From an uncultured virus (IMG/VR IMGVR_UViG_3300025423_000014) (lineage: Duplodnaviria; Heunggongvirae; Uroviricota; Caudoviricetes), in the IMG/VR virus record IMGVR_UViG_3300025423_000014: DNA of 64,000 nucleotides, one strand, 5' to 3'. This document shows positions 1 to 64,000 of this stretch, piece after piece. Under the pieces are notes generated by a model, which saw only the letters and a list, made by a program, of their open reading frames with translations, was not told the DNA's origin and did no database searches. Position numbers and translations under genes: made by a program. Position 1 is the first letter of the stretch. Every line of letters starts with the position of its first letter.

Positions 1-1630
1 CCCTAGTACAGGTGTTTATTCTTCACCTAGTTTTTACTCAAGCGGAACGTCTCAGTTTGGCAATGGTTCTGCCAATTACATTCAAATTCAGGGCGGTGCA
101 ACAACTGTAGCTCCTGTAATAAGCGCAGTTGGATCAGATGCAAACGTGCCTTTAGTGCTACAGCCACAAGGAACAGGAGCATTACAAGCACAACAGACTA
201 CATCTAGTGCTACAGGTGGTAATGCTAGGGGTGCTAATGCGGTTGATTGGCAGACTGCTAGGGGCAATGCTAACCAAGTTGCAGGAAGTGCATATTCAGC
301 AATATTAGGTGGTTCTAATAATAGAGCAGCAAATAGTTGGACTGTTGTTAATGGTGGATATAGTAATTCCGCAACAGGTAATATTAGTTACATTGGTGGA
401 GGTTCTTCTAATACTGCTTCTTCAGACCTTGCTACTGTGATTGGTGGTCAAAGCAATACCGCAGGGGGGTTTTATAATTTAATTGGTGGAGGCGCATCAA
501 ATTCAGGGACGTCTGCTTCAACTGTAACTACTCAAGCTACCACAACAGTAACATCTGGCTCTACTGCGGTTACATTAAGCGGTTCAAATGCTTCAATTAA
601 AGTTGGTCAGTTGATAACTGGTACAGGCATTGTTTCTTACACTTATGTCTCAGCCATTTCAGGAACATCACTAACCCTATCTCAAAACGCTAACGCATCT
701 GGCTCACCAACCCTATCTTTCTACACACCTCATGGAGTAGTAGTAGGTGGTGGAAATAACCAAGCAACAGGCTCATATAGCTTTATTGGTGGTGGTGGTG
801 ATGCGGGTACTAGTGCCAATCAAAATATTGCTGCGGCAGATTGGTCTGTTGTTACAGGAGGTCAAAAAAACACAATTACTTCTGGTAATATAGGTTCTGT
901 AATTAGTGGTGGATACTCTAATTCAATTACTAGTGGTACTTCTTCTAGTTATTATTATGCAAACACTATTGTTGGTGGATTTACAAATACAACATCAAAC
1001 CAATGGAACACAGTTCTTGGAGGTGCAAATAATAATGCAAGTGCTACTATAGGAGCAGTTACAGTTGGTGGTAGATATCATGTTGCAAATGGAAGTCTTT
1101 CAGTTGCAATGGTAGGAACCAATGCTTATACAAGGTTTATTACTGGTTATTTAGCAATAGGAGTTGGTAATGCGGTTAACAATGCAGGGCAAGTTCAAGC
1201 GGGAACTTTGGTTTTAACAAACTCAACCACAACTACTGGTGCAGTTGTTTTAACATCTGATTTAAATTCTGCTAGTTCAACAAACCAAGTAGTATTATCA
1301 AACGGACCATCTGGAACAGTATCTGTATACACATTTAGAGTATTAATATCAGCGCACAACTCAGCAAACACAACTGATATTGCGGGATGGGAAATCAAAG
1401 GTGTTATATCTAGGGGTAACGGAGTAGGAACAACTGCATTAGTTGGAACACCAACAGTAACATTACTAGGAGCTACATCTGGTGCTATATCAGCAGGATG
1501 GGGAACATTATCAAACGTAGCGGCAGTAGCAGATACGACTAACGGAGCATTGCAGATACAAGTTACTGGTGTAGCATCTACTACGATCAGGTGGTCAGCC
1601 CGTGTTGAAACTAACGAATTGGCTTATTAA
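1..1630 (+). CDS. Tail fibre / receptor-binding protein (5' truncated by the window edge)
   Basis: Frame is open from position 2, upstream of the listed GTG at 146; Gly/Ser/Thr/Asn-rich GGxxN repeats; shares long blocks with 1633..3720. Confidence 0.75.
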   Translation, partial: PSTGVYSSPSFYSSGTSQFGNGSANYIQIQGGATTVAPVISAVGSDANVPLVLQPQGTGALQAQQTTSSATGGNARGANAVDWQTARGNANQVAGSAYSAILGGSNNRAANSWTVVNGGYSNSATGNISYIGGGSSNTASSDLATVIGGQSNTAGGFYNLIGGGASNSGTSASTVTTQATTTVTSGSTAVTLSGSNASIKVGQLITGTGIVSYTYVSAISGTSLTLSQNANASGSPTLSFYTPHGVVVGGGNNQATGSYSFIGGGGDAGTSANQNIAAADWSVVTGGQKNTITSGNIGSVISGGYSNSITSGTSSSYYYANTIVGGFTNTTSNQWNTVLGGANNNASATIGAVTVGGRYHVANGSLSVAMVGTNAYTRFITGYLAIGVGNAVNNAGQVQAGTLVLTNSTTTTGAVVLTSDLNSASSTNQVVLSNGPSGTVSVYTFRVLISAHNSANTTDIAGWEIKGVISRGNGVGTTALVGTPTVTLLGATSGAISAGWGTLSNVAAVADTTNGALQIQVTGVASTTIRWSARVETNELAY

Positions 1631-1632
1631 TC

Positions 1633-3720
1633 ATGGCAATCAACGAAAACGCAGTCACAGACACACTAACACCTACTACAGGGACTTTAACTGTTGCGGG
1701 AACAGAGTCGGTTCAAAACATAAATATTACGGGTACTGGTGAGAATTTATTTTTATATTCAAATACATTTAATAATAGTTATTGGAAACTTGCAACTGGT
1801 TTGGCAACTCCAACAAACACCATTACAGATCCATTTGGTGGCTCAACTGCTTGGGCAATTCCTTATGTTTCAATATATCAATCTTTTCTTTCAACAATAT
1901 TTTTAGTTTCTGGAGTAACTTATACAATAAGCTATTGGCTTCAAGCCACAAGTGGAACAAGAACTTTTGTTCTTTTAGGCGCTTCTTCATCAACAAATTA
2001 TGGAAATATTACCGCAACAACCACATGGACTAGATATTCAACAACATTTACTATGGTGTCTACTGAGCCACTTTATATTTTACAAGATAGAAACGCTAGT
2101 GGATTTCAAACTTTAAATATTTATGGGGCACAACTAGAAATTGGTTCAGTAGCAAACACCTACATTCCTACAACAACAACTGCAATATACGGAACACCTA
2201 CATTAAACTTTAGCGGTGTATCTTCTATTGGTTTACAAAATGATGGTTCTTTATATGTTTCTCCAGCGGGTACAGGAGCATTACAAGCACAACAAACAAC
2301 CTCATCTATTACTGGTGGAAATGCAAGAGGAGCTAATGCAGTAGATTGGCAGACAACTAGAACTGCGGCAACTCAAGTTGCTTCAACTAGTGGTTCTGTT
2401 ATTGGCGGTGGAGCAAATAATGGAACGGGCGGTGCAGGTGCAAATAGTGTTATTGGTGGAGGAGTAAACAACAATACAACAGGTGCATATCAAGGCGTGG
2501 TTGGGGGCGGTGGATATAATGTATTATCAAATTATTATTCAGTAATTGCTGGTGGTTATGCAAATAATGTGGGTGGACAAAATTCAGTAATATCTGGTGG
2601 TTTATCAAATTCTGCTCAGGGTTATCACAACATTATTGTTGGTGGTTATGCAAATTCTGGAACATCTGCATCGGCAGTAACAACCCAAGCAACAACAACA
2701 GTTACATCAGGTTCAACTGCGGTAACCTTATCTGCATCAAACGCATCAATTAAAGTTGGTCAAATAGTTACTGGTACTGGAATTGTAGGTTCTGGAACAG
2801 GTGTATGGACTTACGTTGCCGCAATATCTGGAACAACTTTAACCCTGTCTCAAAATGCCAATGCATCAGGTTCTCCTACTCTCTCCTTTTACACTCCACA
2901 CGGCATTGTCGTAGGCGGGGGCAATAACCAGGCTACTGGATCCTATTCGTTTATAGGTGGAGGCGGGGATGCAGGAACTAGTGCAAATAGAAACGTAGCC
3001 TCTGGGGATTGGAGTTTTGTTGGTGGTGGATGGGGAAATCAAGCTACTGCTGTTGGCGCTGTTGTTGTTGGTGGAGGTCAAAACAACGGATTAGTTTATG
3101 GAAATTCAGCATCAAATACTTCTGCATTTGTAGGCGCAGGAGTTGGTAATCAAGCAAGCGGCTCAAGAAGTTCTGTAGTCGGTGGTTACTATAATTTAGC
3201 AAATGCTGATTATGCTGCAATTCTTGGTGGAATTTTTGGAAGCGCAAGAAGTATTATTGGAAATCAAGTTGCTGCCGCTTGTAATAACCCAATGGGTACC
3301 GCTGCATCAGGAACACAACAATTTGGATTTTTAATATTAGGTCGTCAAACCACAGATGCAACCGCCACAGTTCTTACAAGTAATACATCTGCCGCATCAT
3401 CTACAAACCAAGTAATACTACCAAACAATTCAGCATATTACGTTAGAGGTTCTATTATTGCAGGTGTTACTGGCGCAGGAAATACGGCATCTTGGACATT
3501 TCAAGGAGCAATTAAACGTGGTTCAGGAGTCGGAACTACTGCTATCGTAGGGGCGGGAATAACTGCAACATCTGTAGCGGCAGATGCGGGAGCGTCAACT
3601 TGGACAGTGGCTATTACTGCGGACACAACAAATGGCGGTTTAGCAATTACAGTTACAGGACAAGCAGCAACTACAATACGTTGGGTTTGTCAGGTAGAAA
3701 CCACGGAAATGACTTATTAA
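1633..3720 (+). CDS. Tail fibre / receptor-binding protein, paralogue of the upstream gene
   Basis: 695 aa; lectin-like N-terminal block (NLFLYSNTF...GAQLEIGSVANTYIPTT), GGxxN repeats, and a C-terminal domain shared with the upstream fibre (TTIRW...ET.E..Y). Confidence 0.75.
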   Translation: MAINENAVTDTLTPTTGTLTVAGTESVQNINITGTGENLFLYSNTFNNSYWKLATGLATPTNTITDPFGGSTAWAIPYVSIYQSFLSTIFLVSGVTYTISYWLQATSGTRTFVLLGASSSTNYGNITATTTWTRYSTTFTMVSTEPLYILQDRNASGFQTLNIYGAQLEIGSVANTYIPTTTTAIYGTPTLNFSGVSSIGLQNDGSLYVSPAGTGALQAQQTTSSITGGNARGANAVDWQTTRTAATQVASTSGSVIGGGANNGTGGAGANSVIGGGVNNNTTGAYQGVVGGGGYNVLSNYYSVIAGGYANNVGGQNSVISGGLSNSAQGYHNIIVGGYANSGTSASAVTTQATTTVTSGSTAVTLSASNASIKVGQIVTGTGIVGSGTGVWTYVAAISGTTLTLSQNANASGSPTLSFYTPHGIVVGGGNNQATGSYSFIGGGGDAGTSANRNVASGDWSFVGGGWGNQATAVGAVVVGGGQNNGLVYGNSASNTSAFVGAGVGNQASGSRSSVVGGYYNLANADYAAILGGIFGSARSIIGNQVAAACNNPMGTAASGTQQFGFLILGRQTTDATATVLTSNTSAASSTNQVILPNNSAYYVRGSIIAGVTGAGNTASWTFQGAIKRGSGVGTTAIVGAGITATSVAADAGASTWTVAITADTTNGGLAITVTGQAATTIRWVCQVETTEMTY

Positions 3721-3733
3721 CACGGAGAAAATC

Positions 3734-4009
3734 ATGGCATTAAAACTTAACCTTTCATCAACTCAATTTGGCGCAGCAGCACCAGAGGCTTACGCTAGAG
3801 TTACAAACTTCTTTGGAAACAAAGACAATATCCAAGTACAGGTATCTGTGCATTTCTCAAAGGATGCTAGAGACTCAAATCTAAGCCCAGTGAGAGAAGA
3901 TGCACACTACATTGGTCTTGCAGACTTAGCGGGTAAAGGCGAACTCATGCCTGCAATATATGAAGTCTTAAAGACAATGGCTCCATACCAAGGCGCAACA
4001 GACGTTTAA
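3734..4009 (+). CDS. Hypothetical tail-fibre-associated protein
   Basis: 91 aa ORF with GGAG RBS, directly after the fibre genes. Confidence 0.55.
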   Translation: MALKLNLSSTQFGAAAPEAYARVTNFFGNKDNIQVQVSVHFSKDARDSNLSPVREDAHYIGLADLAGKGELMPAIYEVLKTMAPYQGATDV

Positions 4010-4011
4010 GT

Positions 4012-5304
4012 GTGTTTGGGCTAAATGCATTTGCCCAGTCCCCGTTCAATGCGCTGGGCGTACCGCCACAAATACTGAGTTTATCGGTAAGCGAAAACAC
4101 GACCCTGTCGGACGCGGAAGCAGCAAATGCAGCATTTTATAACCCAATATCAGAATCATTCACACTAGCAGATACCGAATCCACAACCGCTGATTTCTAC
4201 AACCCACTATCAGAAACATTTACACTAACAGACACCGAATCCGCCTTCCAAGGGTTTTTCCTTAGTGCGTCTGAGTCTTTTACTTTATCTGATGTTGAAT
4301 TTGCTACTGCTGATTTTTATAACCCGCTATCCGAGACCTTTGCGTTGTCTGAGGCGGAGAACTCACAGTTTAATTTCTATGAGAACGTAACTGAAACCCA
4401 GTCTTTTAGTGATGCAGAATCTGCAACTTGGTATGCCCTAGCACAAACAGATGAGGCGTTTACATTTACAGACGCAGAATCCGCCACACAAAACTTCCCA
4501 ACATCTACATCGGAGGCTTTTACTCTAGCGGATACGGAGTCCACAAACGCCAACTTTGCCTCAAGCACAACCGAAGCCTTTACACTAACCGACGCAGAAT
4601 CAGCCACACAAAACTTCCCAACCACCACGGCAGAAGCGTTTAGCTTAACGGACGCTGAAACCACAACCCAAGGATATGCGGTTGAAACAGATGAGGCTTT
4701 TGCTTTTGAGTATCTGGCGGTATGGGTAAATAACTCAAATCAGGTTGTTCAGTGGGTTAACAATTCTGGAGATGTGGTTGGATGGATTTATTCAGAATTC
4801 TCTGCCACGGCTAACTATGTACCGACAACGGCAGAAACATTTACGCTAACCGATGTAGAGACTGGAAATGCCGGATACCCGACTAGCATATCTGATGCTA
4901 TTACATTTACAGACGTAGAGACTGGATTTAGGGGGCAGTTTGGAACTACTGCGGAATCTTTTAGCCTGTCAGATACTGAAACTTCCAACGCTAATTTTGC
5001 CGGAAATGTTGCCGACACCATAGTAACAACGGATGCGGTTACGGCAGTAGCGGTTTATAATCCAACGATAAACGAAGTTATTGTGTTTTTTGACTCGCTT
5101 TCTGTAACGTATTGGATTAAAATAAATGACAGCCAAGTTGCTACTTGGGGTACTATTAATGATACACAAACCGCAAACTGGTCAACAATTGATAATAGTC
5201 AAAACACAACATGGACAGGCGTCGGCAACACAAGCTCACCGAATTGGACAGGCATTGTAGACACAAACAACCCTAACTGGACTGGAGTTAATAACAACCA
5301 ATGA
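4012..5304 (+). CDS. Acidic Ser/Thr-rich repeat protein, probably virion-associated
   Basis: ~19-aa periodic repeats (SExFTLxDxES) and C-terminal ~11-aa Trp repeats. Confidence 0.6.
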   Translation: MFGLNAFAQSPFNALGVPPQILSLSVSENTTLSDAEAANAAFYNPISESFTLADTESTTADFYNPLSETFTLTDTESAFQGFFLSASESFTLSDVEFATADFYNPLSETFALSEAENSQFNFYENVTETQSFSDAESATWYALAQTDEAFTFTDAESATQNFPTSTSEAFTLADTESTNANFASSTTEAFTLTDAESATQNFPTTTAEAFSLTDAETTTQGYAVETDEAFAFEYLAVWVNNSNQVVQWVNNSGDVVGWIYSEFSATANYVPTTAETFTLTDVETGNAGYPTSISDAITFTDVETGFRGQFGTTAESFSLSDTETSNANFAGNVADTIVTTDAVTAVAVYNPTINEVIVFFDSLSVTYWIKINDSQVATWGTINDTQTANWSTIDNSQNTTWTGVGNTSSPNWTGIVDTNNPNWTGVNNNQ

Positions 5305-6620
5305 GCGTACCTTACATATTTGGAAATGATGTTGGCAATATCCAGTTAGGACAGTTGGATACTAATTTTGCTACGCCTGTTACTTTAGGTTCAACTCCTG
5401 TGGCGCTTGGTGGTACAGTTACAACAGTTACGGGTTTAAACACAACGGGGAATGCCGCCAACGTTACCGGCGTAGTAGCAATTGCAAATGGCGGAACAAA
5501 TTCAACAACTGCTGCAAATGCCTTAACCGCTCTGGGGGCGCAACCACTTTTTACGGCGCAAACGGCTAATACGGTCTATTCTGGTCCATCTACTGGTAGT
5601 CCAGCCACTCCAACTTTTAGGGCGCTTACGGCAACTGACATACCAACGCTTAATCAAAACACAACAGGTACTGCAGCAGGTCTAGCAGGCAATCAAACGG
5701 CAAATACAATTTATGCAGGACCCTCAACAGGGGCAGCTACAACAGCAACTTTTAGGGCGTTGGTTGCGGCAGATATTCCATCTACTTATAGTGAGTTTGC
5801 ATCTGGCACGGCATTGCTATTTCAACAATCTACAGCCCCTACAAATTGGACTAAAGTTACAACATACAACAACTACGCACTTAGGGTTGTATCAGGAACA
5901 GCAAGTTCTGGGGGGTCGGTTGCGTTTACAACGGCTTTTGCAAGTCAAACTCCGAGCGGTACAGTTGGTACAAGCATCAGCGCAGTCTCCGGCACGGTCA
6001 GCACAAGCGTAACAGGTGTTGCAGGCACAGTCTCAACAACGACAGGAAACACAACAGCTGGTGGTTCAGTTGGAATAAGTGGTAGCGTAGACGGCACGGC
6101 AATTTCTGTAGCACAGATGCCTGCGCATAATCACGGAGTTTCTGACCCAAGTCATAGTCACGGAGTTTCTGACCCAAGTCATAGTCATGGAGTTTCTGAT
6201 CCAGGGCACGTTCACGGAGCTTCTCAAGGCTACTTATTTGGACGTGCTGGAGTTACAAACAACTCAATAGCAGTTGGTGGAGACGCTACCAATTACGGAA
6301 ATAGTTTTCTTTCTGCTTCTGGAACAGGTATTAGTATTTATGGTGCGTACACAGGCGTAGGTGTTAATGGCGCATACACAGGAATATCAACTCAAAATAA
6401 CGGTTCTAGCAACGCTCATAGCCACACAGTTGGCGGAGTCTCCGGTTCATTTTCTGGCACTGCGCATAATCATTCAGCAAGTAGTTCTTTTTCTTTTACA
6501 TCTGGAACAGCATCATCATCTTTTGCTTTTACAAGTGGAACCGCATCTTCAAGTTTTACAGGATCCGCACTCAATCTTGCAGTTCAATACGTAGACATTA
6601 TTATTTGTACAAAGAATTAA
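5301..6620 (+). CDS. Tail fibre/needle-like protein with HxH metal-binding repeats
   Basis: QQSTAPTNWTK collar-like motif; QMPAHNH and repeated DPxHxH motifs typical of trimeric fibre tips. Confidence 0.7.
   Translation: MSVPYIFGNDVGNIQLGQLDTNFATPVTLGSTPVALGGTVTTVTGLNTTGNAANVTGVVAIANGGTNSTTAANALTALGAQPLFTAQTANTVYSGPSTGSPATPTFRALTATDIPTLNQNTTGTAAGLAGNQTANTIYAGPSTGAATTATFRALVAADIPSTYSEFASGTALLFQQSTAPTNWTKVTTYNNYALRVVSGTASSGGSVAFTTAFASQTPSGTVGTSISAVSGTVSTSVTGVAGTVSTTTGNTTAGGSVGISGSVDGTAISVAQMPAHNHGVSDPSHSHGVSDPSHSHGVSDPGHVHGASQGYLFGRAGVTNNSIAVGGDATNYGNSFLSASGTGISIYGAYTGVGVNGAYTGISTQNNGSSNAHSHTVGGVSGSFSGTAHNHSASSSFSFTSGTASSSFAFTSGTASSSFTGSALNLAVQYVDIIICTKN
6132..6212 (+). repeat. 3 x 27-bp tandem repeat (HGVSDPSHS)
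   Basis: CACGGAGTTTCTGACCCAAGTCATAGT twice exactly, plus one diverged copy. Confidence 0.9.
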
Positions 6621-6621
6621 A

Positions 6622-7164
6622 ATGAATATCCAAGTCTATGATAATTTGTTTCAAGAAAAAATAATGGATAATGCCATTAAAACTGTTGAAGCTTGTAAAG
6701 ATTTTTATCCATTGCATCCCACAGACGTGGGATTTAAATTAAACTGGACTTTTTACAATCCAAAAAATAATATTAAAGAATTCACAAGCCAACCCATGCT
6801 TGATCTTTGGAATGAGGTAAAAAAAGTACTTCCTGAAGAAGCAAAGTTAAGCAGAGCTTATGTCAATGCTCAACCTTTTGGGATTGAAGATTACATACAT
6901 CAAGACGATACAGACTTGCAAAAAGGTTTAACGGTTATTGTTTATTTAACTCCTGCTTGGTTGCCAGAATGGTTTGGACAAACTGTATTTTTTAAAACTA
7001 CAGATAGATTAAGTTTTAGATCTGAAAATGACATTATTAAATCAGTACTTCCAAAATACAACCGAGTTTTAGTTTTTGATAAAGATATCCCACATTGCGT
7101 ATCACCCCTATCTAAAAAATTTATGGGTATTAGATTTACTTGCATGTTTAAAATAGAACTATGA
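6622..7164 (+). CDS. 2OG-Fe(II) oxygenase (prolyl-4-hydroxylase-like)
   Basis: HQD facial-triad motif, TVIVYL, P..NRVLVFD..IPHCV and distal R. Confidence 0.8.
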   Translation: MNIQVYDNLFQEKIMDNAIKTVEACKDFYPLHPTDVGFKLNWTFYNPKNNIKEFTSQPMLDLWNEVKKVLPEEAKLSRAYVNAQPFGIEDYIHQDDTDLQKGLTVIVYLTPAWLPEWFGQTVFFKTTDRLSFRSENDIIKSVLPKYNRVLVFDKDIPHCVSPLSKKFMGIRFTCMFKIEL

Positions 7165-7460
7165 AAATTGAAGCAAAAACAAATTGCCCATTAGACGGAT
7201 TTAAACCTTGCAGAAAACTTGAATGTGCTTGGTTTATGAAAGTGTCTGGTACAAACCCAAATACAGGAGAACCTGTCGATGAGTGGGGGTGTGCAATTCC
7301 TTGGATGCCCATTCTTATGATTGAGAACTCCCAACAACAAAGACAAACCGGCGCGGCAGTAGAATCTTTTAGAAATGAAATGGTTAGAGCTACTGAAATG
7401 AGTCAACAAGTATTACTTGCTACATCGGGCAAAACAACGTTTTTAGAAAATAAAGGATAA
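7161..7460 (+). CDS. Cys-rich hypothetical protein next to tail fibres
   Basis: CPL..FKPC...CAWF...WGCA motif, then coiled-coil AAVESFRNEMV; translationally coupled by ATGA. Confidence 0.6.
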   Translation: MKIEAKTNCPLDGFKPCRKLECAWFMKVSGTNPNTGEPVDEWGCAIPWMPILMIENSQQQRQTGAAVESFRNEMVRATEMSQQVLLATSGKTTFLENKG

Positions 7461-7463
7461 AAC

Positions 7464-8528
7464 ATGGCAGCAGATTCACCCTCCCCGTTACTACGCTTAA
7501 ACCTTATGGGCACTGGCAATGATGCCGGTAGCTGGGGTACAAACACAAATAACAATCTTCAAATTGTTTTAGAAAACGCAATTGCCGGATACCAAGCCGT
7601 GTCAATTACAAGTGCATCTCAAGCACTTACTGCAAGTAATAGTTCTTCTATAGATCAGGCACGTGCAGCGCTTTTAAAAATCACAGGATCAACGGGAACA
7701 GCAACGCTGTATGCACCGCCAGTATCTAAACAGTATGTTATTTACAACACTCTTTCTGGCAACTTAACGATTAGCAACGCCACAGCAAACAACGGTACAA
7801 CGGCAACAGGCGGATCAACAGTTGTAATACCCACAGGAACTATCGTTACTGTTTGGTCAGACGGTACAAACTTCTTTTCACAAAATACATTTTTGCCTGG
7901 CACAGTGGCGCTTGGTAATCCCTTAACTATTGCAAACGGTGGAACAGGTGCAACTACTGCTGCAGGAGCATTAACAAATTTAGGTGTTGTATCCGCATCT
8001 TTACAAGCAGTGTATCCTGTAGGTTCTATTTATATGAACGCTTCAAATAGTACAAGTCCAGCAACGTTATTTGGTTTTGGTACTTGGACAGCATTAGCCG
8101 CAGGACGGATGTTACTTGGTAATGGTGGTGGATACTCTGCTGGAGGCACAGGCGGTTCATCAACAACGGCACTATCCACAACCAATTTACCAAGCCACAC
8201 GCACGGTTCTTCTGGTTTGTCCGCAAGTTCAAGTTCAAATTCTTCTGCATCTACTAGTGTTAATATTAGCGATCCAGGTCACAATCACACCTACACATTT
8301 AAAACAACAACTGGTGGAACACTTGCTGGAGGAGATCCTAATAGCGTAGGTAACGTTACAGTTAACACAGGAAATGCAGTTACAGGAATTAGTGCATCAG
8401 CAAGTACAAGCGTAACTACAAACACATCCACAAGTATTTCTGGTAGCACAGACGCAACAGGTTCAGGATCTGCGTTTACTACAATTTCTCCATACTTGGT
8501 TGTTTACATGTGGCAACGTACAGCGTAA
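7464..8528 (+). CDS. Tail/baseplate structural protein with T4 gp10 C-terminal-like domain
   Basis: VYPVGSIY.N...PATLFGFGTW...GR.L.G and terminal PYLVVYMWQRTA motifs. Confidence 0.7.
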   Translation: MAADSPSPLLRLNLMGTGNDAGSWGTNTNNNLQIVLENAIAGYQAVSITSASQALTASNSSSIDQARAALLKITGSTGTATLYAPPVSKQYVIYNTLSGNLTISNATANNGTTATGGSTVVIPTGTIVTVWSDGTNFFSQNTFLPGTVALGNPLTIANGGTGATTAAGALTNLGVVSASLQAVYPVGSIYMNASNSTSPATLFGFGTWTALAAGRMLLGNGGGYSAGGTGGSSTTALSTTNLPSHTHGSSGLSASSSSNSSASTSVNISDPGHNHTYTFKTTTGGTLAGGDPNSVGNVTVNTGNAVTGISASASTSVTTNTSTSISGSTDATGSGSAFTTISPYLVVYMWQRTA

Positions 8529-8529
8529 T

Positions 8530-9173
8530 ATGGAACCCATAAGTATTTGTCTAGGTGTGCTCTCTGCTGTAAAGCAGGGCGTAGCTCTGTATAAAGAATA
8601 CAAGTCTGTTGGCAAAGAAGCTTATGGAGTAATGCAGGAAATTTCTACAGGGCTTGGCACGTTCTTTGAACACCAAGAAAAAGCGCAACAAGAAATAAAA
8701 GAAAAAGAAAAGAACCCGCCAAAAGGTAAATCTATTCAGGCGCAAGCTTTAGAAAATGTACTTGCCAGAAAACGACTGCAACAAGCTGAGTACGATCTAC
8801 GCCAAACATTGATTTACGATACGCCCCCAGAACTGGGCGCTATTTGGGAAGAGTTTCAAACGGAACGGGCTAGGCTTGTAAAAGACAAAGCCAATTTTGA
8901 CAAAGCTCAAAAAAAAAGGATGCGCAAGAAGCCTTGGAAAGGCGTGTTTCACGCGATAAACGAAACTTTCAAATCGCCGTTATCGCCAGTATTTTTGCAG
9001 TCTGCTTGACAATTTTTGGTTTGATGTTCTATATTAGACAAGATTATTTAGCACGGCGAGAAGATGAAAGTTGGTATATAGAGTTTAAAAAGAACTTTAT
9101 GAATGATGGCAAAGAGGTTGAGTGTTACAAAATGTTTAGGCAAACTGGGTATCTACCAAGATACTGTAATTAG
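8530..9173 (+). CDS. Coiled-coil protein in the lysis module, split by a -1 frameshift (0-frame 8530..9009; -1 frame to 9173 adds a transmembrane helix)
   Basis: ATG at 8530; A9 run at 8909-8917; the -1 frame continues KDAQEALERR...IAVIASIFAVCLTIFGLMFYI. Confidence 0.6.
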
Positions 9174-9182
9174 GAGAATGAT

Positions 9183-9578
9183 ATGTTTGGTTTAGATGCA
9201 TTACTGGGAATCGGCAATAAGTTAATTGACAAGTTAATTCCTGACCCACAAGCAAAAGCGGCTGCTCAATTAGAACTTGCCAAAATGCAACAAACAGGAG
9301 AGTTGGCACAACTTCAAGCTGACGTATCCGAACAACAAGAACTGACTAAGCGCTTACAGGCGGACATGTCTAGCGACTCTTGGTTATCTAAGAATATTCG
9401 ACCTATGGTACTTATATTTCTTTTGGCGGCTTATACAGGGTTTGCAGTAGCGTCTATGTTTAATTATGAAACTCGTGGCTCCTATGTTGAGCTGCTTGGT
9501 AATTGGGGCATGGTCGTGATGAGTTTTTACTTTGGTGGACGTACATTTGAGAAGATTGCTGATAAGGTGAAAAAATGA
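9183..9578 (+). CDS. Holin (3TM gene-transfer-release holin-like)
   Basis: KLIDKLIPDP...SDSWLSKNIRP, hydrophobic helices, FYFGGRTFEK; lies upstream of the endolysin. Confidence 0.7.
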   Translation: MFGLDALLGIGNKLIDKLIPDPQAKAAAQLELAKMQQTGELAQLQADVSEQQELTKRLQADMSSDSWLSKNIRPMVLIFLLAAYTGFAVASMFNYETRGSYVELLGNWGMVVMSFYFGGRTFEKIADKVKK

Positions 9579-9796
9579 AAGACTGGACTTTAAAAGGATG
9601 TGTAACTTTAATTGCAACAGTGTCCTTAATGGGCGTTATTGCTTCTATGATATGGATGTTTGTACAGGCAGTGCTTGATCCAACAGTTGATGATAAGGTT
9701 GTGTTTGATATTGTGGGTCCCGCATTTCAAAGTATCTGCGGTGGCTTTTTAGGTTTAATTACTGGTATTCATATTGGAGAAAAGAAAAATGATTAA
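9575..9796 (+). CDS. Small two-TM membrane protein (lysis accessory?)
   Basis: Two hydrophobic segments; between holin and endolysin. Confidence 0.55.
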   Translation: MKDWTLKGCVTLIATVSLMGVIASMIWMFVQAVLDPTVDDKVVFDIVGPAFQSICGGFLGLITGIHIGEKKND

Positions 9797-10208
9797 CTCA
9801 AGGGATTTAAATGAACTACTACCACAAGTTAAAGCAAAGGTTGACGCTTTTATTGAAGCCTGTAAAAAGGCAGGAATCGACATTCTTGTTACGTCTACTT
9901 ACCGCGACAATGAAAGCCAAGCGGCGCTATATGCGCAGGGTAGGACGGCACCTGGCAAAATCGTTACCAACGCCGGACCTGGCGACAGTTTTCATAATCA
10001 TCGCTGTGCTATTGATGTTGTGCCTCTCGTTAATGGCAAACCAGATTGGGATGGAAGCCACGCCGTATGGGCAGAAGTAGGTAGACTTGGAGTTGAAAAT
10101 GGGTTAGAATGGGCGGGAAATTGGGTGCACTTTAAAGAACTAGCACATTTTCAGTACACCGGTGGTTTGACCATTGCTCAATTAAAAGAAGGCGCAACTA
10201 TTGCGTAA
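9789..10208 (+). CDS. Endolysin, M15 family L-Ala-D-Glu peptidase
   Basis: TYR...Q..LYAQGRT.PG.IVTNA..G.S.HN...AID...WAGNW..F....HFQ; ATG at 9789. Confidence 0.85.
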   Translation: MINSRDLNELLPQVKAKVDAFIEACKKAGIDILVTSTYRDNESQAALYAQGRTAPGKIVTNAGPGDSFHNHRCAIDVVPLVNGKPDWDGSHAVWAEVGRLGVENGLEWAGNWVHFKELAHFQYTGGLTIAQLKEGATIA

Positions 10209-10214
10209 TGCGTA

Positions 10215-12455
10215 ATGCCATTAACGAAACTACAATTTACTCCAGGCGTTAACAGAGAAGCTACGACTTTAGCCAATGAGGGTGGTTGGTACGACTGTAA
10301 TAATATTAGGTTTCGTTCTGGTTACCCAGAAAAAATAGGTGGTTGGGTCACAGACACAGGCACAACAACGTCAACGCTCCAACCACCAACAAACCAAGGC
10401 TCAACACCACCCACAGGCTACACATGGACAACACCTTCTTTTTGGGGAGTTTGTACTAACTTAATTTCCTGGATCAGTCTTGTAGGGTATTATTTGCTTG
10501 GGCTTGGGACTAATTTAAAGTATTACATTCAAAACGGTATTAACGGTTCTTTTTATGATGTAACCCCCATACGCCTGACAACCACAAACACTGCAACATT
10601 TTCTGCATCAACAGGCTCTAAAACCATAACAGTAACGGACAATAGCCACGGCGCCATTGTTAATGATTTTGTGACTTTTAGTGGGGCTACAAGTCTTGGC
10701 GGAGCTATAACCGCAACCATCCTCAACGCTGAATTTCAAATTGTTTCCGTCACAGGGATCAACACATACACCATATTATCTAGCGTTGCCGCAACATCAA
10801 GTGATACAGGAACCGGAGGAAGTGCAGTTGTTGCTGCATACCAACTTAACACAGGCAATGCTATTTATACACAAGCCTTGGGTTGGGGTGCGGGTCCTTG
10901 GGGCGGGACAACTGGAAGCGCTAATACTGGAGGGTGGGGACAACCTGCGTCTTCTAGCACAATTGGTGTAAACATTCGTCTGTGGTCTTCTGCTAATTAT
11001 GGTCAAAACTTGGTTATAAATCCTAGCGGTGGCGGTCTTTATTACTGGGCAGTAGATACAACACCAACAAATTTTAACCGTGCCCAACAGTTATCTGCCA
11101 CAAACACTAATACACAAAACGGCGTTTATTATTGGCTAACTGACAGTGCTATATTTACAGGTAGTATATCTGGTACAACTTTAACTGTTACTGCCGTTAC
11201 AACAGGTTTCATTAATATTGGTGCAACACTTAACGTTACAGGTTCTCCAACCATTACCGCACAAACAGGAACAACCAATGGTGGTGTTGGAACTTATACG
11301 ATAAGCAGTTCTTTGACTGTAGCCAGTACAACTATTACATCCACGCTAAATACATGCCCAACACTATGTAATTTTGTTATGGTGTCTGATCAGTCTAATT
11401 TTGTGATTGCTTTTGGTTGTAATGATCCTGGTGGGTTTTTAACATCAAGCACTACAACAATTGACCCTTTGCTTGTGCGTTGGACAGATCAACAAAACAT
11501 ACTGACTTGGTATCCAACTTTAACCAACCAAGCAGGTAGCCAACGCCTTAGTCAAGGCTCTGCCATAGTTACTGCTATTCAAACACGCCAAGAGATATTG
11601 ATTTGGACAGACACAGCGCTATACAACATGCAGTATCTTGGTCCTCCGTATGTGTGGGGTTTTCAAACAATGGGCGACAACTTGTCCATAATTTCCCCTA
11701 ATTGTGTGGCGGTTGCAAACAATGCCGTGTACTGGATGGGTTTTAATAAGTTTTACTTTTACAACGGTACTGCACAAACGCTCCCCTGCGCTGTGCGCCA
11801 ATACATTTTTGACAACTTAAATTTAACACAGTCAGAACAAATATTTTCTGGAACCAATGAAGCGTACAACGAAGTATGGTGGTTTTACTGTTCTGCAAAT
11901 TCTACGACTGTAGATTCATATGTTGTTTTTAATTACCTTGATCAGACTTGGTATTATGGACAAATGAACCGGTCGTCATGGCTGTACTCACCTCTTAGAC
12001 AAGTTCCCATGTCTACAACTTACAACGGACAACTTGTTTATCAAGAAACAGGAACAAACGACGGAACAACAGGAACTGTCAACCCATATCCTATTAGCGC
12101 CTATATCCAAAGTTCTGATTTTGATATTGGGGATGGTAATAATTTTGGATTCATTTATCGTCTTGTTCCAGACGTAAACTTTACGGGTTCTACATCAAAC
12201 CAACCCAATGTCACAATGACTTTTTTACCAAGAGAATTTTCTGGTTCTGCTTATGGGACAGCCAATAATCCAACAGTTGCCAGTACGCAAGACTACACAA
12301 ATACAAGAGAATATGTAATACAACAGTTCACACCACAAATTTATGTACGTGCTAGGGGTAGGCAGATGGCTTTTAAAGTTTCATCTAATACACTAGGGGT
12401 TGCTTGGCAATCAGGCACAAATCGGTTAGATATTCGTCCAGACGGAAGGCGCTAA
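10215..12455 (+). CDS. Tail nozzle / packaged-DNA stabilisation-like protein
   Basis: 746 aa beta-rich protein with PGVNRE...IRFRSGYPEKIGGW start and RPDGRR end; contains an E1-FCCH-like insert; precedes ejection proteins. Confidence 0.6.
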   Translation: MPLTKLQFTPGVNREATTLANEGGWYDCNNIRFRSGYPEKIGGWVTDTGTTTSTLQPPTNQGSTPPTGYTWTTPSFWGVCTNLISWISLVGYYLLGLGTNLKYYIQNGINGSFYDVTPIRLTTTNTATFSASTGSKTITVTDNSHGAIVNDFVTFSGATSLGGAITATILNAEFQIVSVTGINTYTILSSVAATSSDTGTGGSAVVAAYQLNTGNAIYTQALGWGAGPWGGTTGSANTGGWGQPASSSTIGVNIRLWSSANYGQNLVINPSGGGLYYWAVDTTPTNFNRAQQLSATNTNTQNGVYYWLTDSAIFTGSISGTTLTVTAVTTGFINIGATLNVTGSPTITAQTGTTNGGVGTYTISSSLTVASTTITSTLNTCPTLCNFVMVSDQSNFVIAFGCNDPGGFLTSSTTTIDPLLVRWTDQQNILTWYPTLTNQAGSQRLSQGSAIVTAIQTRQEILIWTDTALYNMQYLGPPYVWGFQTMGDNLSIISPNCVAVANNAVYWMGFNKFYFYNGTAQTLPCAVRQYIFDNLNLTQSEQIFSGTNEAYNEVWWFYCSANSTTVDSYVVFNYLDQTWYYGQMNRSSWLYSPLRQVPMSTTYNGQLVYQETGTNDGTTGTVNPYPISAYIQSSDFDIGDGNNFGFIYRLVPDVNFTGSTSNQPNVTMTFLPREFSGSAYGTANNPTVASTQDYTNTREYVIQQFTPQIYVRARGRQMAFKVSSNTLGVAWQSGTNRLDIRPDGRR

Positions 12456-12456
12456 G

Positions 12457-12795
12457 ATGTCACAGTTAAATTCAATTGCACCAAGATTAGCAAACGCTCC
12501 TACAACATATGACCAAAACTACATGCAAAATTTGGTCAATATCTTACGCATATACTTTAATCAGTTAGATAATGCAAGCCCAATTAGCTTGGCATCTCAG
12601 AATTTGGGAAGTACAATAGCACCTGGTAAGCCTGGCGCCATGATTACCGCATTAAGTTTTAGACAGCCCACTCCTCATGCTAATCCGGTTACGTATCAAA
12701 TCAGTTTGCCAACGCAAACATTTAAATCGTATTTAAGGTCTGGAGATGTTTATTACGACACTTCAGCTAGTAATGTACTAAAGGTTGTATCATGA
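12457..12795 (+). CDS. Hypothetical virion protein
   Basis: 112 aa ORF in the structural operon. Confidence 0.5.
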   Translation: MSQLNSIAPRLANAPTTYDQNYMQNLVNILRIYFNQLDNASPISLASQNLGSTIAPGKPGAMITALSFRQPTPHANPVTYQISLPTQTFKSYLRSGDVYYDTSASNVLKVVS

Positions 12796-13733
12796 GTTTT
12801 TTTTCAGATCCATTAGGTAGCATAGGTGGTACTCTATCCAGTGCAGGACTGGGTGGCATAGGAAATGGATTAACCAATTTAAGTAAGTCTTTTGGTAATC
12901 AGTCTTTTGCAGAAAAAGCTTTAGAACTTGCAGTTTTGGGCGCAGGTGGATACGCGGCAATGGGGGGCGGTCTTGCTGATTTAATACCTAGTTTTGGTGA
13001 TACAGCTATACCTGGGGGCGCCCCTGTTACTGATTTATCAACTGTAGTTCCTGCGGGAGCAGAAACAACTATGGCGGGCGCCCCACAAGGAGCAATTCCC
13101 GGTGTATCAGCGGCGGGGGCTGCAGGAACTGCAGGAACTGCAGGAACTGCAGGAACAGCAGGAGCCGGTCTTTTGTCTAATCCTTATGTTAAAGGTGCTT
13201 TAGCGTTGGGTGGCGGATATTTACTTGCGCAAAAACCAAAAACAAATTTCCCCAACCCACAAACAACGCCTGTTATGGGTTTTACTGGGGCTGGGGGGGT
13301 TCATTATCCAACAAGACCTTCTGGCTATGCAGGAGGCGGAACAATACCTGCCAACCCCAATGCACCTATGGTGCATAATGTAAACCCGCAATTTATTGCG
13401 CCAACAAGCACACCTGTCGCACACCCTGTTATGCATTTAGCAAGTGGGGGTATTTCTGATTTAGGTTCTTATTCAGATGGTGGGCGTATGCTTAAGGGTC
13501 CTGGGGACGGCATGTCTGATTCTATTCCTGCAACAATTAATAACCATCAACCCGCTAGACTTGCCAATGATGAGTTTGTTGTTCCTGCAGATGTGGTGTC
13601 TCATCTTGGCAATGGATCCTCTGATGCGGGCGCTAAGAAGCTTTACAGTATGATGGACAGGGTTAGACGAGCAAGAACAGGAACGCCAAAACAAGCTAAA
13701 GCAATTCACCCAGATAGGTATATACCCGCATGA
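12792..13733 (+). CDS. Internal virion/ejection protein
   Basis: Gly/Ala-rich N-terminus; C-terminal GPGDGMSDSIPA...EFVVPADVV domain resembling the C-terminus of some tape-measure proteins. Confidence 0.55.
   Translation: MSFFSDPLGSIGGTLSSAGLGGIGNGLTNLSKSFGNQSFAEKALELAVLGAGGYAAMGGGLADLIPSFGDTAIPGGAPVTDLSTVVPAGAETTMAGAPQGAIPGVSAAGAAGTAGTAGTAGTAGAGLLSNPYVKGALALGGGYLLAQKPKTNFPNPQTTPVMGFTGAGGVHYPTRPSGYAGGGTIPANPNAPMVHNVNPQFIAPTSTPVAHPVMHLASGGISDLGSYSDGGRMLKGPGDGMSDSIPATINNHQPARLANDEFVVPADVVSHLGNGSSDAGAKKLYSMMDRVRRARTGTPKQAKAIHPDRYIPA
13122..13163 (+). repeat. 9-bp tandem repeat GCAGGAACT (Ala-Gly-Thr), ~4.7 copies
   Basis: Read directly from the sequence. Confidence 0.85.
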
Positions 13734-14053
13734 GCACAGACATAGAAAAGTTTATTGGTATAACACATCATTTTTCAGATGGTTTGTATGCTAAAGAATC
13801 TTTTATACCTAAAGGCAATTTTGGTGTACAGCACAAACACGAGTATGCGCATTTAAGTATTTTAGCTAAAGGCAGAGTTATTGTAGGCGTAGAAAACACA
13901 GAGACAGAATACACAGCACCTGCTTGCATTGAAATAAAAGCGGGATTACACCATTCAGTTACGGCGCTTGAAGACAGTGTTTGGTTTTGTATTCATGCAA
14001 CAGATGAAAAAGATCCAGAAAAAGTGGATCAACTTGTAATAATGAAGGAATAA
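13730..14053 (+). CDS. Cupin-fold protein
   Basis: QHKH...HLSILAKG...I.AG.HH.V.ALED..WFCIH. Confidence 0.7.
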   Translation: MSTDIEKFIGITHHFSDGLYAKESFIPKGNFGVQHKHEYAHLSILAKGRVIVGVENTETEYTAPACIEIKAGLHHSVTALEDSVWFCIHATDEKDPEKVDQLVIMKE

Positions 14054-14055
14054 TT

Positions 14056-15417
14056 ATGTGGGCACTTGCTGGCGGAGCTTTAGGCGGGTATTTATTAGGC
14101 AGTAAAAGCGGTGGGGGAGGCAGTAACAGCGCCGCAACACCTTCTTCACAATCTGTTACAACTTCAAACATTGCGCCTTGGGCGCAACAAGGTGTTCAAT
14201 CGCTTATTCAATCCGGTATGGCAAATGCCTACCCACAATATTCCCAAGCGCTTGATGCTTACAATCAGCAAATGGCGCAATACAATGCGCAGGGTGGGGC
14301 AAACAATCCAAATCTTACTGCACCAGTAGCTCCCACAAATTTAGGTAATCAAGCCGGGTATACGCCTTTTAATGCGGGTGCAACAGATCCCATGACACAA
14401 CAGGCTTTGCAAGCCGCGCAAAGCACAACAGCAGGATTTACACCCCTACAACAGCAGTCTTTTAACACTGCAGGAAACATGCAAATGCCTGGGCAGTACG
14501 GGCAAGCAACAGACTTAACAAGTCAAGCGGCTCAAGGTTTACTTGGTTCTGCAACAAATGCTGGACAGTATGGACAGATGGGCGCTAACTATGGGCAAAT
14601 GGGTGCTCGTGCGGGTATGAGCTATGGACAAAATGCACAAGACCCCAACGCTATTGCTAACTACATGAATCCGTATTTGCAAAACGTTCTTAACCCACAA
14701 GAACAAGCGCTTACGCAATTGCAAGGACAACAAGGAGCGCAACAAAATGCACAAGCTACGCAAGCCGGGGCTTTTGGCGGTTCTCGCCAAGGACTGCAAC
14801 AAGTTGCACAAAATGCCGCTAACCAACAACAGATGAATTCTTTGATTGGAACTGGGTATAACAATGCTTTTAATACCGCTAATCAAAATATGCAAACAGC
14901 GGCAACGCTTGGTATGCAAGGCGCACAAACTGGTATGCAAGGCGCACAAACAGGCTTAACAGGTATCAACACCACACAAAATGCGTATACGGGTACAGGC
15001 GCTCAAGGGCAAAATCTTGCCAATATTGGAACTCAACAACTTGGCGCTCAACAAAGTATTGCCGGATTGCAAAACACATACGGCGCTCAACAACAGCAAC
15101 AAAACCAAAATATGCTCAACCAAGGCATGGCAAACTATGCGACTATGCAACAATACCCAATGCAACAACTGGCGCAGTTGGAATCTTTATATGCAGGTGC
15201 ACCACAAAACGTTACAACACAAAACTATACAGCCGCGCCTAGCATGATTTCTCAAGCGGCGGGTCTTGCAACTGCGGGCGCAGGTGCTTACGGGGTATAC
15301 AACAACATAACGGGTACACCTACTAAAAAGAATGCAGGTGGTCGAATTAAAGCGCCTGATAATCGTAAAAAAAGCGGTGCGGGTCTTGGTGATCTTGCTT
15401 TAGCAAAGCTTGGATAA
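14056..15417 (+). CDS. Gln/Gly/Ala-rich ejection (pilot-like) protein
   Basis: YMNPY...AGAFGGSR motifs and low-complexity Q/G/A composition; position after the nozzle. Confidence 0.55.
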   Translation: MWALAGGALGGYLLGSKSGGGGSNSAATPSSQSVTTSNIAPWAQQGVQSLIQSGMANAYPQYSQALDAYNQQMAQYNAQGGANNPNLTAPVAPTNLGNQAGYTPFNAGATDPMTQQALQAAQSTTAGFTPLQQQSFNTAGNMQMPGQYGQATDLTSQAAQGLLGSATNAGQYGQMGANYGQMGARAGMSYGQNAQDPNAIANYMNPYLQNVLNPQEQALTQLQGQQGAQQNAQATQAGAFGGSRQGLQQVAQNAANQQQMNSLIGTGYNNAFNTANQNMQTAATLGMQGAQTGMQGAQTGLTGINTTQNAYTGTGAQGQNLANIGTQQLGAQQSIAGLQNTYGAQQQQQNQNMLNQGMANYATMQQYPMQQLAQLESLYAGAPQNVTTQNYTAAPSMISQAAGLATAGAGAYGVYNNITGTPTKKNAGGRIKAPDNRKKSGAGLGDLALAKLG

Positions 15418-15426
15418 GGAATAAAA

Positions 15427-17688
15427 ATGACTATGATGTCTCCGGCAATGAACGCCACACTACCACAAAACATTCCACAAACAACGCAGTTGTTATTGGA
15501 CATGAAAAACAAAGGTCAGTTGCAAAGCTATGTGGCGCAACACAAAGATGATCCTGGTTACGCATCTTTATTGTCTTTGGCAATGACGATCAATCAAACT
15601 TCTGATCAAGCCAGAGCATTAGCCGCACAACCGCCACAACAAACTATTTCCAATACCGCACTTGCCTCTTTAGCGCCAAGGCACGAAGCATTACAAATGC
15701 CAGTAATGCCTCAATCACAAACCGCGCCACAAATGCCACAAACCGCGCCACAAACCGCGCCACAAGGACAACCACCAGAAATGTCTGGTATTGCACAAGC
15801 CCCTGCGCCTAACATGCAACATATGGCTGATGGTGGTATTGTTGGATATGCTGAAGGCGGTAACACATATGACGCTTCTGTGTATCGTAGATACGCCGTT
15901 GCACAAGCCGAAAAACTAGGATTAGATCCTCGTTTTGTTGATGGTATTTTTACAACTGAATCTAATTACAATCCTAATGCTAAATCACCAACAGGTCCTG
16001 TGGGTATTGGGCAACTTACAAAAAGCACGGCTAGAGCATACGGCATCCATGCAGAAGACCGCAAAGACGGCTTTAAAAATATAGATGCTTCTTTAGCGTA
16101 CATGAAAGATTTGCAAAAGAAATATGATAATGATCCTCAAAAAATGGCGGTTGGGTATAACCAAGGTGAAACCTTTTTAAATAATCATTTAAGAAATAAT
16201 AATGGTCAACTTGTTCCTGCTAATCTTGGCAAACAAGAACCAAAGAACTATCTTAAAAAAATAAGCCATTACATACCGTTTAATGCTGCAACAGCTTCTG
16301 AATTAAATGAAAAGCAACGTAGTAACCAAGTACCAACAGATTTGTCTCTTAGCAAAGGTGAAGAAGTTGTTCAACCTTCTGCCCCAACTGCGCCACCTAC
16401 TGTTCCTGCAGGTGGGTTAGCTTCTCTTATTCCAGGTCAAGATGTCAAAGCTCCTGCTTATGTGGATACTAGCACCCCAATGGGTAAGTTTGCTGATTAT
16501 TTAGGAGTGCCTGAAGAATACCAACGTAACATTAATAACACACTTAACGCATTAGGAAGTTTTACTGCTCCCGTATCTGGCGTAGCAAAAGGCGTTGGTG
16601 CTGTATCTAAAGGATTGGCGCCTACAGCAGAAGCAGTAGCTAAAGCCGAAGCACTTGCAAAAGTTGCTAATACACCCCGCTTAGTAGCTCCTACAGCAGA
16701 AGGTATTTCTGCATTGTCTGCAGAATCACAAGCCACAAGAACAGCCGCTGAACAAGCGCGTCGTATGCGTTTATTGCAACAAGATCAAGCCGCGGCAAAA
16801 GGCGCACAACAGTCTGTTGATGCCGCAACACAAACTGCTAATATTGCAAACGAAGCAGAAAAAGGGCTTGCGCAAATTGCACCCAACGCAAAACTAAACA
16901 CCATAAAACTTGCGGATTCTGCTAAAGCTATTGATTTAATGCATGCCGCTGAACAACCACAATCCCCATCAAACATTAACACTGTGCAAAACGCGGGTGT
17001 AGGTTCAGATACAACTGCGTCTATGGGTGCAAACTCTTATGATTTTAAACCTGACTATAGTTTTAACGGATATATTAACGCCAATTCAGCGCCATCAAGC
17101 AACGAAGCAAAACCACCTTCTGCCCCAACAACAGGAGGCATAAACCCCGCAGCACCAAGTGGACAAGGACTTAAGCCTACTGGCGGTAGAGACTGGAATG
17201 ATTTCTTAATGAATTTTGGTCTTGGTATGATGGCAGGAAAATCACCCTACGCTTTACAAAACATAGGTGAAGCAGGTATTGGCGCACTTAAAGGTGCACA
17301 AGAACAAGAGAAACAAGCACGTGATGAGGAACTCAAACGCCAAGAAATGGCTATGATGAGAGACTATTACACAGGTGTAGTAGGTGCTAAAAATAAAGAA
17401 CTTGAAATGTTAGGTCCTCATTACTCTGCTCAAGACGAAATTGCACGTTTAAACGCAACAAAACCAAGATCAGATTTAGAATTTGCGTATAACAATCCAG
17501 GCGCTTTAAGAACCTATCAGCAAATGACTCAAGAAAAACAAAACCAAGCTGCTATTGTTGAAAAAATGCTAGTAGATCCTTTATTTGCAAGCCAACATCC
17601 TGAATACAAACCTTTATTAGATAACTACATGAAATCTGCGTTAAGACCTAACACAGTCCAAAATGCAGCTGGTAATGTGCGTCCATAA
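15427..17688 (+). CDS. Internal virion protein with soluble lytic transglycosylase domain
   Basis: ES.YNPNAKSPTGPVGIGQL...NI......Y......Y......AVGYNQG SLT motifs. Confidence 0.75.
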   Translation: MTMMSPAMNATLPQNIPQTTQLLLDMKNKGQLQSYVAQHKDDPGYASLLSLAMTINQTSDQARALAAQPPQQTISNTALASLAPRHEALQMPVMPQSQTAPQMPQTAPQTAPQGQPPEMSGIAQAPAPNMQHMADGGIVGYAEGGNTYDASVYRRYAVAQAEKLGLDPRFVDGIFTTESNYNPNAKSPTGPVGIGQLTKSTARAYGIHAEDRKDGFKNIDASLAYMKDLQKKYDNDPQKMAVGYNQGETFLNNHLRNNNGQLVPANLGKQEPKNYLKKISHYIPFNAATASELNEKQRSNQVPTDLSLSKGEEVVQPSAPTAPPTVPAGGLASLIPGQDVKAPAYVDTSTPMGKFADYLGVPEEYQRNINNTLNALGSFTAPVSGVAKGVGAVSKGLAPTAEAVAKAEALAKVANTPRLVAPTAEGISALSAESQATRTAAEQARRMRLLQQDQAAAKGAQQSVDAATQTANIANEAEKGLAQIAPNAKLNTIKLADSAKAIDLMHAAEQPQSPSNINTVQNAGVGSDTTASMGANSYDFKPDYSFNGYINANSAPSSNEAKPPSAPTTGGINPAAPSGQGLKPTGGRDWNDFLMNFGLGMMAGKSPYALQNIGEAGIGALKGAQEQEKQARDEELKRQEMAMMRDYYTGVVGAKNKELEMLGPHYSAQDEIARLNATKPRSDLEFAYNNPGALRTYQQMTQEKQNQAAIVEKMLVDPLFASQHPEYKPLLDNYMKSALRPNTVQNAAGNVRP

Positions 17689-17726
17689 ATGGCATAATGG
17701 AGTTTGGCTTTTAACAATTTAATTTT

Positions 17727-20700
17727 ATGGCTGAATACTTACCACTACCCGACGGTTCATTTGCGACAGTCCGAGAAGGTGAAACACCTAACGAGGCATG
17801 GGTGCGTTCGTTAAGAGAGTATCCAGAAGCATTTGCTGTTAAAGAAACGCCAAAACAAAAAGAACGTCCCGGTCTTTTAGAGTCTGCTCAGTTAGGCGGT
17901 GAATCTTTAATATCGTCTGAACGTACGGGTCTTGCTTCTTTATTAGGCGACAAAAACGAAGCTGTTAGAAATGCTTTGCAACGCCAACAGTCTATGCAAG
18001 ACCGTTATGCTGAGCAGCCCAGCTATACAGAAGTTAAAAAGAAATATGAAGAAGAAGGCCTATTACCCGCTATAGGCGAGTATGTTCGACAAATACCAAA
18101 CGCTATGGCGGAACAAGCTCCGCAAATAGCGCAGTCCGTAGCCGGTGCTAAAGTAGGAGCTAGGTTTGGTCCAGAAGGCGCTTTGGCCGGTGCTTTTATT
18201 CCTTCTTATTTACAGCAGTACGGTGGCTTTTTAGAAGCACAAGCGCAAGAACAACAAAAGCAAAATAAACCCATAGATGTAAGTAGAACATCTGCGGCTG
18301 TCGCCGCTGTTCCTGCTGCCGCAATTGATGTATTAGAAAATTTTATACCAATGGGGCGTGGTCTTGCTAAGTCTATTTTTGGTCCTGGTATTGAAAAACT
18401 GCTTGCGCGCGGTTTAACTGCAGATGCAGAAAAAGCGGCAATGGCTAAACTTGCAGATGAAGGGTTTGTTAAAACGCTTTTAAAAGGTACTGCAAAAGGA
18501 ACAGCAGTAGAAGTGCCCGGTGAAATTACACAGCAATTTTTAGAACGTGCTCAAGCAGGACAACCTTTATTTAGCGATGATGCTTTTGCTGACTACGGAC
18601 AGACTGCTTTTGAAACATCTAAATTGGGTTTACTTGGAGCAGCAGGGCGTTTTTCTGATAAGGCAAATGCACGTCAACAAGCCGCATTAGCAAATCGTTC
18701 CCAAGCTCTTGGCGAACTCCCAACAGAACCAGGCGCTGAACCTGCAGTAGACCCTGCACAATTACACCAAGACAAACTTGCCAATGACACAGACTACATG
18801 TCTAAGTTTGTGCAAGATTATGAAACACAGCAACAAGCATATAAAGACTTACAAAAGCAAACGAAAAAACCAGATATTAAAACTGCGCTTCCTGCTGATA
18901 TAGAGCAGTATGAACAAAATAAAGCACAGTTAAAGCAAATGCGAGAAGTGCTTGCGGCGGGATCAAAAGACTATTTAAAATACCGCCCTATATTTAATCA
19001 GTTACAAACACAGCAAGTTCAACAACAAAAACAAGCTGAACAACAAAGACTGCAAGGCATTGAACAACAAGCTGCAGGTATCCCACAAGAAACACAACAA
19101 CAGCCATACTATCAAGCGCCTCAAGGGCAGTTGGCGGGTATGGCACCGCCCGGCATAGACCCACAAGCGCAACAACAGTTACAGCAACAACAAGCCGAGG
19201 CGCTATACACCCAACAACAACGCCTTGCACAACGCCTTGAAGCTCACCAAGCAGAAGAATCAGAAGCTGCAGGTGCGGGTAAATTAGAAACTTTAAAAAA
19301 TCTTAGACAAACCGGCAAAGAACTACAAGCACAACATGACGAAATTAATGCGCAATTAAAAGCATTGGGAGGCTATAAGCCTACAGAAAAACCAGTTGTT
19401 GCTATTGAAGATTTGCAAACTAAACTTGCAAAAAAACAAAAAGATTTACAAAAGTTAAGTGGTCCTGGCTACGACCCACAAAAAGCAGACAAGTTAATTA
19501 AAGATATTGAAGACTTACAAGGGCAGGTGCAAGAGGCTAAAAAGAACGCGCCCCCAGAACAAATGGGCTTTGACTTTGGTGCTGAATTCAAACCAACATA
19601 TAGCGAGTCAAAAGAACAGACTAAAGTTGTTGGGCTGTCAAAAGAATTACAACAAGCTGTTGAAGAAAAGCAACGCCTAATACAAGCGTACCATGACGAA
19701 CAAGAACGTCAACAAAAAGTAAACCCTGAAATAGAAGCGCTTCAACGTATTAAAGAAGCGCCTGTTGGTAAAGTAGAGTATCAGCCCCAAGTATCTAGTT
19801 TAGTAGATCAACTTGTAGATTCCGCGCATCAAGAAGGTAGACATGCAGGGCGTGTCATTACTGGGACTAACCCAGAAAAAATTGATCAACCTTCAGCACT
19901 TCGTGCACAACTGGCTTACGCTAACGTCACAAGTAATGGGGAACGTGTTAACGAACTTAAAAAGAAACTACAAGACTTAAACGAACCTGAAGAAGACACC
20001 AGTACGTATGGTAATTTTAATCTTGGACAGCTTTCTAAAGAAGCTGGGGTTACTGGACAACAAACTCAAGAAGGCTACAACGCAAATAAAGTTACACGTT
20101 TAGCTCAAAAGCAGTTAGCGGCTTATGATCGTCTTGCAGAGTTTTTAAATAGGATTCGTGAAGGTAATCAAAATGTTTCTCCTGAACGCGCACAAACAAT
20201 GCGCAACGCCGCAGAGCGTTTAAAAGAAACTGTTATTGGCTTAGCTCTACAAGAAGCAGATGCTAAACGTACGCAAATGCGTACTCCGGCTATGACGACT
20301 GCCGAACAAATGAAACTTGTTCGGGAGCTGAGCGGTGTATTAAACGAACTGATTGAAAGAAGTGTGGGCTTGTTTGAACCCACACGCCTTGTTGGAGAAC
20401 CTGCACAATACAGGGCTAACAAATTAATTAGAGAATCTACGCAAAGACAAGAAAGACCTCCTGTTGGTAAACGCGTATTTAATAATTACAAAGCAGCTGC
20501 TAACTCTATTAGAGCGCAAATGCGTTCAGTTGTTGATGCCAATACAGGCACAACAGAAGGAAATGTATCTAAACGTAAACCAATTACTAAGGGTCCTTTT
20601 GCACTTAAAACGCAATTTGCAGGACAAGAAACGACTGTTAATACACAGTTTGCAGAAGCACTTAAACGTGCCAAGTCTGATACAGAACGCACAGACCTTG

Positions 20701-23700
20701 AAGAACTACAAAAATCTTTTAAAAATTTAAGTGATAACAGTAAAGAAGAAGCGCTTAAAGAAATTCGCAACGTCATCAACGGCAGAACAATGTCGTTTAC
20801 ATCCACGCTTAAAGATGAATTAGCGGATTTAAAACAAGCACGTGCTGACGAAGGCGCTCAAGCTGAACTGTTTCCTGGTGAGTCTGAAAAAGGTGTAACA
20901 CGTACCACAAGCAATAGATTTTTAAAATACCTTGACAGTAATGAAGTAAACAAAATGCGTGCCTCTATTGTGGCGGCTAACAAACAGGCAGAAAAAGAAG
21001 CTGATAAAGCCAAACAAGCACAAAAAGAAGCTGAAAATATTGATGGGCGTGTTGATAATTTGTTGCTTACATCTGCTGCATATTTAACTGCTAAGCCTGA
21101 AGAAATTGTTGGGCTAAATAAAACTGTTACTAGAGAAGAAAAAGAAACAGAACTTAAAAACGTCAAAGCACGTAATGCCAAGGCTGTTGAAAATGCAGCA
21201 GAAATTCAAAAAGAAATAGACGCCGTAGTTATTCGTCTTAATAAAATTGTGCAAGGCGCTGAAGAAGCAAATACACATAATCAAATACACTTAAAAGAAA
21301 TTCAAGGGATTTATGATTATATTGCTCAAAAATTTTTAGAGCGTCCCGGTGTTAGAAAGTTTGGTGCTGACTTAGAGTTTTACATAAAAGAACTGAATAA
21401 AGCGCAAAAGTCTGCAGATGCAAGTGAACGTGCGTACAACGCCGCTAGACGGATTAAAGACCGTGTTATACAAGATAGCAAGAACGATTCTATAAATAAG
21501 ATTGTTCTTGAAAAAGGTAGAAAAGCGCGTGTAAAAATTAAAGAAGCCGAAGCCGCACTTGCTAAAGCCAAAGATGAAGAAGCGCAGGTTAATCGGCAAA
21601 TTGAACGCTTGAGAAGCGGTGTGTCTAAGGCAGAAAAAGAAAAAGAAAAAGAAATAACTCAAACGCCTACAACTGAAAAAGTCTATCGTGATACGATGGA
21701 TCCAAAAGTACAAACGGCTGTTATGACTAACCGCCGTGATATGGGTAAAGCCCAAAACGAACTTGAAATTGCTATTGCCACAGGCAATGAAGCGGCTATT
21801 GCTAACGCATATAAGACAGTAAAGAAAGTAGATGATGCTTTCTACGAAATAATAAACAACGCGCCTATGCGACGGGTGCAAGCCGGCGAAGAAAATAACA
21901 TTAGGGATTTGGACAAAGCCCAAACCAAAACTCAAGAAAAAATGCTTGCTTTGGCTGATGAATTGGTTGGTGCTACCTTACCAAGCCGTAGGCTTGAGTC
22001 TGTTACTAAGAATAGACAAGGACAAATAAGTCAGAAAGTTTTACAAAAAACTGTAGCACAAGAAGAAAAAGAAGCCAAAGCTCAGGCTGAAGGACCCAAA
22101 CCGCCTTTGGAAAAAATGGCGGAACTACAACCAAAACTAAATGAACTGCGTAAGCGCATTACATATCTTGATGAACATCCTGCAGCAACAAACGCTAAAG
22201 GTGAAAAAGTTCTTAGTAAAAAACAAAAAGAAGTAAAAGCAGAGCTTAACGCACAAGAAAAAGAATTTGCAAAACAACTAAAAGAACTTCAAGAAGAACA
22301 AAAAACTTTTATTAAAGAACAACTGGGTAGAAGAACTAAGCAAAAATCTTTTGGTAAAACTGCAAGTAAAGCGCTTAAACAAGCCAGTAAAGAAATTAAA
22401 AAGCAGACTAAAACACAAAACGCTGTTGGAGATGTGTACTTTAGTCAAGAAAATGAAGATACCCAAACGCTTGATCAAGTAATGAATCAAAAGGCGTTGT
22501 TCCGTACAGTGTCTAATTCAGGTACAAGTTTGTCTGTTTCTGATGTAGCTAAATGGGCTGACAAAATTGTAGAGCGTTGGACTAATGTTCCTGATATTAT
22601 GACCGTTGATTCTGAAGAACAACTACCTATTGCTCTTAAACACCAGATTGAAAATGCAGGTAGAGCTGGAAAAGTTCCGGGTTTGTACGATCCAGCAACT
22701 AGGCGTGTTTATTTAATAGCAAAAAATTTATCTAGTCCGCAAGAGATTGCCTTAACAATTGCGCATGAAGTTACAGGACACTATGGACTGAGAGAAATGC
22801 TTGGTAAAGATTACGCCAAGACCATGCAAGCTTTATATGAGAACAACGCATACGTAAAAGAACAAGCTGATATTAAATTAGCAGAAGATCCAAAAATTGG
22901 ACACGGTATTGCCGTTGAAGAAGTGCTTGCAGAAATGGCGGAAAAAGGCGTTGATGATACGCCTGAACAAAAATCAGCGCTTAAAGAAATATTTGATGCT
23001 ATTAAAAACTGGTTTGCAAAAACTTTTGGATACAAAAATATTTCAGATGCAGAAGTACGTCAAATTGTTGCTAATGCAAGGCGTTATGTTATTGAGGGCG
23101 GAACTAAAACAAACGAAGCAGAAGTTTCTAAAGCAGTTTTTAGAACAGCTAAAGCCGAAGGTTTTGATGAAGCGTTAAAGGTTGCTGATAGTCTTATTGC
23201 AAATTCAAAAACTGTACGTCAAAAAGTAGAAGCCAATCTTGGTTTGGCAGGTAGGACACAGTTCCTAGACCGCCTTGCACCGCTAGAAAAAATTGCTAAA
23301 GACCAAATGGATGGGCTTAAGGGTACACAAATGATGTACTACTTACGCATGGCTGATCAAAAAATGTCGTTTGTACAACAAGCTGTGGGTAAAGGAGTTC
23401 CTGATTTTGTTGAGTACACACGTAAAGATGGGCAAAAAGAAACTATTATTGAAAGCAAAGCGGGTGCTAATTTACACAACGTAGTTAATATTTTAAAAAC
23501 TGCACCCGGCATGAACGCTGAAGCGGCTAACAAGCTCTTTACACTTTACTTAGCGGGTAGGCGTGCAGAACGCGTTGGGTACGACACACTTAATTTTGGC
23601 GTTTCTGCTACTGATATTAAAAATGCCGTTGCAAACATTGAAAGCAATAAGGATGTGTTGAGTGTATTTAATAAAGCGCGAGACGAATACAATAAATACA

Positions 23701-25667
23701 ACCGTAATTTAATGACTTTTTTACAAAAGGCTGGTGTTATTTCTAAGGAAGAAGCTGCACGTCTTGTCAAAGCAGATGACTATATACCTTACTACAGAGA
23801 GCGCAATGGTAATGCAGAACTTATTATTGGTAATGAAAACCCAATAACCATTGGTAATTTAAAAGATCAACCACAACTTAGACAGTTGATTGGCGGTGAA
23901 GAAAAGATACTAGACTTTTTGACAAGCTCTGTACAAAACACATCCATGATTATGGATGCTGCACTAAGAAATAGAGCTACTAGAAATGCTATGCACGAAT
24001 TGGTTGGCATTAAAATGGCGACGTTTTTAAAAGGCGCAACCGCAGGTGCAGACATTGTTAAGTTTAAACAAGATGGTGTGGATAAATATGTGCGTGTAGA
24101 GACCGATGTTGCAGGTATTCCTGCTGATCTACTTGTTAAAGGTATGGAAGGCATCCCAGTTAATACTTCAGCGCTTATTAAAATTATGGGGAGCGCTTCT
24201 TCTTTAGTTAGAAAAGCCGTAACACTTAACCCTGTGTTTCCTTTGCGTCAGTTATTCCGTGATTCAGTTGCGGCTCCAATACTTTCCGGTGCAGACTTTG
24301 TTCCTATACTTGGGGCAATTAAAGAACTGGGTAAATCTGCAACAAAAGAAAAATTAGAATCTCGCGGTATTACAGGCGGTCAAATCTTTACGGGCACTAA
24401 CGAAGATTTAAAGAAAATTCTACAAGATTTTCAATCTGGCAAGATTGGTCTGTCACAACTTATTGCAAGAGCAGAAGCGCTGAACATGGAAGCAGACGCT
24501 TCAACAAGACGCGCTCAATACAACAGCTACATTAATCAAGGTTTGTCTGAGATGGAAGCTACGCTGATGTCTCTTGAGTCTATGAACTTTAATAGAAAAG
24601 GTTTGTCAACAAGCGTTCGTGTAGCGTCTCAAATTGTTCCTTTCTTTAATGCCCAGTTACAGAGCTTGGATGTTTTGTATAGGGCGATGACTGGTAAGTT
24701 GCCTTTTAACGAGCGTTTAAAGATACAGCAAAAATTATATGAGCGTGGGTTATTGATGGCGGGAACTGCTGTGGCTTATGCAATGCTTATGCAAGATGAT
24801 GAAGCCTATAAGAACGCAACGCCCGATGAAAAATACGGCAACTTCTTTGTGCATATTCCTGGTATAAAAGAACCGCTTCGTGTGCCTGTACCATTTGAAA
24901 TTGGGTATATATTTAAAGGTATACCAGAGGCGCTTGTCAACACAATGATGAACAAAGATGGAGCTAAAGAAGCTAGACAAGCTTTTGAGAACATAGCGCT
25001 TCAAACTATTCCTGGTGGGTCTTCTATGTTTATGCCCGCTTTGTTTAAACCTTTTGTAGAAAACGTAACGAACTATTCGTTTAATACCGGAAGAAATTTA
25101 GAGTCTAAAGCACAACAAGTAGAATTGCCGCAATATAGATACAACGATACAACATCGGAGATAGCTAAAAGGCTTGGTTCTGCGCTGGGCTACTCACCAA
25201 TTAAGATTGACAATTTGATTAGGGGGTATACTGGAACGCTTGGAACCGCACTAGCGCAAGCTGTAAGCATGTCTATGCCAGATCAGGGTCCTGAAAAGAC
25301 CGCTAAGCGTTTAACAGAAATGCCTGTAATTGGGGCAATGTTCCAACCATTAGATGCAGGTGGACAAGTTGCGGCTCTCTATGATCGTTTAATAGAAATA
25401 CAACAAACTAAAAAATCATTTGATGACCTGATAAATAAAGGTCAAAGACAAGAAGCAATGGCGCTATTACAAAAGCGTACAAATGAGATAGCCCAAAGTT
25501 CTATTGCTGGCAACGCTCAAGCACAACTAAATAACATAGCTAAAGCTATGAACGCAATTAAAGCGTCGAGCATGCCTCCAGATGAAAAGCGTGAACAACT
25601 GGATAAGCTACAACAAGTACGTATTAATTATGCAAAAGCTATTAGGGGCGTGGTAGGTACATCATAA
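17727..25667 (+). CDS. Large polyvalent virion protein (coiled coils, zincin-like metallopeptidase motif, LPD38-like C-terminus)
   Basis: 2646 aa; GLYD...VYLIA.NL...AHEVTGHYGL motif; C-terminal PFFNAQLQ...RVPVPFEIG...SPIKIDNLIRGYTG. Confidence 0.7.
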   Translation: MAEYLPLPDGSFATVREGETPNEAWVRSLREYPEAFAVKETPKQKERPGLLESAQLGGESLISSERTGLASLLGDKNEAVRNALQRQQSMQDRYAEQPSYTEVKKKYEEEGLLPAIGEYVRQIPNAMAEQAPQIAQSVAGAKVGARFGPEGALAGAFIPSYLQQYGGFLEAQAQEQQKQNKPIDVSRTSAAVAAVPAAAIDVLENFIPMGRGLAKSIFGPGIEKLLARGLTADAEKAAMAKLADEGFVKTLLKGTAKGTAVEVPGEITQQFLERAQAGQPLFSDDAFADYGQTAFETSKLGLLGAAGRFSDKANARQQAALANRSQALGELPTEPGAEPAVDPAQLHQDKLANDTDYMSKFVQDYETQQQAYKDLQKQTKKPDIKTALPADIEQYEQNKAQLKQMREVLAAGSKDYLKYRPIFNQLQTQQVQQQKQAEQQRLQGIEQQAAGIPQETQQQPYYQAPQGQLAGMAPPGIDPQAQQQLQQQQAEALYTQQQRLAQRLEAHQAEESEAAGAGKLETLKNLRQTGKELQAQHDEINAQLKALGGYKPTEKPVVAIEDLQTKLAKKQKDLQKLSGPGYDPQKADKLIKDIEDLQGQVQEAKKNAPPEQMGFDFGAEFKPTYSESKEQTKVVGLSKELQQAVEEKQRLIQAYHDEQERQQKVNPEIEALQRIKEAPVGKVEYQPQVSSLVDQLVDSAHQEGRHAGRVITGTNPEKIDQPSALRAQLAYANVTSNGERVNELKKKLQDLNEPEEDTSTYGNFNLGQLSKEAGVTGQQTQEGYNANKVTRLAQKQLAAYDRLAEFLNRIREGNQNVSPERAQTMRNAAERLKETVIGLALQEADAKRTQMRTPAMTTAEQMKLVRELSGVLNELIERSVGLFEPTRLVGEPAQYRANKLIRESTQRQERPPVGKRVFNNYKAAANSIRAQMRSVVDANTGTTEGNVSKRKPITKGPFALKTQFAGQETTVNTQFAEALKRAKSDTERTDLEELQKSFKNLSDNSKEEALKEIRNVINGRTMSFTSTLKDELADLKQARADEGAQAELFPGESEKGVTRTTSNRFLKYLDSNEVNKMRASIVAANKQAEKEADKAKQAQKEAENIDGRVDNLLLTSAAYLTAKPEEIVGLNKTVTREEKETELKNVKARNAKAVENAAEIQKEIDAVVIRLNKIVQGAEEANTHNQIHLKEIQGIYDYIAQKFLERPGVRKFGADLEFYIKELNKAQKSADASERAYNAARRIKDRVIQDSKNDSINKIVLEKGRKARVKIKEAEAALAKAKDEEAQVNRQIERLRSGVSKAEKEKEKEITQTPTTEKVYRDTMDPKVQTAVMTNRRDMGKAQNELEIAIATGNEAAIANAYKTVKKVDDAFYEIINNAPMRRVQAGEENNIRDLDKAQTKTQEKMLALADELVGATLPSRRLESVTKNRQGQISQKVLQKTVAQEEKEAKAQAEGPKPPLEKMAELQPKLNELRKRITYLDEHPAATNAKGEKVLSKKQKEVKAELNAQEKEFAKQLKELQEEQKTFIKEQLGRRTKQKSFGKTASKALKQASKEIKKQTKTQNAVGDVYFSQENEDTQTLDQVMNQKALFRTVSNSGTSLSVSDVAKWADKIVERWTNVPDIMTVDSEEQLPIALKHQIENAGRAGKVPGLYDPATRRVYLIAKNLSSPQEIALTIAHEVTGHYGLREMLGKDYAKTMQALYENNAYVKEQADIKLAEDPKIGHGIAVEEVLAEMAEKGVDDTPEQKSALKEIFDAIKNWFAKTFGYKNISDAEVRQIVANARRYVIEGGTKTNEAEVSKAVFRTAKAEGFDEALKVADSLIANSKTVRQKVEANLGLAGRTQFLDRLAPLEKIAKDQMDGLKGTQMMYYLRMADQKMSFVQQAVGKGVPDFVEYTRKDGQKETIIESKAGANLHNVVNILKTAPGMNAEAANKLFTLYLAGRRAERVGYDTLNFGVSATDIKNAVANIESNKDVLSVFNKARDEYNKYNRNLMTFLQKAGVISKEEAARLVKADDYIPYYRERNGNAELIIGNENPITIGNLKDQPQLRQLIGGEEKILDFLTSSVQNTSMIMDAALRNRATRNAMHELVGIKMATFLKGATAGADIVKFKQDGVDKYVRVETDVAGIPADLLVKGMEGIPVNTSALIKIMGSASSLVRKAVTLNPVFPLRQLFRDSVAAPILSGADFVPILGAIKELGKSATKEKLESRGITGGQIFTGTNEDLKKILQDFQSGKIGLSQLIARAEALNMEADASTRRAQYNSYINQGLSEMEATLMSLESMNFNRKGLSTSVRVASQIVPFFNAQLQSLDVLYRAMTGKLPFNERLKIQQKLYERGLLMAGTAVAYAMLMQDDEAYKNATPDEKYGNFFVHIPGIKEPLRVPVPFEIGYIFKGIPEALVNTMMNKDGAKEARQAFENIALQTIPGGSSMFMPALFKPFVENVTNYSFNTGRNLESKAQQVELPQYRYNDTTSEIAKRLGSALGYSPIKIDNLIRGYTGTLGTALAQAVSMSMPDQGPEKTAKRLTEMPVIGAMFQPLDAGGQVAALYDRLIEIQQTKKSFDDLINKGQRQEAMALLQKRTNEIAQSSIAGNAQAQLNNIAKAMNAIKASSMPPDEKREQLDKLQQVRINYAKAIRGVVGTS

Positions 25668-25854
25668 CCCCATAGCGTCCGTCTTTAATACCGACTTTAA
25701 CTTTGGCGTTAAGTATTCGTAAACGTATGGCTTGATGTAGACCCTCCTCCTTTATTGGATCGGGGTCGAGGCAGGGGATAAAAAACCCCTGCCCTCTCTC
25801 AAGCTTTTGCCAAGGGTATTGCAAGCGCAATGATTTCATCTGCTTCTTCTTCAC
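25642..25854 (-). CDS. Small hypothetical protein, last gene of the replication operon
   Basis: YPWQKLERGQGFFIPC; overlaps the primase 3' end and overlaps the polyvalent gene convergently. Confidence 0.55.
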   Translation of the reverse strand: MKKKQMKSLRLQYPWQKLERGQGFFIPCLDPDPIKEEGLHQAIRLRILNAKVKVGIKDGRYGVMMYLPRP

Positions 25855-28756
25855 GTCTGCTTATCTTCATTGCAGCGATACGCATCTGTGGTCCGTTTGT
25901 TCTAGCCATCATATCTTTTCTAGTCACATAAGATACGGCGTTCTTTTGCTCCATCTGACGTTTAAAGTCAGCGTATCCAAAGCTCATAGAAGAACAAAAA
26001 GATTTAAGTAGGCGCTCCTCTATGAAGAAGTCTTTGCACCCGGCAGTCACCCCGTTCTCAACTCTGCCCATGACGTTTGATTTAGTCGTGGCTTTGTCGA
26101 TCACCGAGCCGTCCCCCATAGCCGCAGATAGTCCACCTTTTTCTCCGTAGTTGACTATAACAAAGTGACCCCAGTACTCGCGTATGAAAGCGTTAAGCAC
26201 GTCTTCAGCAGAACGCTTACCGCCATGTACATTCGTTCTCATATAGTAGAGTCTTTGGTGCATGTCTTTGATGATCTCATCAATGGGTAAATCCACGATG
26301 TCTGCATGCTGTTTGTTAAATATGATTGCTGCCGCAACTTGAGCACCAATACCTGCCATCCAAAAGCGCTCATCATTGGAAGCTCCAAATTCTGTATACA
26401 TTTTTCGGACACACTGAGGCACCAATGTTTTTAGAAGCTCGATGTTGTCAACCATGTATTGAACAAGAAGTTCTCCGGCAACCGCATAATTATTAGAGAG
26501 CGTTTTAATGATTTCAATTTCTTCTGCCTCCCATGACAACTCTTCGTCCATTACAAACTCAATCAACCTACGCAGTTCACCTTCAGCCGCATGTTTTCTC
26601 TCGCCTGTCAAGATGTCAACAACGTGGGTATTAGAAGACATGATGGCGACAGTCATCCAAGTAGAGAGATTGATACGCTCCTTATTAGAACCAGACTCCA
26701 TACGCTCCTTACCACGACCCTCTGTCATATCAAGTAAGAACTCAGGAAACCATTCAAAGTCTTTGCGGTTCTTAGAAGTTATCTCGTCTGTGATAAGCGG
26801 GGTTGTGTTGAGGAGTCCAAGCCTTTGTTGCATTGCAACTGGACTTGTTCCCTTACCTGTTCTGTAGTGAACAGGGTGTCCCCAAATTGATGCAGCCCCT
26901 TCGAGAGCAAGGGATTTTCCTGTTCCAGACTCCGTACTTCCACAATGATACGTAATACCATACATCCCAGTAAAACGCATAAGAGGGGCACTAGCGCCAG
27001 CCAAAATAATAGAAAGGTGTCCATACATTTTTTTCCTTATAAGTAAATTGATAAAGTTACGCCAACCTTCTAGCGTTCCTGTTGGTCTTGTGTTAGCCAC
27101 AATGTTTTCTAAGCCCGGCATAGGTACGGGGATGGGGTGCGCCTTATTTGCATAAATCTTTCCTGCAAATACAAAAGTATCATCCTTTTGCCATCCATAA
27201 CTAGCGGGTACGTTTACTGGTGTTTTTTCTGTACTCATTTTTTCTACACACGCCCTTATGTAGTCTGCTAAATTTTTATCGTTACCTGAACCAAATGCAG
27301 CAACAATGTTTTGAGAAGCAAGCGCTTTTACTGTAGCGTCTTTAGCCACAATCGCCTCTTGAGCAAATGTAACTGTTTGCACTCCCTGTGGTCTTGTCGC
27401 AATCATATGGACTGTGTGATCCCCTGCACTATTAAGTATGTCTACTGGAAATAAATCATACGGCAAAAGCATCACTTGTCTTTTTATTTTGTTTCCGTTG
27501 GCATCCTCGTCTTCTTTCTCCATAAATACACCGCCTCGCTCTCCGTAGGCATAACCCTTTGGTGGTTCGGGGCGCTTTACAGTTTTGATTTCTTCTTTGC
27601 CATCTGTAATTTCTTTTATCTCAACGATCTTTTCTTCGTGAGATACTGCGTACTCGCGTCCAAGCGCTAATGGATTTGTGATGTTGCCCCAATGTTTACA
27701 ACTGGGACAGACACCGGGGTTTTCACTATCAAGTTTTGTACATGGGTATGGACCTTTAATCTCGCTTAGTTTCTTGTGCATACGCTCTAAGTCGTATGGG
27801 TGCTTTTCACTAAGCCAGACTGTTGCTTTCTCATGATCTACGCATTTTTGTGCAATACTAAGCAGACCTCTCCAAAGAGGTTCCATGCCGTCGTCTTCTG
27901 CGTTCTCAATGTAGTGTGCGATTTGTCCACAGCCATCCCCCTGTGCTGTTATCTTAATAATCTTCCCAAACCTAGTCTGTGAATTCTCAAAAAGTTTAAC
28001 ACTTGTTTCACCACTAATCGCTGTGCCTGGCAGTACAAGAGATGCGGGTTTTGGTTTCATTACCTCATAAGCAGTACCAACCAAATTCCTTTCAACAAGC
28101 GCTTTAATATCCTCAAACTCAAAGAAGTCGCCTTCGTTCTTAAACCGAACATTGGTTTGTTCTCTGACTTGTTTGCCTTTACTCTTTACGCCTGTATTAA
28201 CCGTGCCCGGTACGCGTAGTACCCTAGACGCATCAGCCGTTACTGTCTGATCAATATCTAATCTCTTTTGAAAGCATAGACGTTTGAACCCTTCAGCAAC
28301 TGGCTTCCAGTCTGCAACCGATTGTGTCTCTGTAAACGGCCAGTATGCGTGTACCCCACCGCCTGACGCAACCAACCAAGGACTGCCCAAATCAGAAAGA
28401 CCTACGTCATCAGCAAACGCCATGATGGCGCTGACCGCTTCTTGTGCAGAAGCATACGCTTTTGGTTTAATATTTCCATCTGCATCGGGCAAATCTTTAG
28501 GATGATTACAGTCAACATCTATTGCAATACATTTAACATTTTGAACATTGGTTTGTACCCGTTTGTTTTCTGTGCCAAATGTACCTAGCGCAAAGTAAAT
28601 GTCGTAGCTGTTTTTATTCCACGCTTCTATCTTCGTTTGTGCATCTTGTAAGTCCTCAACATAAAAGTGTTCTTTCTTTTTAGTCAGCTCTGCCACGCAA
28701 TACCTTCCGTTACCCGGAGGTGGCAAAACCGCCGCCATAAAATCAAGCGGTTCCAT
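25799..28756 (-). CDS. Primase-helicase fusion (AEP/RepB-like primase, Cys cluster, DUF927-like helicase)
   Basis: IDVD, SGGGVHAYW and RVLRVPGT primase motifs; GPYPC...CPSC; Walker A GSTESGTGKS and ITDE. Confidence 0.8.
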   Translation of the reverse strand: MEPLDFMAAVLPPPGNGRYCVAELTKKKEHFYVEDLQDAQTKIEAWNKNSYDIYFALGTFGTENKRVQTNVQNVKCIAIDVDCNHPKDLPDADGNIKPKAYASAQEAVSAIMAFADDVGLSDLGSPWLVASGGGVHAYWPFTETQSVADWKPVAEGFKRLCFQKRLDIDQTVTADASRVLRVPGTVNTGVKSKGKQVREQTNVRFKNEGDFFEFEDIKALVERNLVGTAYEVMKPKPASLVLPGTAISGETSVKLFENSQTRFGKIIKITAQGDGCGQIAHYIENAEDDGMEPLWRGLLSIAQKCVDHEKATVWLSEKHPYDLERMHKKLSEIKGPYPCTKLDSENPGVCPSCKHWGNITNPLALGREYAVSHEEKIVEIKEITDGKEEIKTVKRPEPPKGYAYGERGGVFMEKEDEDANGNKIKRQVMLLPYDLFPVDILNSAGDHTVHMIATRPQGVQTVTFAQEAIVAKDATVKALASQNIVAAFGSGNDKNLADYIRACVEKMSTEKTPVNVPASYGWQKDDTFVFAGKIYANKAHPIPVPMPGLENIVANTRPTGTLEGWRNFINLLIRKKMYGHLSIILAGASAPLMRFTGMYGITYHCGSTESGTGKSLALEGAASIWGHPVHYRTGKGTSPVAMQQRLGLLNTTPLITDEITSKNRKDFEWFPEFLLDMTEGRGKERMESGSNKERINLSTWMTVAIMSSNTHVVDILTGERKHAAEGELRRLIEFVMDEELSWEAEEIEIIKTLSNNYAVAGELLVQYMVDNIELLKTLVPQCVRKMYTEFGASNDERFWMAGIGAQVAAAIIFNKQHADIVDLPIDEIIKDMHQRLYYMRTNVHGGKRSAEDVLNAFIREYWGHFVIVNYGEKGGLSAAMGDGSVIDKATTKSNVMGRVENGVTAGCKDFFIEERLLKSFCSSMSFGYADFKRQMEQKNAVSYVTRKDMMARTNGPQMRIAAMKISRREEEADEIIALAIPLAKA

Positions 28757-28774
28757 AGCTATACCTCGGGTTGT

Positions 28775-28969
28775 TTAGAATAATGCTTGCTGTCTGGTGT
28801 CGTACTTGTAGTCTGTATAGCCTTGTTGACCTATAAAAGCTACATCGTCATACCTGCGCAATAATTCTTTTTGCCAATTAATTGGCAAACCTTCGGGCTT
28901 ATCCAAAAACATTTCTGCGTATTTGACTAACTCTTTGTTACTTAAGGTTCTAGGTTGTATGCCTTGCAT
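28775..28969 (-). CDS. Hypothetical protein
   Basis: Likely start MQGIQPR with GGAG RBS. Confidence 0.55.
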   Translation of the reverse strand: MQGIQPRTLSNKELVKYAEMFLDKPEGLPINWQKELLRRYDDVAFIGQQGYTDYKYDTRQQALF

Positions 28970-29220
28970 ATTTTTCTCCATGCTTCGTCAGCCGTCTTAG
29001 ACGTTGACATTATGTTTGTTAAAAGTTCTACCCTGTCTTGGTATGCTACGAAAATGTCTTTACCTTCAAACCAGTTGTACACAGTTTGTCTAGTAACTCC
29101 AAGCGCATATGCAATCTTAGTCACAGGGAAATTAAGGTGTACCGCCCAACGTCCAAGGACGCTCCCCGGCGTTCGGGGAGCATTGGCTACGATACTGATG
29201 ATTTTTTCAGAATAAGCCAT
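28942..29220 (-). CDS. XRE/Cro-type HTH transcriptional regulator
   Basis: VTKIAYALGVTRQTVYNWFEG helix-turn-helix. Confidence 0.8.
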   Translation of the reverse strand: MAYSEKIISIVANAPRTPGSVLGRWAVHLNFPVTKIAYALGVTRQTVYNWFEGKDIFVAYQDRVELLTNIMSTSKTADEAWRKICKAYNLEP

Positions 29221-29227
29221 TTATAGT

Positions 29228-30136
29228 TCACTCATCATCCCAGTCACTAACGATTTCAGAAAGTTTGCTTTTCTTTGCAGGGACTGCGGTTGGCTTGGCG
29301 GTTTCTTTACGAACTTCTGGCTCAACTTCTTCCTCTTCTGCAACAGGAACTGCCTTTGCTTTAGCGGCTTTTGGTATTGCTAGACCGATAGCTTTGGGTT
29401 TGTCCTTGACACCATCTGTTTGTGAGACTGTCATAACAACTGCACGACTGGCTTCGTCTGATGCACCTTGCTCTTTTGTAATTTCGTATTCTTCTTCAGT
29501 CAACCAACGAACAGGAGCAAAGATCAGCTTTGGACTCTCAGACTTCATATCGAACTTCATGCGCGTTACGATCTTCTCAACGTCAACAGGTGGGGATGCT
29601 AAAGCCAAGTGACGAACATACGCTTGAAGGGGACGTTTGTCTCCGTCTTCTTTACCAAAGATAGAAGTTGCGGGTAGTGTAAGTTGTAAGATGTCGCCTG
29701 ATGGATCATTCTCCAACACAACTGCAAGACGCTGTTGATAACGGCAAGCACGGCTATTACCTTGACCTGAACCTGCAATGTTCTGTGGGCAAGTGGCACA
29801 AGAAACGCTTTGAGCTTCTTTGATAGATGCGTCTGGTGTCTCGCCATCATTAGACCAGCAATCGGGTCCACTGATATTTTCAGCATCATATGACTTAGCG
29901 TAAAACATACGGCTGACTTTAGGTGCTGCTTTAACAACGATCACATCGAGATGGCGGTCTTCAATACTTGCCATTTCTTTGCCACCGGAAATTAAACGAA
30001 ACACACCGCCTTTGATAGAGATGCGCTTAGATGATCCAACTGCACCGCCCATTAAGGCTCTAGCTGTATCGGATAGTTCTCCTGTCTTAGCAAATGCAGG
30101 AACTTGGGATGGGTTAAAAACTGTTAGGTTAGTCAT
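29228..30136 (-). CDS. Probable ssDNA-binding/annealing protein
   Basis: RISIKGGVFR, PDCWS.DG...C..CPQN..GS...C; acidic aromatic C-terminal tail (SDWDDE); replication context. Confidence 0.55.
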   Translation of the reverse strand: MTNLTVFNPSQVPAFAKTGELSDTARALMGGAVGSSKRISIKGGVFRLISGGKEMASIEDRHLDVIVVKAAPKVSRMFYAKSYDAENISGPDCWSNDGETPDASIKEAQSVSCATCPQNIAGSGQGNSRACRYQQRLAVVLENDPSGDILQLTLPATSIFGKEDGDKRPLQAYVRHLALASPPVDVEKIVTRMKFDMKSESPKLIFAPVRWLTEEEYEITKEQGASDEASRAVVMTVSQTDGVKDKPKAIGLAIPKAAKAKAVPVAEEEEVEPEVRKETAKPTAVPAKKSKLSEIVSDWDDE

Positions 30137-30144
30137 ATGTAATC

Positions 30145-30549
30145 TCACTTAGTTGATTTTAAAACGCGAATGTCATACTCTGCCATAGAGTTAAGACCTG
30201 GAGGTACAAGTCCAGGATTTTCTTCAATGAATTTAGCCATGTTAGCTTGTGCGATACGCTTCTCAAGTAAGTCCACGACATCATGTTCAACGACAAAGCG
30301 TTTGAACGAATCCCAGTCCTGTGTTGAGTAGCGAGTCTTGGTCACTAAACTTACTGTGCCAAACTCAGTTTTTACAGACGATACCCCTGTGGCTTTCATC
30401 TGTTCCTTCATACCGATTTTGATTTCGTCCAGTTGAGCTTTCAACTTTTCGACTTCGCTATCGTATTCTTTTGTAAGTTCGTCAATCTTAGCCTTCATCT
30501 TTCTGTAGATTTTGGTAAGCTGATCAAACGGTATTACTTCTGTTTCCAT
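30145..30549 (-). CDS. Hypothetical coiled-coil replication-module protein
   Basis: 134 aa; DWDSF..FV...LLEKRI...PPGL. Confidence 0.55.
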   Translation of the reverse strand: METEVIPFDQLTKIYRKMKAKIDELTKEYDSEVEKLKAQLDEIKIGMKEQMKATGVSSVKTEFGTVSLVTKTRYSTQDWDSFKRFVVEHDVVDLLEKRIAQANMAKFIEENPGLVPPGLNSMAEYDIRVLKSTK

Positions 30550-30597
30550 TTAACTTCTCCGGTTGTTTTTTAATAGGTTATTTGTCAAGGGTTAGAC

Positions 30598-30625
30598 AGT
30601 ATACATGTTTTTTAAATCATTTCAA
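30598..30625 (-). promoter_or_regulatory. Sigma70-like promoter TTGAAA-N16-TATACT
   Basis: Reverse complement of TTTCAA (30620-30625) and AGTATA (30598-30603), upstream of 30549. Confidence 0.5.
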
Positions 30626-32191
30626 CACCTCCTTTATATTAATTTCATTTTCGAACATCTGTGTAATAAGTAAGTTATCACTTACCTTGGACTCCAAAGC
30701 TTTAAACATTTTTTTCTCAATCGGACTGCCTTGGATATGTATAACAGTAACTTTATCGGAGTCCTGTCCCTTGCGGTCAGCCCTTGCAATGGCTTGTGTG
30801 TACTGCTCAACGCTCATAAGAGGTCCGTAAAATACAACAGTATCTGCCCTAGTCAACGTAATGCCATGCGCTGTAGCCTGTGGTTGCATAACCAACACCC
30901 TAGGGTTTTCCTCATTCTGAAAACGCCTAATAATATCCGAGCGTTTTGATGGGGTAACGTCTCCGTTGATGTAGTTTGTTTGTATGTTGTTGGAAAGCAA
31001 GTGGTTGTAGATGGTATCAATGACTGATCGGAACATTGCAAAAACTATTACCTTTCGGTCAGTCTCACGCAGTATTTCTTCAAGCACGTTTAGCCGTGGT
31101 AATGAATCAAACTCTACAATCTCTTTGTCATCCGTATAAGCCGCACCACAAGATACTTGAAGAAGTTTACTAACCATAGCTGCAGCATTAACAGCGCTTA
31201 CAGTTTCTCCTGATGCTTGAATCAGCATCCGGTCTTTAAGTAAGTTGTAATACTTAGCTTGTTGTGTCGTTAAAGGTATCTCACGCGTCATCGTCAACAC
31301 AGGCGGTAGATCAAGACACTGCGCTTTAGTAAATCTAATAGCCGGTTGCAAAGCTTCGTGTACTAATTCTTTAGCATCTGGTTTTGGTGCCCACTTGTAC
31401 ATTGTGATCTTGTTCATTACCCTATCACGCCAACCTGTAAAGAACATTGGCACACCATCGGGGTTGACTAATTTAGCTAAACCATACGCATCAACTGGAG
31501 ACTGTGAAGCGGGTGTTCCTGTCATCATCCACAACTGTGTGTTGGGTTTGATAATAGATTTAAGTGACTTCCATCGCTTGGTTGATACAGTTTTGTATGC
31601 GTTGGCTTCGTCGACTATGATTAGATCAAATTTTCCATTGCTGTTTATTTCATCTGCTACAAGATTGAGTCCATCATAGTTAGTAATAACAAACTCATAG
31701 TCTTGTTGAATCATCTCGATGCGTCGGGTAGATTGCGCGTGGTGCGCGACTACGGCAGAGCGATGTATGATACTGTTGTTTAAGTCGCTGAGCCACGCTG
31801 ACTGCATGATGGACAAAGGACATAGTATTAAACATCTTCTGACTTCTTTTCTTTGCATCAAATAATCAGCCGCCCATAATGCGGATAGTGTTTTGCCTGT
31901 GCCTGGTTCAGAAAACACGAACGCACGTTTATGTAGCGTTAAGAACGCAGACGTTTCTATTTGATGTGCCATAGGTTTAAATCTACCCGGCCATTTGTAA
32001 CGTCTTGTTATCGGTGAGGGTACGTTTTTAACGCCAAGGTTTTTCAACACCCTTACTTCGTCCAGACCCCAGTAAACTGCGATCTCGTATGTGCCGTTAT
32101 CTTCACTAAGCACTTTATGCTTAGGAATGAGGGAGTACTTCTCCGGGCTTCTGGTCTTAAAGACCAGCGCCTTATCATCTACTATTTGCAT
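30617..32191 (-). CDS. SNF2-family (SF2) helicase
   Basis: EPGTGKT, IIVDEA, MTGTP, HGITLT and QAIARADRKGQ motifs. Confidence 0.9.
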   Translation of the reverse strand: MQIVDDKALVFKTRSPEKYSLIPKHKVLSEDNGTYEIAVYWGLDEVRVLKNLGVKNVPSPITRRYKWPGRFKPMAHQIETSAFLTLHKRAFVFSEPGTGKTLSALWAADYLMQRKEVRRCLILCPLSIMQSAWLSDLNNSIIHRSAVVAHHAQSTRRIEMIQQDYEFVITNYDGLNLVADEINSNGKFDLIIVDEANAYKTVSTKRWKSLKSIIKPNTQLWMMTGTPASQSPVDAYGLAKLVNPDGVPMFFTGWRDRVMNKITMYKWAPKPDAKELVHEALQPAIRFTKAQCLDLPPVLTMTREIPLTTQQAKYYNLLKDRMLIQASGETVSAVNAAAMVSKLLQVSCGAAYTDDKEIVEFDSLPRLNVLEEILRETDRKVIVFAMFRSVIDTIYNHLLSNNIQTNYINGDVTPSKRSDIIRRFQNEENPRVLVMQPQATAHGITLTRADTVVFYGPLMSVEQYTQAIARADRKGQDSDKVTVIHIQGSPIEKKMFKALESKVSDNLLITQMFENEINIKEVLK

Positions 32192-32206
32192 TTGCTTCTC
32201 TTATAT

Positions 32207-32476
32207 TTATTTTTTCTTGCCGTAAACTTTGCCGTGATCATCACGCCAACTTCTGTTCACACTCTCAGGTACTACACGCAAATTCTTTTTATTATTTTTA
32301 CCACCCGCATCGAGCATCTTGATATGATCGACTTCCTTACCATCTCCTTTCTTTACCTTACCCGCTTTCATTTCTAATAAACGCGCTTTGTTTCTTTCTT
32401 CTCTTAGCTTGACTTGCTTTGGAGATGATTCGTACTCCGTGTTGTACGCTAGTTTTTTGGGACTTGACTTTGGCAT
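32207..32476 (-). CDS. Small HNH-like protein
   Basis: KGDGKEVDH....GG.N...NLRV.....NRS. Confidence 0.65.
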   Translation of the reverse strand: MPKSSPKKLAYNTEYESSPKQVKLREERNKARLLEMKAGKVKKGDGKEVDHIKMLDAGGKNNKKNLRVVPESVNRSWRDDHGKVYGKKK

Positions 32477-32484
32477 GATTGCTC

Positions 32485-33150
32485 CTAATGTTTGGGATTA
32501 AATTCACAGGTTGTTACAGGACACCACGGACATAGTGGTGTTGGCGTAGGATTCCATACGCCTGTTGCATGCGCTTGCTCAACCCTAGCTACCCTACGGC
32601 GGTAATTCCACCACTCAGCTTCGGCTTGATCGAGCGTCATACTTTGCTTCACCATATCATCTTTTACGACAAAAAGCAAAGCTGAATTCACTTTTCTAAT
32701 ATGTGGGAAATGGGCAAACACCATAAGTGACATCAGCTTTAATTGCTCTCTGTCAGGATATTTGTTATTACCTGTTTTATAGTCAACAACTTTGGCAGTT
32801 AAGTCATCATCGTTGATAATAAGCAGATCGGCAATACCTCTTACCCAAACGTCTGGACTAGTCCAAGCGCAGGGTTTAAGGTCTGTTGTAAGCGCCATCT
32901 TGTACTCACATAACTTGCGCCCCTCAATAGATGCAAGGGCATCGAGCGTGTCTTTAGCAAATTCAAACTGTGGTGGTATGGGCGTAGCATCTTTAATATA
33001 GAACTCGGCAGCTTCATGGAATTTTGTTCCATATCTTGTGTGTTCGTTCTCTACAAAAGGAAACTTCTTAAGTACCTTAACCTCATGATACCTACGTGGG
33101 CATCCCTCATAGTCTTTTAAAGAACTGTGCGACCATACTACATTAGTCAT
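32485..33150 (-). CDS. PD-(D/E)XK exonuclease (RecB/Cas4-like, Cys cluster)
   Basis: WSHSSL..Y..CPRRY, GIADL, DYKTG, Q...., CPWCP..C. Confidence 0.85.
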   Translation of the reverse strand: MTNVVWSHSSLKDYEGCPRRYHEVKVLKKFPFVENEHTRYGTKFHEAAEFYIKDATPIPPQFEFAKDTLDALASIEGRKLCEYKMALTTDLKPCAWTSPDVWVRGIADLLIINDDDLTAKVVDYKTGNNKYPDREQLKLMSLMVFAHFPHIRKVNSALLFVVKDDMVKQSMTLDQAEAEWWNYRRRVARVEQAHATGVWNPTPTPLCPWCPVTTCEFNPKH

Positions 33151-33455
33151 TTGAATCTCGCTGATTTAACGGCTCTGCTTAAACGAATAGCAAACTGTTC
33201 TACAAATTGTTCTTTGTTGTTTAGTCTGTACTCACCCATGTCTACAAGGATTGCGTGTACCAACTCATGCCAAAATGTTTCCTTAACCTCTGTTGGCGTA
33301 TAGCGTTTGCCTGATTGACTACGGCTATTGAGTTGTATTGCTCGTTTGGTAAATTCAACTGAACCCATTGCGTACTTATCTTCAAGTGCCTCAACAATTT
33401 CAACTGAATACCAATTGTCACCTACCTTAATTTTCTTTGGTATTTCTTTTATCAT
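33147..33455 (-). CDS. HExxH metallopeptidase-like protein
   Basis: TFWHELVHAIL...E.FV. Confidence 0.6.
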   Translation of the reverse strand: MIKEIPKKIKVGDNWYSVEIVEALEDKYAMGSVEFTKRAIQLNSRSQSGKRYTPTEVKETFWHELVHAILVDMGEYRLNNKEQFVEQFAIRLSRAVKSARFK

Positions 33456-35419
33456 CCTTTTGCTTCTCCATATCTTCTGTTATATCCTCCATCAGCATCC
33501 AAAGGTATACCACGCATATAGCTTGGCTCAGCCGTCATCTGCGCTAACACCCAAGGCAATGCCTCCTTCGCTTCCTCATCTGGCACAACGCATATTAACT
33601 CGTCGTGCACAGTTCCAACTACAGGGTACCTTTTCTGTACTCGTAGCATCCCGTCTGTCATCACAATGCGAGCAAGCGCCTGTGTGACGTTGTTAGTAAT
33701 CTTCCCTGCATATATCTTAGTAGCGTCTGGCCCGTATACATACTGGCTCCTACCTTTATCATCTTTAACTTTGCGTAGATCAGGATAAAGCAACTTCATT
33801 CCATTGGGTAATTCTATCTCACCCTTGCGAAATGTCAAACACTTGTGTTTACATTCTGCCCCACCATACAACGCAACTTCTAATAGATCATTGCACATTT
33901 CCCAAAATGATACGACTTGATACGCAGTAGCACGATATATGTCAATGATTCTTTTAGCGGTCACGCAGTGAATAGCTAACTCAAGTTCGCTACAGTTATG
34001 GGGAATTTCCGACATCTTTACCAAGTTGTCTTCCCAATCAAGAAACTTCTCAACCATTTCACTTGTTACACCCAGCTTCTTCGCAAAAGCTTTTTCGTAG
34101 CGGACTGGTGGCGCCCCAAGGAAGCCAACCAATAGTTGCGATGCAAACGAAGCCCATCCGAGACCATACCCACAACCCAAGAGCGCGCTCTTTGCAGACT
34201 GCCGAAGGTCGGGATGGCTCTCCTTACTAAGTCCGGGTATGTTAAACATTTGCGCACCGAACGCCGCATAAGCGTCACTTCCTGACCTGAAGATCGTAAG
34301 CATGTCTTCATAATCACATAGCCACGCAAGGACTCTTGGTTCAATTTGTGAGAGGTCGCCCACGACCAGTTGTGTACCCTCGGGAGCCATAATTGCTTTA
34401 CGTAAGAACGACCCACGTTTGAGGTTTTGCATATTGATAGCGGATCCTTTGGACGCTGACCAACGACCAGACTTCGCACCATAGTACGATAGCGGAACTG
34501 GTAGACTACCTCGCTGACTGATGTCCAAGAACCTTTGCGCTCGTGTGCGTTCTGTCGTTGATTTGACCCGAAGACGCGCTTCACATAAAAGGGCAACGTC
34601 TTCGCGTTCACCATTGAGTAGCGCTTGGAAAAGCGCGTCGTTCTTAGCGAGTGCGAGTGTTTCTTTCCCGGTAGTTTTACTGACTTTGGTTGGCGGAACG
34701 ACGCCAAGCGTTTTAAGTATGGAAGCAAACTGCGGATTCGATGCAAGCGCAGTCTCCTCGATGTTGAGTTTTTGTAGTAGCTTCTCACGTGATGTCCTTT
34801 CTTCTTCTAGTGCTTTGAGTAACATGGCTTCATCTAGTACAAGCATTGGGCGCGTGTACATCTTCAGCGTCATGTCGATGAGTCTGAGTTCCTTAGCAGG
34901 GTATCCTGTTATAAGTCTATTGAAAATCTGTTCACATAGGTATACGTCGTGTTTACAGTATTCGGCAAGTTCAATCTCCACGTCCTTCCGAAGTTCCACG
35001 GCACCATCTGTACTGTGTACGGCTCTCCCTTTGGGGGGAAGATTAAAATCTGACGCAAGCTTGGCGAGACTATTGCCAACCTCCACGCCTCGTAAAGCTC
35101 GTGCCATTGATAGTGTGTCGAAAATGAAAGCGGGGTGTGTGTCGTATTTCCATTCGAGTATGGAAACATCGAATTGGGCGTTATGTGCGAGGATGGCTGT
35201 TTGTTTCCAGTCGTATGTAGATAAGATTCGATGTAGTTCATCGTCTCGATACCATTGTGTGACTTTGTCATTCCCGTATTCGTGGATACAGGCTCCGAAA
35301 GCTTTGAATCGTGCATCTCTTATGTACTCCTCTGTTGTCATCTTACTTAGTGTGTAGTCTTTACTATCCCATCGGGTTTCAAAATCAATGGTCAGTATCG
35401 TCTTGTATGGTGCAGTCAA
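33452..35419 (-). CDS. polA: Family A DNA polymerase with 3'-5' exonuclease domain
   Basis: IDFET/AHNAQFD exonuclease motifs; motif A DLSQIEPR, motif B RQSAKSALLGCGYG, motif C VHDEL. Confidence 0.92.
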   Translation of the reverse strand: MTAPYKTILTIDFETRWDSKDYTLSKMTTEEYIRDARFKAFGACIHEYGNDKVTQWYRDDELHRILSTYDWKQTAILAHNAQFDVSILEWKYDTHPAFIFDTLSMARALRGVEVGNSLAKLASDFNLPPKGRAVHSTDGAVELRKDVEIELAEYCKHDVYLCEQIFNRLITGYPAKELRLIDMTLKMYTRPMLVLDEAMLLKALEEERTSREKLLQKLNIEETALASNPQFASILKTLGVVPPTKVSKTTGKETLALAKNDALFQALLNGEREDVALLCEARLRVKSTTERTRAQRFLDISQRGSLPVPLSYYGAKSGRWSASKGSAINMQNLKRGSFLRKAIMAPEGTQLVVGDLSQIEPRVLAWLCDYEDMLTIFRSGSDAYAAFGAQMFNIPGLSKESHPDLRQSAKSALLGCGYGLGWASFASQLLVGFLGAPPVRYEKAFAKKLGVTSEMVEKFLDWEDNLVKMSEIPHNCSELELAIHCVTAKRIIDIYRATAYQVVSFWEMCNDLLEVALYGGAECKHKCLTFRKGEIELPNGMKLLYPDLRKVKDDKGRSQYVYGPDATKIYAGKITNNVTQALARIVMTDGMLRVQKRYPVVGTVHDELICVVPDEEAKEALPWVLAQMTAEPSYMRGIPLDADGGYNRRYGEAKG

Positions 35420-35697
35420 TTAAACATCTCCTTGGGGGGCGCGTTGCGCATATTCACATAGCCTATGTGTTCGTCTGCTCTTAGTAGAAGTGTTGCTGCT
35501 TCCATGTCGTTGCAGTTAGCGGTTGTTATGGATACGTATTCTGTGTTGTAGGGTTGAAAAAGAATTACTGCTTTACCTGCATCTTTGCCGTAGCAATGCA
35601 CCAGTTGATACATGATGTCCACCATGTGTTCTTTCTCAAATATTTGCATCTTTTCTAAACACGTGCTTATAACAAATGCTTTTTCTTCATCAGTCAT
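35416..35697 (-). CDS. Hypothetical protein
   Basis: 93 aa ORF coupled to polA. Confidence 0.55.
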   Translation of the reverse strand: MTDEEKAFVISTCLEKMQIFEKEHMVDIMYQLVHCYGKDAGKAVILFQPYNTEYVSITTANCNDMEAATLLLRADEHIGYVNMRNAPPKEMFN

Positions 35698-35977
35698 TTA
35701 GTATCTCCTCTAGTATATTTAAGTTATCTTCATTTATAACGTGCGCTACACCCCATGCTTTTTTTATTCGCTCAAGGTGCGCTTCTTGTAGTGCAGTTGG
35801 TTTGTTGTCACCCGCCTTTGCTTCGATAGCGATGAACCTACCTTTGTGACAAATAAGAAAATCAGGTACACCTGAATTCCCATAGCCAGTACCGATAGGC
35901 ATTGCATAGTAAGCGTTGTTCTTTGTGAGTATTGCTTTGATTTGCTTTTTAACTAAAGCTTCGGGAGTCATAGCCAT
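35690..35977 (-). CDS. VRR-NUC domain nuclease
   Basis: GVPDFLIC..GRFIAIEAKA....PT.LQ. Confidence 0.85.
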   Translation of the reverse strand: MAMTPEALVKKQIKAILTKNNAYYAMPIGTGYGNSGVPDFLICHKGRFIAIEAKAGDNKPTALQEAHLERIKKAWGVAHVINEDNLNILEEILND

Positions 35978-36198
35978 TAGTAATGCACCTCATTAAGTTT
36001 CTCAATGTAGTGAAATGCTTTTTTTATATCTTCGTCTGTTGCACCTTTGCGCCCTGCACGCATAGAGTACTTGATGATGTTGCCTTTCAAAAACCCTCTA
36101 AATTCTTCGGGGGTAAGGACATTTTCCATTACTGTCCAAGGTTGCACAGGCATTTCTTTGTAGTGGTTGCCACCAATTTGTTTATCATCTGCGTTCAT
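35977..36198 (-). CDS. DUF3310 (SaV-like) protein
   Basis: QIGGNHY...GF..GNIIKY..RAG.KG...DIKKA.HY. Confidence 0.8.
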   Translation of the reverse strand: MNADDKQIGGNHYKEMPVQPWTVMENVLTPEEFRGFLKGNIIKYSMRAGRKGATDEDIKKAFHYIEKLNEVHY

Positions 36199-36358
36199 TT
36201 TCTATTTCCTTTATTGCACGTTCTCTTATGCTTTGGTTGAGTATGTTCTTTAACCAAGTGGAACCACCTAGTCTTTGAAACTCATTTTTTTGCGCTAGGG
36301 TCACACGTGCCCCAACTTGTAGTCTACTGTTTGTTAGTTCGGTTTGTGGTCTTGGCAT
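36185..36358 (-). CDS. Small putative DNA-binding protein
   Basis: Likely start MPRPQTEL with AGGAG RBS; F..LGG..WL motif. Confidence 0.5.
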   Translation of the reverse strand: MPRPQTELTNSRLQVGARVTLAQKNEFQRLGGSTWLKNILNQSIRERAIKEIENERR

Positions 36359-36393
36359 TTGTTTCTCCTGTATTTGTCTTTTACGCCAACCGC

Positions 36394-36654
36394 TCACGCT
36401 TTTGCCTCAAAGCGTCTGATCTCCTCGATGATCGCCCATATAGCGGGTGTGGTGCGTGTTGCGTCACCTTGCATACCCTTTTCTACATAGCCACAAAGTT
36501 CTTTTGTTTTGGCGCTTAGGTCTTCGTACATACCCAACAAAATTCTTGCGTTGCCTAGTTCTAAATCAAGCTCTCTTATAGATTCATCCATTGGTGTGCT
36601 CCTAAAAATCTTATCAAAGTTTTCTGCAAATTTAGCGTGATCAATATTACTCAT
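36394..36654 (-). CDS. Hypothetical protein
   Basis: 86 aa ORF with GGAGG RBS. Confidence 0.5.
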   Translation of the reverse strand: MSNIDHAKFAENFDKIFRSTPMDESIRELDLELGNARILLGMYEDLSAKTKELCGYVEKGMQGDATRTTPAIWAIIEEIRRFEAKA

Positions 36655-36760
36655 CGTGTCCTCCTACTGTGTATATAATAAAACAAAATACCGCAACAAT
36701 CCATACGGATGCAACGGCAAGTGCGCCTATTAATAAAAGAATATCTAATACCTCATTCAT
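36647..36760 (-). CDS. 37-aa single-TM peptide (not in the ORF track)
   Basis: MNEVLDILLLIGALAVASVWIVAVFCFIIYTVGGHDE; AAGGAG RBS. Confidence 0.55.
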   Translation of the reverse strand: MNEVLDILLLIGALAVASVWIVAVFCFIIYTVGGHDE

Positions 36761-36773
36761 GTGTTTCTCTCCT

Positions 36774-37019
36774 TTAATTTAACATCCATTTTGGTAATTT
36801 ACCCGAAAGATATACTTTTTTTGAGCTGTTATCTTTTGATTTTTTTAGTTGGTCTTTGGTTATAGTTTCAAAACCTTTTTTACCAGGATACGCCGATTCT
36901 TTGCCTTCTGTCTGCGCCCGTATCTCCATACAGTTACCATGATTAAATTCGTAAGGACTGCCAACCCCTCTTGGTTTTTTACACACAGGGCAAAGGTTTC
37001 GTATCTGTTCTGGTGTCAT
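36774..37019 (-). CDS. Hypothetical Zn-finger-like protein
   Basis: CPVC...H..C. Confidence 0.5.
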   Translation of the reverse strand: MTPEQIRNLCPVCKKPRGVGSPYEFNHGNCMEIRAQTEGKESAYPGKKGFETITKDQLKKSKDNSSKKVYLSGKLPKWMLN

Positions 37020-37150
37020 ATGTTCTTCTCCATTGGGGCACGACTAACTTTTCCCCACATAATCGCAGGTAGCCATTTAATGTGGCGCTCTATAGGAAAA
37101 AATATTTTTAAAACGTAACGATATTCAAATAATTTGATGCTAAGTCTCAT
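37016..37150 (-). CDS. 44-aa hypothetical protein (not in the ORF track)
   Basis: MRLSIKLFEY...PMEKNI; ATGA-coupled at both ends. Confidence 0.5.
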   Translation of the reverse strand: MRLSIKLFEYRYVLKIFFPIERHIKWLPAIMWGKVSRAPMEKNI

Positions 37151-37395
37151 GTGTTCTTCTCCTTGAGGTATTTTTCGTAATCGCTCATTAAAGTTACTGC
37201 CGTTTTTCTATCCCAGTTTGATGGGTAATACGCAACAACAAACTGTGCTTTTTCCTCATCAGTTAACCCTACCCACTCTCTCCCCTCCACCAACCACACC
37301 ACCTCATCTTCTTTAATAAGTCTCTCGTGCGGGTTAGGAAGTCCCATGCACCCACGCTCGAAACAAGCTCTATCGACCATTAGTTTTTCGTTCAT
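37147..37395 (-). CDS. Hypothetical cassette protein (EWVGLTDEE...LKEKNT)
   Basis: Shares the WxGLTxEE motif and the KEKNT end with 37392..37745. Confidence 0.6.
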   Translation of the reverse strand: MNEKLMVDRACFERGCMGLPNPHERLIKEDEVVWLVEGREWVGLTDEEKAQFVVAYYPSNWDRKTAVTLMSDYEKYLKEKNT

Positions 37396-37745
37396 GTGTT
37401 CTTCTCCTTTAATTTAGCTTCTATTGCATTAGCAAAATCAAATACACCATTGGTTATATTTTTTCCAATGCCAGGCTCAGCATCAAAAACTGCAAACCAT
37501 TCGACTGATATTTCTTCATGTGTCAAACCTATCCATTCAGGCTTAACATATTTTTCAGCGCACGCAAGGCAATACAACGCATAACCACCACCAATTCCAC
37601 ATTCAGCGCATCCTTGTTGTGGTGTTGTATATAAAGGCAATGGCTCAACATCGACTGATACTGGTGCTTCAATCTTTGTTGGCTTTGCCCAATAGAAACC
37701 GCCTTTTTGCGGATCAAAATAAGCAACAGGCTCTTCTTTAGTCAT
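37392..37745 (-). CDS. Hypothetical cassette protein (EPVA...PLYT...WIGLT...LKEKNT)
   Basis: Likely start MTKEEPVA at 37745; internal CxxC...CxxC. Confidence 0.6.
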   Translation of the reverse strand: MTKEEPVAYFDPQKGGFYWAKPTKIEAPVSVDVEPLPLYTTPQQGCAECGIGGGYALYCLACAEKYVKPEWIGLTHEEISVEWFAVFDAEPGIGKNITNGVFDFANAIEAKLKEKNT

Positions 37746-38052
37746 TCTCAATCCTTTCTACTTTTTGTTTTGTACATCCTTTGCCGCAATATTCTGAATA
37801 ATGTCGTTCAGTTATTGTTTGATTACCGCACCGAGTAACGTAATGTGTGTTTTCAAATATCCATATCTCACAGTCTTCAAACTTGTAGGCAATCCTTGGT
37901 TTGTTTAATTCAGCCAGTTGTTCAGGGGTAGGAGCAAACACTGAGTAAAGCGCCCGAATTAGTAACCCTATTACCGATCCAAACCCAAAAACAAAGAGCA
38001 AAGCACCGCCAATAGGTGCTATAAAGTCTTCCCAAATATCTTTTCTAGTCAT
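37738..38052 (-). CDS. Hypothetical membrane-anchored protein
   Basis: N-terminal TM helix; Cys-containing C-terminal domain. Confidence 0.55.
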   Translation of the reverse strand: MTRKDIWEDFIAPIGGALLFVFGFGSVIGLLIRALYSVFAPTPEQLAELNKPRIAYKFEDCEIWIFENTHYVTRCGNQTITERHYSEYCGKGCTKQKVERIEND

Positions 38053-38333
38053 TTTTGTCCCCTTGAGAGCACCTCTGCTGATTTCAACTCACCTGTTTCG
38101 CCATCAAATACAACTTTCATATTTGATTCTGGTCTTCTTTCGGAATATCCCCAAAACATAGGCATTTCAAGATACCTAACAATATCTGGCTTAGGTTCTG
38201 GTTTTATTCTGTATTCAACCCATGATGACCATTCAGGACGATCAACCTCCATCCAAATGTTAAGAGCATTTTTATATTCAATCTGAGCACCATCTGCCCA
38301 GGCGTGAATTAAATCTGCGTGTTTATGTTTCAT
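38049..38333 (-). CDS. Hypothetical protein (HKHADLIHAWADGAQI...YRIKP)
   Basis: ATGA-coupled ORF in the cassette array. Confidence 0.6.
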   Translation of the reverse strand: MKHKHADLIHAWADGAQIEYKNALNIWMEVDRPEWSSWVEYRIKPEPKPDIVRYLEMPMFWGYSERRPESNMKVVFDGETGELKSAEVLSRGQK

Positions 38334-38493
38334 TCTTGTCCCCTTGCTGTTCTATAAACGTTCTTTTAATAATTTCTATGGCATTATGGAATTGATCACT
38401 CGCTTTACCAGTTGAAAGAGTCCTAGCCAACACAAGTGCCTCAAGTGCAACTGCTAACGCATAATCTTTAGTTAATATTTCTTCTTTAGTCAT
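38323..38493 (-). CDS. 56-aa hypothetical protein (not in the ORF track)
   Basis: MTKEEILTKDYALAVALEAL...QQGDKNET; fills the gap between coupled genes. Confidence 0.55.
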   Translation of the reverse strand: MTKEEILTKDYALAVALEALVLARTLSTGKASDQFHNAIEIIKRTFIEQQGDKNET

Positions 38494-38705
38494 TCTTGCA
38501 CCCTTGCTTCCATCATTGCATCTGCTATTTCATATGCAAACTGAACTCCTTGTTTTACTCCCAAACCTTGAAAAGCAATTGATTCCATAGCCAAACCTTG
38601 TATAGCTAACCCTGCAAACCAATCTCTTAAATCCATACCTGTATTAGTGCAGGTAGCAATATGACCATCTATTGTTTTTTCATATGTATGTGGAAATGCT
38701 TTCAT
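38490..38705 (-). CDS. Hypothetical protein (AFP...GMDLRDWFA...AYEIADAMMEAR)
   Basis: Likely start MKAFP at 38705 via ATGA overlap. Confidence 0.65.
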   Translation of the reverse strand: MKAFPHTYEKTIDGHIATCTNTGMDLRDWFAGLAIQGLAMESIAFQGLGVKQGVQFAYEIADAMMEARVQE

Positions 38706-38902
38706 TCTTGTCCCCTTGCACGAATAGCTTGAGCACAAATTAACTCAACCCTTAATGTGTAGTAATCGCTTATGCTATCCATAGCATCACACACCTTTGC
38801 GCACTCCTCACGTTCATCTTCAATTAAGGCATCAACAATAGTGCGTACCATACCCTCACTAAAGTGTTCCAAAAGTATGTTTATAGCATCATCCCTAGTC
38901 AT
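38702..38902 (-). CDS. Hypothetical cassette protein (EREECAKVC...IRARGQE)
   Basis: Likely start MTRDD at 38902. Confidence 0.6.
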   Translation of the reverse strand: MTRDDAINILLEHFSEGMVRTIVDALIEDEREECAKVCDAMDSISDYYTLRVELICAQAIRARGQE

Positions 38903-39095
38903 TTTTATCTCCTTTGATTCTCTTCTGATCACGCCATTTAAGCTCTTCTGAAAGCTCTAAAAACTTATCAGGTGCTACCGCCTCCCATTCCATACCTGAG
39001 TTTGTGTTGCTTATCTTTACAACTCCTATTCCAATAATAAGTGCGCTTGTAAATGCCGACTCAAATATCTCATTCATGTCTTTGTCTTGTGTCAT
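38895..39095 (-). CDS. Hypothetical protein
   Basis: 66 aa coupled ORF. Confidence 0.55.
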   Translation of the reverse strand: MTQDKDMNEIFESAFTSALIIGIGVVKISNTNSGMEWEAVAPDKFLELSEELKWRDQKRIKGDKND

Positions 39096-39298
39096 TCTTG
39101 TCCCCTTGCTCTGATGGCGTTTGAATCGCTTGTCAATGAATATGAATCATGTAATTGCCGAAGTACAGCGCAAAACTTCTCACGCTCTTTTTCTGCTATT
39201 AGTTTGGCAAAGCGTTCAAACGCAATTGGTGTCATTTCAATGATTGCTTCTGGTAGTCCCGCCTGTCTAGCCATCTCAATTATTTCTTCTTTAGTCAT
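39092..39298 (-). CDS. Hypothetical cassette protein (MTKEEIIEMARQAG...IRARGQE)
   Basis: Shares its C-terminus with 38702..38902. Confidence 0.6.
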   Translation of the reverse strand: MTKEEIIEMARQAGLPEAIIEMTPIAFERFAKLIAEKEREKFCAVLRQLHDSYSLTSDSNAIRARGQE

Positions 39299-39407
39299 AC
39301 CATTTCCAGTTTATTAAATACTTAATCCAATCCTGATCTTCGTTGTGGTAGTTATACCAAGGGTCGTACCTACACCCTATCTTTATGCCTGTGCTAGTTG
39401 TTATCAT
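39291..39407 (-). CDS. 38-aa hypothetical protein (not in the ORF track)
   Basis: MITTSTGIKIGCRYDPWYNYHNEDQDWIKYLINWKWYD; ATGA overlap with the upstream gene. Confidence 0.5.
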   Translation of the reverse strand: MITTSTGIKIGCRYDPWYNYHNEDQDWIKYLINWKWYD

Positions 39408-39934
39408 TTTGTGCTTTCCTCAAATATTAATTTAAGTGCAAAATACAATTCTCTACCTTGCAACAGCGATAGATTCTCAATGAGCGTTTGTACATTCCAA
39501 AGTGGTCGCTCTGTCTTAGGTAGTATGCGGGTAGGTTCGGGCTTCGTCTGTGGCGTTGGCTCAATTGGCTTTTGTTGCTTAGTGTATTTGCGTTTAACTC
39601 TATTAGCATCCTTTTTCTTATACATAGATTTAATAGACTGATACTCTTTGACCCTAACAAATAACTCGCCACACGTCTCGTCTCTGAAGATCATGCTACA
39701 CCCCATCATTTGATAGATAAGCGAATCTGTAGTCTTGTCTTTGATACCAAGCGCTGTCATAGCATCCACCACATTCTTAATTGTGCACCCCTCGTGGTCT
39801 TTGATGTAGTTGAATATTGTTTTACTAATGTGCATTTTGCTTTCCTGTTTTGTTTGTGATTGCTGATCTTGCCCTACCTCGTCTGCTGTCCACTCGTCTA
39901 TAACTTTCCTGAGTTCTGTTTGTAATGTTCCCAT
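39404..39934 (-). CDS. Putative winged-helix DNA-binding protein
   Basis: Likely start MGTLQTEL; IFNYIKDH.GCT...S..YQM pattern and a basic tail. Confidence 0.5.
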   Translation of the reverse strand: MGTLQTELRKVIDEWTADEVGQDQQSQTKQESKMHISKTIFNYIKDHEGCTIKNVVDAMTALGIKDKTTDSLIYQMMGCSMIFRDETCGELFVRVKEYQSIKSMYKKKDANRVKRKYTKQQKPIEPTPQTKPEPTRILPKTERPLWNVQTLIENLSLLQGRELYFALKLIFEESTK

Positions 39935-39935
39935 A

Positions 39936-40136
39936 TTACTTCTCCTGGTTGTTGTGTCTAACATTATACATATCTTTTAAACGCTCGTTGTACTTCTGCA
40001 CCATTGATTCTTGTAACTTAAGTATCTGTTTTGGGTACAATTCCACTAGCGCCATGCCTATCGTCCAATGCACATCTACATCGCTGTCCATATGATGAAC
40101 TGCGTTCTCAAGCACTTTATCCAAATCAATCTCCAT
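39936..40136 (-). CDS. Hypothetical protein
   Basis: AAGGAG RBS; 66 aa. Confidence 0.5.
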   Translation of the reverse strand: MEIDLDKVLENAVHHMDSDVDVHWTIGMALVELYPKQILKLQESMVQKYNERLKDMYNVRHNNQEK

Positions 40137-40165
40137 TTGTTTCTCCTTTAGTTTAAATAAAGATC

Positions 40166-40181
40166 GGGGACAAATGTCCCC
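40166..40181. repeat. 16-bp palindrome GGGGACAAATGTCCCC (copy 1 of 6)
   Basis: Extends to TCGGGGACAAATGTCCCCGA (40164-40183); intergenic. Confidence 0.85.
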
Positions 40182-40193
40182 GACCCTGCCTCA

Positions 40194-41300
40194 TCAACCT
40201 ATTTGATGAATACTCTCACGTTTGTCCCATGCAAAGTAATAACAGATCACGTTAGCAACTCGGTGATCGTAAGCCACTTCGAGCAACGCACCCACATCCT
40301 CTGCCATGACCATGTGCACAATGTCCTCCTCTATACCTGCATACTCCATATCTACTGAACTAGCGTAGTTAGGCTCGAACACATCAAACAACAACTCAAG
40401 CGTGTCCTCGGGATCAGCGTCAATCAAGTCCATCATAAGTGTTGCGTTGTACTCGTCTAACGCTTTCTCAATCAAAGCAACCTTGTTGTCAGGATCAAAG
40501 TCTTCAGGCATATCGTAGTCGTCATCCATCCAGTTGTGATTATGGGCAGACAAAGGCTTGATGATTGCTGATTTTGTTGTAGTTGCCGTAGTTGCTACAG
40601 GCTTTGTAGTAGACGCTAGTGGTTTGTTGAACGCCCAATTGTTGTAGTTGTATTCGTCATCGTAATCATAGTCGTATGCGCTGTACCGCTTGGAATATAC
40701 AGATGATTTGTAGTAATTGGGTATGAGCTTGGCTGGACTCCATGCGTATGTGTTGCTGAACCATAGCCCATCATGCTCGATACCTTGGTCATAGTTGACA
40801 TGGGACATTTTGCCGTCACCATCCATGAACACAAAGCGATTGTCACCAATGTACTCAGCAAGCATATCAAGATACGATTGATTGTGTACGAGTGGCGGAT
40901 GCTCGGTAACTGGACTGGCTACGAAGTCTTTGATGAAGTGCCATGTGTCTGACTTGGTTGTGTCGGCTTTGTTACCAGTATGCAATACGCCGTTGTGCAT
41001 CATAGCTACATAACCAGGGATGACATCGTAAGGATGGCAGTTGGTCATGTCTGTGTTGCCGTGTGTTGTCCAACGAAAGTGAATAGCTAGTTCACGATCA
41101 TCTACTGGTAAGCGTTGAATGAACGCTGTTGCATCTGCCAAAGACTTGGGCAAAGTCTTGATAACCTTGAGTCCCTTAGCCGAGCCATACATGATACCGA
41201 TACCATCTGGGTTAGATGTAAAGATGTCAGCCAACATACCATGTGTATTTAGTAATGTTGCACGAATAGAATTTGATTTACCTGTAATGATTAAACACAT
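40194..41300 (-). CDS. Class II (Ntn) glutamine amidotransferase
   Basis: Catalytic Cys2 (MCLII), NPDGIG, HFRWTTHG, NCHPY, MHNGVL, SDT motifs; acidic C-terminal extension. Confidence 0.85.
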   Translation of the reverse strand: MCLIITGKSNSIRATLLNTHGMLADIFTSNPDGIGIMYGSAKGLKVIKTLPKSLADATAFIQRLPVDDRELAIHFRWTTHGNTDMTNCHPYDVIPGYVAMMHNGVLHTGNKADTTKSDTWHFIKDFVASPVTEHPPLVHNQSYLDMLAEYIGDNRFVFMDGDGKMSHVNYDQGIEHDGLWFSNTYAWSPAKLIPNYYKSSVYSKRYSAYDYDYDDEYNYNNWAFNKPLASTTKPVATTATTTKSAIIKPLSAHNHNWMDDDYDMPEDFDPDNKVALIEKALDEYNATLMMDLIDADPEDTLELLFDVFEPNYASSVDMEYAGIEEDIVHMVMAEDVGALLEVAYDHRVANVICYYFAWDKRESIHQIG

Positions 41301-41330
41301 AATGATTTCCTTTAATAGTTGATGAATGAA

Positions 41331-43166
41331 TTAAACAGATGTTGAATCAGGTGTGTCGGCACAAGAGTTCTCAAGCGGTGCGCTTGTTGGATGCACAAGA
41401 GTTTCTTGTTTCTTGGCACGTCTACGTACGCCGTACCAGTCGGAGAGATGTGGATACACATTGTCCGTAGTCTTGAGCCACTCGATGAAGTGCATCTTAT
41501 CTAAATGTTTCCACGATGCGACACGACAGAACATAACAGACGCATGGGTAAACTCGATCTGTGCAAGCAGACGTTCTTTCTTGAGCGATGCTCTAAAGAT
41601 ACGCAACTCAACAGTATCGTAGTCCTTACCATTGGTATAGCAATGTTTATTGATCTGCAACCGATCACGCTCTGCTCTTGATAAGTTCTGTGTGTTGATC
41701 ATGTAGTAACGATCACCGCCTTTACCCTTGACTGCCTTGGATGGATTCTGTAATGCTTCCTCGCCCTCGACTTGGCAGTACGACTGGGCTTGTCTATCTT
41801 TGCGTGGATGACGACCTGCAATCTTACGAATGAAATCGGTGTTCTCCTCGCAGTTAATAAACATAACGAACTTACCAAACACAAGTGGACTGAACGCTTT
41901 AGAGTGGACGTGAATGTGCATACCGCAAGTACCTACGTCCCATGCACGATACGATGGATCTATATCCCAGTTCTTGAAGCGCTTGATATGCTCGGCTAGT
42001 CCACGAGGCGCAGTCACAATCTCTAGTCCGTTGTCGGGCAACGAGCCGTCAGACTTACACACGCAATACTCTGTACCTAATTGCTGTCGTACATTGGTGA
42101 CTGCATCATCACGATACTTATCTCTACCGCTAGTCATCTCGAACTCGATACCCATGCGGAAGTCACCATGCGTAGATGATATAAGTTTGTGGTCAGGCTC
42201 TAGTACCCTAAGCACATTGGTTGCGTAGTCCATAAGATAGTTGGGATCACCTGGGTCTCTGTCGTCATCATCATTGTCATCGTAGTCGTCTTCTGCGTAT
42301 GAATAGTACGCATCTCTACTCTCATGGTAATACACCTCCTCGTTCTCACGATCCCAATACTCACTATGATCCTCGACATACACATAGTTATCGCCGAAAC
42401 AACGATCACAAACTTGCTCGTCTCCCGATGAACCTAGATCGCTGTGCATCTCGTTAATATACTCAATGTGACCACAAGTATCTGCAATAGCAATAGTCAA
42501 CGTACCATCTAAGTGTTTGCTTGCAAGAACCTCACGACACTTCTCAAAGGCTGTAACTAGGTAGTCGTGGCGTGAACGATCTGCCGAATACAAATCCATG
42601 AACACATCGCACCACTCTCGTGCATCATCCTCCTCACCCGATAACAACTGATTGAACGCTGATTTGAGTAGCTTGTAGTTAGCACGAGCTTTGTTATAAC
42701 GCACCATGTCATATTCATCATTGTTACAGTTATAAGTGCGACCTTTGTAAACGATGTGCTTGGGTGTAGAGCCTGTGAACGATAGTCTGTTTGATCGTTC
42801 TGCATATATATTCCTGAGCCGTCTAGTTCTGTAATAGTCAAGCTGGTTTGCTATCAGATTAAAGAGTTTCTCCATGTAGTAGTTGTTGTTGGTATACAGC
42901 AGGTTGATCTCGTATGTGTTTAACTGTACTGGCTCAGGAAAAAGCCTTGCATAAAACTCACTATGACTCGTGCGTGTACTCGCATCAAACATTTGACTAT
43001 CAAAAGCCAGATATCTACCGCCTTGAGATACACCCGCCATAGCACCAAGCCATTGCTCTCTGGTCATGTCAAGAATTGCATACCGCCTATCAGCAAACAC
43101 AGCAAAGAGTCTGACTGCTTGTGTGTCGTAGTTTGAAAAGGGTAAAGTAGTTACATAAAATTTCAT
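41331..43166 (-). CDS. Putative amidoligase (COOH-NH2 ligase superfamily)
   Basis: GIEFEM, KSDGSL...GLEIVTAP, CGMHIHV, RY..IN, TVELRIFRAS motifs; N-terminal Zn-ribbon-like CxH/CxxC and an acidic linker. Confidence 0.8.
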   Translation of the reverse strand: MKFYVTTLPFSNYDTQAVRLFAVFADRRYAILDMTREQWLGAMAGVSQGGRYLAFDSQMFDASTRTSHSEFYARLFPEPVQLNTYEINLLYTNNNYYMEKLFNLIANQLDYYRTRRLRNIYAERSNRLSFTGSTPKHIVYKGRTYNCNNDEYDMVRYNKARANYKLLKSAFNQLLSGEEDDAREWCDVFMDLYSADRSRHDYLVTAFEKCREVLASKHLDGTLTIAIADTCGHIEYINEMHSDLGSSGDEQVCDRCFGDNYVYVEDHSEYWDRENEEVYYHESRDAYYSYAEDDYDDNDDDDRDPGDPNYLMDYATNVLRVLEPDHKLISSTHGDFRMGIEFEMTSGRDKYRDDAVTNVRQQLGTEYCVCKSDGSLPDNGLEIVTAPRGLAEHIKRFKNWDIDPSYRAWDVGTCGMHIHVHSKAFSPLVFGKFVMFINCEENTDFIRKIAGRHPRKDRQAQSYCQVEGEEALQNPSKAVKGKGGDRYYMINTQNLSRAERDRLQINKHCYTNGKDYDTVELRIFRASLKKERLLAQIEFTHASVMFCRVASWKHLDKMHFIEWLKTTDNVYPHLSDWYGVRRRAKKQETLVHPTSAPLENSCADTPDSTSV

Positions 43167-43216
43167 TTGATTCTCCTAGTTTTTAAAATGCCTATGAACT
43201 GCATAGGCTACAGATC

Positions 43217-43232
43217 GGGGAGATATCTCCCC
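43217..43232. repeat. 16-bp palindrome GGGGAGATATCTCCCC (copy 2 of 6)
   Basis: Perfect palindrome upstream of the amidoligase gene. Confidence 0.85.
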
Positions 43233-43238
43233 AAATTC

Positions 43239-43517
43239 TCATTTAGCGTACACGTTCTTCTCATCGTGTAGCGCTCTTATACATTCAAGAACAAGTATGT
43301 TCCAACCTTTGTCTTGATTGGCGAGTGTCACCATGTCATCGTACCCATGCGTCTCAAGCACAGGCAACTCAACAGTCTGCACATACAAAGCCTGAGCCAA
43401 CCTCGCTAAGCTCATGCGTAGCGTAATTAAGTCATGTCTGTCTGCACTTTGCGATTGTGCGTCTCTCTGTGACTGGAACTGTTCTACTAATCTTTCTGCG
43501 TGTGTTTGCTTAATCAT
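43239..43517 (-). CDS. Hypothetical early protein
   Basis: AGGAGAAATCAAATG initiation region. Confidence 0.55.
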   Translation of the reverse strand: MIKQTHAERLVEQFQSQRDAQSQSADRHDLITLRMSLARLAQALYVQTVELPVLETHGYDDMVTLANQDKGWNILVLECIRALHDEKNVYAK

Positions 43518-43696
43518 TTGATTTCTCCTTTATTGAACCCTGTACGAATGTCACGAATCAGCAAGCCGAGTAAATACCCCGCAAATACCAAAAGTATCTG
43601 CTGTAAATACATACCACTTGAATCTGCCCCGACATATAAACACACGCATATGAGCGCAGTTCTTATTGATGTCACGAAGTGTTCTATTTCTGTCAT
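43514..43696 (-). CDS. Small membrane protein (early)
   Basis: Likely start MTEIEHF with AGGAGAAATCAAATG; hydrophobic segments. Confidence 0.55.
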   Translation of the reverse strand: MTEIEHFVTSIRTALICVCLYVGADSSGMYLQQILLVFAGYLLGLLIRDIRTGFNKGEIK

Positions 43697-43760
43697 TTGA
43701 TTTCTCCTTTGTTGGCTAGTTTGCGGATAGCGCACGGCTTAGCCAAAGCCATGCGTACAC

Positions 43761-43776
43761 GGGGACAAATGTCCCC
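43761..43776. repeat. 16-bp palindrome GGGGACAAATGTCCCC (copy 3 of 6)
   Basis: Intergenic; read directly from the sequence. Confidence 0.85.
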
Positions 43777-43823
43777 GATGTTTTGTTTATGATTGCTGGG
43801 CATACTGTTACCCCCTTATTGCT

Positions 43824-44525
43824 TTAGTCTTCTAGTCCATGCCATGTGTGTGGTACGGCATCCGTTGGTTTGAGTTGCTCTATTCTTTTTATAGCGTTTT
43901 GCATTTGGGATATAAGCTCGGCTCTTTCCTCGGTCGGCTCGATCAGTTGCTCTGTCTGAGCGTTGCCCAGTTCTTTTATGGTGCGGTTGAGTAACCTCTC
44001 CCGCTGTTTGGTGTTCGGTCTTTGAGTACGCTGAAAGGGTACTTTGCGTTTAGTCTTGGGTGCATGAGGTATCTGCTCGAATAGTTCACACACTTGTAGT
44101 TGCTTAGTCATGGGTATCCAATCCGTCCAATGCACACCCTTGTTCTGTATGTCCGCTTGTCTAGCTAGTTCGCTAGGTGTGTAAGGGTTGTTGTCCTCAT
44201 CTCTAAGTAACTGCATTTGCTTGAACTTATTAAGTAGCTTATCCATCACCGCAATGTAAGCGTTAAACGCTACCTCTCGTTCTCCCTTGTACTTGCTCTC
44301 ATGTTTGATGCCAACCCTTGCGTTGGCTAGTTCGTATACAAGGGGGCTGAGTAACTCAGACCATAAGCGTTTGTGTTGAATGGTGCGTAGTCTCTCGGAC
44401 TTGAGTTTGTGTTTAAGATTAAGTAACTCTTGTTTCTTTAACTCTCGTGCCTCGGGTTGTGGGATACGCTTGGTTAAAGCGTTGTGAATTTCGTTCGGGG
44501 TCATGTTGAGGTATGTCTTTGGCAT
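43824..44525 (-). CDS. Hypothetical early protein
   Basis: 233 aa basic helical protein adjacent to the long inverted repeat. Confidence 0.6.
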   Translation of the reverse strand: MPKTYLNMTPNEIHNALTKRIPQPEARELKKQELLNLKHKLKSERLRTIQHKRLWSELLSPLVYELANARVGIKHESKYKGEREVAFNAYIAVMDKLLNKFKQMQLLRDEDNNPYTPSELARQADIQNKGVHWTDWIPMTKQLQVCELFEQIPHAPKTKRKVPFQRTQRPNTKQRERLLNRTIKELGNAQTEQLIEPTEERAELISQMQNAIKRIEQLKPTDAVPHTWHGLED

Positions 44526-44561
44526 GATTAAACACCTTTTTGGTTTGTAGTCTCAGGTAGT

Positions 44562-44847
44562 GTCCGTGATTAAGAGAGTTGCCTAAACTTTCGCCAGTTG
44601 GAAACCCGCATAAACACAGGGCGGACTCGTATTATAGCCATAGATTCTATCATTTTTAAATTGCTCTATTTAACTTTAGTTTCTTTACTTGTAAGTACAG
44701 GCAAAAGAATACGCACACATATGGAAATGCTCTCATATATATAAATAGATTTAAATAGATAAGTAATAAGGCACAAAATGAGTGTACGCCAGTATTCATG
44801 GGGCTTGGCGACTGGTAATTGTTTAGTACGCTTACTTAATCACGGAC
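44562..44847. repeat. Long degenerate inverted repeat, candidate replication origin
   Basis: Outer 13-bp perfect IR GTCCGTGATTAAG / CTTAATCACGGAC with further collinear matching blocks over ~110-bp arms; AT-rich centre. Confidence 0.7.
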
Positions 44848-44882
44848 TAACGTACAAACAGTGATTAAGCAACATTCGATAG

Positions 44883-45131
44883 TTACTTAATCTCTTTTGG
44901 GGAGAAATCTCCCCGTTGTATCCAAGCAAGATCAAAGACATGGGGGAAGTATTCATAGGTGTTGCCCTCGCTATCTTCTACGTAGACTCTGCCTGAACTA
45001 GAGGGTTTGTGTGGTGACGCACCGCCTGTGATTGTGTACTGTTCGTCTCGTGATGAGATGACTGTCTCGCCCTGTTGTACTGATGCACCATTGGCATGGG
45101 CAAGGTAAAAGTTGTTGTGTCTTAGTTCCAT
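44883..45131 (-). CDS. Hypothetical early protein (PHKPSSSGRVYV...EYFPHVF)
   Basis: AAGGAG RBS; 82 aa. Confidence 0.65.
   Translation of the reverse strand: MELRHNNFYLAHANGASVQQGETVISSRDEQYTITGGASPHKPSSSGRVYVEDSEGNTYEYFPHVFDLAWIQRGDFSPKEIK
44899..44914. repeat. 16-bp palindrome GGGGAGAAATCTCCCC (copy 4 of 6)
   Basis: Lies in the last codons of 44883..45131. Confidence 0.8.
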
Positions 45132-45141
45132 GTGTATCTCC

Positions 45142-45249
45142 TTAGATGAATAAAAACCAGACTGGTGTCCAGTTGCGTTGATTGCGTTTGGCTTCCTCTG
45201 TTGCGAGCCATACGAGTTGCTTGGTTGTTTTGATTTGGCGTTTAGTCAT
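45142..45249 (-). CDS. 35-aa early peptide (not in the ORF track)
   Basis: MTKRQIKTTKQLVWLATEEAKRNQRNWTPVWFLFI; AGGAG RBS. Confidence 0.55.
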   Translation of the reverse strand: MTKRQIKTTKQLVWLATEEAKRNQRNWTPVWFLFI

Positions 45250-45251
45250 GA

Positions 45252-45356
45252 TTAAGCTCCTATTGATTGAGAGAGGGTTTGAAAGTAAACGATGATGGCA
45301 TACACAACTATGACGAACACAGCAAGGATAAGTAAGTGTTCAGTTAGATAACGCAT
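45252..45356 (-). CDS. 34-aa single-TM early peptide (not in the ORF track)
   Basis: MRYLTEHLLILAVFVIVVYAIIVYFQTLSQSIGA; AAGGA RBS. Confidence 0.55.
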   Translation of the reverse strand: MRYLTEHLLILAVFVIVVYAIIVYFQTLSQSIGA

Positions 45357-45426
45357 GATTAAGTTCCTTTAGACAAAGATTAAGACTGCGCAGAGACACC
45401 CCCGCCTCTGCGCTCGGGAAAAGAAC

Positions 45427-45442
45427 AGGGACAAATGTCCCC
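45427..45442. repeat. Palindrome variant AGGGACAAATGTCCCC (copy 5 of 6)
   Basis: One outer mismatch, which is a G-U pair in a minus-strand transcript. Confidence 0.8.
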
Positions 45443-45447
45443 GATGA

Positions 45448-45843
45448 TTAAGCAACTTGCTTAAGAACAGCGATAGCCTCGCTAACACTATCGAACTGTG
45501 CCAAGAACTCAAGGGCACTCGCACGAACCTCTTTCGCAATGCGTAGACTTTTCTTAGGCTTAACCTCGCTCGGTGCAATCTCGCTCACCATACGACTCAA
45601 AGCCTTACGACAACCCTCGTAGTGCTCTGCACCACTATCAAGCACAAGTGTGCCCTCTGCCTTACCTGAACCCTCAACAAGCCCAACACCATACCACTCT
45701 GCAAAGATAGGCAGTAGAGTAGAACGAACTACATCACGAGCTTTACCCTTGAGCATTTTCTTGAGATCAACGATAGCAAGTTCATAAACGTATTTACCAT
45801 TGAGTGCTTCAACGACTACAGACTTAATTGTTTTGACAGACAT
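45448..45843 (-). CDS. First early gene, hypothetical
   Basis: Likely start MSVKTIK at 45843 with AGGAGAAATCAAATG. Confidence 0.6.
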   Translation of the reverse strand: MSVKTIKSVVVEALNGKYVYELAIVDLKKMLKGKARDVVRSTLLPIFAEWYGVGLVEGSGKAEGTLVLDSGAEHYEGCRKALSRMVSEIAPSEVKPKKSLRIAKEVRASALEFLAQFDSVSEAIAVLKQVA

Positions 45844-45866
45844 TTGATTTCTCCTAAAGATTGAAT

Positions 45867-45882
45867 GGGGACAGATGTCCCC
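45867..45882. repeat. 16-bp palindrome GGGGACAGATGTCCCC (copy 6 of 6)
   Basis: In the 5' leader of the first early gene. Confidence 0.85.
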
Positions 45883-45910
45883 GATACCGACTAGAGCCAA
45901 TCCCTAACCG

Positions 45911-45936
45911 ATACCTCTATTATACTACCGAGGTAT
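45911..45936 (-). promoter_or_regulatory. Candidate early promoter: TATAAT flanked by the inverted repeat ATACCTC/GAGGTAT
   Basis: ATTATA at 45919-45924 reads TATAAT on the minus strand; no good -35. Confidence 0.45.
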
Positions 45937-46107
45937 TACACAGCACCCAATAACAGGCAGAAACGAGAACTAAAGACCCCACCCTACCCCCACAACCCTC
46001 TTTTGGCACGGCTAGGCATGCTTGGCGTGAACAGTGTTTCTCAGGCGCAAATCAATTTTTTAAAAAATTATAAAAAACCCAGAGTAAAACGTTAGACATT
46101 TACAAAT

Positions 46108-46134
46108 AAAAAAAGCCCCGGTCAAAGCCGGGGC
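46108..46134 (-). terminator. Rho-independent terminator
   Basis: Minus strand GCCCCGG-CTTTGA-CCGGGGC followed by T7. Confidence 0.8.
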
Positions 46135-46191
46135 GAAGGAGGCACTGCACCTCTAGGAGAAGCAAATGAGCAAACAGTTGCACATTTACCT
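46108..46191 (-). ncRNA. Candidate anti-RBS small RNA (~85 nt)
   Basis: Promoter TTGTAA-N17-TATACT (46226..46198), intrinsic terminator, and CAUUUGCUUCUCCUAG complementary to early-gene initiation sites. Confidence 0.55.
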
Positions 46192-46235
46192 AAAAGTAGT
46201 ATACACTATCCATATCGAGGTTACAAGGACCGCGC

Positions 46236-46823
46236 ATGTTAGAACACCTTATGGATTATGAGCCAGACGTGGGTGAATACCCACAAGATTTTGTTCCCCT
46301 TGAAAAAGCGGAACCCTCAGCTATTGTCGACGCTAAATCAAACACAGTAGATTGGTTAAAAACACTAGGCGCTGTAGACAGCGAACAACAAGTTAATGAA
46401 CTTGAAACCCAACACGCTAGAAAAGCGTTTGCCAGTATAGTGTCTGCGCAACCACAAGATATTTCTCATCAAGCCCTTGCTGAAGTAAAAACACCACAAG
46501 CCGTAAGACATTTAGTTGGTATGCTGACCGCATATGACTGGGAGTTTGTAGAACGTGCTAAAGAGCTTCGTGGCTACACGGTAGCTAAAATTTTAGAAGA
46601 ATGTGAAAACCCAAGCGCCAATATAAGACTCAAGGCGTTATCTCTTTTGGGCAAAGTAACGGAAGTGGGACTGTTTACAGAAAAGATTGAGATTAAAAAA
46701 GCAGAACTCTCAGACGCGGAACTGGACGGGCGCATTAAAGAAAAGCTCAACCGGTTTATGGGTGTTGTGGATGTGGTCACGTTAGAAACTAAAAATGAAT
46801 CTACAGAACATAACAACGCTTAG
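46236..46823 (+). CDS. terS: Probable terminase small subunit
   Basis: Immediately upstream of terL; RLKALSLLGK...GLFTEKIEI helical motif. Confidence 0.65.
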   Translation: MLEHLMDYEPDVGEYPQDFVPLEKAEPSAIVDAKSNTVDWLKTLGAVDSEQQVNELETQHARKAFASIVSAQPQDISHQALAEVKTPQAVRHLVGMLTAYDWEFVERAKELRGYTVAKILEECENPSANIRLKALSLLGKVTEVGLFTEKIEIKKAELSDAELDGRIKEKLNRFMGVVDVVTLETKNESTEHNNA

Positions 46824-48336
46824 TAAAGTAGAGCTTGAAGCTCTTATGCGGGCGTTGCCCCACATGTCGTTAAAAGACAAGCTAGAGCTATTTGAAGATT
46901 TAGAAATTAGGGAAAGACGGGCAAGGTTGTTAGCTGCGGAGCAGTCAATGCTTGGATTTGCAACAGCTGTTTACCCAGGATTTAAGATTGGACCGCACCA
47001 TAAAAAACTTGCCAGAATCTTTACAGATGTGATTGAGGGCAAAAAGCGCAGAGTTATTATCAACATTGCGCCTCGTATGGGCAAGTCAGAATTCAGTTCT
47101 TATTTATTTCCAGCATATTTTTTAGGCAAGTTCCCAGACAAGAAGATCATCATGGGAACGCACACAGCGGGACTCTCAGAAGATTTTGGACGCAGAGTTA
47201 GAAACTTAATTGAATCGGAAGAGTACCATGAAGTTTTCCCTAATACAAACATATCAGACGATCAAAAAGCTGCTGGTAAATGGTCTACGTCAGCCGGTGG
47301 ACAGTACTATGCCGCTGGAGTGGGCGGCGCTTTGGCTGGGAGGGGTGCCGATCTTTTCGTCATTGACGACCCGCACTCGGAGCAAGATGTTAAGGCGAAT
47401 TCACGATTAGCGTTTGATACTGCATGGTCTTGGTTTCAGACGGGACCGCTACAGCGTTTGATGCCAGGCGGCGCTATTATTGTGATCATGACGCGTTGGT
47501 CGATGCTGGACTTAACCGGCAGACTTTTGGACTATCAGATTAAAAACCCCGACTCACTACCTTGGGAGTTGGTTGAACTCCCCGCCATATTAAATGAAGG
47601 CACAGAAGACGAGAAGTCACTTTGGCCGGAGCAGTGGAAACTAGAAGTTTTAAAAACAACCAAAGCCTCAATTGATCCTAGATTTTGGAACGCGCAATAC
47701 ATGCAACAGCCTACGATGGATACATCAGCCATTGTGCCTAGGAAGTCTTGGAGAATTTGGGATAAAGAAGATCCACCACACTGTACATTTGTAATACAAA
47801 CTTGGGATACGGCGTACGAAACAAAGACAAGCGCCGACTATTCTGCGTGTACAACATGGGGTATATTCTTCAATGAAGAAGATAAGATGAAGCCGCATAT
47901 CATTTTATTGGATGCATTTAAGGATAGAATGGCGTTTCCGGATTTAAAAGTAACGGCGCTTAAACACTATAGACAATGGGAACCTGATTCGTTTATTGTT
48001 GAAAAGAAAGCTGCAGGTGCACCGCTGATCCAGGAATTTAGGGCTATGGGTATTTTTGTTGAAGAAGACAATCCAAGCCGAGGCAATGACAAGATGGTCA
48101 GACTTAACGCGGTATCTACTTTGTTTGCATCAGGGGTTGTCTGGGCGCCAGACACACGCTGGGCTAGAGAAGTGATTGAAGAAATTGCTGTGTTCCCTGT
48201 TGGAGAACATGATGACTTTGTGGATACAACAACAATGGCACTGTTAAGATTTAGAAGAGGCGGGTTTGTGCCGCTAGACAGTGATGAGAAAGAAGATCCT
48301 GTGTACTTCAGGCGCAGACAACACGCATACTATTAA
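46795..48336 (+). CDS. terL: Terminase large subunit
   Basis: APRMGKS Walker A, VIDDPH Walker B, WDTA, EKKAAG and HDDFVD nuclease motifs. Confidence 0.92.
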   Translation: MNLQNITTLSKVELEALMRALPHMSLKDKLELFEDLEIRERRARLLAAEQSMLGFATAVYPGFKIGPHHKKLARIFTDVIEGKKRRVIINIAPRMGKSEFSSYLFPAYFLGKFPDKKIIMGTHTAGLSEDFGRRVRNLIESEEYHEVFPNTNISDDQKAAGKWSTSAGGQYYAAGVGGALAGRGADLFVIDDPHSEQDVKANSRLAFDTAWSWFQTGPLQRLMPGGAIIVIMTRWSMLDLTGRLLDYQIKNPDSLPWELVELPAILNEGTEDEKSLWPEQWKLEVLKTTKASIDPRFWNAQYMQQPTMDTSAIVPRKSWRIWDKEDPPHCTFVIQTWDTAYETKTSADYSACTTWGIFFNEEDKMKPHIILLDAFKDRMAFPDLKVTALKHYRQWEPDSFIVEKKAAGAPLIQEFRAMGIFVEEDNPSRGNDKMVRLNAVSTLFASGVVWAPDTRWAREVIEEIAVFPVGEHDDFVDTTTMALLRFRRGGFVPLDSDEKEDPVYFRRRQHAYY

Positions 48337-48346
48337 AGGATAAATA

Positions 48347-50890
48347 ATGGCGACTAATATAGATAAAGCACTATATACGGACGGTGAAAATATAAGTTCA
48401 GACACCACAGATGGTGAAGGACAAGGTATAGAAATTGAGGTCGTTGACCCAGAAGAAGTAAATATCCACGCTGGAGACCTAGAAATTAGCATAGATAAGG
48501 GTGAAAATGAAGATTTTTACGCAAATTTGGTAGAAGAAATACCAGAAAATAAGCTTGCAACGCTTGCTGCAGATCTGTCTGAAGACATAGAAAACGATAA
48601 AAATTCCAGAAAAGACTGGGAAAAAGCCTATGTAATGGGACTCAAGCTAATGGGTCTTCAGTACGAAGAGAGAACGGAGCCTTGGAACGGAGCATCGGGT
48701 GTCTTTCACCCCATGATCACAGAAGCCGTAGTGCGTTTCCAAAGTGAGAGTATCACCGAGATGTTTCCCGCCCAAGGTCCCGTTCGCACTAAGATTATTG
48801 GTAAAGAAACAACAGAGAAAAAAGAGTCTGCAATTCGTGTTGAAGATGACATGAACTATGAATTGACAGAAGTGATGACGGAATTTAGACCTGAGCATGA
48901 AAGAATGTTGTGGAGCCTACCCGCAACAGGGTCTGCGTTCAAAAAAGTCTATGACGATATAGGTTTGGGGCGCCAAACATCTGTATTTGTTCCAGCAGAA
49001 GACGTACTTTTACCATACGGCACAACAGATATGGACACGTGTTACAGAATTACACACGTAATGCGCAAAACAAAAAATGAAATTTTAAAATTACAAAAAG
49101 CAGGGTTCTATTTAGACTGTGATTTACCAGAACCCACACAGCTTCGTGACGATATTCAAAAAGCCAAAGATAAAGAGACGGGATTTAGCGACTTAAACGA
49201 TGATCGTTATGTAATATATGAAGTCCATGCGGATTTAGACATGCCTGGCTTTGAAGATGAAGACGGTATAGCTTTGCCTTACGTGGTAACGTTGATTAAA
49301 GGAAGTAATAATGTCTTGTCAATTCGGCGCAACTGGAAAGAAAACGACAAAAACAGACTCAAACGCCAACATTTCATCCATTACCAGTTCATCCCAGGCT
49401 TTGGCGCATACGGATTCGGATACTTCCACATCATTGGAGGCTATGCCAAGTCGGCGACAAGCATTATGCGTCAATTGGTCGACGCGGGAACTTTATCTAA
49501 CCTGCCCGGAGGTCTTAAGTCCAGAGGACTTCGCGTTAAAGGTGATGATACACCCATTGCACCAGGAGAATTCAGGGACGTAGACATTGCATCAGGTCCT
49601 TTGCGTGACAATATTTTGCCACTCCCATACAAAGAGCCAAGCGCTGTTTTAGCTGGGTTACTTGACAAGATTATTGAGCAAGGCAAAGAGATGGCGGCAA
49701 CAGCCGACATGAAGATTTCTGACATGTCCAGTCAGGCTCCTGTTGGAACTACTTTTGCAATCCTTGAGCGCCAGTTAAAAGTGATGTCTGCCGTACAGGC
49801 AAGGATGCATTTTGCATTTAAACAAGAATTAAAACTTCTTGCACAGTTAATTAAGCAAGATTCACCAGAAGACTATGAGTACGAACCCGAATACGGTTCA
49901 CGATCTGCAAAACAGTCAGATTATGACAATGTTGATATTATTCCTGTAAGTGATCCCAATGCAGCAACATTATCACAACGTGTAGTTCAGTATCAGGCAG
50001 TGATTCAAATGGCGCAACAAGCGCCTGAAATATACGACTTACCAGAACTGCACAGACGCATGTTAGAAGTTATGGGTGTTAAGGGTGCAGACAAACTTGT
50101 GCCTTTACCAGATGATCAAAAACCAAAAGACCCTGTATCAGAAAACATGGCGCTACTGCGTAGCGAACCTGCAAAAGCGTTTTTCTACCAAGACCATCAG
50201 TCGCATATTCAAGTGCACATGGCGATGATGCAAGACCCAAGTATTCAGCAATTGATTGGGCAAAATCCAAAAGCACCAATGATTCAAGCGGCGATCATGG
50301 CGCATATTGCAGAACACGTTGCATTTAAATACAGGCAAGATATTGAACAACGCCTTGGTATGCCAGTACCAGATACAGATGAGAAGATGGCGCCCCAAAT
50401 CGAGCTTCAATTGTCAGGCATGATGGCACAAGCGGCATCCCAAGTACTTCAACAAAGTCAACATCAAGCTGCCCAACAACAGGCTCAACAACAAGCACAA
50501 GACCCGCTTATTCAAATGCAACAGCAAGAACTGCAAATTCGTCAACAAGAAGTGCAGATCAAAGCGCAAGAAGCCCAGGCTAGAGCACAAGAAGCACAGG
50601 CTAAATTGGCACTTGAAGACCGCAAAATACAGATACAAGCGCTTGAAAAGACACATGAAATACAGGCTAGAGAGAAAGATAGCCGTATGAATATGCTCAG
50701 TAAAGCCGCAGATATTCATCAAAAAACCAGAGATCAAGGCATTGATATGGTCAAACATGCTGCTCAACACAAGCATGAATTAGAAATACAACGTCAAGGG
50801 CATGGAGTAGATCTTGCCACACATGTTTCCCAGCTTGAACATGAAAAACAACAAGCCGCTAAAACACCAAAGGAACAACTTAAAAAATGA
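48347..50890 (+). CDS. Portal protein with long Gln-rich C-terminal coiled coil
   Basis: Follows terL; HPMITEAVVRFQ, GSAFKKVY, YGFG motifs. Confidence 0.8.
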   Translation: MATNIDKALYTDGENISSDTTDGEGQGIEIEVVDPEEVNIHAGDLEISIDKGENEDFYANLVEEIPENKLATLAADLSEDIENDKNSRKDWEKAYVMGLKLMGLQYEERTEPWNGASGVFHPMITEAVVRFQSESITEMFPAQGPVRTKIIGKETTEKKESAIRVEDDMNYELTEVMTEFRPEHERMLWSLPATGSAFKKVYDDIGLGRQTSVFVPAEDVLLPYGTTDMDTCYRITHVMRKTKNEILKLQKAGFYLDCDLPEPTQLRDDIQKAKDKETGFSDLNDDRYVIYEVHADLDMPGFEDEDGIALPYVVTLIKGSNNVLSIRRNWKENDKNRLKRQHFIHYQFIPGFGAYGFGYFHIIGGYAKSATSIMRQLVDAGTLSNLPGGLKSRGLRVKGDDTPIAPGEFRDVDIASGPLRDNILPLPYKEPSAVLAGLLDKIIEQGKEMAATADMKISDMSSQAPVGTTFAILERQLKVMSAVQARMHFAFKQELKLLAQLIKQDSPEDYEYEPEYGSRSAKQSDYDNVDIIPVSDPNAATLSQRVVQYQAVIQMAQQAPEIYDLPELHRRMLEVMGVKGADKLVPLPDDQKPKDPVSENMALLRSEPAKAFFYQDHQSHIQVHMAMMQDPSIQQLIGQNPKAPMIQAAIMAHIAEHVAFKYRQDIEQRLGMPVPDTDEKMAPQIELQLSGMMAQAASQVLQQSQHQAAQQQAQQQAQDPLIQMQQQELQIRQQEVQIKAQEAQARAQEAQAKLALEDRKIQIQALEKTHEIQAREKDSRMNMLSKAADIHQKTRDQGIDMVKHAAQHKHELEIQRQGHGVDLATHVSQLEHEKQQAAKTPKEQLKK

Positions 50891-51081
50891 TAGCCAACTT
50901 CGCAGACGCGCTGCGCAAACAATTACGCAAACAAATGAACGATTACGCAGACGACATGGCAACAGGTCAATGCGCATCTTTTGAACAATATCAAAAACTC
51001 TGTGGGGTGATTTCGGGTCTAGCCATCGCAGAGGGTTTATTACTTGACCTGCTAGAAAAGGTAGAAAAATCAGATGAGTGA
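50887..51081 (+). CDS. Small hypothetical head-module protein
   Basis: Y..LCG.I.GL motif; between portal and GroES. Confidence 0.6.
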   Translation: MIANFADALRKQLRKQMNDYADDMATGQCASFEQYQKLCGVISGLAIAEGLLLDLLEKVEKSDE

Positions 51082-51511
51082 ACTTGTACTTCCAGACTAT
51101 TTAAAGCTCAAGCCCACGGTGGAAGTAATTGAACAAATTACCAAACCACCAGAAAAAGACGAAGACAAGCCAACACTTTTGCCTAACCCATCCGGGTACA
51201 GGCTTTTGTGTAGCGTACCCCAGGTCTCTAAAAAGATTGACGGTACTGAGCTAGATCTTGAGCGTCCTGACTTCTACGCCAAACAAGAAGAACACGCAAC
51301 CACTGTGTTGTTTGTTTTAAAAGTTGGTCCAGATGCGTACGCAGACAAAACCAAATTCCCTAGTGGACCTTGGTGCAAGGAAGGTGACTTCATTATGGTT
51401 CGTACCTATGCAGGTACGCGTTTCAAAATTTACGGCAACGAATTCAGGTTCATCAATGATGATGAAGTAGACGGTGTTGTAGATGATCCCCGCGGAATAA
51501 CCCGTGCTTAA
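51074..51511 (+). CDS. groES: Co-chaperonin GroES (Cpn10) homologue
   Basis: P.GYRLL, VLKVGPDAY, KEGD....YAGT, INDDEV..V. Confidence 0.8.
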   Translation: MSELVLPDYLKLKPTVEVIEQITKPPEKDEDKPTLLPNPSGYRLLCSVPQVSKKIDGTELDLERPDFYAKQEEHATTVLFVLKVGPDAYADKTKFPSGPWCKEGDFIMVRTYAGTRFKIYGNEFRFINDDEVDGVVDDPRGITRA

Positions 51512-51522
51512 AAGGAAAAACA

Positions 51523-52479
51523 ATGGCAGAATTTAAAGGCGAAGATTTCAAATTCCCTGATGAAATCGAAACAGAAGAAAAGATAAAGGTAGAAAGTACA
51601 CACGACGATGAAATAGATATTGAGATCGTCGACGACACACCTGAACGAGACAGAGGTCGCAGACCACTTGATCGTGAGGTAGAAGACCCAACTGATGATG
51701 AAATTAATCAGTACACAAAGGGTGCACAAGAAAGAATTAAAGAACTCACACACGCAAGACACGACGAACGTAGAGCTAAAGAAGCAGCGCTTCGTGAACG
51801 CCAAGAACTTGATAAACTTGCACAGCGTTTGTTGGAAGAAAACAACAATTTAAAACGTTTTGTAAACTCAAGTAGTGAGCAAACAACACAGATGGCTAAG
51901 ACTGCTGCAGAAGCAGAGCTTGACAAAGCCAGACGTGAGTATAAAGCGGCACAAGAAGCGTTCGATACAGACGCTATTATTGCTGCTCAAGAAGCATTGA
52001 CTGAAGCCAAAATGAGAGTGGAGTCGGTAAAAAATTATAGACCGGCCCCTTTACAAGTTGAAAAAGAAGATGTATATTCGCAACAACAAGTCCAACCTGT
52101 TCAACCAGACGAAAAAACCTTGCGCTGGCAAGCTAAAAACCAGTGGTTTGGGGCACAGGGATTTGAAGAAATTACCAGTTATGCACTAGGACTGCACCAA
52201 AAACTAGTCAACTCCGGGGTTGATCCTCGCTCAGATCAGTATTACGAGACTATTGACTCTCGCATAAAAAAGACCTTTCCGGATGTTTTTGGAGAGGCAG
52301 CGGTATCGTCTGAGACTCCAAGTAAAAAAACACCATCTGTAACTGCGCCAACAAGCAGGTCTTCCGGAACAAAGAAGATTCAACTTACAACCACGCAAAT
52401 GGCGTTGGCAAAGAAATTCAAGATGGATCCTAAAGTGTATGCTGCAGAAGTTTTAAAATTGGAGAAACAAAATGGCTGA
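51523..52479 (+). CDS. Probable capsid scaffolding protein
   Basis: Acidic coiled-coil protein upstream of the capsid genes; terminal helix-loop-helix (QMALAKKFKM....YA). Confidence 0.6.
   Translation: MAEFKGEDFKFPDEIETEEKIKVESTHDDEIDIEIVDDTPERDRGRRPLDREVEDPTDDEINQYTKGAQERIKELTHARHDERRAKEAALRERQELDKLAQRLLEENNNLKRFVNSSSEQTTQMAKTAAEAELDKARREYKAAQEAFDTDAIIAAQEALTEAKMRVESVKNYRPAPLQVEKEDVYSQQQVQPVQPDEKTLRWQAKNQWFGAQGFEEITSYALGLHQKLVNSGVDPRSDQYYETIDSRIKKTFPDVFGEAAVSSETPSKKTPSVTAPTSRSSGTKKIQLTTTQMALAKKFKMDPKVYAAEVLKLEKQNG
52050..52078 (+). promoter_or_regulatory. Internal sigma70-like promoter TTTACA-N17-TATATT
   Basis: Within the scaffold gene, oriented toward the capsid genes. Confidence 0.4.
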
Positions 52480-52924
52480 TAACCGTACCCCCCGTGATTT
52501 AACAACCCGTGACAAGAATGTTCGATATGTGTACACACCATCGAGCAAACTGCCTGACCCAACCCCCATTCCTGGAATGTCTTTCCGTTGGATTGCGACG
52601 CATGTTATGAGCATTGCCGACCCAACTAACGTGTCAAAAAAGCGCAGAGATGGCTGGGAACCAGTCAAGGCGGCGGATCATCCTGAGCTTATGCTTGAAG
52701 GTAACGCTAGTGGAAACGTAGAAATTGGTGGCTTGATGCTTTGCAAAATGCCAACAGAACGCGTAGAAGCTATGGACGAATACTATCAAAGACAAAATAG
52801 AGCACAGATGGAGTCAGTTGATAATAATTTCTTGAAAAACCAAGACCCCCGTATGGCTACTTTGTTTTCTGAACGCCAGTCAACAAGTACCAGAGGTAGT
52901 GTTTTTGGTAACGGTTCTAAATAA
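52472..52924 (+). CDS. Hypothetical head-module protein
   Basis: FRWI...GWEPV...GGLMLCKMP. Confidence 0.6.
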   Translation: MADNRTPRDLTTRDKNVRYVYTPSSKLPDPTPIPGMSFRWIATHVMSIADPTNVSKKRRDGWEPVKAADHPELMLEGNASGNVEIGGLMLCKMPTERVEAMDEYYQRQNRAQMESVDNNFLKNQDPRMATLFSERQSTSTRGSVFGNGSK

Positions 52925-52939
52925 CTTAGGAGTTTTTAA

Positions 52940-53839
52940 ATGGCATATCCTATCGTTCCCGCAGCTTACGGCTTAAAGCCTGTAAGTCTGTCAGGTGGTA
53001 GAGTGTTTTCTGGTTCTACCAGACTCATTCCTATCGCTTCTGGCTATGGCTACAACTTGTTCGACGGTGACGTTGTTACAGCAAGTGGTGGTTCATTAGT
53101 TGTTACAACTCTCGGTGCAGCATCTTCAGCTGTTGCTGGTACTATCGGTGTTTTTGTTGGTGCTCAATACATCAACTCAATGAGCCAAACAGTACGTGCA
53201 CAGTACTACCCTGCTAACACCGTCACTAACGCCGCTTATGGACCTAACAGTCTGCAAGGCTATGTTGTTGATGATCCTTTAGCTGTGTTCCAAGCCGCTG
53301 TATTGACACAGAGCACTTCTGTATCTAACACACCTGGCGCTACTATTGGTTATGTAAACCCATCTTTCATTGGGTCTAACATGTACTTGGTAACAAACGG
53401 TTCTAACGGTGGATCAGCTTCTGGTAACACAAACACAGGTGACTCAGCAATGGGTTTAACTGGTGGTGCTATCACTTCTGGTACACAAGGTAATACTCGT
53501 ATTACTTCAAGCGCACCTTTCCGTGTTGTTAACGTAGTTCCAGACACAGCAGTTACTGTTACAGCCACAAGCGGTACAGCAACTTCTTCTAGCGCAACAT
53601 TGACAATTACTGCAGCTAATACAGCTATTAGCCCCGGTATGCAGGTGATCATTCCAGGCGTTACTGGCGCATTGGCAGGTAACTTTTTGACATTGACTAA
53701 CATCAGTGGCACAACACTTACTTTGTCTGCTTCAGTTACAGTCCCAGCAGGATCAGCTATATCTTTTGTTGGTTATCCAGAAGTCCAAGTTCAGTGGAAC
53801 TTTGGTTACCATGCGTACATGAACGCAACAGCAGCTTAA
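52940..53839 (+). CDS. Probable capsid decoration/cement protein
   Basis: YGLKP...V.DDP..VF; directly upstream of the major capsid gene. Confidence 0.55.
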   Translation: MAYPIVPAAYGLKPVSLSGGRVFSGSTRLIPIASGYGYNLFDGDVVTASGGSLVVTTLGAASSAVAGTIGVFVGAQYINSMSQTVRAQYYPANTVTNAAYGPNSLQGYVVDDPLAVFQAAVLTQSTSVSNTPGATIGYVNPSFIGSNMYLVTNGSNGGSASGNTNTGDSAMGLTGGAITSGTQGNTRITSSAPFRVVNVVPDTAVTVTATSGTATSSSATLTITAANTAISPGMQVIIPGVTGALAGNFLTLTNISGTTLTLSASVTVPAGSAISFVGYPEVQVQWNFGYHAYMNATAA

Positions 53840-53854
53840 TTAAGGAGCATATAA

Positions 53855-54757
53855 ATGGCTATTTCACGCGCACAACTATTGAAAGAGTTGCTTCCTGGAT
53901 TGAACGCTCTGTTCGGTTTAGAGTATGCAAGATACGGCGAAGAGCACAAAGAGATTTACGAAACAGAAACCTCTGAGCGTTCTTTTGAAGAAGAAACGAA
54001 ACTTTCAGGTTTCTCTGCTGCACCAGTTAAAAACGAGGGCGCCGCTCTTGCTTATGACAATGCACAGGAAGCATGGACAGCTCGTTACAACCACGAAACA
54101 ATTGCTCTTGGATTCTCAATCACTGAAGAAGCGATTGAAGATAACTTGTATGACTCTTTGTCAGCACGTTATACCAAGGCTCTTGCCCGCGCTATGGCGT
54201 ACACAAAACAGGTTAAAGCCGCTTCTCCTTTAAACAATGGATACAACGCATCTATTGTTGGTGGCGACAACCAACCTTTGTTCTCCACAGCACACCCCTT
54301 AGTTAACGGCGCAACAAACGCTAACACATTCACAACTCCTGCTGATTTGAACGAGACTTCATTAGAAGCCGCCGTTATTCAAATCGCTGGTTGGACAGAT
54401 GAGCGTGGTTTGTTGATCGCTGCTAGACCTAAGAAACTCATTGTTCCACCATCATTAATGTTCGTTGCTACTCGCCTCTTAGAGACAGAGTTGCGCGTTG
54501 GTACAAACAACAACGACATTAACGCTATTAAGAACAATGGAGCAATTCCTGAAGGCTACACCGTAAACCACTTCTTGACATCAACCAACACATGGTTCTT
54601 GACAACTGACGTGCCAAACGGAATGAAGCACTTTGAGCGTATTGCTTTACAAAATTCAATGGACGGGGACTTCGACACCGGCAACGTTCGCTACAAATCA
54701 AGAGAGCGTTACAGCTTCGGTTGGTCTGACCCTCTTGGAATGTTTAGTTCTTACTAA
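53855..54757 (+). CDS. Major capsid protein (Mu gpT-like)
   Basis: MAISRAQLLKELLPGLNALFG...PKKLIVPP...RYKSRERYSFGWSD; followed by a terminator. Confidence 0.85.
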   Translation: MAISRAQLLKELLPGLNALFGLEYARYGEEHKEIYETETSERSFEEETKLSGFSAAPVKNEGAALAYDNAQEAWTARYNHETIALGFSITEEAIEDNLYDSLSARYTKALARAMAYTKQVKAASPLNNGYNASIVGGDNQPLFSTAHPLVNGATNANTFTTPADLNETSLEAAVIQIAGWTDERGLLIAARPKKLIVPPSLMFVATRLLETELRVGTNNNDINAIKNNGAIPEGYTVNHFLTSTNTWFLTTDVPNGMKHFERIALQNSMDGDFDTGNVRYKSRERYSFGWSDPLGMFSSY

Positions 54758-54781
54758 TAGGATTGGGAGTTTCCCGGTCGG

Positions 54782-54809
54782 AGGGGTCCTCAAAAGGGAC
54801 CCCTTTTTA
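54782..54809 (+). terminator. Rho-independent terminator after the capsid gene
   Basis: AGGGGTCCT-CAAAA-GGGACCCCT followed by a T tract. Confidence 0.8.
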
Positions 54810-54849
54810 TTTGTGCTACAATTACCTGTGTCGTAATAAAGGAGTTAAT

Positions 54850-55434
54850 ATGGACTATCCAACAACAAGAGAAGAAGCAAAGAAAACTGGTGCTAAGTAT
54901 TACTTTACGGGGCAGCCTTGCAAACACGGGCATGTAGCATTGCGCAAAACAAAGGGTTCGTGCGTAGACTGTTTAAAGGTTGAATGGGCTAAAGGTAATG
55001 AAACTCGCGCAGAATACTTTAAGCAATACAACCAATCCGATGCAGGACAAAAAGCCAAAAAAGATTATTATGAGCGTAATAAGGAACAAGTAATTGCTAG
55101 GGCGGCTGCAAGACCTGTGGAGCAACGCAAAATGCACAGAGAAAAATATAAGGCGCAAAACCCAGAACTTTATAAAGCGTTTGTAAGTGTTCGTAGACGC
55201 AGACATAAAAACGCAACCCCCAAATGGATTACCCCAGAACAAAAGTTGGCTATGCGCAATTTATATCTTCAAGCGCAAGCATTAACAAAAGCTACAGGTG
55301 AACGCTATGTAGTTGACCATATTATTCCTTTAATTTCGCCAGAAGTGTGTGGGTTGCATGTGCCTTGGAACTTAAGAGTTATTACACAAGAAGAAAACCT
55401 AATAAAATCAAACAAAATACCTACACAAAATTAA
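54850..55434 (+). CDS. HNH homing-type endonuclease
   Basis: YFTG.PCKHGH...CVDC N-terminus; VDHIIPL...CGLHVPWNL...EN; likely start at 54850. Confidence 0.85.
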   Translation: MDYPTTREEAKKTGAKYYFTGQPCKHGHVALRKTKGSCVDCLKVEWAKGNETRAEYFKQYNQSDAGQKAKKDYYERNKEQVIARAAARPVEQRKMHREKYKAQNPELYKAFVSVRRRRHKNATPKWITPEQKLAMRNLYLQAQALTKATGERYVVDHIIPLISPEVCGLHVPWNLRVITQEENLIKSNKIPTQN

Positions 55435-55517
55435 ACTTTTACTGTATTGTAAGCGTCATAAATACTGGGTAACATGAGAATACAGCGCCGTGCTGTACTA
55501 ATTTTTTGGAGATTTAA

Positions 55518-55814
55518 ATGTTGACAGTTATTATTAAAGGCGAGACTCTTGAAGATTTAGCACAAGCAATTGAAACAGCTTTAGAGCAAGTTGAAGCTTT
55601 TTTGATTGAGCAAGACGAAGAAGTATTTGAATACGATGACGATGGTTATTTATATGATGCAGAAAACGATGAGTTATTCTGGTTAGATTTTGACACCGGA
55701 GTTGAGTATTACTACGACGAAGAGCAAGATGCTTGGTTTGAAACAGGCGATGTTATGGATGTTGTAGTAGAAGATGACTTTGTAGAAGACGAGCAAGAAG
55801 TAGATTTCGAGTAA
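55518..55814 (+). CDS. Hyperacidic 98-aa protein (DNA-mimic candidate)
   Basis: 37 Asp/Glu, one Lys, no Arg; rich in aromatic residues; GGAG RBS. Confidence 0.7.
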   Translation: MLTVIIKGETLEDLAQAIETALEQVEAFLIEQDEEVFEYDDDGYLYDAENDELFWLDFDTGVEYYYDEEQDAWFETGDVMDVVVEDDFVEDEQEVDFE

Positions 55815-55839
55815 TATTTTTTGCGGGATGATCTAACAT

Positions 55840-56250
55840 TTAGGATGCCTCATTGATAAAGGGGCCGTCGGAGTTTAAATCTCCGTCCCGCAATTTCTTA
55901 GCTTTCTTTTCTTCACGTAACTCATAGTGGTGTATTCGGTGGCAATTTGCGCATAATACGATACATTTAGCTGCCTCCTCATACGCTTTTTTCCAAGACT
56001 TATTTCGCACAAATTCATGAACTGCCCCTAACTTATTACTGGGGTCTATATGATGAAAATCCATAGCAGCAGGGTGTGCAAAGCCACATGCCGCACACTC
56101 TAGCCCAAGTCTATGTGCTTCCCAAATACGTTTATATTCAATACGATTACTTTTCGTTCTTTGTTTAGTTAACTCTTTGTTGTTTTGATAGTGCTTAGAT
56201 GACGCTTTTTTGTTAACTTCTTTACGTTTTTGTGGGTCTTTATATGGCAT
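55840..56250 (-). CDS. HNH endonuclease on the opposite strand
   Basis: CAACG...DFHH.DP..K...KC..LCANCHRIHH; likely start MPYKD. Confidence 0.85.
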   Translation of the reverse strand: MPYKDPQKRKEVNKKASSKHYQNNKELTKQRTKSNRIEYKRIWEAHRLGLECAACGFAHPAAMDFHHIDPSNKLGAVHEFVRNKSWKKAYEEAAKCIVLCANCHRIHHYELREEKKAKKLRDGDLNSDGPFINEAS

Positions 56251-56255
56251 AACGC

Positions 56256-56283
56256 TTGACACAAGTTAAAACCGTGCTATAGT
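56256..56283 (+). promoter_or_regulatory. Strong sigma70-like promoter TTGACA-N16-TATAGT with extended -10 TG
   Basis: TTGACA at 56256-56261, TG at 56275-56276, TATAGT at 56278-56283. Confidence 0.65.
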
Positions 56284-56292
56284 ATCACACAT

Positions 56293-56363
56293 CTGGGATT
56301 CAAACCTTGTTGCCAGCCCACCCAGGGGTCACGATGCAACGATTAACAAGGTAACTTTTGCAT
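56293..56363 (+). ncRNA. Pseudoknotted structured leader, possibly a Mu-gpT-DE-like RNA motif
   Basis: Three interleaved pairings CTGGG/CCCAG, ACCTTGTT/AACAAGGT, ATGCAA/TTGCAT; downstream of a gpT-like capsid gene. Confidence 0.5.
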
Positions 56364-56377
56364 AAGGATTAAAAGTC

Positions 56378-57082
56378 ATGGCACGCACCACATTCGAAGG
56401 TCCAATTCTTTCAGGCGACGTTAGATTTGGACCCCTACGTAACGTAGGATATTCACAATTAGTTCAGAACATTGATATCAATATTGGTAACTCAACTGTT
56501 GGTTCATCTACATACGGTGGAGCATCTGGACAGTTTGTAGCTTCTAACGGTGTTCCTAACATCAACGGAACAGTTTTTGTTCCATCAGCTACAGCAACAC
56601 CAACAGCACAAACAATCCCTGCTGATACAGCTACTAACATCTATCGCGGCGCGGTATTTTATTTACCAACAGGCGCTGATTTAGACGATATCTTTTTTGA
56701 TATTCAAACAGCATTTTCTGTAACTGGCGGTACAGCTTCTCTGACTTCAGTTCAGTTCTTAGCAAGCAACAACTACACAGCTGCAGCCGGTACAGCCGCT
56801 TACTTCCAAACAGCCGCGATCACATCAAACGCTGTAGGTCGTCAATCACTAGCTACTTTTACAGGCACACAAATCAGTAATCAATCTGCAACTTCTACAG
56901 ACATTTATCAAGGCGGCAATCAGCCTAACTTGTCTCAAGTTGTTGTAACAATTGCATTGGTTGGTACTGCGCTATTAACTGCAACTTCTATTGCAGGACA
57001 AGTAAACGTAACGCTACGCTATACACAGCCTGATAACAACATTGGTACATTGACAACTTACCCCTACGGTAACTTTGACTAA
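56378..57082 (+). CDS. Virion structural protein (MARTTFEGP family)
   Basis: Thr/Ala-rich, predicted beta-rich; late operon. Confidence 0.6.
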   Translation: MARTTFEGPILSGDVRFGPLRNVGYSQLVQNIDINIGNSTVGSSTYGGASGQFVASNGVPNINGTVFVPSATATPTAQTIPADTATNIYRGAVFYLPTGADLDDIFFDIQTAFSVTGGTASLTSVQFLASNNYTAAAGTAAYFQTAAITSNAVGRQSLATFTGTQISNQSATSTDIYQGGNQPNLSQVVVTIALVGTALLTATSIAGQVNVTLRYTQPDNNIGTLTTYPYGNFD

Positions 57083-57091
57083 TTAATCCCC

Positions 57092-57114
57092 GGGGACTTC
57101 GGTCCCCATTTCTT
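57092..57114 (+). terminator. Hairpin terminator with UUCG tetraloop
   Basis: GGGGAC-TTCG-GTCCCC followed by ATTTCTT. Confidence 0.65.
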
Positions 57115-57131
57115 GATTTAAGGAGATTAAT

Positions 57132-57920
57132 ATGGCACAAAGCCCAAACGGTATACCAAGTACTAATAACCAAATCAATTCCATTACGCGTCAAGCGAAG
57201 GTGGAGCCTTTTGATTTACAGGTATCTCGCGGTCAAATTTTTGGTCATCAAACACTAAGTTTGTTTGGTTATCAATCCGCGGTTGGAAATACAAAAATCC
57301 CAGTATGGGAAAACGCAACTACTTACACATACATTACAACAGCCTCCACGCTTACGTTGGTAAGTTCTTCTGCATCAGATGACACTTTAGCAAGCATATT
57401 AATTAATGGTTTAGATGCTAACTTTAAACCAATTTCTGAAATAATAGCAATGAATGGGGTTACAGGTGTAACAACTGTTAACAGTTATTTTAGAGTTAAT
57501 AGCATGATAATGGTTTCCCCTGGAACCGGTCAAAACACTAATGTAGGTACTATCACTTTAAAACAAGTTTCAAACATTGTTGCACAAATTAATGCAGGAA
57601 TTGGTAAGACACAAAGTACCATTTATACAGTCCCTGCAGGCTATTCATTTTATTTGGATTTTGCGGAAGTAAACACTTCTAATAGCTATACATCATCCAA
57701 CATTGTTACGTATTCTGTACAAGCAATTAATAACCTTAACAACGTAAAACTAAATGTTTTGCAACAACCGTTTGTATCTATTTATACAGCAAATAGAAGT
57801 TCTGATCCCTTTTTGTATGCAGAAAAAACTGATGTTCAGTGGCAATTGGTTACAAGCACGGCTACGACCATTGCGGCTGGAGTTATTATTGCCGGTAAGT
57901 TAATTTCTAACGGATCTTAA
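57132..57920 (+). CDS. Hypothetical virion protein
   Basis: FDLQVSRGQI...GLDANF...YTVPAG...EKTD. Confidence 0.6.
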   Translation: MAQSPNGIPSTNNQINSITRQAKVEPFDLQVSRGQIFGHQTLSLFGYQSAVGNTKIPVWENATTYTYITTASTLTLVSSSASDDTLASILINGLDANFKPISEIIAMNGVTGVTTVNSYFRVNSMIMVSPGTGQNTNVGTITLKQVSNIVAQINAGIGKTQSTIYTVPAGYSFYLDFAEVNTSNSYTSSNIVTYSVQAINNLNNVKLNVLQQPFVSIYTANRSSDPFLYAEKTDVQWQLVTSTATTIAAGVIIAGKLISNGS

Positions 57921-57921
57921 A

Positions 57922-58173
57922 ATGGCTAAGTCTCCAGCATGGCAACGCAAGGAAGGCAAGAATCCGAATGGGGGGCTGAACGCCAAGGGGCGAGCCTCCG
58001 CAAAGAAAGAAGGGCACAACCTGAAACCCCCAGCCCCACATCCAAAAACAGAAAAAGATGCGGCTCGACGTAAATCTTTTTGTGCAAGAATGAGTGGTAT
58101 GCCCGGCGCAATGAAAGATGAAAAAGGAAAACCAACGCGTAAAGCGCTGTCTTTAAAAGCATGGAATTGTTAA
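57922..58173 (+). CDS. Small basic protein (DUF6321-like)
   Basis: KNPNGGLNAKGR...RRKSFCARM...LKAWNC. Confidence 0.6.
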   Translation: MAKSPAWQRKEGKNPNGGLNAKGRASAKKEGHNLKPPAPHPKTEKDAARRKSFCARMSGMPGAMKDEKGKPTRKALSLKAWNC

Positions 58174-58215
58174 AAAAACACTGATAAGTACAAAGAAACA
58201 AGAGAAGAGGTTTAA

Positions 58216-58401
58216 ATGGTACAACATGCAGAAAACGCAAAGAACGTAGTAGACGGCATAGCTATCGCTACCACCTTGGGAACATTGATGGAAGTATTAC
58301 CTTCGGTTTCTGCGGCTTTATCAATTGTTTGGTTAATTATTCGCATCTGGGAAACTGATACAGTTCAAGGTTGGATCAAAAAAAATGCCAAGCACGAGTA
58401 A
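58216..58401 (+). CDS. Small membrane protein
   Basis: LP...A.LSIVW..IRIWET.TVQ. Confidence 0.55.
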   Translation: MVQHAENAKNVVDGIAIATTLGTLMEVLPSVSAALSIVWLIIRIWETDTVQGWIKKNAKHE

Positions 58402-58747
58402 AAAACAACACAATCTTATGGCAGCGGTGGCGCACAACCCAGCGTTTGCTAAGAAGGTAGGGATCCCACAATCAGTGGGAAAAGACTTTAGCAACGCCGA
58501 TAAAGGCAAAAAATTTTCAAAAGGTGGTGATATGAAGAAAATGTCAAAAGGTGGAGACACCAGCATGTCTAACTCTAGCAAAGAGAAAAAAGGCATGACT
58601 AAAGAAACTATGGGTAAAGTTCGCACTGGCGCTCCTAGCAGAGACGGTATTGCTGAACGCGGAAAAACAAAAGGAAGAATGATCAGTATGGGTGGAAACT
58701 CTATTGGTACTGGCGGTTTGTATAATGTTAAAGGACCATCAAAATGA
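58385..58747 (+). CDS. Small basic protein with repeated xxKGG motifs
   Basis: MPSTSKKQHNLMAAVAHNP...FSKGG...MSKGG...RDGIAERGKTKG. Confidence 0.6.
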   Translation: MPSTSKKQHNLMAAVAHNPAFAKKVGIPQSVGKDFSNADKGKKFSKGGDMKKMSKGGDTSMSNSSKEKKGMTKETMGKVRTGAPSRDGIAERGKTKGRMISMGGNSIGTGGLYNVKGPSK

Positions 58748-58944
58748 AAAATGATTTTCCTCCAATGATGAACGAAGAGACACCTAAGCATGTTCATAAC
58801 GTAGATCATACTGAAAAAATGTATGGCGGTGACGGACATAAACAGCACCATGAGTTCTTTGGTCAACACGCTGCAGGACACAAAAAACACCACGAGCATG
58901 TTGAAGCTATGTGTGGTGGCGGAATGTCCGGTAGAAAAAAGTGA
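58744..58944 (+). CDS. His-rich small protein
   Basis: 11 His in 66 aa; ends MCGGGMSGRKK. Confidence 0.55.
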   Translation: MKNDFPPMMNEETPKHVHNVDHTEKMYGGDGHKQHHEFFGQHAAGHKKHHEHVEAMCGGGMSGRKK

Positions 58945-59180
58945 TGCCTAGTCGTGGAATGGGGGACATTGCTCCCTCAAAAATGCCTAAACCTGTGACT
59001 AAAAAACGCAGGGATGACACTGACTTTCAAGAATTTAAGAAGGGCGGTAAGGTCGGGCTTTATGCAAACATTAATGCCAAACGTGCACGTGGTGAAAAAA
59101 TGCGTAAGCCCGGTGATCCTGGGGCACCCACAAAACAAGACTTTATTAATTCTGCAAAAACAGCAAAGGTTAAAAAATGA
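58941..59180 (+). CDS. Small basic protein
   Basis: SRGMG...FKKGG..GLYANINAKR...MRKPG..GAPT. Confidence 0.6.
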   Translation: MMPSRGMGDIAPSKMPKPVTKKRRDDTDFQEFKKGGKVGLYANINAKRARGEKMRKPGDPGAPTKQDFINSAKTAKVKK

Positions 59181-59470
59181 GTATATTTGAAAAGTTTGAA
59201 AAGCAAGCAGGGACACTACTGCAAGAACTGAAAGAACATATACTTCATCAAACCATGAAGGGTAACAAAGTCGATCCTACTTTCCAAGATTTTGTTACAC
59301 ACTTAGAAGCCCATGTTAATAATACAACTGTTGTTACTCCCGCCCCTGTTGCTGTTGTTGAACCTGTTGAATCTACTCCAGCTCCTGTGGTATCTGATAC
59401 AGTGGTTGTGGCGACGCCTGTAGTTGAGCCAGTTCAGCACACAGAAGACCCAGATCACGCGACTAACTAA
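59177..59470 (+). CDS. Hypothetical protein with Pro/Val-rich tail
   Basis: 97 aa coupled ORF. Confidence 0.5.
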   Translation: MSIFEKFEKQAGTLLQELKEHILHQTMKGNKVDPTFQDFVTHLEAHVNNTTVVTPAPVAVVEPVESTPAPVVSDTVVVATPVVEPVQHTEDPDHATN

Positions 59471-59472
59471 AC

Positions 59473-60438
59473 ATGACCATCTCAACGCTTAATTCGCTGA
59501 CTTCGGGTACAGCGAGTTTTAACCTTAACTTAACTGAGTTATGTGAGGAAGCGTATGAACGCGCCGGTTTTGAGATGCGTACTGGTTATGAACTACGTAC
59601 GGCGCGAAGGTCTCTTAATTTGTTGTTTGCTGATTGGGCAAACCGTGGTATTAACATGTGGACGATGGAGCAAGGTACGATCACCCTTACTCCGGGTTTA
59701 AATACATATCCATTACCGCTTGACACAGTGGATCTTTTAGATCACGTTATACGCACAAACCCCAACAATACGTCCACTCAAGCGGACTTAACGATCACAC
59801 GTATCAGCGTATCTACATACGCAACAATTCCAAATAAACTAACTCAAGCCAGACCTATACAGGTTTGGGTACAGAGATTAAACGGACAAACGTATTCAAC
59901 TGGATATACCGTAGCAAGCGCAGTAGCGGCTACAGACACTACAATTACACTATCATCTACAGCTAATATGGCTACTGCCGGGTATGTTAATTTAATATCT
60001 AGTGGCGTAACAGAAACCATTTACTACAATAACATATCAGGGAATACCCTAGGTAATTGTTTTAGAGGGCAAAATAACACAACAGCCACCAGTTTTCCTG
60101 TTGGTGCAACAGTCAACGTACCTAATCTTCCAGCTATTACTGTTTGGCCGACCCCTGATGCATCACAAACTTATCAATTTGTGTACTGGCGCATGCGTAG
60201 AACGCAGGATGCTTCACAGTATGGTAACAACGTCATGGACGTTCCTTTTAGATTTATCCCTTGTATGGCGGCAGGTTTGGCGTACTATGTGGCTTTAAAA
60301 GTTCCAGATGGGCTACAAAGATTACCAATTTTAAAACAACAGTATGATGAGTTTTGGGAGTTGGCTGCTTATGAAGACCACGAAAAGGCTTCTTTGCGCT
60401 TGGTACCAAGACAGATGTTTATAGGTGGTGTTATTTAA
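59473..60438 (+). CDS. Probable head-tail adaptor protein with an inserted beta domain
   Basis: EEAYERAG...TARRSLNL..WANRG...VWP.PD...PFRF.PC..AGLAYY. Confidence 0.6.
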   Translation: MTISTLNSLTSGTASFNLNLTELCEEAYERAGFEMRTGYELRTARRSLNLLFADWANRGINMWTMEQGTITLTPGLNTYPLPLDTVDLLDHVIRTNPNNTSTQADLTITRISVSTYATIPNKLTQARPIQVWVQRLNGQTYSTGYTVASAVAATDTTITLSSTANMATAGYVNLISSGVTETIYYNNISGNTLGNCFRGQNNTTATSFPVGATVNVPNLPAITVWPTPDASQTYQFVYWRMRRTQDASQYGNNVMDVPFRFIPCMAAGLAYYVALKVPDGLQRLPILKQQYDEFWELAAYEDHEKASLRLVPRQMFIGGVI

Positions 60439-60828
60439 ATGGGTAATCGGTTTTCATCCGGCAAGAACTCGATTGCCGAGTGTGATCGGTGCGGGTTTCA
60501 ATTTAAGTTAAAAGAACTTAAAAAAGAAGTCATCAAGACAAAGACGTACGACTTGAAAGTCTGTCCCCAATGTTGGGACCCGGATCAACCGCAATTGCAA
60601 CTCGGTATGTACCCAGTTGATGATCCACAAGGCGTACAAGACCCAAGACCCGACACGACATATGTGGTTTCTGGTTTAGGTTCTGACGGATATAATGATG
60701 GAGGAAGCCGAATCATTCAATGGGGATGGAACCCTGTGGGCGGTTCAGAATTTTACGATTCAAGTCTTACGCCAAACAACTTGGCTTTGACCGTTTCAAT
60801 TGGGCAAGTTACAATCGCAACGACATAA
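60439..60828 (+). CDS. Zn-finger-like hypothetical protein
   Basis: CDRCG...VCPQCWD..QPQL. Confidence 0.6.
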   Translation: MGNRFSSGKNSIAECDRCGFQFKLKELKKEVIKTKTYDLKVCPQCWDPDQPQLQLGMYPVDDPQGVQDPRPDTTYVVSGLGSDGYNDGGSRIIQWGWNPVGGSEFYDSSLTPNNLALTVSIGQVTIATT

Positions 60829-60837
60829 GGAGTTATT

Positions 60838-61038
60838 ATGGCTAAGAAAGAAATGGATAAAGATTTGGCTCAAGATAAAGCCATGATCAAAAAAGCTTTT
60901 AAAGAGCACGACAAACAAGAGCATCCTGGTAAGCACACTAAAATCACACTTAAAAAAGGTGGTGTAACTGGCGCCAGTATGAGATCAATGGGTCGTAATC
61001 TGGCACGTGCACGTAACCAGAAACCTGGGAGCAAGTAA
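60838..61038 (+). CDS. Small basic protein
   Basis: QDKAMIKKAF..HD...H...LKKGG...MGRNLAR. Confidence 0.55.
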   Translation: MAKKEMDKDLAQDKAMIKKAFKEHDKQEHPGKHTKITLKKGGVTGASMRSMGRNLARARNQKPGSK

Positions 61039-61298
61039 TGGCTAAATTCAGTATGAAAAAGGGTGGCAAAGAAATAGGTCCTGCATCTACTTACGCAGCT
61101 CCCCATACTTCTGGCGGTAAAACGCTTGAAGAAAAAGACATCGGTTACTCTGTTGAAATGCCAACACGTAAGAACTGGACACCTTTAAATGGTGGAGTTT
61201 CTATTGGGCACAACGACATGGTTGAGTCTACTGGTATTGAAACACGTGGTAACGGCGCAGCTACCAAAGGTAGAATTGCTAGAGGACCAATGGCGTGA
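61038..61298 (+). CDS. Small basic protein
   Basis: MKKGG...RGNGAATKG..ARGPMA. Confidence 0.55.
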   Translation: MAKFSMKKGGKEIGPASTYAAPHTSGGKTLEEKDIGYSVEMPTRKNWTPLNGGVSIGHNDMVESTGIETRGNGAATKGRIARGPMA

Positions 61299-62290
61299 CA
61301 TATACAGAATTAGTCACAAGTATCCAAAGTTATACGGAAAATCAATTTCCGACTGTATATCTTGCTGATGGAACGAGTGAGTCTACAACAACTCAAATTA
61401 ATCGTTTCATCGAGCAGGCTGAACAACGCATATACAATAACATCCAGTTCCCTAGTCTTCGCGCTAACGTGACAGGAACATTGACTGCGGGTAATCAGTA
61501 TTTATCTTGCCCAAATGATTTTTTATCTGTGTATTCAATAGCGGTTTATCCTGCAACAGGAACCAATGCAAATACATTCACATACTTAATTAACAAAGAT
61601 GTGAACTTTATTCGTGAAGCGTTCCCAAGCACAACTTCCGCTTACTATGCACAACCCCAGTATTACGCGCTTTTTGGTCCTCAGTACAACAATATTGCAG
61701 AGCTAAGTTTTATTCTAGGACCAACGCCAGATCAAAACTACGCAGTAGAACTGCACTATTATTACTACCCACCCACAATTATTCAAGGCAGTATTACAGC
61801 AATTACACTAACAACTGCTGGATCAACATACACCAACGGTACATACTATGACGTTCCTTTAAGCTACAACGCATCACAGCCAACAAATGCGGGCGGTTCT
61901 ATTAATGGTAACTCAGGTCTTGCTACAATTGTAGTATCTGGTAACGTTGTTACTTCTGTAACAGTAACAAGTGGCGGAGCGTTTTATAGTGTTGGAGATA
62001 TATTGACGGTCTCCCCAACATACATTGGTTCAAGTGGTTCTGGATTTACAGCAACTGTGTCTAGTGTTGGAAACTCAACAGGCGTTACTTGGCTTGGGGA
62101 CAACTATGATGCGGTTTTGTTATATGCTTGTTTGGTAGAAGCGTATACCTACATGAAAGGCGAAGCCGATCTTGTAACTCTGTATAACACAAAGTACGTG
62201 GAAGCACTTGCAGAAGCTAAACGTCTTGGTGATGCACTTGAAAGACAAGACGCATATCGTTCAGGACAATACAGACAGGCGGTGACCTAA
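61295..62290 (+). CDS. Probable head-tail connector protein with an inserted beta domain
   Basis: MTYTEL...FIEQAEQRIY...KDVNFIRE...GPTPD...TWL....LLY..LVEA..YMKGE. Confidence 0.6.
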   Translation: MTYTELVTSIQSYTENQFPTVYLADGTSESTTTQINRFIEQAEQRIYNNIQFPSLRANVTGTLTAGNQYLSCPNDFLSVYSIAVYPATGTNANTFTYLINKDVNFIREAFPSTTSAYYAQPQYYALFGPQYNNIAELSFILGPTPDQNYAVELHYYYYPPTIIQGSITAITLTTAGSTYTNGTYYDVPLSYNASQPTNAGGSINGNSGLATIVVSGNVVTSVTVTSGGAFYSVGDILTVSPTYIGSSGSGFTATVSSVGNSTGVTWLGDNYDAVLLYACLVEAYTYMKGEADLVTLYNTKYVEALAEAKRLGDALERQDAYRSGQYRQAVT

Positions 62291-62718
62291 TGGCTTTTAT
62301 AGGAAATTGGGCTTGTGATGTATTTAAAACCGGCATGATGAACGGCGTGTATAACTTCACGTCTGGTAATTTTTACATTGCGCTGTACACCAATTCAGCT
62401 ACGCTTAATCAAAACACAACGGCTTATACAAGCATAGGCGAGACAACTGGATCAGGCTACACAGCGGGTGGTCAATTATTGGTTGTTTCACAAACCCCAA
62501 CTACAGGTAGTATAGGGGACACGGCGTATATTTCTTTTAATAATGCTGTATGGACAGGCGCAATTAGTGCACGAGGCGCGTTAATATATTTAAAAAATGG
62601 TACAACCAATCCTGCAGTTTGCGTTTTAGATTTTGGGGCAAGTAAGGCTTCTACTAGTTCGTTTACTGTACAATTTCCGGCTAGCACTAACACAGCTGCG
62701 ATTATTCGCATTTCATAA
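62290..62718 (+). CDS. Tail-associated structural protein
   Basis: FYIALYT...TTAY...GYTAGG...ARGALIY...VLDFG. Confidence 0.6.
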   Translation: MAFIGNWACDVFKTGMMNGVYNFTSGNFYIALYTNSATLNQNTTAYTSIGETTGSGYTAGGQLLVVSQTPTTGSIGDTAYISFNNAVWTGAISARGALIYLKNGTTNPAVCVLDFGASKASTSSFTVQFPASTNTAAIIRIS

Positions 62719-62727
62719 GGAACCATC

Positions 62728-63309
62728 ATGAGTAATGAGATTTCAATCATAGGAGACGTAGTAGATGCTACGGTCACCAGAGGCGCGGGGCAGACAGAAC
62801 TGTTTGGTCTGCAAGGCATATATAAAGCTGAGTGCTATGACGCACAGGGCAATCTTAAGTGGTCTGACCATATTGAGAACCTAACCACAAACGTGGGTCG
62901 TCAGAACTTGCTGAACTTTTACTTTATTTCTCCCTCGGCTACAAATGCCATTTACATGGGACTAATGGGTACAGGCTCACCTTCTTATACAGATACACAA
63001 GCCAGTCATGCAAGCTGGTTGGAAGTCGGAGGCGCTAACGCTCCTACATATTCTGGCACAAGAAAGACACCAAGTTTTACAACACCTACCACAGCTAACC
63101 CCTCTGTTTTGGTAACTTCTGCTGCGGTTGTGTTTAGTATGACTGGATCAGGAACTGTTGCAGGTGCGTTCATTAACGTGGGCGGTTCATCTACAATTGA
63201 TAACACAACAGGTATTTTATTCAGCGCAGGAGATTTTTCTGCGGGTTCTAAGACAGTATCGTCAGGCGACACAATAAATGTATCGTACTCGTTGTCAGCA
63301 TCGGGTTAA
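62728..63309 (+). CDS. Tail-associated structural protein
   Basis: G.LKW....NL...G...H.SW.E...GAF...GILFSA.DF. Confidence 0.6.
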   Translation: MSNEISIIGDVVDATVTRGAGQTELFGLQGIYKAECYDAQGNLKWSDHIENLTTNVGRQNLLNFYFISPSATNAIYMGLMGTGSPSYTDTQASHASWLEVGGANAPTYSGTRKTPSFTTPTTANPSVLVTSAAVVFSMTGSGTVAGAFINVGGSSTIDNTTGILFSAGDFSAGSKTVSSGDTINVSYSLSASG

Positions 63310-63312
63310 TAA

Positions 63313-64000
63313 ATGGCTCTAGTTCTGGCGGATCGTGTCCAGGAGACATCCACTACAAGTGGTACGGGTACGCTCACCCTAAATGGCGCGGTCAATGGAT
63401 ACCAATCTTTTGCCAACGGCGTTGGCAACGGGAACACCTGTTACTATACGATTTACGACACAGTCGCTTATACATGGGAAGTTGGGATTGGTACTTATAC
63501 TACGTCAGGCAGTACGTTAACGCGTACGACTGTTCTTTCTAATTCATCACAGACTACTTCGCTGATTAACTTTGCGGGTAACTTGATGAACGTGTGGGTG
63601 GACTATCCCGCAGAAAAAGCCATATATCAAGATGCAAGCGGAAATACCTATGTACCCAGTCTGGGAGGAACTACACCATCTACAGGTACGTTTACTACTA
63701 TTACAGGACAGACTGCTAACTTAACTGGTACTGGGCAAAATTTAATTGCGTATTCACAATTTCAATCTGGTTGGGCTATATCAAATGGCACTATTTCATT
63801 AAATTCTGCAACTGACCCATTAGGCACAACGACTGCCGCCACATTAACAATGTCTGGCGCATCTAATTTAAGTTTTTATTCTTCAACTGCGGCACTTACA
63901 AATGGCACTTATTACACTTATTCTATTTATGCCAAGGCAGGAACATCTAATACACTTCAAATAACTCTTCAGTCTTCTTCATCAAATGTATATGGTGTAA
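63313..64000 (+). CDS. Tail fibre protein, 3' truncated (not in the ORF track)
   Basis: MALVLADRVQETSTTSGTGTLTL...WEVGIGTY...YPAEKA; then NLTGTGQNLIAYSQF, like the lectin block of 1633..3720; open to the window end. Confidence 0.75.
   Translation, partial: MALVLADRVQETSTTSGTGTLTLNGAVNGYQSFANGVGNGNTCYYTIYDTVAYTWEVGIGTYTTSGSTLTRTTVLSNSSQTTSLINFAGNLMNVWVDYPAEKAIYQDASGNTYVPSLGGTTPSTGTFTTITGQTANLTGTGQNLIAYSQFQSGWAISNGTISLNSATDPLGTTTAATLTMSGASNLSFYSSTAALTNGTYYTYSIYAKAGTSNTLQITLQSSSSNVYGV

What the first reader, a model, noticed from the sequence alone, without database searches (positions are those of the whole stretch)
46108..46226. Candidate phage small RNA that could silence many of its own early/replication genes by pairing with their RBS and start codon
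Seen: on the minus strand there is a sigma70 promoter (TTGTAA-N17-TATACT, 46226..46198), ~85 nt without a sense ORF, and a strong intrinsic terminator (46134..46108). The predicted RNA contains CAUUUGCUUCUCCUAG (from 46168..46153), an anti-Shine-Dalgarno plus anti-AUG. Minus-strand genes have matching initiation regions. Amidoligase CTAGGAGAATCAAATG matches 15/16 (43164-43179). SNF2 helicase GAGAAGCAAATG matches 12/12, with 8 further pairs after a 2-nt bulge (32181-32200). AGGAGAAACAAATG matches 13/14 (40134-40147 and 36356-36369). AGGAGAAATCAAATG matches with one bulge and one mismatch (45841, 43694, 43515). GGAGAAGCAAA matches 11/11 (33459-33469). A second segment (46133-46148) is complementary over 16 nt (one G-U) to polA mRNA at 33556-33571. 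The promoter overlaps a divergent candidate terS promoter (TTGCAC-N18-TACACT, 46178-46207). Inference: a trans-acting, multi-target anti-RBS sRNA coupled to the early-to-late switch, with early-gene initiation regions homogenised to match it.
Basis: partly seen in the sequence, partly recalled or inferred. Interest (0 to 1): 0.85.

Follow-up and report, generated by a model that had tools for sequence, protein, structure and literature searches.

The report
Conserved phage small RNA with anti-ribosome-site motif
Between the early and late genes of this uncultured freshwater phage lies a gene for a folded RNA of about 85 bases, kept by every relative examined, whose open middle is the mirror image of the ribosome-docking sequence of the phage's early genes, so it probably controls their translation, though the RNA itself has not been observed.

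Summary
The promoter-like site, the strong minus-strand terminator, the CAUUUGCUUCUCCUAG tract and all listed matches, including the 16-nt polA match, are in the sequence.

A covariance model finds one copy in the window (46106-46193, minus strand). It also finds one in each of 73 of 80 related IMG/VR loci, always at the same place; the 7 misses lack that DNA. The fold is SL1, an open UCUCCU linker, SL2, a U-rich spacer and a terminator.
- 93.1% of cells are paired, against 72.5% in shuffles and 45-50% in slid controls. 20 of 21 pairs show compensatory changes.
- 206 G·U cells against 11 A·C cells put the structure on the minus-strand RNA.
- The plus-strand 31-codon ORF is not conserved: 26 of 58 distinct loci have no start codon, and the rest use three frames.

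The seed pairs better with early than late initiation regions in 5 of 6 complete genomes. This is not unique: the mirror image of an ordinary early start site scores as well. Seed/target covariation is weak. No RNA data exist.

Verdict: a real, new phage sRNA family (about 0.9). Trans repression of early genes is plausible (about 0.45) but unproven.

The parts
46108..46191 (-). Predicted small RNA of about 84 nt. The start is inferred 6-8 nt after the -10; the end lies in the U-tract.
   Evidence: The covariance model hit spans 46106-46193 at 66.1 bits, E 2.5e-17, and is the only hit in the window. MFE is -34.3 kcal/mol, z -4.0, with 0 of 200 shuffles as stable.
46198..46226 (-). Sigma-70-like promoter of the RNA: TTGTAA (46226..46221), 17 nt, TATACT (46203..46198).
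   Evidence: It scores 9/12. In 58 distinct relatives TTG is kept at -35 (47, 43 and 41 of 58) and TAnACT at -10, at fixed distance. This conservation is confounded by the overlapping plus-strand promoter and the terS leader.
46178..46207 (+). Divergent late (terS) promoter candidate TTGCAC-N18-TACACT. Its -10 overlaps the RNA's -10 through a near-palindrome, and its -35 lies inside the RNA gene.
   Evidence: The pattern sits next to the terminator in 59 loci plus the window. It matches once in each of 5 of 6 complete genomes; G004 has no match to the regular expression and G003 has one extra minus-strand match. GCAA (the complement of TTGC) stays constant whether it forms a loop or a stem in SL1.
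46160..46191 (-). Stem-loop 1.
   Evidence: Upper pairs covary fully. In the lower pairs the 3' arm stays fixed while the 5' arm toggles through G.U/A-U and C-G/U-G (pairs 4-84 to 8-74).
46155..46165 (-). Conserved motif UUGCUUCUCCU (plus strand AGGAGAAGCAA). The open part in the fold is CUCCUA, 46159..46154.
   Evidence: GGAGAAGCAA is exact at the syntenic place in 40 of 66 loci with enough upstream DNA, and 6 more differ by one base. The UCUCC core is present in 54 of 58 distinct RNAs, with mean unpaired probability 0.88 against 0.42 for the rest of the molecule.
46139..46153 (-). Stem-loop 2 (GAGGU...GCCUC).
   Evidence: The sequence is variable but pairing is kept: 5 of 5 pairs have both-side changes and 87.6% of cells are paired. 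Examples are GAUGG/CCAUC and AAGGC/GCCUU.
46108..46138 (-). U-rich spacer (CUUC), intrinsic terminator hairpin (46134..46115) and U7 tract (46114..46108).
   Evidence: One search finds 7 G-C pairs followed by TTTTTTT. 6 of 7 pairs covary and 96.7% of cells are paired. No T-tract follows the hairpin on the plus strand.
46166..46261 (+). 31-codon plus-strand ORF (MSKQLHIY...). It is judged not to be a gene.
   Evidence: Of 58 distinct loci, 26 have no start 4-10 nt after GGAG, 25 have ATG, 4 have TTG and 3 have no SD-like element. The ORFs run 5-92 codons, use three frames and encode unlike peptides.
33556..33571 (-). 16-nt stretch inside polA, complementary to the sRNA's SL2 3' arm and terminator base.
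   Evidence: The match is real. It lies in the codons ...EEAKEAL.... The sRNA partner is structured and variable, and no equivalent match appears in 5 relatives. It is probably fortuitous or specific to this strain.

Best explanation
This is the gene of a small non-coding RNA of about 84 nt, made by a lineage of uncultured freshwater podophage-like viruses.

Transcription starts on the minus strand at a host-type promoter. The -10 of that promoter shares base pairs with the -10 of the late (terS) promoter candidate, which is the only match to that promoter pattern in the window and in 4 of the 5 other complete genomes. Transcription ends at a strong intrinsic terminator just ahead of the early-gene control region.

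The RNA folds into two hairpins plus the terminator hairpin. Between the first two hairpins it displays a short open pyrimidine tract, UCUCCU, extended 5' by UUGCU. That tract is the complement of AGGAGAAGCAA, the Shine-Dalgarno-plus-spacer consensus of the phage's early and replication genes.

The most likely mechanism (inferred, not shown) is as follows. The tract nucleates pairing on the Shine-Dalgarno sequences of early mRNAs. Pairing then spreads into the weak base of SL1. Ribosomes are shut out or the mRNAs are exposed to RNases. Early-gene output is thereby lowered as a group. This would be an RNA counterpart of what T4 does with the proteins RegB and RegA.

Because the two -10 elements overlap, making the RNA and starting late transcription should be mutually exclusive on one template. 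The direction and timing of that coupling are unknown.
For: Shown:
- One model hit in the window, and one in each of 73 of 80 relatives. All are on the strand opposite TerL and at the same place.
- 62 distinct sequences give 93.1% paired cells, against 72.5% in shuffles (0 of 500 reach it) and 45-50% in slid controls. 20 of 21 pairs have compensatory changes.
- 206 G.U against 11 A.C cells of 1233: 93.1% paired as minus RNA, 77.3% as plus.
- All 50 distinct sequences folded alone give the same three-hairpin layout.
- The window RNA has z -4.0.
- The UCUCC core is open, 0.88 against 0.42.
- The 3' arm of SL1 (UUGCU) stays fixed while its partner toggles through wobble pairs. This points to a sequence constraint beyond pairing.
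- There is no conserved ORF and no Rfam family.

Supporting the target model:
- The seed binds early TIRs better than late ones: window -11.04 vs -6.93 kcal/mol, p 3.6e-6. Own seed against own genes gives p 1e-4 to 4e-6 in 5 of 6 genomes.
- Shuffled seeds average -7.0, sd 0.8.
- Exact GGAGAAGCAA occurs 5, 4 and 4 times on the early strand of three relatives.
- The divergent seed of G003 has a 13-nt perfect match across the start codon of one early gene and ranks 1 of 99.
- Own seed against own TIRs shows a slight advantage across 44 loci, p about 0.04.
- Phages with the UUUCUCC seed have 9 GGAGAAAG and 0 GGAGAAG[^A] nearby. Canonical-seed phages have 22 and 14.
Against: - No transcript, 5' end or 3' end has been seen, and no RNA run holds the region.
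- The promoter score is ordinary for this DNA. Its conservation is confounded by the overlapping plus-strand promoter.
- Only about 6 nt of the seed are open.
- Early genes also have stronger SDs generally (16S-like probe p 8e-4).
- Reverse complements of ordinary early TIRs do as well as the real seed, which ranks 2 of 87. The match could therefore reflect descent from a TIR rather than function.
- There is no diagonal advantage among six complete genomes. G003's seed shows no early preference (p 0.26).
- G007, whose seed complement is GGAGAAACAA, has 4 exact ACAA matches and 4 one-mismatch GCAA sites on its early strand.
- Canonical-seed phages have more GGAGAAAGCA (10) than GGAGAAGCA (2) near the RNA gene.
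- The covariation p-values are not corrected for relatedness.
- Gene starts come from my own crude caller, with 4 manual corrections.
- The host and its Hfq status are unknown.
Confidence: 0.45

Rival explanations
1. The RNA is real, but its working targets are not the phage's early mRNAs. It may pair with host mRNAs, or with any strong Shine-Dalgarno sequence, or with another RNA. The fit to early phage TIRs would then be a side effect of those TIRs carrying the strongest SDs.
For: The invariant part is essentially an anti-SD (UCUCC), and the flanks vary in distant relatives. Early TIRs also bind a generic 16S-like anti-SD better than late ones. Covariation with phage TIRs is weak.
Against: The extended motif UUGCUUCUCCU matches the phage-specific spacer GCAA, not only GGAG. 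It is sequence-constrained beyond pairing. The host is unknown, so no host target could be examined.
Confidence: 0.15
2. The unit works mainly at the DNA and transcription level. A promoter competes with the overlapping late promoter, and a terminator shields the early control region. The RNA would be a by-product.
For: The -10 elements overlap through a near-palindrome, and the plus -35 lies inside the transcribed region. The late-type promoter pattern matches once in each of 5 of 6 complete genomes. In many relatives the terminator is followed directly by an early promoter-like TTGACA-N18-TATAGT.
Against: A by-product needs neither two covarying hairpins upstream of the terminator nor a near-invariant open motif. 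The distance from motif to promoter varies from about 4 to 50 nt, which argues against a DNA-site role for the motif.
Confidence: 0.12
3. The RNA acts by binding a protein rather than by base-pairing. It could be a sponge or cofactor for Hfq, ribosomal protein S1, or a phage RNA-binding protein.
For: It has an open pyrimidine tract between hairpins, a U-rich spacer and a long U tail. Such features are known to bind Hfq and S1; that link is from my own knowledge.
Against: No partner is identified. The exact mirror relation to the early TIR consensus would be a coincidence.
Confidence: 0.1
4. It is a promoter-proximal terminated leader like lambda PR'-6S RNA-tR'. A phage antiterminator would let RNA polymerase read through into the minus-strand arm.
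For: The layout fits: promoter, short RNA, strong terminator, then a long co-directional operon.
Against: The arm downstream is the early/replication arm, and many relatives have their own strong promoter-like site right after the terminator. A leader does not explain the conserved open anti-SD. No Q-like gene was looked for.
Confidence: 0.05
5. AGGAGAAGCAAATG is the working start site of a small plus-strand protein, or an upstream start for terS.
For: The SD and ATG spacing is good in the window. ATG follows in 25 of 58 distinct loci. In two loci (L018, L081) the frame runs into terS.
Against: 26 of 58 loci have no start codon. Three frames, lengths of 5-92 codons and unlike peptides are seen. 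The conserved plus-strand promoter lies downstream of the element. G.U asymmetry puts the structure on the other strand.
Confidence: 0.03

Closest known systems
c4 antisense RNA of phages P1 and P7 (Rfam RF01695)
   Same: It is a phage-encoded structured RNA of similar size, about 77 nt. Its exposed stretches pair around a ribosome-binding site of a phage mRNA and block translation (review PMC12197685, passages seen).
   Different: By my own recollection, c4 is cut out of the same operon transcript that it controls and has one target region, which serves immunity. Here there is a separate promoter-to-terminator unit and a consensus shared by many genes. The Rfam scan listed no C4 match at E up to 1.
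T4 RegB endoribonuclease and RegA translational repressor
   Same: They switch off many early phage mRNAs as a group through their initiation regions. RegB cuts GGAG in early TIRs. RegA competes with ribosomes on about 30 mRNAs (PMC3014915, passages seen).
   Different: Those are proteins. Here the proposed agent is an RNA that would recognise AGGAGAA by base-pairing. There is no homology; the likeness is one of function only.
C/U-rich sRNAs that pair with Shine-Dalgarno sequences of many mRNAs (RsaE/RoxS, RNAIII of Gram-positive bacteria)
   Same: An unpaired pyrimidine motif between or on hairpins binds G-rich SDs of several targets. This is from my own knowledge; no paper was read on it here.
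   Different: Those are bacterial and chromosomal, with UCCC/CCCC motifs. None of these families appeared in the Rfam scan. Here the RNA is phage-encoded and the targets would be the phage's own genes.
Enterobacterial Hfq-type trans-acting sRNAs
   Same: Own promoter, 50-300 nt, an open conserved seed, a U-rich stretch before an intrinsic terminator, and a long U tail. The family features are recalled from my own knowledge; the anatomy here comes.
   Different: The host is unknown and Hfq binding cannot be tested. The seed sits in the middle between two hairpins rather than at the 5' end.
Lambda PR'-6S RNA-tR' unit
   Same: A short terminated transcript lies in front of a long operon on the same strand. 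This is from my own knowledge.
   Different: In lambda the terminator is overridden by Q to express late genes, and the RNA's sequence is not known to act in trans. Here the downstream arm is early, many relatives have their own promoter-like site there, and the RNA has covarying hairpins and an invariant motif.
PAK_P3 sRNA1 and sRNA2 (virulent Pseudomonas phage)
   Same: Abundant RNAs of about 100 nt from intergenic regions of a lytic phage, proposed to act in trans on translation (PMC4933390, passages seen).
   Different: Those were observed by RNA-seq. Their proposed matches are a tRNA T-loop-like 11-mer and single phage genes, not a shared ribosome-binding site. There is no sequence relation.

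Membership tests
Stand-alone trans-acting base-pairing sRNA | Intrinsic terminator at the 3' end | tested here: met
   7 G-C pairs plus U7 on the minus strand only. 6 of 7 pairs covary and 96.7% of cells are paired.
Stand-alone trans-acting base-pairing sRNA | Own promoter | tested here: inconclusive
   There is a 9/12 sigma-70 match, but 7 such sites occur in 3 kb against 5.0 expected. The -35 TTG and -10 TAnACT are kept at fixed distance in 58 distinct relatives. They overlap a plus-strand promoter and the terS leader, which could explain the conservation.
Stand-alone trans-acting base-pairing sRNA | Conserved secondary structure supported by covariation, on the transcribed strand | tested here: met
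   93.1% paired against 72.5% in shuffles and 45-50% slid. 20 of 21 pairs are compensatory. 206 G.U against 11 A.C cells. The alignment is fitted to the model and so leans towards it.
Stand-alone trans-acting base-pairing sRNA | Conserved single-stranded seed | tested here: met
   UCUCC occurs in 54 of 58 distinct RNAs with unpaired probability 0.88. Only about 6 nt are open; the rest of the 16-nt seed lies in SL1.
Stand-alone trans-acting base-pairing sRNA | No conserved coding frame | tested here: met
   Plus strand: 26 of 58 loci have no start, and three frames are used. Minus strand: a 27-codon GTG frame without SD runs through the terminator.
Stand-alone trans-acting base-pairing sRNA | Transcript observed | not testable with these tools
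   No RNA run is listed for the region. 20 DNA holders are listed, all freshwater metagenomes.
Stand-alone trans-acting base-pairing sRNA | Regulation of targets through seed pairing | not testable with these tools
   Only in-silico complementarity is available.
c4 antisense RNA (Rfam RF01695) | Match to the family's covariance model | tested here: not met
   Scanning 44000-48000 at E up to 1 gave six weak, terminator-driven matches to other families and none to C4.
c4 antisense RNA (Rfam RF01695) | Processed from the operon transcript that carries its target | tested here: not met
   The unit lies between divergent arms with its own promoter-like site and terminator.
Lambda PR'-tR'-type antitermination leader | Downstream operon depends on read-through and has no promoter of its own | tested here: not met
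   By eye, most relatives have a TTGACA-like -35 and a TATA(A/G)T-like -10 directly after the terminator. A strict pattern finds it in 17 of 58. In the window itself this site has a shortened spacer.
Lambda PR'-tR'-type antitermination leader | Q-like antiterminator gene | not tested
   No search for Q-like proteins was made.
Small plus-strand protein or leader peptide | Conserved start codon, frame and peptide | tested here: not met
   Of 58 distinct loci, 25 have ATG, 4 TTG, 26 none and 3 no SD. Frames 0, 1 and 2 relative to terS are used, and lengths run 5-92 codons.

The most novel reading that the evidence does not exclude
One small phage RNA may act as a master off-switch for the whole early regulon. 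It would recognise a phage-specific extended ribosome-binding tag, AAGGAGAAGCAA, shared by early genes. It would be fired from a promoter that cannot be occupied at the same time as the candidate late promoter, which matches once per genome in 5 of 6 complete genomes. The choice between more silencer RNA and late genes at a single DNA site would then form an RNA-based early/late toggle. This would be the RNA equivalent of T4 RegA/RegB, spread through a large clade of freshwater phages.
Probability: 0.25. Interest if true: 0.85.

Novelty: new variant of a known kind. Interest (0 to 1): 0.62.

Why it matters
Few sRNAs of lytic phages have a known role. None that I found in the searches is reported to control a phage's own early genes as a group through their ribosome-binding sites.

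This RNA family has unusually good comparative support: 62 distinct sequences, compensatory changes in three hairpins, and a clear strand signal. It is not in Rfam. If the proposed action is right, it shows an RNA route to the early shut-off that T4 achieves with proteins. It would also explain why early genes in these phages carry such uniform initiation regions.

The family is a ready test case, because the 400-bp control region can be cloned without culturing the phage.

Tried and rejected
- RNA evidence: the look-up of sequencing runs listed no RNA holder, only DNA runs of freshwater metagenomes.
- DNA similarity to GenBank phages: no match.
- Own assembly not held. G001 is an identical fragment and adds nothing.
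- Rfam: only sub-threshold, terminator-driven matches.
- Distant cultured relatives by TerL (about 50% identity): HTVC027P has E 0.48 and DSL-LC04 has E 0.049. MinM2 has E 3.9e-5, but that hit lies between two same-strand genes and looks like an ordinary terminator preceded by UUCCUCCC. I do not count it as a member.
- PAK_P3 sRNA2, which I recalled as an anti-RBS RNA, is not one. The paper proposes a tRNA T-loop-like 11-mer.
- The MAFFT alignment of all 50 distinct sequences (A1) misaligned SL2. I built the model from 22 of the 50, chosen for similar length (A2).
- RNAduplex on long target windows gave meaningless long duplexes. I used contiguous-match and short-window scores instead.
- polA second site: real, but not conserved.
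- Cross-genome seed-by-TIR matrix: no diagonal advantage in six genomes.
- Rejected as explanations: a tRNA or tmRNA (none in the window), and a DNA-level packaging site (G.U asymmetry).
- Earlier notes of this scan describe look-alike claims in other phages. They are unchecked AI notes and were not used as evidence.
Full report
**Setting.** The window is most of a phage genome with two arms. Minus-strand genes at 25799-45843 encode replication and nucleotide functions: a DUF927 primase-helicase-like protein, an SNF2 helicase, PolA, an exonuclease, an amidoligase and a glutamine amidotransferase. Plus-strand genes from 46236 onwards, continuing at 1-25667, encode a putative terS (the ORF upstream of TerL; no Pfam or PHROG match), TerL, a putative portal protein (no Pfam match) and a 2646-residue LPD38 protein. 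TerL is about 50% identical to that of Pelagibacter phages HTVC027P/HTVC023P and some freshwater phages. The DNA occurs in freshwater metagenomes. The finding lies in the 392-bp gap between the two diverging arms.

**Check of the observation.** Three cautions apply.
- The promoter score (9/12) is not rare in this DNA: 7 sites in 3 kb against 5.0 expected.
- In the predicted fold only CUCCUA is open; CAUUUGCUU forms the 3' arm of the first hairpin.
- Many target matches are expected for the mirror image of any typical early start site. When the reverse complement of each gene's own initiation region is used as a mock seed, the real seed ranks 2 of 87.

**Relatives.** A TerL search of IMG/VR confirmed 596 related stretches and kept the best 80 (73-89% identity). 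Twenty-two loci aligned to window 46061-46227 by blastn. A pattern search found the same layout in 59 loci plus the window, giving 50 distinct sequences. That layout is a minus-strand terminator, then an AGGAGAA-type element, then a plus-strand TTGCNC-N18-TACACT.

I built a covariance model from 22 of the 50 distinct sequences, chosen for similar length. I then searched the window and all 80 loci, 626 kb on both strands.
- There were 74 hits at E up to 0.01.
- There was one hit per source, always on the strand opposite TerL and about 650-740 nt upstream of it.
- The 7 loci without a hit all have fewer than 720 nt upstream of TerL.
- The four weakest hits (20-28 bits: L077, L060, L055, L058) are doubtful members.
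- In the window the only hit is 46106-46193 (66.1 bits).

**Structure.** Folded one by one, all 50 distinct sequences give the same plan. A 5' hairpin (SL1) is followed by an open stretch of 6-8 nt containing UCUCC. Then come a second hairpin (SL2) of variable sequence, a U-rich spacer, a G+C-rich terminator hairpin and 7-8 U.

On the model-based alignment (62 distinct rows, 21 pairs):
- 93.1% of cells form standard pairs, against 72.5% in column shuffles (0 of 500 reach it) and 45-50% when partners are slid by 1-3 columns.
- 20 of 21 pairs have changes on both sides.
- 247 cells have such changes, against 84 in shuffles.
The alignment is fitted to the model and so leans towards it, but the slid controls use the same alignment.

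Among 1233 cells there are 206 G·U pairs and only 11 A·C. The structure is therefore 93.1% paired if the minus strand is the RNA and 77.3% if the plus strand is. Together with the one-sided U-tract, this places the functional molecule on the minus strand. The window's RNA folds at -34.3 kcal/mol, with z -4.0.

**The motif.**
- GGAGAAGCAA is exact at the syntenic place in 40 of 66 loci with enough upstream DNA, and 6 more differ by one base.
- UCUCC is present in 54 of 58 distinct RNAs, with mean unpaired probability 0.88 against 0.42 elsewhere.
- In the lower half of SL1 the 3' arm (UUGCU) stays constant while the 5' arm alternates A/G and C/U through wobble pairs. The upper pairs change on both sides. 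This indicates that UUGCUUCUCCU is constrained as a sequence, not only as a pairing partner.
- The distance from the motif to the promoter varies from about 4 to 50 nt, partly through an inserted mini-hairpin in some relatives. This fits an RNA element better than a DNA site for a transcription factor.
- The invariant GCAA near the 5' end is a tetraloop in short versions and part of a stem in the window. Its constancy is best explained by the -35 (TTGC) of the plus-strand promoter on the other strand.

**Not a protein.** Of 58 distinct loci, 26 have no ATG, GTG or TTG 4-10 nt after GGAG, 25 have ATG, 4 have TTG and 3 lack the element. The frames are 5-92 codons long, fall in all three frames relative to terS, and give unlike peptides. 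Where peptides look alike, they are read from the conserved promoter DNA. The window's MSKQLHIY... frame is not the frame used in other clades. ATG follows the motif in 43% of loci, more often than chance. This fits either descent from a start site or selection to extend pairing over start codons.

**Promoters.** The minus-strand -10 (TATACT; TACACT in most relatives) and the plus-strand -10 (TACACT) occupy the same base pairs through a near-palindrome (GTGTACAC). The plus -35 lies within the first 15 nt of the RNA gene. The plus-strand pattern matches once in each of 5 of 6 complete genomes; G004 gave no match and G003 one extra minus-strand match. It may therefore be the sole promoter of this type for the late arm. 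Occupancy by RNA polymerase should be mutually exclusive on one template. Which way it is regulated is unknown.

**Targets.** Gene starts come from my own simple caller: ORFs of 35 codons or more on the arm's strand, with the start chosen by SD, and 4 manual corrections in the window.
- In the window the 16-nt seed gives mean duplex energies of -11.04 (39 early TIRs) against -6.93 kcal/mol (47 late), p 3.6e-6.
- A generic 16S-like anti-SD also separates them, -6.72 against -5.10, p 8e-4.
- Shuffled seeds average -7.0, sd 0.8.
- In five further complete or near-complete genomes, the own seed prefers early TIRs in four (p 1e-4 to 4e-6).
- G003 has a divergent seed (UUGCUAUCUCCAUUGC), lacks SL2 and shows no preference (p 0.26).
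- There is no own-against-other advantage in the 6x6 matrix.

Exact copies of GGAGAAGCAA on the early strand number 5, 4 and 4 in G002, G005 and G006. About 0.1 per genome is expected from length alone. The early initiation regions are thus strikingly uniform, whatever the cause.

**Hints of co-change.**
- G003's odd seed has a perfect 13-nt match (AGCAAUGGAGAUA) across the start codon of the gene after polA. This gene is a phrog_1233 protein, the orthologue of window 33147-33455, and ranks 1 of 99. The same gene ranks 8/88, 13/102, 4/93 and 17/95 in four other genomes.
- Across 44 distinct loci with at least 4 called TIRs in the 3 kb next to the RNA gene, the double-centred own-seed score is -0.18 kcal/mol, reached by 3.9% of permutations.
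- Five loci whose seed has an extra U (UUUCUCC) have 9 GGAGAAAG and 0 GGAGAAG[^A] nearby. The 36 canonical loci have 22 and 14.

**Against co-change.**
- Canonical-seed loci have 10 GGAGAAAGCA but only 2 GGAGAAGCA nearby.
- G007, whose seed complement is GGAGAAACAA, has 4 exact ACAA matches and 4 one-mismatch GCAA sites on its early strand.
- None of these tests corrects for relatedness.
I rate covariation as inconclusive with a slight positive lean.

**The polA site.** The 16-nt match is real and unusual. However, the sRNA side is the 3' arm of SL2 plus the base of the terminator. The mRNA side is ordinary coding sequence. Nothing similar appears in five relatives.

**Interpretation.** I put the existence of a structured minus-strand RNA at about 0.9. 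The best-supported mechanism is pairing of the open UCUCCU, extending into UUGCU as SL1 opens, with AGGAGAAGCAA-type initiation regions of early mRNAs. This would lower their translation or stability as a group (0.45 for the whole statement). It would work like T4 RegB, which cuts GGAG in early TIRs, and RegA, which competes with ribosomes on about 30 mRNAs (PMC3014915, passages seen). Here the agent would be an RNA. Steps shown are the gene anatomy, conservation, strand, open motif and preferential complementarity. Steps inferred are transcription, the start point, pairing in vivo, the sign of regulation and its timing. Rivals are listed separately.

**Known relatives.** No Rfam family matches.
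- The c4 RNA of P1/P7 is the nearest phage precedent for an RNA blocking a phage ribosome-binding site (review PMC12197685, passages). It differs in origin, targets and sequence.
- The PAK_P3 sRNAs are of another type (PMC4933390, passages).
- Four full-text searches turned up no report of a lytic-phage sRNA aimed at the shared ribosome-binding site of its own early genes. Subscription journals and supplements were not covered.
- An earlier unchecked note of this scan (e1-5848210) describes what sounds like the same RNA family in a related freshwater phage. It is not independent evidence.

**Verdict.** This is a new, well-supported phage sRNA family whose anti-ribosome-site action is plausible but untested.

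Noticed in passing
window 46083-46100; relatives e.g. L008 just downstream of the terminator on the minus strand: Most relatives carry a 16-bp palindrome TGTCnAACGTTnGACA whose right half is a TTGACA -35. About 18 nt later comes TATA(A/G)T and then a G-rich block (GGGGTGGGG). It looks like an early promoter with an operator. In the window the palindrome is degenerate (TGTCTAACGTTTTAC) and the spacer to TATAAT (46072..46067) is only about 10 nt.
   Followed up: partly
L025:3213-3290 (+) and L075:2932-3004 (+): ARAGORN calls tRNA-like genes with four-base anticodons (catc, caag) on the plus strand, directly beside the sRNA terminator. This was seen in 2 of 8 relatives scanned; none is in the window. 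Plus-strand transcription may therefore approach the sRNA gene in those phages.
   Followed up: no
relatives' terS leaders, e.g. L008:3372-3440; window 46208-46235: In most relatives terS has no Shine-Dalgarno sequence near its ATG (…CCTACGCAAAATG). A conserved CGAGG lies about 35 nt upstream, with a small hairpin (GTGC…GCAC) between them. This suggests a structure that brings SD and start codon together. The window has AAGGA 6 nt before the ATG.
   Followed up: no
window 36647-37395 and 37738-39095 (minus strand): There are runs of small early genes with near-identical initiation regions (AAGGAGAAGAACACATG three times; CAAGGGGACAAGAATG three or four times). These look like tandem paralogues, which accounts for part of the uniformity of early start sites.
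   Followed up: no
L015, L024, L076, L080 (SL1 of the sRNA): A mini-hairpin of about 30 nt (TTGGCCTTTGGCCAA with flanks) is inserted into SL1 in two separate clades, lengthening the RNA to 121-129 nt.
   Followed up: no
window 33456-33475: The gene after polA (phrog_1233, unknown function) is preceded by a 14-codon frame, ATGGAGAAGCAAAAGGATGA..., that overlaps its start. The best seed match of this gene lies in that upstream ATG GAG AAG CAA.
   Followed up: partly
window 17727-25667 (+): A 2646-residue protein with a C-terminal LPD38 domain ends the late arm. It is a large polyvalent virion-type protein.
   Followed up: no
window 45940-46060; several relatives: A further conserved block, AAAATTGATTTGCG(C/G)..ACA(C/G)TGTT, lies between the terminator and the first early gene in the window and several relatives. 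Its function is unknown.
   Followed up: no
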